Positions 1 through 39,071 of a stretch of 39,071 nt of DNA are shown piece by piece. The stretch comes from Nemertoderma westbladi (taxonomy: Eukaryota > Animalia > Xenacoelomorpha). The notes under the pieces were generated by a model. That model saw only the letters and a program-made list of their open reading frames with translations, ran no database searches and was not told the origin of the DNA. The stretch spans positions 1-39,071 of the forward strand of contig JAUCBJ010007799.1 of NCBI GenBank assembly GCA_032718475.1, in the 5' to 3' direction. Position 1 is the first letter of the stretch, and every line of letters begins with the position of its first letter. The position numbers were made by a program, and so were the translations under genes.

Positions 1-68
1 GGTGCAATTTTGTTGACAAGCCGGCACAGCATTCTTAAAAATGCAGCTGCAATGCAGCATGCCGATCC

Positions 69-90
69 TAGTAGTAGTAGTAGTAGTAGT
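69..90. repeat. (TAG)n microsatellite
   Basis: About 7 tandem TAG units read directly. Confidence 0.85.
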
Positions 91-1250
91 GCGCGATCAT
101 TCACCCGCTGGATATTCCCGGGAGATTGGGTTCGACGGTTTAATTTTATTGCTATGTAAGCCTAATGTATTATTCGACTGACAGTATTATATAATTTCTG
201 ACAATATTATTCACCTTCGGGAATATTAACAGTTCCTTTAGGACGTGGCGCTTTATCTATATAAACAGAGTTATGACTTAAACTACTCACAACGATATGG
301 CTTAATTATAATTCACATATATGGCGCATTCTTTAGGAATTGCTTCTTTAACAGACTCACTCATACACAATGCTGCACAATACTGCACACTAATCTGCCA
401 ATCTTCACTGATTTTAGTCACATATAAAAGGAACACAGACTGACTCATGTAGGGTCTATCAAATAACATTAGATTCACTTCAAACCACTTTAACATAAGT
501 CACAATCGTTATTGGTAACCTTTCTCTCTTACCTTCGGTATATCAAGAATATTGGGTTTTCGGGGTTATTTCTCGTTATTCCAATATAATAATTCATCAA
601 CCAATATAATGAATAACCGACAACAAATAGCAGTACACAGTATCGATTGAGCAGGTAATTTTAGCAGTTTCAGCAGTTATTAAAAGCCGGGTGTCAGCAG
701 TCAGTGTATTCCCAGATCAGTGATTCCATGAGTTTGATCGGTATGTCAGTTAAAGGATATATGTCCTTATAATTAAACCTACTAGTGTTGAGCTAAAAAG
801 CAGAAAAGCACAAAACACTATAAAGCCGTTCTTTCGTGGCTTTGAAAAACTCGTGACTACTGCTCTATACGAGGATACCAACTACCCTTATTCCACGAAG
901 CTCCCGTTCAACACAGAGAAAGAGCAGTGAGATAGGAAAATTTCAGTTCAGTAGCTCTGTGATAGGTCAAAATCAAAGCTAACTCAAATTCTATTGGCAG
1001 ATACAGAAAGCTGCAACGTGGCAATATCAGCCGTTAGCCGTCGTCATGGTAGCGACACTGTTTTCAAGAGTATCGAGCTTTTTACGTCATGAAATTGCAG
1101 ATTATGTCCTCTAAAGTACAAATACAGTTCAAATACAGAAGAAATGACTTTTATGTCCTCTAAAACACCAGTACAGCAAGGACACGGCCTTTTTATGCCT
1201 GGCAAACCAACTACAGAGTACTTTAAGGGAAAATAACCGGTTAATGACGC

Positions 1251-2990
1251 AAAAGCTTTTACAAGAAGCGAACTGGAAAGCTATGGACTCATAGTGGACC
1301 CAGTGGTCACAAGTCCCAGATAGACCATATTCTGTTTCGTAGGAAATACAGGAGCTCTATACAAGACTGTAATGCATTTACACTTCGACCCTTCTCCAGT
1401 GATTACCGCCTTATTGTGGCCAAGGTAAGACTTAGTCTGCGTGCTAGTAGAACAACGAAATCTGCCTTGCCGCGGCATGACTGGTCCTCTCTGTTGCAAC
1501 AGCCAAGTGTGAGATCCAGCTTCACACTACAGCTGAGCAACAGGTATGAGGCTCTTGCCTCTGAGGCGGCAGATCACTGTGAGGGCTATACTGCCTTTAC
1601 AGAAGCAGTTAAGTTAGCAGCTGCAGAAACAGTTCCTGTATACCCTCGAAACAGGAAAAGGGCCCCTTGGACTGACAACAAAATTCAGAAGTGCCGAAAT
1701 GACCTTCATAAGGCGCAGAAAGAGTCCCGACTCAAACAGACTACAGCGGCCAATAATGCAGTTAAGGCTGCATCTAGGTCCCTGAACAGGCAGTACTCTG
1801 TTAATCTACAGGAGCTAATAAACCAACAGGTTGATGCCATCAATGATGCTGATGACAGCAGGCAATCATCCCAGGCATGGAAATCGATCAATTTGCTTAC
1901 TGGGCGGAAAAGCCAACCAACCACCAAGGTTAAGGCTGAATCACCAGCCGATCGCCTCAATGGTTGGAAAGCCCACTTTGAAAAGCTCCTCAATAATGAC
2001 AGGGTATTGCCTGATAACTTTATAGAAGTAAAAGTGTCTGAGTCTGTACCCCCAGATATTTCCATTGCCGATATCTCCTTTGCAGAAGTGAAGGCTGCTG
2101 CAAAGAGCATTAAGACCAATCGTGCCAGTGGAGTAGATGGTGTTCCCTCTGAGGTCTTTAAAATACCTGAGTGTTTAAAGCTTATCTATCCCATCATAGT
2201 AGACATGTACCGAACAACAAGAATCCCACAAGAAATGAAAACAAATAAGTTGGTGCCAGTTCCCAAGAAGGGCAACCTAACACTCTATGGTTCTTTTCGG
2301 GGAATCTCATTGATCTCGATTGCTGCAAAGCTATACAATAGAATTCTATTAAATCGCATCAGGAATCCCATTGAGAGACTGCTCTGTGGAAATCAGAATG
2401 GGTTCTGTAAAGGTCGTTGGACAATGGAGCCCATTTTGGCACTTAGAAGGATAATTGAAGAATTATCAAAAAAGAAAGACAGGCATCTGGCTGTTACCTT
2501 TGTTGACTTCTTCAAGGCCTTTGATTCAGTCTCTCGCTCACGTATGTTCAGCATACTTTCATTATATGGGATTCCTGATAAATTATTGCAGCAATCAGAT
2601 CAGTATACGATGGTTCGACAACATTTGTGTCTACTGTTGACGGTGACACTAAACCATTTGAAGTGTTATGGGGCGTCCTCCAAGGAGACACACTTGCACC
2701 ATTCTTGTTCATTATTGTGGTTGACTAAGTTCTACGCATGTCCTTAGATCATTATAATCATGATGGGGTGATGATAACTCCACCTACTGGCTCCAGAAGT
2801 CGAGGAAATCCTGCCAAGTACCTAACTGATCTAGACTTTGCTGATGACTTAGGAGTACTCTCAGAATCACTAGAGGGAGCCCAACGGCTCCTCAGCTCAT
2901 TAGAACATGTTGCTTCTAGTATTGGTCTTTTTATTAACTCCAGAAAGACCAAAATTTTGACAGTTAACTTTGAAAGTCCTCAGACATTAC
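1251..2990 (+). pseudogene. Decayed non-LTR retrotransposon (RTE/RTEX-like LINE) fragment: C-terminal APE endonuclease plus N-terminal reverse transcriptase, truncated at both ends
   Basis: The frame upstream of the 1416 ORF reads FYKKRTGKLWTH..KSQIDHIL..SSDYRLIV (APE C-terminus; catalytic SDH reads SDY). RT motifs follow: ASGVDGV, PVPKKG, FRGISL, NQNGF, FVDFFKAFDSV. After a frameshift near 2583 come GVLQGDTLAPFLF, an in-frame TAA at ~2726 and YLTDLDFADDL. Similarity stops near 2990 with no poly(A) tail. Confidence 0.9.
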
Positions 2991-3299
2991 TCAAACATTT
3001 AACTTAATGTAGAGTTCAAAAGAGACCAACATTGTGGAAAATATGAGATATGAACAATAAAGTTGTAAATATTAATGATCACAATAATAATCAATAATTA
3101 AATTTGTAGACAAATTAAATTTAAATAAAAACACTAAAAGCTAAAAGCAATGTGATTAGTTATGTGCCTTATTTCGTATTGGTGCAAGTCTCTCTGTTTC
3201 AACAGTTTTACCTATTATTTCAGGAATGCTGGCTAAGGAGAAATGCTACTGTCTGTAGGCCTATGGTCCCCCACACTATACTGGTCCCCTGACCCAACG

Positions 3300-3322
3300 C
3301 CCCCCCCCCCCCCCCCCCCCCC
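3300..3322. repeat. Poly(C) homopolymer (~23 nt)
   Basis: Read directly. Confidence 0.9.
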
Positions 3323-3692
3323 TTTGTTTGATGGAAAGATTCCAAATAATAAGAAAATCTGAATGTCGTTGCGAAATAGTTTTATGTGGAATAATGAATG
3401 TTGCTGAGATGAATATGGGCGTTCTAATTGGTTTAATTGTAGTGGCATAATGTGATTAGTAGAACAGAATCTGGTGATGGATTATCATTATCGATTTTAT
3501 GTTACAGTTTCCCGTTATTATTTTTTTATTAATATACCATAATATATATTGTATTTATGGAATATCATATATTTATTAATAAAAAAATAAGTAGTTGTGC
3601 GCTAAACCGCGCGGTTTACCGCAGCCCATTTAAACAATGTTAAAACAATTAATGTAATTTCCTGTTGAATTCACAGTCGACAGATAATCAGT

Positions 3693-3810
3693 TACCGCAA
3701 CGGTACCGTTGGGTGTGTGAACGGGCTCCGGGTAGTGTAACGCTGGCTTACCGCTTCAATACCGACAGATTACTTTACCGCTCACGCACCGTTGGATGTG
3801 AACGGGGCTA
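3693..3810. repeat. Imperfect direct repeat pair (ACCGTTGG..TGTGAACGGG), possible MITE terminal remnants
   Basis: taccgcaacggtaccgttgggtgtgtgaacgggct (3693-3727) vs taccgctcacgcaccgttggatgtgaacggggcta (3776-3810). The reverse complement GCCCCGTTCACA resembles DNA-transposon TIRs, but no opposing TIR was seen. Confidence 0.35.
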
Positions 3811-4154
3811 GGATGATCCACCTCTATAGCAAATGGAGCGGAAAAAAATGCGAATTCGCCACCGTATTAAATTACTTAATAATTTATACAATCTCATGGA
3901 TGTTAAAAACATATAAACAATAAGATTCGTTTGCAGTACAGGTCATAACTGCTACTGTATTAGGATACAGATTAAATTCATCCGTTACAGCGGACTGTAT
4001 TCATGTTTAAATTACTTAATTATTTTTATTTTATTTTTAATTATATCGATATTAGTAGTTGAACCGGCCTACAGTAAGTAAGACCAAAGCGAAATTCCTA
4101 TATTATAGTCTAGTGAGGAAGTTCAATCTTTACATCCCTTGATTGTAGCCTCAT

Positions 4155-5393
4155 ATGAATATGAATTATCAAAACACGTTTGCAACAAAGTTTCACATTC
4201 AATGGTTATTGTATTTTAGTTGTATTTTCATCTTCGTTTCTGATGCTAATGATCGCAATCCGATAGTTATTGGAAACACAACCGAATCAAATGTGTACCA
4301 CGAATATTATCGAGAAATTACACAATCTGATTATGATGAGATGAGAAAGGGATATGAGATTTATCGCAATGTTTCGAAAATTGTTTCGGGCTATATTCTC
4401 ACGCCCTATATATCAACATATAATATATTTGGTCTGATTGGAAATATATTAATAATTGTAACAATTGCGATCGAGAAATCATTCAATACTCTATTTTATA
4501 GAATGTTGGTGTTAAAGTCAGTTTTCGATATTCTGATCTCATTTGGTCATCTACTATTACAAGGTCAGAATTCCAAGTGGTTCTATTTTGAAATTGAATC
4601 ACTAACAGTAAACAACTATACAATTTGGCAGTTTCATTGTTATAACGTTGTTTATTGGTTATGCCAGTGTTATTGGCCGATATTTGCGTGGTGTGTACAA
4701 TATGGAGATTCAACACTCACATTAATAATGGGTGCAGAACGTATTGCAGCCCTTTATTTCCCGGTATGGTATAAGGATACAAAATTAAAGAATAACAACA
4801 TGATATATGGGATTATTGTAGTTATTTTTGTATACACAGCATTTCTGTACTGGCCTTACGTAGTTAGGTTTAAGGGAGAAATTCGACACGTAAATGGCGA
4901 AAAACAATATTGGGCTTTACTTATGTATTGGCGTTCACATAATATCCACTTCAGTAGGGCGTACTTGTTTCTTGAGTATTTCCTCCCTATAAGAAACGCC
5001 ATTCAAATTGTAGGAGTGATTGCTATCAACAGTCTTATTATTTATAAGTTTAGAAAGCGAATGAAGGCTAACCCAAACTCACCAACAAATAAAAAAATGT
5101 CCGCAGCTGTAAAGATGATGCTAATTACTGGAGTATTAATGTGCACAAAAGATTGCGCCCGGGGTATATATAAAATTATAAGAGCACACTTAGACAATGT
5201 ATCAGGAAATACAAATGCTTTATCTACATTAGATGAAGTTTCTGTTTATGAAAAAATGTTAACAATCAATAATATTGCAGCACAGGTAGGTAGTCTCTCT
5301 ATTGTTGTCTTCAGCCTAAATTTTTACCTCATGTATATATTTGTTGGAAGTTTCCGCAGGGCTACTAATGTCCACATATTTAAAATAAAATAA
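4155..5393 (+). CDS. Intronless rhodopsin-family (class A) 7TM GPCR, peptide-receptor/FMRFamide-receptor-like or chemoreceptor-like orphan
   Basis: 412-aa open frame with seven hydrophobic segments: TM1 GLIGNILII, TM2 LKSVFDIL, TM3 end AERIAALYFP (DRY variant), TM7 SLNFYLMY (NPxxY variant), helix-8-like FRRA. N-terminal N-glycosylation sequons NTT and NVS. Confidence 0.85.
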   Translation: MNMNYQNTFATKFHIQWLLYFSCIFIFVSDANDRNPIVIGNTTESNVYHEYYREITQSDYDEMRKGYEIYRNVSKIVSGYILTPYISTYNIFGLIGNILIIVTIAIEKSFNTLFYRMLVLKSVFDILISFGHLLLQGQNSKWFYFEIESLTVNNYTIWQFHCYNVVYWLCQCYWPIFAWCVQYGDSTLTLIMGAERIAALYFPVWYKDTKLKNNNMIYGIIVVIFVYTAFLYWPYVVRFKGEIRHVNGEKQYWALLMYWRSHNIHFSRAYLFLEYFLPIRNAIQIVGVIAINSLIIYKFRKRMKANPNSPTNKKMSAAVKMMLITGVLMCTKDCARGIYKIIRAHLDNVSGNTNALSTLDEVSVYEKMLTINNIAAQVGSLSIVVFSLNFYLMYIFVGSFRRATNVHIFKIK

Positions 5394-5947
5394 TATATAG
5401 ATAACCTATTTTACTATTATTATGTTAAATTTCCTCCTGATACTATTTCACTATTTTCCAAGATTTCTCCTTTGGTAAACTTTTTGTGTTTTCCTAGTTT
5501 ATAGCCTACTAAATGTTCCACTGAATTAATTGGCTAAATGTTAATTGTGTTACCGGTATCATTTATGGCAATAAATATTTCCTTTAAAAGTAAAAACCTT
5601 ATTTCTCATTTATTCTCATTATACTTATTTCTCTCGATTTGAGGTAATTTGAGGATATTGACATTTACATAATTCCTACTCATCGTAGTATATTAATTAA
5701 TAAAAACAAATATAAAATAATTTATTTCATTATTAGAATGGATATCAAATAAACTAGGCCTACTACTTATTGTATTATTATTAATTAAAATAACAAATTG
5801 TATTGTTGTTATAAATTAAGTAATTATTTATTAGGTTGGAATAGAAACCATGACTGGTGTTTTAACTTCAACTCGCTGTTTATTAACCGGGATGGGACTC
5901 CCAACACGGAATCCCCAATTAATTGTTCCAGACTGACCAGTAGTGGC

Positions 5948-6977
5948 TGTATTGTCCATCCTCTCTCCAATAAGCTTTTCGCGAACTAATATGCATTCCA
6001 TTTATATTTACTGGTGATATCTACTTAGCAACGAAATCTTAGGCCCATAATATTACTGTGCGATTATATTTGCTCTGATTAGAGGTAGCCATAGCTTTGG
6101 TTCCGGCGCTTAACAAACTCGATAATTAATAGCCGAGCCAATAGCAGGGGTTTATACTTAGTTTAATGTTACACTTCATACAACAGGTTGACCTCTGTAC
6201 AGAGTAGCTCCCATAAGTATAGTACACTCTATTCCTCAGGTGTCATTAATTCACGTTGTCAGTATGTAGGTAGATAGCTTGTCGGTTTGTGCTGTCATCT
6301 ATTTAGCAGTGCAGTACGGTACTTTGGCCATCTAAGGCCTACAGTCATAGCGGTCACTTAATTTGGTTACCGCACATCCTCACGCACGCGCTCATGCACG
6401 CGCTCACGCACGCACGAATCATATTCAAATGCAGTTCTGTTGTTCAATGGTGCTATTATCTCATTGTCAGCGTGAGCAGTTTGGAGAATCTAATTAATTA
6501 CAAACTTTGGAAGCCGTGTCTATCTGGTCTGTTGTGCTGGGTTTTCATTGTGCTGTGCAGATTATTAAATGCCGGTAAGTCACCTTTCTGTTATTTCAAT
6601 ATTGTTACGTTTGTAAATCAGTAAATGTAAATGTGGGACATTAGTTTCTAGGCTTATTCTGCTTATAAGATATTATAGATACATTTTTATACAATGGACC
6701 ACTCTGCAATTTTCACATCCTTATCCCCATAGCTAGATCCCTAACAGCCTGCTGTAAGAGTTTAAACCAAACACATCCCCAGCCTCACAATTCGTGCGCG
6801 TGAACCAGTGACCCTGCGTTGACTTTAGGCTGCTGCACTGCACATCGGGCAGTCGGGCTGGAGATCCAAGCCAACCAGTGGGCCGCTACTCGCCTGGTGT
6901 ACTATCTACGGGGAGATATATTCGCCAGGTCCTCACAGTTTTACCCATATGACCCATAGCGGTCACTAACCCCGACA
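5948..6977 (+). repeat. 5' LTR (1030 bp)
   Basis: TGTATTGTCC...CCCCGACA. Aligns to 18267-19282 at offset 12319, with about 4 substitutions seen by eye and one 14-nt indel near 6896-6909. Confidence 0.97.
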
Positions 6978-6990
6978 GTAACCAAATTAA
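6978..6990 (+). promoter_or_regulatory. Putative self-priming primer-binding site (non-tRNA)
   Basis: GTAACCAAATTAA directly after the LTR-terminal CA is the exact reverse complement of LTR nt 6358-6370 (TTAATTTGGTTAC). No TGG-initiated tRNA PBS lies at this position. Confidence 0.65.
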
Positions 6991-7125
6991 ATTTCTACCG
7001 TATTTTTTTTTAATCCCAATCGCAGAGGAGCAGAGGAGCATGTTCCGTAGTTATAGGCATTAAAACGAGATTGTGTGTGGAAGTGTAACTGGGTACAATA
7101 ACTGTTTTTTTTACGCACAGGCTGG

Positions 7126-7530
7126 TACCGGTGTTAACAATACTTGAGTACTGTGTAGGCTATAACTGACTTTCTACACATATGCCGGTGTTAAACGGTA
7201 CTGTGTATAACTGTACTCCCACACAAATACCGGTGTTAAACGGTACTGTGTATAACTGCACATCCACATACATATACCGGTGTTAATCTTAAACGGTACT
7301 GTGAAGTGTGTATTACTGTATTGTAAACGGTTTGCGTATTACTGTACTGTAAACGGTTTGTGTATTACTGTATTGTAAACGGTTTGTGTATTACTGCATT
7401 GTAAACGGTTTGTGGATTACTGTATTGTAAACGGTTTGTGTACTACTGTATTGTAAACGGTTTGTGTATTACTGTATTGTAAACGGTTTGTGTATTAGGC
7501 CTACTGAATTGTAAACGGTCGTGCGTATGT
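7126..7530 (+). repeat. Tandem repeats in the BEL 5' UTR: ~4 x ~45-bp units, then ~8 x 26-bp units
   Basis: Units TACCGGTGTTAAACGGTACTGTGTATAACTG.. (7126-7305) and TGTATTACTGTATTGTAAACGGTTTG (7309-7525). Confidence 0.9.
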
Positions 7531-7997
7531 AACTGTCCGTCTATACAGCAATACTAGGGGTAACAGGCAGACAGGTATTGCGTAATAATAACTACCTTTC
7601 TAATCATAGCTACCGGTGTAAAGTGTGGGTTTGTGTGTAACTGTCTCTCCATTTGGTGTAGGGCTATAACCTATCTCTCCACCCATTTTTTTCTAACAGT
7701 ACCGGTACTCGATACTTTCAAATCTTCACCAAACTGTGTCTCATCATTTCAACTTCCTGTTGTTAATTGTTGTAATAACTGTTTATCTTTTAATCAGTCT
7801 TATCACGCTTGCAAACTGGTATGCACGTGTGTGCTAACTGGTAACGCACTAAACTTAATAACTTTCTGTTTAATTAACTTTCCAACTAACTGCACTAATA
7901 GACTGTTTTAACTAGCAACGGATTAGTTTGCTAATTTATACTACTTATAACTTAACGTATATAATATACCTTAGATATCATAAAATATTACCGAACT

Positions 7998-10900
7998 ATG
8001 GATGTAAATGAAAGTATTGAACCTAGCGATAGTGTACACGCTAGCGGGGGTACATCTGGAGCAGTGCCCATCCTAGCAGTGGACCCGAACAGCCCTGTTG
8101 CCACGGTAACACCCAGCACCAGTGGGGGCGCATCTGCTGCTGAGTCTATAATAGTAACGAACAGTTCTGTTACCACGGTAACCCCCAGGTTGGCAGCCCC
8201 AATCGATCGAGTATGCATACCAAGACATCCACGACCCACATCTGCCTTGCGTCAGAGTCACACAGGTAGAAATGATAATGGCAGGGAACGAAACTACTCG
8301 TCCCGTAGTATACTCGACAGAGCAGCACTGGTGGAAAAATATCGCGCCAGTAAGAAGTCCATGGGGGCTTATAAAGGGCAGCTTACCCGATGCTATAATT
8401 CATGCGGTAAGCTACCTGGGATCGGACTAGCAGAGATTCAAGATCTTGAATCCACCCTAGCTGATGCCTATGATAGATGTCTATCAGCCAGGCACACCAT
8501 GTTCTCCATCCTATATCGTCTTGGTGACGACGCAGAACTGGATGCATTCAAGAGAGAGAGTGTAGATATAGAAAAGCGAAATGAGCAGTGTAAATCCGAC
8601 TTGAGTACTTTGTTTAGGGAAAGAAATGCCCTATACAGAGTACCGATGGACTACACAGCTATGACGCTACAACCCGAGTCAAATGAGCCTATCGGAAGCC
8701 CCTTGCATGGGGAAACCTTCGAATTAAGTCCAACGGTAGATGAACTTCATACACCGATATGCGTAAGCACCACGAGCCCGAATATTAATGCTATTTGTAT
8801 TTCCACAGGTACACAAGCAATACAAGGACAGGTGTCTCGTCAACTATGTTCAACGATGCTGCAAACGAACACAATTGGTACACATAACTCAAAATCCACA
8901 ACTACAGTGTTGTCAAAGGGACCATATTCACTCCCAGGTGAGTCAGGTTATCACCCATCAGCCTTATGGCAACATGTACCGATAGCGGCTGGTCTTGAGC
9001 AGAACCTGGTTGGTCCTGAGGACTCAACTAGTCAAAGAAATTCAAAATACTCAAAAAGAAGTTCAAAACATAGTAAGCGCAGGCCAAGTCCTGTGGAGGA
9101 ACTAGGTAGTGAAGCTAACTCTGAAACAAGCCTGTCTGCAGTTTGGAAAAGTGAGAGACAGGCTGAGTTAGAACGTGTGCGTGCCTTTCAAATTAAATCT
9201 AGCTATGTATTTAAAGTACAGGCCGCTACTGAAGTGGCTGACAGACAGGCAAAATGTGCTGAGATGCAGGCAAAAATACAAAATCAAGAGGCTTCAGATA
9301 GAGCGGAACTAGCACAGCTAAAAGTAAAATTACTAAAACGAGATAGAGCTCGTAAACTAGGAGTTGAGTCACTTGGGGGCCAATCAGAGTCTGCCAATGG
9401 CGGTCTGCCTCTCAGTGCACCCAGCTTAGGTTTACCTAGAAATGCCGACGATGGTAATAATGTACCTATTACTGGTCCTACAAATGAGAACCCCATACAC
9501 GTAAGTAAAGCATCAATCAATGTTACCTGTAGTGCGAACCCAGATACGGCAGTGCCCATTCCAAATGTAAGTACCGCAGAAGTTAGGGAAACCGAGACTG
9601 GTAACGGAAAGGGGAGGGAGTATAGTGTTCAGGGGATGTCGGGTAGTTTGAGAAACAGCGTGCAGAAGGTAATTGAAAATACGGGTGCACTAAAATCAAT
9701 GCTACATCCAACACAACATTACACTTTGACAGATAGGAGGGAGTGGGGAAGTGAGCATGAAATTGAGCACAAAACGGATCTGGAATCGGGGCAAGCCGAG
9801 ACCGATAGTAGGCAAGCAACACTTGGGAACAACTGGCGGGGTGCGCTGGGTGACGGGCTGACAATGACCAAACCTACGGTGGGTGACCTGACTAACCTGG
9901 GGTCCAGTAAAGTTTCCAACACCAAGGAACTGGTGTCAGAAACTATCAAAACAAGTACTTTGGCTCAACACAATGCACGTAGTGTGCGGGCCAATGCCCA
10001 GACCCACCCACCTGATAAATCAGAATATGTCTCACGAAAAGAACTAGAAACAACCATTGCTCATATGCTGAATTCTATAGAATTAAACAGCAAGGGCCAG
10101 ACACATGCATACCAGGGAACGGCACCTGATACCATGCATTCAGTTCTACAAAGGAAGCAGTTGTGTTCAAATGAGCAGAAACAACTGCCAAAACTGTCGC
10201 CCATTTTAGAAGCTGGAGAAAGCATTACAAGCTACGAGCAGTGTGTATTTTGCGACAGCCATGGTCCAGTATCTACAGTTTATTATACTGAAGAAGGGAC
10301 AGCCTTCCATCGATACTATGATGGAAATAAGGTTACAGCCCTAACGCACCCAACATCGGCATTACCGGCCCAAAACTCACCCGGAAATATGCACCGGCAT
10401 GCATTTGGCAATCAAAAGGGCACCACTACAGTGATAGAAATTCAAGCCGCTCAAAAATCTGGCCCGTCACACGAAAATAGCGGCCAGGCAACCAGAATAA
10501 CAACCGGGCCAACTATAAATGGTCAGTCCCATATTGAAACAAGCAGACAGAAACAGCCGACAACGTCGATGGGTGCACCAGTAAATGAACTAGATGGTCT
10601 CTCCGCTATATTCAATCCAGAAGGAGTGCAATCAAACTACCTAAGTAGCAATGGCCAAGGGCAATATGGCAGGAAAGGGCCTAGTAATCCGGTTGCGGTA
10701 AATAGAATCGGCGACGAAGGATCAAGCAGAAGTCGACATCATCTAAATAGCGCAGTGGATAATGAAGTCGACGATAGGCAGGAATTTAATGCGAGCAGAA
10801 GGGCAAATGACTCAGCAACCGAAATCTTTAATCGACTACTAAGGTCCTGCGACGCACCACCACACGACTACTTGCAGCCAGTAAATCCGGATGCCATATC

Positions 10901-11924
10901 AGCCCAACCAAATCCAGCCGATCGCTCAGGGCAACCCGCAGTTCAACTATTAAGGGATATCTCAATGAGACTGAGACTGCCGCCCCAGGCACCAACAACC
11001 TTCGATGGGGACCCAACAAGATTCATCAGTTTCATCCAGAACTTCCACGATAGGGTGCATATCAGTGACATCAGCGACTCAGAGAAACTAAGTATGCTGC
11101 TGATGTACACCTGCGGACCACCTAGAAGACTAATTGAAAACTACGAAGGTCTACAAGGGGGTTATGCAAAAGCACTACATGTGTTACAAGAAAGGTATGG
11201 ACTACCAAACCTAATTATAGAGAGATCTGTGGCCAAACTGGTAGACCATGAGATGATAGCTGAAAATGACCAGGAAGGACTGCAGGAATACTCGGATGAC
11301 ATTAACAACTCAATCACATTATTACAACATCTAAAACGGCCTCGCGAGCTACATACACAGTCCAACATGAAGAAAATCATGGCCAACTGCCCAGTGCATG
11401 TCCAACGACGGTGGGCAAAAACAGCGTTTCATACGAGAGAAAATCTGAACAGGGAACCAAATTTATTCGAAATGGCATCTTTCATCTACGAAAGTGCATC
11501 GATTCAGAACGAAAATGTGTTTCAAGTGGACGAATCTCGCAAGCACTACCTGCGAAGCCAAAGAAATGAAAAGGAAAGAATTCCTAAAGGTGACATCATA
11601 CCACCAATAAAACAAACTACTCTAGTCGCACCCGTTAGAGCAAAAGAGGGAGCGGACAAAGTACAAAACTATAATCAGCATAGAAATATGCTTGCCACTA
11701 CGCAACGTCCAGGACAGATTATGCAAGGACAACAACACAGCCAACATATTAATAAACAGGACCAAAAATACCAGTATCCAAATAATGGCCCACAGTTCAA
11801 CAATCCTGGAAATATTTTTAGTGCTCAGTCGAAGCCCTACAGCAGCAATAATCAAAATCTGAGGCCAAACTATTCACAAAATGTCGTATACTCTGGCCTA
11901 TTACCTCAACAACAACAACAATGA
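7998..11924 (+). CDS. gag: BEL/Pao Gag region with very long N-terminal extension
   Basis: 1308 aa. A DUF1759-like capsid segment near aa 995-1170 (PTTFDGDPTRFISF..SDSEKLSMLL..LQERYG). N-terminal helical segment (SKKSMGAYKGQLTR) and a coiled-coil. Ends in TGA in frame with the next ORF. Confidence 0.85.
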   Translation: MDVNESIEPSDSVHASGGTSGAVPILAVDPNSPVATVTPSTSGGASAAESIIVTNSSVTTVTPRLAAPIDRVCIPRHPRPTSALRQSHTGRNDNGRERNYSSRSILDRAALVEKYRASKKSMGAYKGQLTRCYNSCGKLPGIGLAEIQDLESTLADAYDRCLSARHTMFSILYRLGDDAELDAFKRESVDIEKRNEQCKSDLSTLFRERNALYRVPMDYTAMTLQPESNEPIGSPLHGETFELSPTVDELHTPICVSTTSPNINAICISTGTQAIQGQVSRQLCSTMLQTNTIGTHNSKSTTTVLSKGPYSLPGESGYHPSALWQHVPIAAGLEQNLVGPEDSTSQRNSKYSKRSSKHSKRRPSPVEELGSEANSETSLSAVWKSERQAELERVRAFQIKSSYVFKVQAATEVADRQAKCAEMQAKIQNQEASDRAELAQLKVKLLKRDRARKLGVESLGGQSESANGGLPLSAPSLGLPRNADDGNNVPITGPTNENPIHVSKASINVTCSANPDTAVPIPNVSTAEVRETETGNGKGREYSVQGMSGSLRNSVQKVIENTGALKSMLHPTQHYTLTDRREWGSEHEIEHKTDLESGQAETDSRQATLGNNWRGALGDGLTMTKPTVGDLTNLGSSKVSNTKELVSETIKTSTLAQHNARSVRANAQTHPPDKSEYVSRKELETTIAHMLNSIELNSKGQTHAYQGTAPDTMHSVLQRKQLCSNEQKQLPKLSPILEAGESITSYEQCVFCDSHGPVSTVYYTEEGTAFHRYYDGNKVTALTHPTSALPAQNSPGNMHRHAFGNQKGTTTVIEIQAAQKSGPSHENSGQATRITTGPTINGQSHIETSRQKQPTTSMGAPVNELDGLSAIFNPEGVQSNYLSSNGQGQYGRKGPSNPVAVNRIGDEGSSRSRHHLNSAVDNEVDDRQEFNASRRANDSATEIFNRLLRSCDAPPHDYLQPVNPDAISAQPNPADRSGQPAVQLLRDISMRLRLPPQAPTTFDGDPTRFISFIQNFHDRVHISDISDSEKLSMLLMYTCGPPRRLIENYEGLQGGYAKALHVLQERYGLPNLIIERSVAKLVDHEMIAENDQEGLQEYSDDINNSITLLQHLKRPRELHTQSNMKKIMANCPVHVQRRWAKTAFHTRENLNREPNLFEMASFIYESASIQNENVFQVDESRKHYLRSQRNEKERIPKGDIIPPIKQTTLVAPVRAKEGADKVQNYNQHRNMLATTQRPGQIMQGQQHSQHINKQDQKYQYPNNGPQFNNPGNIFSAQSKPYSSNNQNLRPNYSQNVVYSGLLPQQQQQ

Positions 11925-14900
11925 ATGCAAACTACTCCAAGACAGCTACCCGGAGTATCTAGACCACTAAAATGTATATTTTGCAATGAACTAGGCCATC
12001 GGGTATACTCATGCAGAAAGTTTTCAGAGTTAAGTTATGACGAACGCCTGGCATATGTGCAATCAAAGGCAATGTGTGACTACTGTCTAGGGGTGCACCC
12101 GAGGGAGTCGTGCAGAACTGTAGGGAAATGTGCACTCTGCAGTGACGCCACACACCACTCACTACTACATCCATCCACAGGGAGATCTAAAGAAAAGACT
12201 GACAAAGAACAGCATCCAGGTGATAACAAGGTCGTACTAGTACTGAGAACCACTGACGACTACACCAGTATGTTACCCGTTATTCCAATACGGATTACAA
12301 ACCCTGATGGAGCAAAATGGAGCGTTACAGCCTACGCGATATTGGACTCTGGAGGCTCTACGTGCTTCATTGATAAAGAGGCAGCAAAACTGATCAGGCC
12401 TATGGTAAAATATAGAAATATTCTGGTTGGCGCTCTGTTTGGAGAAGAACAAGAAATGCAAGTGGGGCAAATCACCTGCAGCGTCACTGCCGTTATGAAA
12501 GGATATGAGGCGGAAATAATGATCCATAATGTTAATGTGCATGAGGGCATGCATTTCGATAGTCAGATGCCAGATAAAACGATGACAAGGTGGCCTCATC
12601 TAGATGATCTAAAGGAAAAACTAGACTACCCAGAAGTAGACATTCATCGTATTGTAATGATAATTGGCGTTAATGTTCCTATGGCACACTATCGCAAACA
12701 GCAACGTTGGGGTAATCCATTTAAAAACGAACCCTTTGCAATAGAAACCATCTTTGGCTGGTGTCTAGCCGGCCCAAAGAAAGCTAATGTAATGCTAGAA
12801 CGTCGTTGTGCAGCACTATCTAATACAGCCGGACTTTGTAACGAGGATGCAGTTATTTACGACCCTATCAATTCTCCATTAGTAACTGAACCGGATAAAG
12901 ACCTAAACCGTCATCTACATCACTTCTGGTCACTGGAGGGGCAGGGATTTAACACCCCATCAGAAATTACTCGGAGAACCCCAGAGGATAATCGTGTTGT
13001 GGAATTGCAAAAACAGATAGTGCTGTTGCCAGAGGCTCACTACCAAGCCCCGTTACTATGGAAACTGGAACAACCCATACTAATAAATAACTATTTACTG
13101 GCCCTAAGTAGACTCAATAGCTTACAGAAACGTTTCTCGAGGAACCCAGGGAAGGAGAAGGAATATCGAGGAATACTACAGACTTACCTAGACAAGGGCT
13201 ATGCAAGGAAGATGAACTCTAATGAACTGGTAAATTCTAGAACCACATACTACCTACCTCACCACTACGTAGTTAACCCCAACAAGGAGAAAATTAGAAT
13301 CGTATTCGACGCTGCAGCAGTTTACAAGGGGCAATCACTGAATTCCCAATTGCTTGACGGACCATCTCAGACCAGTCTACTACTTGGAGTTCTAATTCGT
13401 TTTCGACTTGAGAAAGTAGCCTTTGCCTGCGATATAGAGGCCATGTACTACCAGATAAGGGTCCCTGAAAAAGATGCAGATAGCCTACGTTTTTTATTTT
13501 ATGATGAGGGTAGGGAGACTACACCAGAGATATACCAGATGCTAGTAAATCCCTTTGGAGCCAAGTCCTCGCCAAGCAACGCGGGAGCCACACTAAGACG
13601 CGTAGCAAATGACAATAAAAATAGTTTCTCAAAGGAGGCAATAAAAACCATACTAAGATACTTCTATGTTGACGATGGTATGAAATCCTGCAGATGTTAC
13701 AAAACCGCACTTGAACTAGCTGATGAACTGATAAGATGTCTAGCAATGGGTGGGTTCAACTTGACTAAGTTTATGAGCAACTCGAAAGAATTCATGGCAG
13801 CGATTCCAAAAGAGCTTCGAGCAGGGCCAGATATAGACCTAGATTTGGATAATCTTCCAATAGCCAGAGCGCTCAGACTCAAATGGGATACACATAATGA
13901 TACAATCGCCATACAGTCAGTTCCACGCCGAGGAGCAAAGACTAAGAGAGACTGTATATCTATCATCGCAAGTATATATGATCCTTTGGGATTCATCGGC
14001 CCTGTCGTACTAATAGGAAAGAGGTTTATGAGAGAATTAACCCTAACCACACCAGGCTGGGACGATAATCTAAGTAATGACTTTCTGGAACGCTGGGAGA
14101 CCTGGGTGGACCAGCTGCATCTAGTCAATCAAGTCAAGTTTGCAAGACCGTATTTTCCAGATAGGGATGACTCAGATTGGATAGAGCTGCATACATTCTG
14201 CGACGCATGTGAGACTGGCTACGGAGCAGTAGCGTACTTAAGGAAGTTGATGATGAAGGAACCTATACCATTAGAGCCAGTGCTGACTGAGCAACTTGAT
14301 GAGCTGGAGCGCACAGCTATGACTGCCTTTGTAGCCTCGAAAACACGGACATCTCACTACAAGTTTATATCAATACCAAGGAAGGAACTCCAATCTGCCG
14401 TTTTAGCAATCCAACTTGCAAGGACCATCCTGGAGGAAATAGATATTAAAATCAACCAAGCACACTACTGGAGTGACTCACGAACAACCCTAAACTATAT
14501 AGCAAACGAGGGAAGGAGGTATCCCACCTTCATACTGAACCGAGTACACGAAATTACATCCGTATCGAGACCAGACCAATGGCACCACGTTAGGGGTAAG
14601 GACAACCCAGCTGATATGGCAAGTAGGGGAGCATTTCCGCGAGAGTTCATCAAAAGCTTCAAGATATGGAGTGAAGGGCCACGATTTCTTCTAACCAGTC
14701 AGACAGAATGGCCATCAGCAGACTTCATGTATATGGGGAAGCAGCCAGAACCAGGTATGGAGTTAAAGAAAAACCCCTTGCCAGGGGACATGAACCCAAG
14801 GGACGACGTACCATACATACATGAACCTGAACTAGACAATGCGGTGGAGGCACGAACAGATTTTCGCCGAAAACAACTAAAAAGAATCCCAGAACCAACA

Positions 14901-16922
14901 CAAAGTAGGAAAGAAGTACGTAAAGCATGTGCGCTAGTCATGATCAAAGAAGGTACGATAGTTCATGAGCAGGACCACGCAGCAGATACCAAAGAGCCAG
15001 AACCGGTGGCTGCCACGGAACTGCATAATCCAAATGGGACAAACAATGTTGGTGACCCAATGTCTTGGGTTCTACAGGCTTTAATAAACGATACAATCGT
15101 GGATCACCCACTCACGGAAGCGGTTGGGGACCATACTGCGTTTAAACCAGACGACAGTTTAAGAGACGAGAGGAGAGTGGACGAAATGTCCTACCAGGAT
15201 CTCATAGACTATGAAAAGTCTGTACTGTCTAAGCAGAAGGTAGATGTTATGTTAGCAACGAAGAGACCGTTAGCTGAAAACAACCTATTGGAAAAAATCT
15301 TGAACTCTAACGAAAAACTGGAAAAGGCCATCCAACGTGTGGCATGGCTTTCTAGATATAAAATATGGATGCAGCAAGTCGCACTTGTTAGGAAAGCAGA
15401 ACGTCAAGAGCACGAAGTAAATTTCGGGACAACCGCAACAACTCACCGTAGACCTCTGCAATATTACTCAGACTCCATAATGAAAGCAACGCCAAACAGT
15501 TGGGGAAAGGGTAGACTAAGCGTGAGAGAACGTCTGCTGGCAGAAAGGCAACTACTGCAACATTCACAGGAAATTGAATTTCCTACTGAGTTAAACAAAC
15601 TACGAGGTGGAGCAGCTGTACTTAAATCCAGCCCGTTATATAAACTAAATCCCTTCCTGGATGAAAACCATATACTACGAATGGGGAGTAGAATTGTACA
15701 GGCTCCGGTAGACCGCGACATGAAGGAGCCGATAATCCTCCATTCAAAGGGTCTTATGGCCAGAATGGTCATCACGCAGCTGCACCGACACAACTTGCAC
15801 GCAGGCCGAGAGCATACCGTGGCAAGCGTTAGGAAGCGTTTCTGGATCATAGGTGGACAAGCACTAGTCAAGAAAATCCTATCTAGATGCATAACCTGTA
15901 AAAAAATACACCCCAGAGCCATGAAACAACTGATGGCGCCCCTACCTCTAGACAGGATAACCGCATTCGAACCCTGTTTTACCTACTGTGGATGTGACTA
16001 CTGGGGGCCTATGTACGTAACAAGAGGAAGGGGTACAGAGAAACGATGGGGGACAATCTTCACTTGCCTGACCAGCCGGGCCGTGGCCCTCGACATTGCA
16101 CGCGATGCATCTGCGGCGTCGTTTATTAATGTTTATCGACGATTTATATGCGCACACGGCGATGTGAAACTAATACGATCCGTTAATGGAACCAATTTTG
16201 TTGGGGCCGAGCGAGAACTGCGTGAAGCAATGACGAAGTGGAACAGTGGTATAATAAGTAAACAAATAGGACCTGGGACCGAGTGGGAATTTCAAGTTCC
16301 ATACGCATCGCATACAAGTGGGGTTTGGGAGAGACAAATAGGAATAGTAAAGAGTGGACTGAAAGCAACACTCGGCAATGCATTAGTTGACGAAGACACA
16401 CTGAGAACGGCCTTAGCAGAGATCGCAAGAATCATGAACTCTAGACCATTGTGCGCCGCAACCGATGATCCAACGGCGGACCAACCACTCACACCAAATG
16501 ACCTCCTACTCAGACGGCCTGCTTCACGAGTTCCGGGGCAATTTGACACCGACGCCATCTACGCACGCAGGACGTGGGAACAGGGACAGCAACTTGCACA
16601 TATCTTCTGGACTCGGTACTTAGACGAATATCTTCCACTACTGTGTGAGCGACAACGGTGGTTTACTCGGGAGCGCAACTTGCAGCCAGGCGACCTAGTC
16701 CTAGTAATGAGTGACACTAAGGATCGAGGTGCATGGGTAACGGCCATTGTGGAGTCAGTGAATATGGGAAACGACGGTTTGGTAAGATCAGCGAGAGTGC
16801 GTTACAATGGATCGACATACCTTCGTCATATAACGAAGTTATGCCTGTTAGAAGGTGTAACATTTCCATCTGGCGGGACAGTTATAGAAAACAGTAAAGG
16901 TCGGCCAGCGAACGACGGCTAA
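11925..16922 (+). CDS. pol: BEL/Pao nucleocapsid-protease-RT-RNase H-integrase polyprotein
   Basis: Three Cys/His knuckles (CIFC..H..C, CDYC..H..C, CALC..HHSLLH). Protease ILDSGG. RT YYLPHH, KIRIVFDA, FYVDDG. RNase H HTFCDA, IPRKEL, WSDS, NPADMASRG. Integrase H..H/CITC, CDYWGP, RSVNGTNF, GVWER. Confidence 0.95.
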   Translation: MQTTPRQLPGVSRPLKCIFCNELGHRVYSCRKFSELSYDERLAYVQSKAMCDYCLGVHPRESCRTVGKCALCSDATHHSLLHPSTGRSKEKTDKEQHPGDNKVVLVLRTTDDYTSMLPVIPIRITNPDGAKWSVTAYAILDSGGSTCFIDKEAAKLIRPMVKYRNILVGALFGEEQEMQVGQITCSVTAVMKGYEAEIMIHNVNVHEGMHFDSQMPDKTMTRWPHLDDLKEKLDYPEVDIHRIVMIIGVNVPMAHYRKQQRWGNPFKNEPFAIETIFGWCLAGPKKANVMLERRCAALSNTAGLCNEDAVIYDPINSPLVTEPDKDLNRHLHHFWSLEGQGFNTPSEITRRTPEDNRVVELQKQIVLLPEAHYQAPLLWKLEQPILINNYLLALSRLNSLQKRFSRNPGKEKEYRGILQTYLDKGYARKMNSNELVNSRTTYYLPHHYVVNPNKEKIRIVFDAAAVYKGQSLNSQLLDGPSQTSLLLGVLIRFRLEKVAFACDIEAMYYQIRVPEKDADSLRFLFYDEGRETTPEIYQMLVNPFGAKSSPSNAGATLRRVANDNKNSFSKEAIKTILRYFYVDDGMKSCRCYKTALELADELIRCLAMGGFNLTKFMSNSKEFMAAIPKELRAGPDIDLDLDNLPIARALRLKWDTHNDTIAIQSVPRRGAKTKRDCISIIASIYDPLGFIGPVVLIGKRFMRELTLTTPGWDDNLSNDFLERWETWVDQLHLVNQVKFARPYFPDRDDSDWIELHTFCDACETGYGAVAYLRKLMMKEPIPLEPVLTEQLDELERTAMTAFVASKTRTSHYKFISIPRKELQSAVLAIQLARTILEEIDIKINQAHYWSDSRTTLNYIANEGRRYPTFILNRVHEITSVSRPDQWHHVRGKDNPADMASRGAFPREFIKSFKIWSEGPRFLLTSQTEWPSADFMYMGKQPEPGMELKKNPLPGDMNPRDDVPYIHEPELDNAVEARTDFRRKQLKRIPEPTQSRKEVRKACALVMIKEGTIVHEQDHAADTKEPEPVAATELHNPNGTNNVGDPMSWVLQALINDTIVDHPLTEAVGDHTAFKPDDSLRDERRVDEMSYQDLIDYEKSVLSKQKVDVMLATKRPLAENNLLEKILNSNEKLEKAIQRVAWLSRYKIWMQQVALVRKAERQEHEVNFGTTATTHRRPLQYYSDSIMKATPNSWGKGRLSVRERLLAERQLLQHSQEIEFPTELNKLRGGAAVLKSSPLYKLNPFLDENHILRMGSRIVQAPVDRDMKEPIILHSKGLMARMVITQLHRHNLHAGREHTVASVRKRFWIIGGQALVKKILSRCITCKKIHPRAMKQLMAPLPLDRITAFEPCFTYCGCDYWGPMYVTRGRGTEKRWGTIFTCLTSRAVALDIARDASAASFINVYRRFICAHGDVKLIRSVNGTNFVGAERELREAMTKWNSGIISKQIGPGTEWEFQVPYASHTSGVWERQIGIVKSGLKATLGNALVDEDTLRTALAEIARIMNSRPLCAATDDPTADQPLTPNDLLLRRPASRVPGQFDTDAIYARRTWEQGQQLAHIFWTRYLDEYLPLLCERQRWFTRERNLQPGDLVLVMSDTKDRGAWVTAIVESVNMGNDGLVRSARVRYNGSTYLRHITKLCLLEGVTFPSGGTVIENSKGRPANDG

Positions 16923-17055
16923 GTTGGAACTATTTTTGAACTCATTTAAACTATTTGTTCATTTACTACTACACTGTTGTTTGTTTTTTTGTACGTCTGA
17001 AGATATATATGAAGCAAGAAACAGATACGACTTCAGAAAGGATTTGCGGCGTCCA

Positions 17056-17150
17056 TATAACCTAGCAACCGTATGTATATGTAACCTAGCAATGTGATGT
17101 GTATATATGTAACTTAGCAACATGATGTATGTAATGTAACCTAGCAACAC
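17056..17150 (+). repeat. Short ~23-27-bp tandem repeat in the BEL 3' UTR
   Basis: Four copies of the TAAC(C/T)TAGCAA core with TATGT-rich spacers. Confidence 0.7.
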
Positions 17151-18266
17151 TGATACGGGCGACAACCGACATATGATAAACTATTATAAAATGGTGACAA
17201 TTTTGTTGTATGAAACTACGAGTGCAAAATCGGATGCATACACCTCCGCATCAGCTAACTACGTAAATCATGGTACTGGAACTAAACGTTGAATAAACTT
17301 TAATGCTGAGGGCGCAAACGCGTGAGCTGGTCACCATGCCAGGGGACGTGGTATAATAGCCCAAACAAACTTTATGTATATTTATTATTATGGTGCGTGG
17401 TGATATCAGTTTCAATTAATCTCGCTAACTGAATCTCGCTAACGCTAATTACTACTAAATAATTGGATTGTCGGGGTCTAACGTGGCACAGACATGACAG
17501 TGACGGGGGACTTATGTAGTTCAGGATGATTTCATTGTAACATTCACAAAACGTAACTAATATCATTCATTTTACTTTTTAATGCAACTTCGATGATGGA
17601 TTAACTAAGTAACCCATATAGTCTACATCGAGAGGAGGCCTTGGCGCAACATGGTGGCGGGACATTCAAACTCAAACTGAAAGATTTCTCATCTATCAAC
17701 GAACTCATGAGCGAACATGGTGACTGATAAAACGGCGATGGTGGACTCAATCACGGACTCTGGTGGACTCAACCTCGAACTTAGAGTCAGAACTCGGTGA
17801 AGGATTGGTTAACATGTTCGGTCACTTTGTAGAACGATATTTGTACTATCTATATATACGTCTATCTGTAGTTTATTTACTGATATTGTTATTTTTGATT
17901 AAGCTTGGTGTTATGTACTTACCGGAATTATTTTCTATGTAATAACTTGTAATTTTGGTGCTATATACTTACCGGCATCGTTCTTTTTCGTAATAACTTG
18001 TGTGCACGGTGCACGGATTGTTATTTTTGGGGGGCTTAGTTAGGCTGAGTAAGGGAATGGGGTAACCACATAGACACAGCGGGTGGGGTGTTCTTACACA
18101 ATCTTATAAACAAATTTCGCGGCCAAAGGGGGGTTTAAAAAAAAAAAAACTGAAAGATTTACTTTCAGTTTGAAAATAGCTTAGGGAAGTGCAGTTATCC
18201 TTTGATGCTGTATCTTTGGGTTTATAAAAAATAAGTTTTTTCAAAAAAATATTTTTTAGGGTGCAC

Positions 18267-19282
18267 TGTATTGTCCATCCTCTCTCCAATAAGCTTTTCG
18301 CGAACTAATATGCATTCCATTTATATTTACTGGTGATATCTACTTAGCAACGAAATCTTAGGCCCATAATATTACTGTGCGATTATATTTGCTCTGATTA
18401 GAGGTAGCCATAGCTTTGGTTCCGGCGCTTAACAAACTCGATAATTAATAGCCGAGCCAATAGCAGGGGTTTATACTTAGTTTAATGTTACACTTCATAC
18501 AACAGGTTGACCTCTGTACAGAGTAGCTCCCATAAGTATAGTACACTCTATTCCTCAGGTGTCATTAATTCACGTTGTCAGTATGTAGGTAGATAGCTTG
18601 TCGGTTTGTGCTGTCATCTATTTAGCAGTGCAGTACGGTACTTTGGCCATCTAAGGCCTACAGTCATAGCGGTCACTTAATTTGGTTACCGCACATCCTC
18701 ATGCACGCGCTCATGCACGCGCTCACGCACGCACGAATCATATTCAAATGCAGTTCTGTTGTTCAATGGTGCTATTATCTCATTGTCAGCGTGAGCAGTT
18801 TGGAGAATCTAATTAATTACAAACTTTGGAAGCCGTGTCTATCTGGTCTGTTGTGCTGGGTTTTCATTGTGCTGTGCAGATTATTAAATGCCGGTAAGTC
18901 ACCTTTCTGTTATTTCAATATTGTTACGTTTGTAAATCAGTAAATGTAAATGTGGGACATTAGTTTCTAGGCTTATTCTGCTTATAAGATATTATAGATA
19001 CATTTTTATACAATGAACCACTCTGCAATTTTCACATCCTTATCCCCATAGCTAGATCCCTAACAGCCTGCTGTAAGAGTTTAAACCAAACACATCCCCA
19101 GCCTCACAATTCGTGCGCGTGAACCAGTGACCCTGCGTTGACTTTAGGCTGCTGCACTGCACATCGGGCAGTCGGGCTGGAGATCCAAGCCAACCAGTGG
19201 GCCGCTTCTCGCCTGGGGAGATATATTCGCCAGGTCCTCACAGTTTTACCCATATGACCCATAGCGGTCACTAACCCTGACA
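18267..19282 (+). repeat. 3' LTR (1016 bp)
   Basis: TGTATTGTCC...CCCTGACA, followed by the TSD GTGGC. Confidence 0.97.
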
Positions 19283-19321
19283 GTGGCGGACATTGGCCGT
19301 CCAATGCTGCAATAAATTTTA

Positions 19322-20816
19322 CTAGTGACGGGCCTAGCGGCCCGATAAGGAACCGACTTTTTATTTCAAATAAAAGAGACAACGAGAATTATTATAGAAC
19401 TAATAATTATGTAAAAATACAATCATATTTCATACAATAATTATTAATAAATTCGATCTATTATTAGTTACTCAATTCTAGAACAAAATCGACCTGCAAC
19501 TAGTGAAGACCTCGTTTTGGAATTTCGAAACCACGCTGGTGCGATGCGCGATATCGTGTTTAGTTAATAAATTGAAAACTCCATCAATTCATGTGCAACC
19601 AGTAATAAGAAATCGCGATAAATGTAATTAAATAAAAATTATTCTAGAAAAATTTTCCTCAAAAAATATGAAGTCTTGGCGTTGGTGACGCGAAACTAGG
19701 CTAGTGAGATTCAGGATATTGCGTTTAATATAAAAATCGAAAACGCTATCGAATTCCGTAAAGCCGTTAATAAAATACTGCAACTTTTTTGAAATTTGTA
19801 AAATTCTCGAACTGGAAAAAATTAATTTTTGAACGGCGCTGTTTGTGGTTTGGAAACATGGATAGGCTGAAAGAGGACATCAAATTAAGTTGAAAAATGA
19901 AAACCCCATCGAATTTGGACAAAGCGTTCCGGAGTTATAGCGGATCGAAAAAAATTGACCCCCCCCCAGTCGCCAAAAATTTACAGTAATTTAAAATTTT
20001 GCAAAAAAAATTTTTTGCGTTATTTTTGATGGCGAATCGATTGGCAGTACTGGCTACGAAAAATTTTTTTTTGAAATTTTTGGTCAGAAAAAAAAACATG
20101 GAAAAAGTATATTTTTAAAAAGATTTGATGTCTTTGCCTATGGTCAGAGAATGATCCAACTCTGTAACATGGCAATCGCTCAAATCCATTCAGCTGAATG
20201 GCACAGTAGAGTAAACTAAAGTAAATTCCCTATACAATGTTCTGAAGGGGTGACTGACAGAGAGTAATCCAACAATAAAACATTTTGCAATAATGTTGGC
20301 ATTAATGTAGCCAACTCACTGTGTACGTAACAGTCATTCAGCTTACATTAGCAGAGTGAGATATTCCCATAGATTGCATTGGGAAGAGTAATTCAGCTGA
20401 GGCGATATTAGATTTCAAACTAAACCAACCAGTTAATAATGTTTGCTTTGACAGAGAGTGGTGGCCTATACAAACAGTATGGGTGTACTGAGTATAATAA
20501 TCTTGGCAACCTCATCGATTTATTACTAAGCCTTCTGTAGAAATGCATTACATAAGCCATTTTTCATCACGACACCAGCTGTTATTGGTGATATTTTACC
20601 ATTGCGCCAATGGCGTTTTTTCGTTTATGTCTATTTTTCGAGCCCACGGCTCATGGACGAAATAGCGGAACATACCAGGGACCTTAGAATCGCGGTATCT
20701 AGCCGCTGTGAAAATTTCATCAAAATCGTTAGAGTAGTTTTGACTGTAGATCAGCCAGCCAGTCAATCAATCAATCAGCCAACAATTCTTACAGTAATGA
20801 ACCTCTCGGTTCCTAA
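19322..20816 (-). mobile_element. Non-autonomous Helentron/HINE (DINE-1-like) element, family A, copy 1
   Basis: On +: CTAG, hairpin CGGGCC-TAGC-GGCCCG (19329-19344) and subTIR AGGAACCGA (19348-19356). At the far end: AAATTTCATCAAAATCG core, (CAGC/CAAT)n microsatellite, palindrome GAACC-TCTC-GGTTC with partner subTIR TCGGTTCCT (20806-20814). No TSD. On the minus strand it ends hairpin + CTAG, as Helitron 3' ends do. Confidence 0.8.
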
Positions 20817-22308
20817 CTAGTGACGGGCCTAGCGGCCCGATAAGGAACCGACTTTTTATTTTAAATGAAAGAGACAACGAGAATTAGTATAGAACTAATA
20901 ATTATGTAAAAATACAATCATATTTCATAAAATAATTATTAATAAATTCGATCTATTAATAGTTGCTCAATTCTAGAACAAAATCGACCTGCAACTAGTG
21001 AAGACCTCGTTTTGGAATTTCGAAACCACACTGGTGCGATGCGCGATATCGTGTTTAGTTAATAAATTGAAAACTCCATCAATTCATGTGCAACCAGTAA
21101 TAAGAAATCGCTATAAATGTAATTAATTAAATACAAATTATTCTAGAAAAATTTTCCTCAAAAAGTATGAAGTCTTGGCATTGGTGACGCGAAACTAGGC
21201 TAGTGAGATTCAGGATATTGCGTTTAATATAAAAATCGAAACCGCTATCGAATTCCGTAAAGGCGTTAATAAAATACTGCAACTTTTTTGAAATTTGTAA
21301 AATTCTAGAACTAGAAAAATATATTCTTTGAACGGCGCTGTTTGGGGTTTCGAAACATGGATAGGCTGAAAGAGGACATCGAATTAAGTTGAAAAATGAA
21401 AACCCCATCGAATTTGGACAAAGAGTTCCGGAGTTATAGCGGATCGAAAAAAATTTACCCCCCCCAGTCGCCAAAAATTTACAGTAATTTAAAATTTTGC
21501 AAAAAAAATTTTTTGCGTTATTTTTGATGGCGAATCGATTGGCAGTACTGGCTACGAAAAATTTTTTTTTGAAATTTTTGGTCAGAAAAAAAAACATGGA
21601 AAAAGTATATTTTTAAAAATATTTGATGTCTTTGCCTATGGTCAGGGAATGATCCAACTCTGTACTTGGCAATCGCTCAAATCCATTCAGCTGAATGGCA
21701 CAGTAGAGTAAACTAAAGTAAATTCCCTATACAATGTTCTGAAGGGGAGACTGACAGAGAGTAATCCAACAATAAAACATGTTGCAATAATGTTGGCATT
21801 AATGTAGCCAACTCACTGTGTACTTAAGTCATTCACCTTACATTAGCAGAGGGAGATATTCCCATAGAGTGCGCATTGGGAAGAGTAATTCAGCTGAGGC
21901 TATAATAGATTTCAAACTAAACCAACCAGTTACTATTTGCTTTGACAGAGTGTACTGGGGCCTAAACAAACAGTATGGGTGTACTAAGTATAATAATCTT
22001 GGCAACCTCATCGATTTATTACTAAGCCTTGTGTAGAAATGCATTACATAAACCATTTTTCATCAGGACACCAGCTGTCATTGGTGTTATTTTACCATTG
22101 CGCCTATGGCGTTTTTTCGTTTATGTTTATTTTTCGAACCCACGGCTCATGGACGAAATAGCGGAACATACCAGGGACCTTAGAATCGCGGTATCAAGCC
22201 GCTGTGAAAATTTCATCAAAATCGTTAGAGTAGTTTTGGCTATAGATTAACCAGCCAGTCAATCAATCAGCAAACAATTCTTACAGTAATGAACCTCTCG
22301 GTTCCTAA
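20817..22308 (-). mobile_element. Helentron/HINE-like element, family A, copy 2
   Basis: Head-to-tail near-copy of 19322-20816 with scattered substitutions and the same termini. Confidence 0.8.
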
Positions 22309-23547
22309 CTAGAGACGGCGTCAAGACGCCGTTAAGCAAGTCGGAAGTCGTCAATCAAAGGTAAGTTCCCTCAACAATGTATATCTATGTTCAGAAGGGA
22401 AGTGTTATTTACCTATGGTCAGAGAGAGATCCCACTCTGTAATTTGGCAATTGCTCAAATCCATACAGCTGAATGACTCAGTAGAGTAAACAAAAGTAAA
22501 TTCCCTCAGCCTCAACAGCGTTTGCCTATGGTGTGAAGGGAATCTGACAGAGCATAATCTTAGCCACTAAATGTCATTCACCTAACAAAACATTTTGAAT
22601 GCCACAGTGATTAACCAAATACAGATAATAAGCAGTTATTTTTATATTTCAAACTATAATGTTAGTGTTAGCCTTACAGTGTATCAGTATGAAGCTGAGT
22701 AAACATTCGCCTTATAAGCATACAACATCGAACATCCAAAGTATTAATGTTGGACGAAAGATTTAAAAATAAAATACAGTGCAGTAGTACTCTGTAACTA
22801 ACAGTCATTCAGCTTGCACTAAATGTCAATCACCTATAAAACATTTTGAATGCCACAGTGAATATTAACCCAATACAGATAATAAGAAGTGATTTTTATA
22901 TTTCAAACTATAATGTTAGTCTTAGCCTTACAGAGTATCAGTATAAGGCTGAGTAAACATTCCACCTTATAAGCATACAGCCTCCACAGTATTAATGTTG
23001 GCATTAATGTAGCCGATACACTGTATACCTAATAGTCATTCAGCAGGGGGAAGAGTTATTCAGCCGAGGCGGTAATAGATTGCAAACTAAACCAACCAGT
23101 TGGCAGCCTCATCGATTTATACTAAGCCTGTGTAGAACCACAAACTAAATCAACCAGTTAATATTTGCTTTGACAGAGAGTGAGGGCCTAAACAAACAGT
23201 ATGGGTGTACTGAGTACAATAATCTTGGCAACCTCATCGATTTATACTAAGCCTTGTGTAGAAATCCATTACATAAGCCATTTTTCAGCAGGACACCAGC
23301 TGTCATTGGTGTTATTTCACCATTGCGCCTATGGCGTTTTTTCGTTTATGTCTATTTTTCGAGCCCAGAGGCTATGGACGGAGTAGCCGATCATGCCAGG
23401 GACCTTAGAATCGCGGTATCTAGATGCTGTGAAAATTTCATCAAAATCGTTAGAGCAGTTTTGGCTGTAGATCAGCCAGTCAGTCAGCCAGTCAGCCAGT
23501 CAGTCAGCTAACAATTCTTACAGTAATCAAGTCTAACGACTTGCTAA
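22309..23547 (-). mobile_element. Helentron/HINE-like element, family B (different termini, shared core)
   Basis: CTAG, hairpin ACGGCGTC-AA-GACGCCGT (22315-22332), subTIR AGCAAGTCG (22335-22343) and partner CGACTTGCT (23537-23545) inside palindrome CAAGTC-TAAC-GACTTG. Shares its core with family A and has an internal ~250-bp duplication (22565 vs 22817). Confidence 0.78.
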
Positions 23548-23662
23548 CTAGTGACGGGCCTAGCGGCCCGATAAGGAACCGACTTTTTATTTCAAATAAA
23601 AGAGACAACGAGCTCAGCTCGGTCTTGCACGATTGGGCACGATTAAGTTCGACTTGGCTTGA

Positions 23663-24026
23663 TCGGCTCGGCTCGGCTCGGCTCGGCTCGGCTCGGCTCG
23701 GCTCGGCTCGGCTCGGCTCGGCTCGGCTCGGCTCGGCTCGGCTCGGCTCGGCTCGGCTCGGCTCGGCTCGGCTCGGCTCGGTTCGGCTCGGCTCGGCTCG
23801 GCTCGGCTCGGCTCGGCTCGGCTCGGCTCGGCTCGGCTCGGCTCGGCTCGGCTCGGCTCGGCTCGGCTCGGCTCGGCTCGGCTCGGCTCGGCTCGGCTCG
23901 GCTCGGCTCGGCTCGGCTCGGCTCGGCTCGGCTCGGCTCGGCTCGGCTCGGCTCGGCTCGGCTCGGCTCGGCTTGGCTTGGCTTGGCTCAGCTCGTCTCG
24001 GCTCGGCTCGGCTCGGCTCGGCTCGG
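23663..24026. repeat. (GGCTC)n pentanucleotide microsatellite, ~70 units
   Basis: Read directly. It produces the spurious LGSAR/AEPSR ORFs. Confidence 0.97.
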
Positions 24027-24039
24027 TCTGAGTCGACTC

Positions 24040-24398
24040 CCCGTGCTGCTCAAAGGGCGCAAATACATATATCAAAGGGTCAAAGCAAAACTCACGTGCT
24101 GCTCGAAGGGTCAAAGTCAAACAATGTGTCTATTATTTGATGTAATTCACGTGCTGCTCGAAGGGCGCAAATACATATATCGAAGGGTCAAAGCAAAACT
24201 CACGTGCTGCTCGAAGGGTCAAAGTCAAACAATGTGTCTATTATTTGATGTAATTCACGTGCTGCTCGAAGGGCGCAAATACATATATCGAAGGGTCAAA
24301 GCAAAACTCACGTGCTGCTCGAAGGGACAAAGTCAAACATTGTGTCTAATATTTGATTAACTCACGTGCTGCTCGAAGGGCGCAACTACATATATCGA
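24040..24398. repeat. 108-bp tandem repeat (~3.3 copies, each a dimer of ~53/55-bp subunits)
   Basis: CACGTGCTGCTCGAAGGG recurs, with period 108 between 24148 and 24256. Confidence 0.9.
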
Positions 24399-25157
24399 AA
24401 CAAGCCCCTGTCTTGTATTTTAATTATATCAGAAATCCTTGCCTTCAGTACAAAATATCTAAAAATTCATTTACCTGAAGTATGGGTAACATTATAAATT
24501 CGCTTTTCACACAGTAGTTAACTAAAGCAAATACCCTTCAGGTTGACTGAATGATTTTATTAATGTTTGCCATGAATAGTACTATATTTGGGTCCCACGA
24601 CCCACCCCTGAACAGCTTTGCTTACATCTGATAGAGAGTAATCCCAAATTAACTTCCCTCTACGAAAATTATTTTAATTAAATACATACAACATAGCAGT
24701 CAACTCTGCAATCAACAGTACACAATAACTAAAATGGCATTCAGTTTACCAGCTATTCGCATTAAGCTAATAGATATTCGATTTCATTCGATTCAGTGAG
24801 TGTGTGAGGGCTATTGGGAGAGCAATCAGCTTATGATGTAATACATTAGAATCCCACAGCTTTTGTTTGCTTACTGTCTGAGTTGTAGAGTGAGGATAAT
24901 ACTTGGCAGAGAAAGCATTTCCTTGTTAGGTGGCCATTCCTATAGAATAGCATTACTAGGCCATCTCTATCCATTTTTCATGAGTGCCAGCTGGTGTTTT
25001 TATCATTGCACCTATGGCGTTTTTTCGTTTATGTCTATTTTTCGAGCCCACGGCTCATGGACGAAATAGCGGAACATACAAGGGACCTTAGAATCGCCGT
25101 ATCTAGCCGCCGTGAAAATTTCATCAAAATCGTTAGAGTAGTTTTGGCTGTAGATCA

Positions 25158-25200
<43 letters not shown>

Positions 25201-25630
25201 TCGAGCAATTCTTACAGTAATGAACCTCTCGGTTCCTAATTATTATAGCCGCTGGGGGCGTTATCCCAGATGTTCAATCTATCAATCAATATATGTGAAT
25301 GCAGGAATGCAGCTCGCTTTGGCGTCCCATTATTCTTTTTTTACTCCCCTTTCTGTTCGTCATATTCGCATTACGCCCCTACAGTACCGGTAACTGCATA
25401 CTGTACTGTATATAGGGAAGGGCCCTAGATCAACTAATTCATAGGCCTAACGTACCATTGCGTTATTTTCGGCTCCTCTTAAGACATATTATTTAGTAGT
25501 ACAGAAACTATGTATAGTACATGATACCGGCCCTACGCCTAGCTGCCTTTGAAGTTGACCGACTGGGCTGCTTTCGCCACGCTTCGATAGGTTGCGCTCT
25601 TTGTGAGCCGCCACTGTCGCCTGAAGAGGA

Positions 25631-28600
25631 ATGCCGTGTTGCGGTTGCGGCTTCAACAGCACTTGCGTGCGGGGCTGCGCCTGCGTGAAGGGAAAGATAG
25701 ACTGCCTGGACTGCGTTCCAGGTACGCGAAGACAGTGCCGGAATGGTGGGGCCGGTTCGCAGATCAGCCAATCCCAACCCACCCCGACCAGCGATGGACC
25801 ACGTGATTTGGCTGCACCTACTTCGTTCTCCCAGCCGACTCCTGCCGAGAAGGGGAGGGCGGACGAGTCCTTCGATGAGACGTTGGTGGAATTGTCGGAC
25901 AGCGATGGTTCATTCCACTCGCTCAGTGACACCCTGGTGTCAGGTGCATCTCCCCGGGCCCCCATTGTGTCTGGTGTCGCCACTACTGTGTCTGGTGTTG
26001 CCCCCCTCGCCCCTACGGTGTCTGGTGTCGCCCACCTCGCCCCTATGGTGTCTGATGTCGCCCCCCTCGCCCCTACGGTGTCTGGTGTCGCCCCCCTCGC
26101 CCCTACGTTGTCTGGTTTTGCCCCCCTCGCCCCTACGGTGTCCGGTGTTGCCCCCCTCACCCCTATGGCGTCCGGTGTTGCCCCCCTCTCCCCTATGGTG
26201 TCCGGGGTCGCCCCTTCGGTGTCTGGGGTCGCCCCCCTCGCCCCAACGGTGTCTGTTTTAGCCCCCCCTGCCCCTAGGGTGTCCGGCGTTGCCCCCCTCG
26301 CCCCTATGGTGTCCGGCATTGCCCCCCTCGCCCCTACGGTGTCCGGCGTTGCCCCCCTCGCCCCTACGGTGTCCGGCGTTGCCCCCATCGCCCCTAGGGT
26401 GTCCGGCGTTGCCAAGAGTTCGCCTGTAGAAGCGGTTTGGTGCGACAGTAGATTTCCCACTCAACGGTTGGAGTCCGCAATAACCCAAGCGTACGATACC
26501 ATTGTACACTGGCGGGCTAATCTGTTCCTGGTCCCCCCTGGTGCTATAGGTAGAGACCTGGTCAGTGAGATGTCGAGGATCGTTGGGCTGGCAACTATGG
26601 AAAACCCGCTACAGAAGGTCGCCCTCCCTGCGCTGATGATACTGCCTGCCCTGCTTCTACAGAAACCCAGTCGCAAGTCCACCACGGCGACCAATAGAAG
26701 CGTGCTGGTGAGGAGGCTGGCGAGCTGGAAGAGGACCGAGTTTAAGGAGTTGCTCGTTGAAGCCCGGGCTATCCAAGCCCACCTCCCGAAACGGGTTCAA
26801 TCCGTGTCGCAGAACGTCGCGCAACAGAAGGCTTTCATCCGCCACATGCTGACCGGGAACATCTCGGCAGCTACCAGATGCCTCGGTCAGTTACACCGGG
26901 GTAAACCTTTGGGACTCAACGACACGTTCACGGATAAAGACGGTGTCACAAAGGTGGTTCGCGAGGTATTGCTGGAGAAGCACCCTCCCGCCAAACCCGC
27001 GGACAAGTCGATCATGCTGACCGAGTTCGAGGGCGCTCCCGAGCACCACGCCGTGGTGTTCGAACAGCTGACCGGGCAGCTGGTTCTCTCCAGCCTGCTC
27101 AGGATGAAGGGGAACGCCGCGGGTCCTTCCGGTGTCGATGTTCAGGGGTGGAAACACCTGCTGACAAAGTTCCGCTCGCAGTCTACGGAGTTGTGCGATC
27201 GGATCGCGAGTCTGGGTAAACTCATCTCGCAGACCACGGTTCCCTCCGGGACTCTGTCGGCGCTGTTATCTGCCCGACTCATCGCGCTAGATAAGAACCC
27301 CGGCGTCCGACCCATCGGGATCGGCGAGGTTCTCCGACGAGTGATCGGGAAGGCGGCGATCCGCTGCATTCGCGAAGATCTGGAGACGGTTGGCGGGCCG
27401 GTGCAGCTCTGTCTGGGGCAGAAGTCCGGCATCGAGTACGCTGTCCACAGTCTAAATGACGCGTTCGAGCGGGACGACTGCGACGGCGTTCTCCAGGTGG
27501 ATGCAACCAACGCGTTTAACGCGCTCAACCATGAGGGGGCGTTACACAACATCCGCGTAGTGTGCCCCAGGCTCCACAAGATCGTAGCTAACTGCTACAG
27601 CGAACCGGCGCGGCTGTTCGTGGGGGGGGAAACCTTGCTGTCGGAGGAAGGAACAACCCAAGGAGACCCCGTCGCGATGGCCATGTACGGCTGTGGGGCG
27701 CTCCCGTTCGTGTGCGAGTTGGAGCGTGGGTGTACCACGGATCAGAAATGGTACGCAGACGACGGGAACGCGGCTGGGAAGCTGACTGAGCTCCTGAAGT
27801 TCCTTGTGATCGCGCTGACCCGGGGGCCGCTCTATGGGTACTACCCCACCAAGTGTTGCCTCACCGTGAAACCGGACAAACTTGCGGAGGCAGAGAAGCT
27901 GTTCGCCGGCTACAACGTCTCCATCAACTGTGTCGGGAACAAACTCCTTGGTGGTGTCATCGGGACCGAGGAGTTCCGTCGGAGTTTCACCCAGGAGAAG
28001 GTTGAGGGGTTTGCAGCCGACGTCGAACGACTTAGCGATATAGCGGCGGTGGACCCGCACTGCGCCTATGCGGGGTTGGCGTTCGGCCTGGCGTGCCGCT
28101 GGCGCTACATTGCCCGGGTGGTTCCGGGTGCGACGGACCAATTCGGGGAGTTGGAGGAGGCGGTAAACCGGTTTCTCTGCCGCCTCACGGACCGCCCAGC
28201 CATTCCGGTGGATGAGCGGGAGTTGTTGTCGCTGCCGATTCGCGACGGCGGGCTTGGAATACCAGTTCCTCAGGATCTCTCGTCTCAGTACCGGCACTCC
28301 CGCCTCGTGTGTGAACCGTTCGTCGAGGCCACCGCGGAATCCATGTCGGGGGTCAGGGAGGAACAGATGAAGGTTGTGAAGTCAATCAAAATTGTGGCAG
28401 CGGCTGTAAACAAAATAAAGAAGGACCAAGTAATAGCCAAGCTGCCCCAACTCCAAGCCAACCTTTGTAACCTGGTAAGCGAGAAAGGAGCGTCCGCCTG
28501 GCTGAACTGCAAACCTCTGACTCTACATGAAACTCACCTCGATAAACAAGAGTTCCGCGACTCCTTGTGCCTCCGCTACGACTGGACGCCGCCGAATCTT

Positions 28601-29266
28601 CCATCTCGTTGTGCCTGTGGGGTGCGATTTACCTCGTCCCACGTCCTGTCGTGCCCCACTGGAGGATTCCCCTCCATTCGGCACAACGAGATCCGCGACT
28701 TCGTTGCCGACACCCTAACCGAGGTGGCCCACAATGTAGGGGTAGAACCGCAACTCCAGCCATTATCGGGCGAGACTTTCAGTCATCGGTCGACTTCGAC
28801 AGACCAGCAGGCGAGGCTAGACGTTTCGGTGAGCGGATTCTGGGGCAACCGCTTCCAGAAGACGTTCATCGACGTCTCAGTCTTTAATCCGCTGGCAGAC
28901 ACCAACGCGGCGATGTCCCTTCCGGCAGCCCACCTACACCACGAGTCTCGCAAGAGACTCAAGTACGAGGACCGGTTGCGGGAAGTCGAGCACGCCAGCT
29001 TCACTCCGCTTATCTTCTCGACGTTCGGTGGAATTTCGCCGGCAGCGTCGCAGTTCCTCAAGCGCTTGTCACTGAAGCTGTCCGACAAACGTGACTACCC
29101 GTACTCCGAGTGCGTGGCGTGGGTGCGCAGGCGGCTGAGCTTCGCGCTATTGCGATCAGCCCTCCTCTGTCTGCGTGGCAATCGGTCCACCAGGAAGCGT
29201 CCGGTGAGGTGCGATGTTGGGGAAACGTCCATCGTCCTCAGTAACGCCGACAGCAATCCGGTGTGA
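25631..29266 (+). CDS. Reverse transcriptase-restriction-like endonuclease protein (CRE-like), 1211 aa
   Basis: N-terminal Cys cluster and a 10-aa repeat. RT motifs AAGPSG, RLIALDKNPGVRPIGIGEVLRR, VDATNAFN, GTTQGDP, WYADD. C-terminal CACG..H..C knuckle, RHNEIRD, and RLE motifs RLDV..FIDV..E..K..KY. Confidence 0.95.
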   Translation: MPCCGCGFNSTCVRGCACVKGKIDCLDCVPGTRRQCRNGGAGSQISQSQPTPTSDGPRDLAAPTSFSQPTPAEKGRADESFDETLVELSDSDGSFHSLSDTLVSGASPRAPIVSGVATTVSGVAPLAPTVSGVAHLAPMVSDVAPLAPTVSGVAPLAPTLSGFAPLAPTVSGVAPLTPMASGVAPLSPMVSGVAPSVSGVAPLAPTVSVLAPPAPRVSGVAPLAPMVSGIAPLAPTVSGVAPLAPTVSGVAPIAPRVSGVAKSSPVEAVWCDSRFPTQRLESAITQAYDTIVHWRANLFLVPPGAIGRDLVSEMSRIVGLATMENPLQKVALPALMILPALLLQKPSRKSTTATNRSVLVRRLASWKRTEFKELLVEARAIQAHLPKRVQSVSQNVAQQKAFIRHMLTGNISAATRCLGQLHRGKPLGLNDTFTDKDGVTKVVREVLLEKHPPAKPADKSIMLTEFEGAPEHHAVVFEQLTGQLVLSSLLRMKGNAAGPSGVDVQGWKHLLTKFRSQSTELCDRIASLGKLISQTTVPSGTLSALLSARLIALDKNPGVRPIGIGEVLRRVIGKAAIRCIREDLETVGGPVQLCLGQKSGIEYAVHSLNDAFERDDCDGVLQVDATNAFNALNHEGALHNIRVVCPRLHKIVANCYSEPARLFVGGETLLSEEGTTQGDPVAMAMYGCGALPFVCELERGCTTDQKWYADDGNAAGKLTELLKFLVIALTRGPLYGYYPTKCCLTVKPDKLAEAEKLFAGYNVSINCVGNKLLGGVIGTEEFRRSFTQEKVEGFAADVERLSDIAAVDPHCAYAGLAFGLACRWRYIARVVPGATDQFGELEEAVNRFLCRLTDRPAIPVDERELLSLPIRDGGLGIPVPQDLSSQYRHSRLVCEPFVEATAESMSGVREEQMKVVKSIKIVAAAVNKIKKDQVIAKLPQLQANLCNLVSEKGASAWLNCKPLTLHETHLDKQEFRDSLCLRYDWTPPNLPSRCACGVRFTSSHVLSCPTGGFPSIRHNEIRDFVADTLTEVAHNVGVEPQLQPLSGETFSHRSTSTDQQARLDVSVSGFWGNRFQKTFIDVSVFNPLADTNAAMSLPAAHLHHESRKRLKYEDRLREVEHASFTPLIFSTFGGISPAASQFLKRLSLKLSDKRDYPYSECVAWVRRRLSFALLRSALLCLRGNRSTRKRPVRCDVGETSIVLSNADSNPV
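25937..26413 (+). repeat. 30-bp coding minisatellite (VSGVAPLAPT x ~15)
   Basis: GTGTCCGGCGTTGCCCCCCTCGCCCCTACG units, plus two 21-bp short units that keep the frame. Confidence 0.95.
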
Positions 29267-29910
29267 TGGGCAGTTCATTACAGTACAGCAGTATTCAGGT
29301 ATTAGCTGCAGACAGTACTGGTATGGCAGTCCTGTAGGCAATATTCTACCTTGTGTTTATACGGTTGCTAGGTGATGGGTAATGACAGCTGGTGGTGGTT
29401 GAATTATGTTTGTCCAGTAATTGTTGTGCTTCGTGTGTTATTTTTAAAGATTAATATAATATAATATACTGTCAATGTCCTGAGGAAGAAAAAAAAAAAA
29501 ACAGAAACTATGTATCATATTTTATGATGAGACTGAGACTACAGTACAGTATATCGCTGTTTGTGATGCCACAACTCTCTCATGGAAAATCTATACATAA
29601 ATACGAAATATCATTTTAATTAAATACAATTACTTTTAATTTCTATATAAATTATTGACCAATAAATGTTTTTAAATTTGGGTAGAATTTTATTGCCGTT
29701 AATCTTCCAGCTGGACAGTTGCAATCTAATCGTCGTTAACGAGGTCTATCAATGAATGCAGTTATTGTAGAACATGTAGGGGTAATCGCAGCTGAGGTTT
29801 GTGAATGTGTACGCCCTACCGTATGATAAAGCAGTGAGTGCGTGGTCCACATACCTAATAATATTTAATTATTGAAAATATAGATCCTAAAATAACTAAC
29901 TACTTATATA

Positions 29911-31012
29911 TAAAGGAATGCCTGTTCACCACCATGGGTGATCTTCCACAGTAAACCCTTCCACTATGTTTCCATAAAGGAATACCTGTTCACCACCATG
30001 GGTGATCTTCCACAGTAATCCCTTCCACTCTGTTTCCTAAAGGAATGCCTATTCACCACCATGGGTGATCTTCCACAGTAAACCCTTCCACACTGTTTCC
30101 TAAAGGAATGCCTGTTCACCACCGTGGGAGATCTTCCACTGTAAACCCTTCCACCATTTTTCCTAAAGGAATGCCTTTTCACCACCACGGGTGATCTTCC
30201 ACAGTAAACCCTTCCACCATGTTTCCTAAAGGAATGCCTGTTCACCACCATGGGTGATCTTCCACAGTAAACCCTTCCACTCAGTTTCCTACAGGAATGC
30301 CTGTTCACCCCCATGGGTGATCTTCCACAGTAAATCCTTCCACTCTGTTTCCTAAAGGAATGCCTGTTCACCACCATGGGTGATCTTCCACAGTAAACCC
30401 TTCCACTCTGTTTCCTAAAGGAATGCCTGTTCACCACCATGGGTGATCTTCCACAGTAAAACCTTCCACTCTGTTTCCTAAAGGAATGCCTGTTCACCAC
30501 CATGGGTGACCTACCACAGTAAACTCTTCCACTCTGTTTCCTAAAGGAATGCCTGTTCACCACCATGGGTGACCTTCCACAGTAAACCCTTCCACTCTGT
30601 TTTCTAAAGGAATGCCTGTTAACCACCATGGGTGACCTTCCACAGTAAACCCTTCCACTCTGTTTCCTAAAGGAATTCCTGTTCACCACCATGGGTGATC
30701 TTCCACAGTAAACCCTTCCACTCTGTTTTCTAAAGGAATGCCTGTTCACCACCATGGGTGACTTCCACTAAACCCTTCCACTCTGTTTCCTAAAGGAATG
30801 CCTGTTCACCACCATGGGTGATCTTCCACAGTAAACCCTTCCACTCTGTTTCCTAAAGGAATGCCTGTTCTCCACCATGGGTGATCTTCCAGAGTAAACC
30901 CTCCCACTCTGTTTCCTAAAGGAATGCCTGTTCACCACCATGGGTGATCTTCCACAGTAAACCCATCCACTCTGTTTCCTAAAGGAATGCCTGTTCACCA
31001 CCATGGGTGACC
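29911..31012. repeat. 63-bp minisatellite, ~17.5 copies
   Basis: Unit TAAAGGAATGCCTGTTCACCACCATGGGTGATCTTCCACAGTAAACCCTTCCACTCTGTTTCC. No unique spacers. Confidence 0.96.
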
Positions 31013-31739
31013 TTAATCTAAAACCTAAAACTTAGGTTTAAAAACAGGTAATAGGCCTACCAGAATACAGCAATACTGGTACTTTGCGCCTCTACCGACT
31101 GACCAGTAAAACAAGGATAGTACTGCTGTACTGATACTGCACCGTATGCTGATTGGTTACAGTTCTTTCGTTGCCTGGCAACAAGCTTTCTAGGCAGTAT
31201 TAGACTCTTTCAATTTATTTTCTTGCAGAATATAGGTAAAATTTAATGCTGATCAATTTTTTCACTGTTTTCCGAAAGGTTTATAGTGTTTTTATAGTGT
31301 TTTCCCTATGTTTTACGGTGATTACTTAAGGGGTGCTATGCGAGGAGTACATTTAGGATTGTCAATTCAGAGAAGTACATGTGTTAAATTTCCTGCTGAT
31401 CAATATTTTCACTGTTTTCCGGGTGTTTTACAGTACTTTTCTTATGTTTTCCTAGTGTTTTACCGTTTTACTAGTGTTTTCCTAATTTAGAACTATCCCT
31501 TATTTCTGGCTGTGTATATCCTTCATACAAATACGTCGATAATAGATTTTGAGATACGCCAGTAGTGGTTACTGTACTGTCGTTGTGTCATTGTACTGAT
31601 AGCTCTGTAGCTAGTACGCCCCATTATTATTCACCTTTACCTGTTACTGTGTTACCGGTACCTCTTTACCTGTACTGCTGTATGCATTATACATATCAGA
31701 TGTCAGACATCCTTACCTTTTACCTATTCATTATTGGCG

Positions 31740-31753
31740 TGGTGGCAGCGGTG
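31740..31753 (+). promoter_or_regulatory. Primer-binding site complementary to tRNA-Leu 3' end
   Basis: TGGTGGCAGCGGTG is the reverse complement of CACCGCUGCCACCA, the 3' end of metazoan tRNA-Leu(AAG/UAG) as recalled. It lies ~350 nt upstream of the gag ATG. Confidence 0.8.
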
Positions 31754-32091
31754 CTTCTTTCTCACGTCTCTAGCTTACTATATTTACCATTCCGTCATTA
31801 CCAGTCTACCGAATTGGCTACCTACTTAACTGCTTAACGATCTGGAAAACTTCGCTGCAGTCACCTAATTTTAACTAGGCCTTTAGGCTTATTCAGTTAT
31901 TGCTGTGTTGCAATTGCATGAATCTCAGAATTACCCAGGCTTCCAGCCCTGTTTGCCTGTGCTGTTGTGGCCGTCTGTCAATACTGTTGGTTGGTTGGCT
32001 CGCGATCTACCACCACCAGTGCTGCAGTGTAAAGCTATACCAGTATACCTATACCTAGCCAGGATAGGGTAGCACCTTACCGGTATACAAA

Positions 32092-35000
32092 ATGGCTGCA
32101 CAGCATCCATTAAGAACTCCCAAACTTTTACCCTTAACCAAAACTGAAACCATCAGCTCCTTCGAGACCTGGAGACAAAACTTGGTATATACGCCGGTAC
32201 TCTTTCACTAGATACAGAGTTTCCCCCATTTACTGCAACTGGTGTACTTTGGGAGAAGAAACTGCGTCACAATCCTACGCGGGGGTTGCTGGATGACGAG
32301 GACACTATCCCAGTTGCACGCCATCGCACAGCTGACCAAAAGGTTGCTGCTTTGGAATTAATGCTGGGGCAGGTGGCTAATTATGCTCCCATTATTTCAA
32401 GAAATACTATAGTCCGGAATTCTGTCTCCTTGCCTGCCATTTGGCAAGCCCTACGTTTGCATTTTGGGTTCCAGTCTTCGGGTTCTCATTTCCTCGATTT
32501 AGCTGAAATTAAATTGGAGCATGAGGAACGCCCAGAGGACTTATTTCAAAGGCTGATGGCTTTTACTGAGGATAATTTTCTGAAGCATGGGGGCAATATT
32601 TCTCACCATGGTGAGGACCCCCTTGAAGATGAGGAACTTACTCCCACTCTAGAAAATCTCATTGTACTAACATGGCTTCGTCTTATTAATACAATTCTTC
32701 CCAAGCTTGTGAAACAGAGGTATGGTACGGAACTGCGTTCCCGTACCCTCTCAAGCATCAAACCAGAAATTTCACAAGCTCTTCCTTCTCTTTTAGACGA
32801 ACTTCACTCATCTGCTGAAGTTCGGACATTCCGAATGCAGACAGGTTCTACAAGTCAGTTCCTACCTTCCTCCTCCCATTTTAACAACACTAGCACTAGG
32901 CCCAAGGCTGTGGGATCTGGAAATTACACTGTCAAATCAGCCTCCTGTCCACTGTGTAAACAGGCTGGCCGCAAATCATATAACCATTTCCTGAGTTCCT
33001 GCGTATACTTACCTGAGCAAGATTGCCGATTTATGGTCCGTACCCGTACAGCCGAAGTGGCTGATGGTAATGTTTATGACGAAGTTGAGGACACTACCAC
33101 AGCTCTAGAAAATCTGTCAGCAATATATGGAGATGAGTCTGCATCTATCAGCAGAGTTTCTGTCATCCGGTCGCCCTTCATGAATACTTATTATGGGTCT
33201 TCATGCTTGAGGGTATCACTAGATAGTGGAGCTGAGTCTAATCTAATTTTAGATACCGTTGCCCAGAAACTTTGCCTCCCTATCACTCCAAATAAGCACC
33301 AGATTCCAGCTCAGGTAGATGGTGTATCTAAACTCGGTGTTATTGGTGAAACACAGTTTGTTTCAATGAGGGAAAATCTCTCCTTTTCATTCCATGGTCT
33401 AGTGGTACAAAACCTAGGAACTGAAATTTTAGCTGGTATGCCATTTTTAGCTAGCAATGATATTTCTATTCGTCCAGCCACTTCACTAAATCACTTTCAG
33501 TGATGGCTCTACTTTTGACTATTCAGATAACTCCTGCCATCGTCATCAGCCATTGCCTATTGCCAATGGTCGTATTTGTGGGACTACGATTCTTCGCGCA
33601 CCCCCTCAATCTATGGTTGTATGGCCAGGTGATGACTTAGTACTGAGTTTGCCTGATTCTTTGTGTGACTCAAACCAATCCGATGATGCTATATTAGTTG
33701 CTCCACACTGTGATGGCACTGTCAACCAGCCCAGGGCATTGTTCACCCCAACGGTTTTGGCTTGCCCTAATCATAACATTTCAATCACTAATCAGTCTCC
33801 AGACCCCGTTTTTATAAAACGCAACTCACATATTTGTTCAGCAATTAGAACTGTCCCTATTTGCCAGGCTGACCTTGCCACTGAACCTATCCAAGTGGTC
33901 CACATTAGCAGCCAGCTCTGTGAAATCTCACTCAGATAAGGTTCACCTGGACCCCGATTGCATACTGTCTCCCCAGGATCATGCCCTATTTCTTGACATT
34001 CTGGTAAAGCGTGATATAGTATTTGACCCATCATATCCTGGTTATAATGGCGCCGCAGGTGAATTTAAAGCTGTGGTTAATATGGGTCCAGTCCTACCCC
34101 CTCAGCATAAAGGTAGACTTCCCCAATACGCTAAACATCGGTTATTGGAGCTCCAGGAACGATGTGATGAGTTAGAAAAGCTGGGTGTCTTCTCTTAAGA
34201 GTATCTTAATCCCTCATTTCTGGTAAAAAAAAAGCCCAGTGGAGGACATCGTTTAGTAACGGCCTTCGCAGAGGTTGGTCGGTATGCTAAACCCCAGCCA
34301 TCTCTTCTACCCAATGTAAATTCAACCTTACAAGCCATTGCCAGCTTTAAATATATAATCAAAACTGATTTGATGAGTGCTTACTATCAGATACCTATCT
34401 CAGAGGAATCTATGAAATACTGTGGTATTGTTACTCCATTCCGCGGGGTTAGGGTTTATACTCGATGTGCCATGGGGATGCCAGGATCAGAATCAGCCTT
34501 GGAAGAATTGATGTGTAGGGTTTTGGGGGATCTTCTTGTCAAGGGTATGGTGGTGAAAATTGCAGACGATTTATATTGTGATGGAAATACTATCCCAGAG
34601 TTAGTAGCCAACTTTGATTCACTTCTAGCTGCTCTTGCTGTTTGCAACCTTCGACTCTCTGCTGCAAAAACTGTGATTTGTCCACATAGTACTACAATTC
34701 TTGGTTGGAAATGGACACTAGGATCACTTTCTGCATCTTCTCATATTGTATCAACTTTAGCTGCTTGTGTGCCACCCACATCTATACGTGGCTTACGATC
34801 CTATATCGGATCCTATAAGGCATTATCCCGAGTGTTGCCCCACTGTTCATCACTTATTTCTCCCCTTGATTCCCTTTTAACTGATAAGTCCACTGATCTT
34901 GTCCAATGGACTGATTCTACATCAACTGCATTTCGCCATAGCCAAGCAGCTCTGAAAAACTGTAAATCTATAACATTGCCTACTCCACAGGATCATCTAT

Positions 35001-36048
35001 GGATTATTACAGATGCTGCTTCTTCAACAGATGGTCTAGGAGCCATTCTTTATGTTAAACGTGATAGCAAATTTTTAATCTCAGGGTACTTCACTGCTAA
35101 ACTTCAGAAACACCAAGCTTTATGGCTTCCATGTGAGATGGAAGCATTAGCGATTGCTGCTGCAGTTAAACATTTTTCTCCATACATCATTCAATCCCCA
35201 ATGCCCACACAGGTCCTTACAGACAGCAAACCATGTGTACAGGCCTTCCACAAAATGTGCAGTGGTACATTCTCGAATAGTCCTCGAGTATCCACTTTTC
35301 TGTCTATTGCCCATCAGTATCAGGTGACACTAACCCATCTGCCTGGATCTGCAAATTTACCTGCCGATTTCGCCAGCCGAAATGCTCCACCTATATGTGC
35401 TACCAACAATTGCCAAGTTTGCACATTTGTTAATGAGTTAGCTGAGGCACCAGTAATTCGATCCCTTCCTTTAGTCAGTGAAGATAATGAATGTGCACCT
35501 CGTGAGTTACCTATTGTGCACGCTGTCTCAACTAATCCTGCTATAACCAATGACACGAAACCCCTTTATACCAGTCGCCACGCTTGGCTAGAAACACAGC
35601 GGGAATGAGCCGACTTACGTCGTGTTAAAGCTCATTTGGTTCAGGGGACACGCCCGTCCAAGAAAGATACTGATATTCGTGATGTCAAGCGATATCTGGG
35701 TGTTGCTTCATTGACAAGCAATGGCTTACTTGTTGTTCGACAAGAGGAACCATTCACTGCAGCTCGTGAATTGATTATCATCCCTCGAACTATTGTTCTT
35801 GGTCTCTTAACATCAATACACCTGCAGCTTAACCATCCATCAGCAAGCCAATTAAAGAAAAACATTACGCGAAATTTTTATTGCCTTGATCTCGATAATG
35901 CTGTTGCTGCTGTAACATCAGGCTGCCATCAATGTTGTGCCCTATCACGATGCCCACAACAAATTATTGCACAATCATCTGGAGAACCTCCTGAAGCAAT
36001 TGCTATATCTTTTGCTGCAGATGTGCTACGCCGTTATCAGCAATATTC
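32092..36048 (+). pseudogene. Gypsy gag-pol pseudogene (several frameshifts and stops)
   Basis: Gag MAAQ..SFETWRQNLVY/TLSLD..ELMLGQVANY, knuckle CPLC..HFLSSC, protease LDSGA, RT YLNPSFLV, KTDLMSAYYQ, MGMPGS, KIADDL, RNase H ITDAA/TDSKP/ADFASR, integrase H..H/CHQC, ending at FAADVL. Confidence 0.9.
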
Positions 36049-36739
36049 TGAAATTTGACAGATTTTATAAATATTAATAGTTAATATTTAGGTTGGGCAC
36101 CGGTTTATTCCAGAACATGTCTGGGGACATTAACCACTGATTCTAGAATTTTGTCTTTCAAGTATATCGGTGGGTGCCGCGATATCTTAATCGACTAGAA
36201 TTACAAATGGTCAAAGGGTTTAACAGATTTATTTTGCGTTATACGCTACTGTTAAAGGGACATCACGCTACTATATGTATTATTTAATATACGGTATGAG
36301 AGCAATATCGCACGAAGCAATGTCAGTGAGAAGAGGCAAGTCGTTTCCAAGGTCTACCCAGAGCTTGGTTTAGCCGAGACACGAGGATCTGAATTTTGTA
36401 TTCCTAATACTCTACTTTACCAATAATACTTGAATATAGTAGGAGCTTTATTGTACTTTAATAAGTACGGATATTTCATCTTACTGTAGTCACGTATTTA
36501 TAATGTAATACGAACAGTAAGGAAAGAGAAAAAGAATTATTTCTCGCCGTCGCACTAAATATATAATATATAAGTAATTAAGTAATAAACGCGAATATAT
36601 ATATGGCACTAATCTACTAAATAATCGCTAAAATAACATTCTACTAAATAAAATTAAAGAAAACGATTATAATAAAATTACATAATTATACATACATAAA
36701 TATGAAATAATGAAACAAATATAAAATAGTAGTCATACA
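36049..36739 (-). repeat. Probable 3' LTR (~690 bp) of the second BEL/Pao element
   Basis: On the minus strand a purine-rich GGAGTGGG abuts TGTATGAC at 36739, just past the ORF stop. TATAAATA at ~36495-36502 and AATAAA at ~36103-36108. A CA end lies at 36049 or 36056, where Gypsy similarity stops. The partner LTR is outside the window. Confidence 0.6.
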
Positions 36740-36755
36740 CCCACTCCAGACGCTG

Positions 36756-39071
36756 TTACGTTGGGGAGTCCCTAGATGTTTGTTGGATTAGGGAGGTGGT
36801 CGTGGGAAGAGTATCTTGCCTTCCATACTTTCCGGAGAGTTCTCTGTCTCTTTCCAGTAAACACAAACGACCAACTGGGCGATTGAGCTGCTGTGTCTCG
36901 AAGACAATTCCCGGTTTCTTAAAGTTACGTCGCATGACGACGAGTTCTACCGATCGCACTAAACCATCATCCGAGATGTGAGTCTCGATGATACGACCTG
37001 TCTGCCACCGCTTACGTGGAATATCTGAATCCACAATAAGGACCATGTCTCCAGCGCTGACGTTTTCTTGCTGCGTAAACCACTTAGTTCGAAGTTGTAG
37101 CGTGGGCAGATAATGTTTTTGGAAATGGTCAGCGAAACGACGGGATAACAACTGCATAAGTTGCCAAGTTTGCCGGCAGTATTCGTCTCCGTCTGTGATT
37201 TCCGATCGTGGGAGCATGGCTACAGGTTTCTTCAGTAGGAAGTGCGCGGGTGTTAGCGCTTCCAGGGAATCGGGACTCGATGAGACTGGCATAAGAGGTC
37301 TCTCGTTGAGATAGGCGGCGATTTCCTCCATTAACGTCCGCAAAAGTTCGTCGGTGAGATACGCGCGGCACGGCACTATAAAGTGAAATGCAGTCTTCAC
37401 GCTCCTGATTAATCTCTCCCAACTTCCTCCCCACCAAGGGGCGTCGGCGGCGTTGAAGGTCCAGCTAGACGCTGTTACCCTTAGCTGATCATCCACCTGT
37501 CTTTGGTTCCAATCTTTGACGTAAGCCTTGATTTCATTGTTGGCACCAATGAAGTTTGTTCCCTTATCAGATCTCATCGTGTTACTAGTTCCAAAGCGAG
37601 CGATCTGTCGTCGTAAGCTCAATAGGAAGCTGTTGGTAGATAAATCGTTCACCATATCGAGATGGATAGCTCTACAAGTCATACAGACAAATATGACACA
37701 CCATCTCTTGACTATAGTCCTAGCATGATATACCTCAATAGGGCCAAATAAATCCACACCGGTATTAGTAAAGGGTGGTTCATAGAAGCTTACTTGTTCC
37801 CTAGGTAATTCTGCCTCTCGCTGTGTTAAAGGCCTACTGAATGCTTTCCTACAGGGTATGCAGTTCCTAAGAACTTGGTTCAGAGCTCTATGGGGTTTAT
37901 AAAAATAATAGCGAGTTCGAATTTCACTAAGAACTCGTTCTCTACCAGCATGATAAAGTTTGCTGTGAACATCTACAATCATCTTGATTTGTATTTCAAG
38001 ATTTCTAATGAGTATGGGAAATTTTGTGTCAAAGGATAATGGAGCATTAGTTAATCTTCCTCCAACACGTATCAACCCATCTATCATAGTGCTAGAGAAA
38101 CGATCCCTTAAGCGCATCTGTGGATTTCTCAACAACAGGAAATACTTATCGGAATCCTCATAGCATTGCAGGAGTCTCAGCATCTGCTTATTGGTTTCTT
38201 CATGCTCCTGATAACTGATCTTCTCCTTCAGAAACCTGTCGGATATCTTATATTTGGGAAGATCTTTAACAACATGGACCTGCACAGATGTCAGTGGAGC
38301 GGTATCACTATTGGTCTTCGTCCTGGAGTAGTGATGATGAAAACATCGCTTTAAATATGTAACGGCCTTACAGAGCCGATTCCAGGAACTGTAGTGATAT
38401 ATCGCTCTCTGCAGGAGAGGTGAGAGTCCTTGCGAGACGTCTGGTATTCCAGATTTCCAATCCTTCTCTCTGATTTCCACAACAGACTTATTTGTGGCTG
38501 TGGGTTTCGGATCCAAAGCGTCGTCTCCGGAAGTGTGTAGTACAGACAGATCTACCACAGGTTTAAATAACTTCGATTTACTCGCCCGAGTTTTAGGTTT
38601 GACTTTCTCCGCTCCCTTGGCCTGTCTAATCTCCGCCGTAGTAAGATGAGGAGGCCATTCATCCTCTTCTTTGCTTAGGAAGTCGGGTCCACCTAACCAG
38701 TCTGGAGTATCTATCAGTTCTTGTGGAGTTGCTCCCCTGGAGGCGATGTCTGCTGGATTTATCGTTCCGGGGCAATGTCTCCATTGATCCATCTTCGTAC
38801 GACTAAGTATAATGGCTACTCTGTTGGTAACGAAGACGCTGAACTGACAGACTTCATTGGTTATATACTCCAACACGAGTAAAGCATCGGTCCAATAGAC
38901 AGTTTTCTCCAGTGGATATTCGATCTGTTCTGTTACATTTCGGCCGATGGCTGTAGCATATAGAGCCGCTTTTAACTCCGCTCGAGGAACTTTCAACTTG
39001 TTGTTTATCAATGCCTTAGAGGTAACCAAGGCGACTTTAATTCCATCCGGAGTTTCCACTCTCAGGTAGGC
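36756..39071 (-). CDS. pol: BEL/Pao pol C-terminal part (RNase H + integrase), continuing beyond the window
   Basis: VPRAEL, WTDA, NPADIASRG, RVGGRL, H..HAG/CIPC, TGVDLFGP, RSDKGTNF, GGSWERLIRSVK, GLVRSV. DDE triad intact and frame uninterrupted. Confidence 0.95.
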   Translation of the reverse strand, partial: AYLRVETPDGIKVALVTSKALINNKLKVPRAELKAALYATAIGRNVTEQIEYPLEKTVYWTDALLVLEYITNEVCQFSVFVTNRVAIILSRTKMDQWRHCPGTINPADIASRGATPQELIDTPDWLGGPDFLSKEEDEWPPHLTTAEIRQAKGAEKVKPKTRASKSKLFKPVVDLSVLHTSGDDALDPKPTATNKSVVEIREKDWKSGIPDVSQGLSPLLQRAIYHYSSWNRLCKAVTYLKRCFHHHYSRTKTNSDTAPLTSVQVHVVKDLPKYKISDRFLKEKISYQEHEETNKQMLRLLQCYEDSDKYFLLLRNPQMRLRDRFSSTMIDGLIRVGGRLTNAPLSFDTKFPILIRNLEIQIKMIVDVHSKLYHAGRERVLSEIRTRYYFYKPHRALNQVLRNCIPCRKAFSRPLTQREAELPREQVSFYEPPFTNTGVDLFGPIEVYHARTIVKRWCVIFVCMTCRAIHLDMVNDLSTNSFLLSLRRQIARFGTSNTMRSDKGTNFIGANNEIKAYVKDWNQRQVDDQLRVTASSWTFNAADAPWWGGSWERLIRSVKTAFHFIVPCRAYLTDELLRTLMEEIAAYLNERPLMPVSSSPDSLEALTPAHFLLKKPVAMLPRSEITDGDEYCRQTWQLMQLLSRRFADHFQKHYLPTLQLRTKWFTQQENVSAGDMVLIVDSDIPRKRWQTGRIIETHISDDGLVRSVELVVMRRNFKKPGIVFETQQLNRPVGRLCLLERDRELSGKYGRQDTLPTTTSLIQQTSRDSPT

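Follow-up and report, generated by a model that had tools for sequence, protein, structure and literature searches.

A BEL/Pao retrotransposon in DNA of Nemertoderma westbladi appears to prime reverse transcription with a segment of its own long terminal repeat (LTR), released by a cut in its RNA as in the Tf1 element, and a primer built by splicing is the likely ancestral form of this arrangement. To this overall reading, which is drawn from sequence comparison, we assign a probability of about 0.7.

The element and its priming site

The element is located on the forward strand of the window (the whole stretch of 39,071 nt that was analysed), at positions 5948–19282 (13.3 kb), between the two copies of a 5-bp target-site duplication (5943–5947 and 19283–19287). 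The 5′ LTR (5948–6977) is 1030 nt long and the 3′ LTR (18267–19282) 1016 nt. They differ by four substitutions and one 14-nt indel, which, together with the flanking duplication, marks the insertion as young. LTR length, TG...CA ends and target duplication fit the BEL/Pao criterion of LTRs of 0.2–1.2 kb. The size of the element exceeds the 4.2–10 kb BEL/Pao range, and the PPT-like tract preceding the 3′ LTR (18258–18266), which was also set against those of relatives, is short and purine-poor compared with the roughly 10 nt expected.

The Gag-side open frame (7965–11924, containing DUF1759) ends at an in-frame stop in a run of glutamines, upstream of the Cys-His boxes. It is continued in the same frame (11925–16922) by the Cys-His boxes, protease, reverse transcriptase (RT), RNase H (in the Peptidase_A17 region), integrase and DUF5641. 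The Pfam matches, DUF1759, RVT_1 (below the cut-off, E 1.7e-4), Peptidase_A17, Integrase_H2C2 and DUF5641, follow the BEL/Pao order. PF05380 is present in 120 of the 120 protein matches listed, which have 38–46% identity to the element; the named proteins among them belong chiefly to marine animals such as echinoderms, corals and further cnidarians. Judged by protein domains, the element is thus a member of BEL/Pao (Belpaoviridae), as the first-pass annotation had it, with a priming site that departs from the ICTV description. The acidic residues of the RT and the four acidic positions of the RNase H are all present. One position of the integrase core is altered and, together with the stop before the Cys-His boxes, this makes the window copy look defective.

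The long 5′ leader contains a tandem array of 26-nt units (7281–7523). Elsewhere in the window, other retroelement frames are found at 1248–2747, 25625–29266 and 32148–36058, two with RT matches plus a fragmented Gypsy-like pol. A single-exon frame of 414 amino acids with a match to 7TM GPCRs (Srsx) is located at 4149–5393, 550 nt upstream of the BEL/Pao insertion. Degenerate tandem units of about 1.5 kb, with an inner 10-nt array, fill 19321–25250, and a 63-nt tandem array is present at 29844–31148.

Immediately downstream of the 5′ LTR, the primer-binding position (6978–6990) does not start with TGG. It is the exact reverse complement of an uninterrupted LTR segment at 6358–6370, the candidate self-primer, and of the identical segment in the 3′ LTR at 18677–18689. 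C6370 faces G6978, and the perfect helix ends at both flanks of its 13 base pairs. The missing TGG, the pairing and its register had been pointed out in the first-pass annotation and are confirmed exactly. The accompanying chance estimate of 1e-5 is too low for this element alone, because its AT-rich site also matches 3 of 16 foreign LTRs, over 10, 10 and 12 nt. In dinucleotide shuffles of the LTR, 13 nt were reached at offset 0 in none of 20,000 cases and at offsets 0–3 in 2 of 20,000; against the real LTR, 3 of 39,041 window positions match over at least 13 nt, 6978 itself being one of them. Taken alone, the pairing in the window element is suggestive, short of decisive.

A tRNA match from 6978 onward, which the first-pass annotation had proposed to look for, was sought among 96 proxy tRNAs taken from the fetched loci rather than from the host itself. 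In this set, the best internal match is 7 nt and the best match to a 3′-end is 8 of 18. As a control, the TGG site of relative L113 matches tRNA-Lys over 17 nt; the other three TGG-type sites lack a partner, so the proxy set must be incomplete. The self-pairing sites of two other relatives, L087 and L082, resemble this tRNA-Lys site, and L087 shares 9 nt with tRNA-Lys.

Co-variation among relatives and the predicted LTR intron

Relatives were taken from a profile search (the best 80 of 463 metagenome loci and 12 from binned genomes), and ten further stretches were added from two of the genome bins. Loci L081–L092 and L113–L122 are on contigs binned as bacterial or archaeal; the animal BEL/Pao elements there, like the tandem tRNA arrays, represent host contamination. 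Statistics were restricted to elements in which the two LTR copies, 5′ and 3′, fix the LTR end through their divergence from the flanks. The first set comprises 17 elements, the window element included; L023 (identical to L025), loci without an LTR pair, and L017, L058 and L061, in which one LTR is cut or altered at its end, were left out. Five of the ten later stretches have an LTR pair, and L114, with a TGG site and a cut 3′ LTR, was not counted. A scan of viral contigs returned nothing.

Among the 21 elements in all, 16 pair with their own LTR over 10–15 nt, each with its own letters, one shows a near match and four are of the TGG type without pairing. In the first set, matches of 10–15 nt, beginning 0–4 nt past the LTR end, are present in 15 of the 17 elements, two of them uninterrupted and 13 only across a GT-AG junction; in these 13, uninterrupted matches are just 6–8 nt long. 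L087 has a junction match with one mismatch (8 nt under the strict score), while L050 has a TGG site and an own-LTR match of 4 nt. Of the later elements, L120 matches its LTR over 11 nt across a 76-nt intron, and L113, L115 and L116 have TGG sites and own-LTR matches of 4–6 nt. The partner is therefore uninterrupted in two of the 16 pairing elements (L062 and the window element) and found only across a junction in 14.

Ten of 272 foreign pairs reach 10 nt: six among three sisters that share a site, three involving the AT-rich site of the window element, and one other. Permutation gave no equal in 100,000 trials, for families that are not fully independent of one another, and flanking and shifted controls reach 4–9 nt. 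Judged from these comparisons, self-pairing at the priming position is real and lineage-wide, and the co-variation across BEL/Pao families that had been proposed as a check is present. When 7.5 kb upstream were scanned, chance matches were frequent (at least 11 nt in 82 of 252 foreign pairs); elements typed only by this wide scan or by eye were for that reason used as tree labels and kept out of the statistics. In the 1.6-kb LTR of L089 (1561–3220), a junction-type match over a predicted intron of about 1 kb was judged by eye.

The helix could have a role other than priming, in packaging, in translation or as a splice-sensing switch, with a tRNA fragment or another site used for priming, or the match in the window element could be due to chance; the foreign matches of 10–12 nt to its AT-rich site would agree with this, as would the reliance on a proxy tRNA set. 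We consider it unlikely, given that the helix begins as close to the LTR end (0–5 nt) as do the TGG sites of relatives, and that all 17 elements lacking TGG have it, one of them with a mismatch, whereas the four TGG-type elements do not. A fixed set of tRNAs cannot keep pace with such a variety of sites, each of them matched to its own LTR, and for this reason the own-LTR pairing outweighs the tRNA comparison. The self-pairing site may have descended from a tRNA site.

To avoid circularity, the predicted intron that splits the pairing segment was also looked for by a search in which any deletion of 30–1200 nt was allowed and no splice signal was required. Of the 15 junction-type elements, nine have GT-AG ends at their best split, as do 5 of 334 foreign pairs; for the other six elements, a longer chance split without GT-AG was obtained. 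The 14 predicted introns start with GTAAG or GTGAG, end with YAG and are 67–451 nt long (67–77 nt in seven of them). All 14 are richer in T than the rest of their LTR, two of them slightly. At two of the last three bases of exon 1, the sister elements L082 and L083 carry different letters, and the site bears both matching changes. From these sequences, we infer that in most relatives the primer is built by splicing of an intron inside the LTR, and that this is likely the ancestral state. The uninterrupted segment described in the first-pass annotation is the form of the window element but not that of most relatives, in which the segment spans a predicted LTR splice junction that had been overlooked.

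A junction-type primer was looked for in the window element and none was found. A candidate 77-nt GT-AG intron (6575–6651) is located downstream of the primer segment, and its junction does not fit the priming site; removing it leaves the predicted fold unchanged. No splice joint at this intron is present among the listed alignments of contigs from runs X1–X4. The listed rows of the same runs contain no substitutions in 6352–6381 or 6978–6990; these are contigs only and were not counted as support. A split match of 18 nt, also in the window, is bounded by CT-AC and was set aside as chance. In the 3′ untranslated region, 17967–17978 is a 12-nt exact complement of the candidate donor (6569–6580) and of its copy in the 3′ LTR, with a weaker copy at 17917. 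Masking of the 3′ LTR intron by such an antisense donor copy was discarded as a general rule, the complement being 12 nt long in the window only and 4–7 nt in 14 relatives.

The tree was calculated from 49 RT-RNase H rows (LG+G4), with topology tests on 28 rows; many of its type labels come from the wide scan or from inspection by eye rather than from independent LTR ends. The window element has a long branch (1.13) and is found in a 100/99 clade with seven junction-type and two TGG-type elements. The nine uninterrupted elements require five changes, four of which are forced by starred branches, and a single clade of uninterrupted forms is rejected (AU p 4.6e-11, 28 rows). The TGG-type elements are split in the free tree, yet one TGG clade is not rejected (p 0.78). 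Five of eight uninterrupted-type LTR stretches contain zero or one donor-like site. Since the uninterrupted forms do not make up one clade, repeated loss of the intron would be the simplest reading of the tree; repeated gain at the same spot would also be compatible with the tree taken alone. That the uninterrupted form of the window element arose by intron loss is probable.

Predicted course of priming

In 15 of 16 elements, the last two bases of the primer segment are AC, and the next base is a pyrimidine in 16 of 16; in the window element, the AC end is followed by C, as in most relatives. In both duplex and whole-leader folds, a second helix is predicted upstream of the perfect one, between 6350–6354 and 6997–7001. 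It lengthens the pairing upstream, further in relatives than the 6350 reached in the window element (permutation 107/20,000, for families that are not fully independent). A longer 5′ piece probably holds the primer segment in its interior and, as the pairing continues upstream, the RNA probably begins upstream of 6358. The 13-bp helix has a predicted probability of 0.87–0.98 in leader folds for RNA starts at 6340–6356 and of 0.0–0.25 for starts at 6200–6330. A start at about 6340–6350 is thus likely, with 700-nt folds being weak evidence. One contig of run X4 begins at 6292, upstream of the start favoured by the folds. TATA-like boxes are found at inconsistent distances from the donor across LTRs, for which reason no start site was called. 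The initiator-like motif at 6354–6359 noted in the first-pass annotation is present but has no value as evidence for a start site. Of its Tf1-like scheme, the BEL/Pao identity, the lack of a tRNA-type site and the co-varying complementarity stand; in place of a primer made of the first 13 or so nucleotides of the RNA, with its start at 6356–6358, a longer 5′ piece is probable, as a second helix extends the pairing upstream to 6350.

A 13-nt direct repeat is present just upstream of the primer segment (6346–6358) and near the LTR end (6955–6967). Either copy could pair with 6997–7003, a possible structural switch around the priming site. In contigs of three runs, 7018 is joined to 6593 with 24 other letters in between, perhaps from a rearranged sister copy.

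In the mechanism we prefer, the 5′ part of the transcript would fold onto 6978–6990, the RNA would be cut after C6370, probably by the RNase H of the element itself, and copying would begin at the LTR-terminal CA. That the element's own RNA is the primer is highly probable; that the primer is a cut 5′ piece acting in cis has about an even chance. In the junction-type lineage, splicing of the LTR intron would assemble the primer. The intron itself would survive, since its place is upstream of the cut and the unspliced 3′ LTR would provide it anew after strand transfer. If a spliced copy were used instead, an intron-less element like that of the window would result. We somewhat favour the wider proposal that, in a broad animal BEL/Pao lineage, the tRNA primer was replaced by one that the spliceosome assembles from two LTR exons, with reverse transcription gated by splicing, and that copying of spliced RNA has repeatedly given Tf1-like descendants devoid of the intron.

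The primer might also be provided in trans, by a short spliced LTR transcript (from the 5′ LTR or a solo LTR, and ended at the LTR poly(A) signal) that is cut and anneals to unspliced genome RNA. In 10 of 14 junction-type LTRs, a poly(A) signal is located 8–104 nt past the acceptor, which is the layout of a terminal exon, and retention of the intron would be explained without selective splicing. The contigs of run X4 are confined to 6292–6696, and one of them continues with 22 A after 6696, a possible poly(A) site on the forward strand; this is a weak hint, since the run carries the label "DNA?" and ends cannot be read from contigs. The Tf1 precedent folds in cis, and sequence alone cannot separate the two arrangements; priming in trans seems rather unlikely to us.

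The copy of the segment in the 3′ LTR (18677–18689, spliced in relatives) might instead pair with the site, circularize the genome and be cut to yield the primer. The segment is identical in both LTRs, and a 3′-terminal intron beside a poly(A) signal would splice readily, as is known from terminal exon definition. The loop would have to be 12 kb instead of 0.6 kb, no precedent was found, and the cut would presumably take away most of the repeat required for strand transfer, all of which makes this very improbable. Finally, the RNA might not be cut at all. In retrons, the RT primes from a 2′-OH group and a branched RNA-DNA molecule is formed. Priming from a 2′-OH at the end of the helix would suit a primer segment that, in view of the second helix, seems internal and without a free 3′ end, and it would suit the conserved AC-pyrimidine step at the segment end. 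The acidic residues of the RNase H are, however, intact, and for Tf1 it is cleavage by RNase H that has been demonstrated, so that a cut is preferred and a branched product regarded as most improbable.

Comparison with known systems

Self-priming as such is known from Tf1; what surprises here is the predicted splice-built primer. The main texts of three BEL/Pao papers (PMC554778, PMC3118150, PMC6238403) do not contain "PBS", "priming", "tRNA" or "splic", and the excerpts of PMC6934838, PMC3601003, PMC5443660 and PMC8220671 hold no self-primed BEL/Pao case. Within this literature, no report of BEL/Pao self-priming or of splice-built primers was found; missing PBSs may be mentioned in supplements of the BEL/Pao surveys or in Repbase and GyDB entries, which, like subscription papers, were outside its scope. 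A primer made by splicing, if true, would couple reverse transcription to RNA processing, would be expected to evade tRNA-fragment control aimed at tRNA sites, and would explain why annotation tools miss PBS calls in these elements. The window element would be the end state after intron loss. The origin of self-priming becomes testable with existing RNA-seq, as the positions of junction reads and of RNA ends follow from the model with single-base precision.

According to the ICTV profile of the Belpaoviridae, all BEL/Pao elements are tRNA-primed, with an 18-nt site for tRNA-Arg or tRNA-Gly and a genome of 4.2–10 kb, and their replication is poorly understood (PMC8742986). The window element resembles them in LTR length and in domain content and order (PMC8742986), and differs in having 13.3 kb and no 18-nt tRNA site. 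Among elements lacking a PBS, the GalEa copia elements of fungi and the TRIMs of bivalves share the absence of a canonical tRNA site with the window element; what has been proposed for them is a hairpin formed locally, downstream of the LTR (PMC6934838, excerpt). In the window element, the pairing is with the LTR's own R region and not within a local hairpin.

In the excerpts of three papers, self-priming is described for Tf1 and its relatives, Tcn1 and TAR copia (PMC7175516, PMC6317226, PMC4600332). The plant Ty1/copia elements TAR, Houba and Osr-1 are a case predicted outside Gypsy (PMC6317226, excerpt), which argues that self-priming arose more than once; they have the copia domain order and plant hosts, and a splice-built primer is not mentioned in the excerpt. 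A self-primed BEL/Pao branch, if true, would mean that self-priming arose independently a third time, in addition to Gypsy and copia.

The closest likeness is to Tf1 and Tf2 of Schizosaccharomyces pombe, Tj1 of S. japonicus, the Tf1/sushi group and Tcn1, in which, as far as the excerpts go, about 11 nt of the priming site can pair with LTR RNA of the element itself. The Tf1/sushi group belongs to the chromovirus lineage of Ty3/Gypsy, whereas the window element carries BEL/Pao domains: it is not a member of that group, and would work like one. In Tf1, the primer consists of the RNA's initial 11 bases; this RNA folds in cis and is cut by RNase H between bases 11 and 12 (PMC7175516, PMC4600332, PMC6317226, excerpts). 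Here, the pairing reaches further upstream and the cleavage is predicted and, unlike in Tf1, a predicted intron interrupts the segment in 14 of the 16 pairing BEL/Pao elements.
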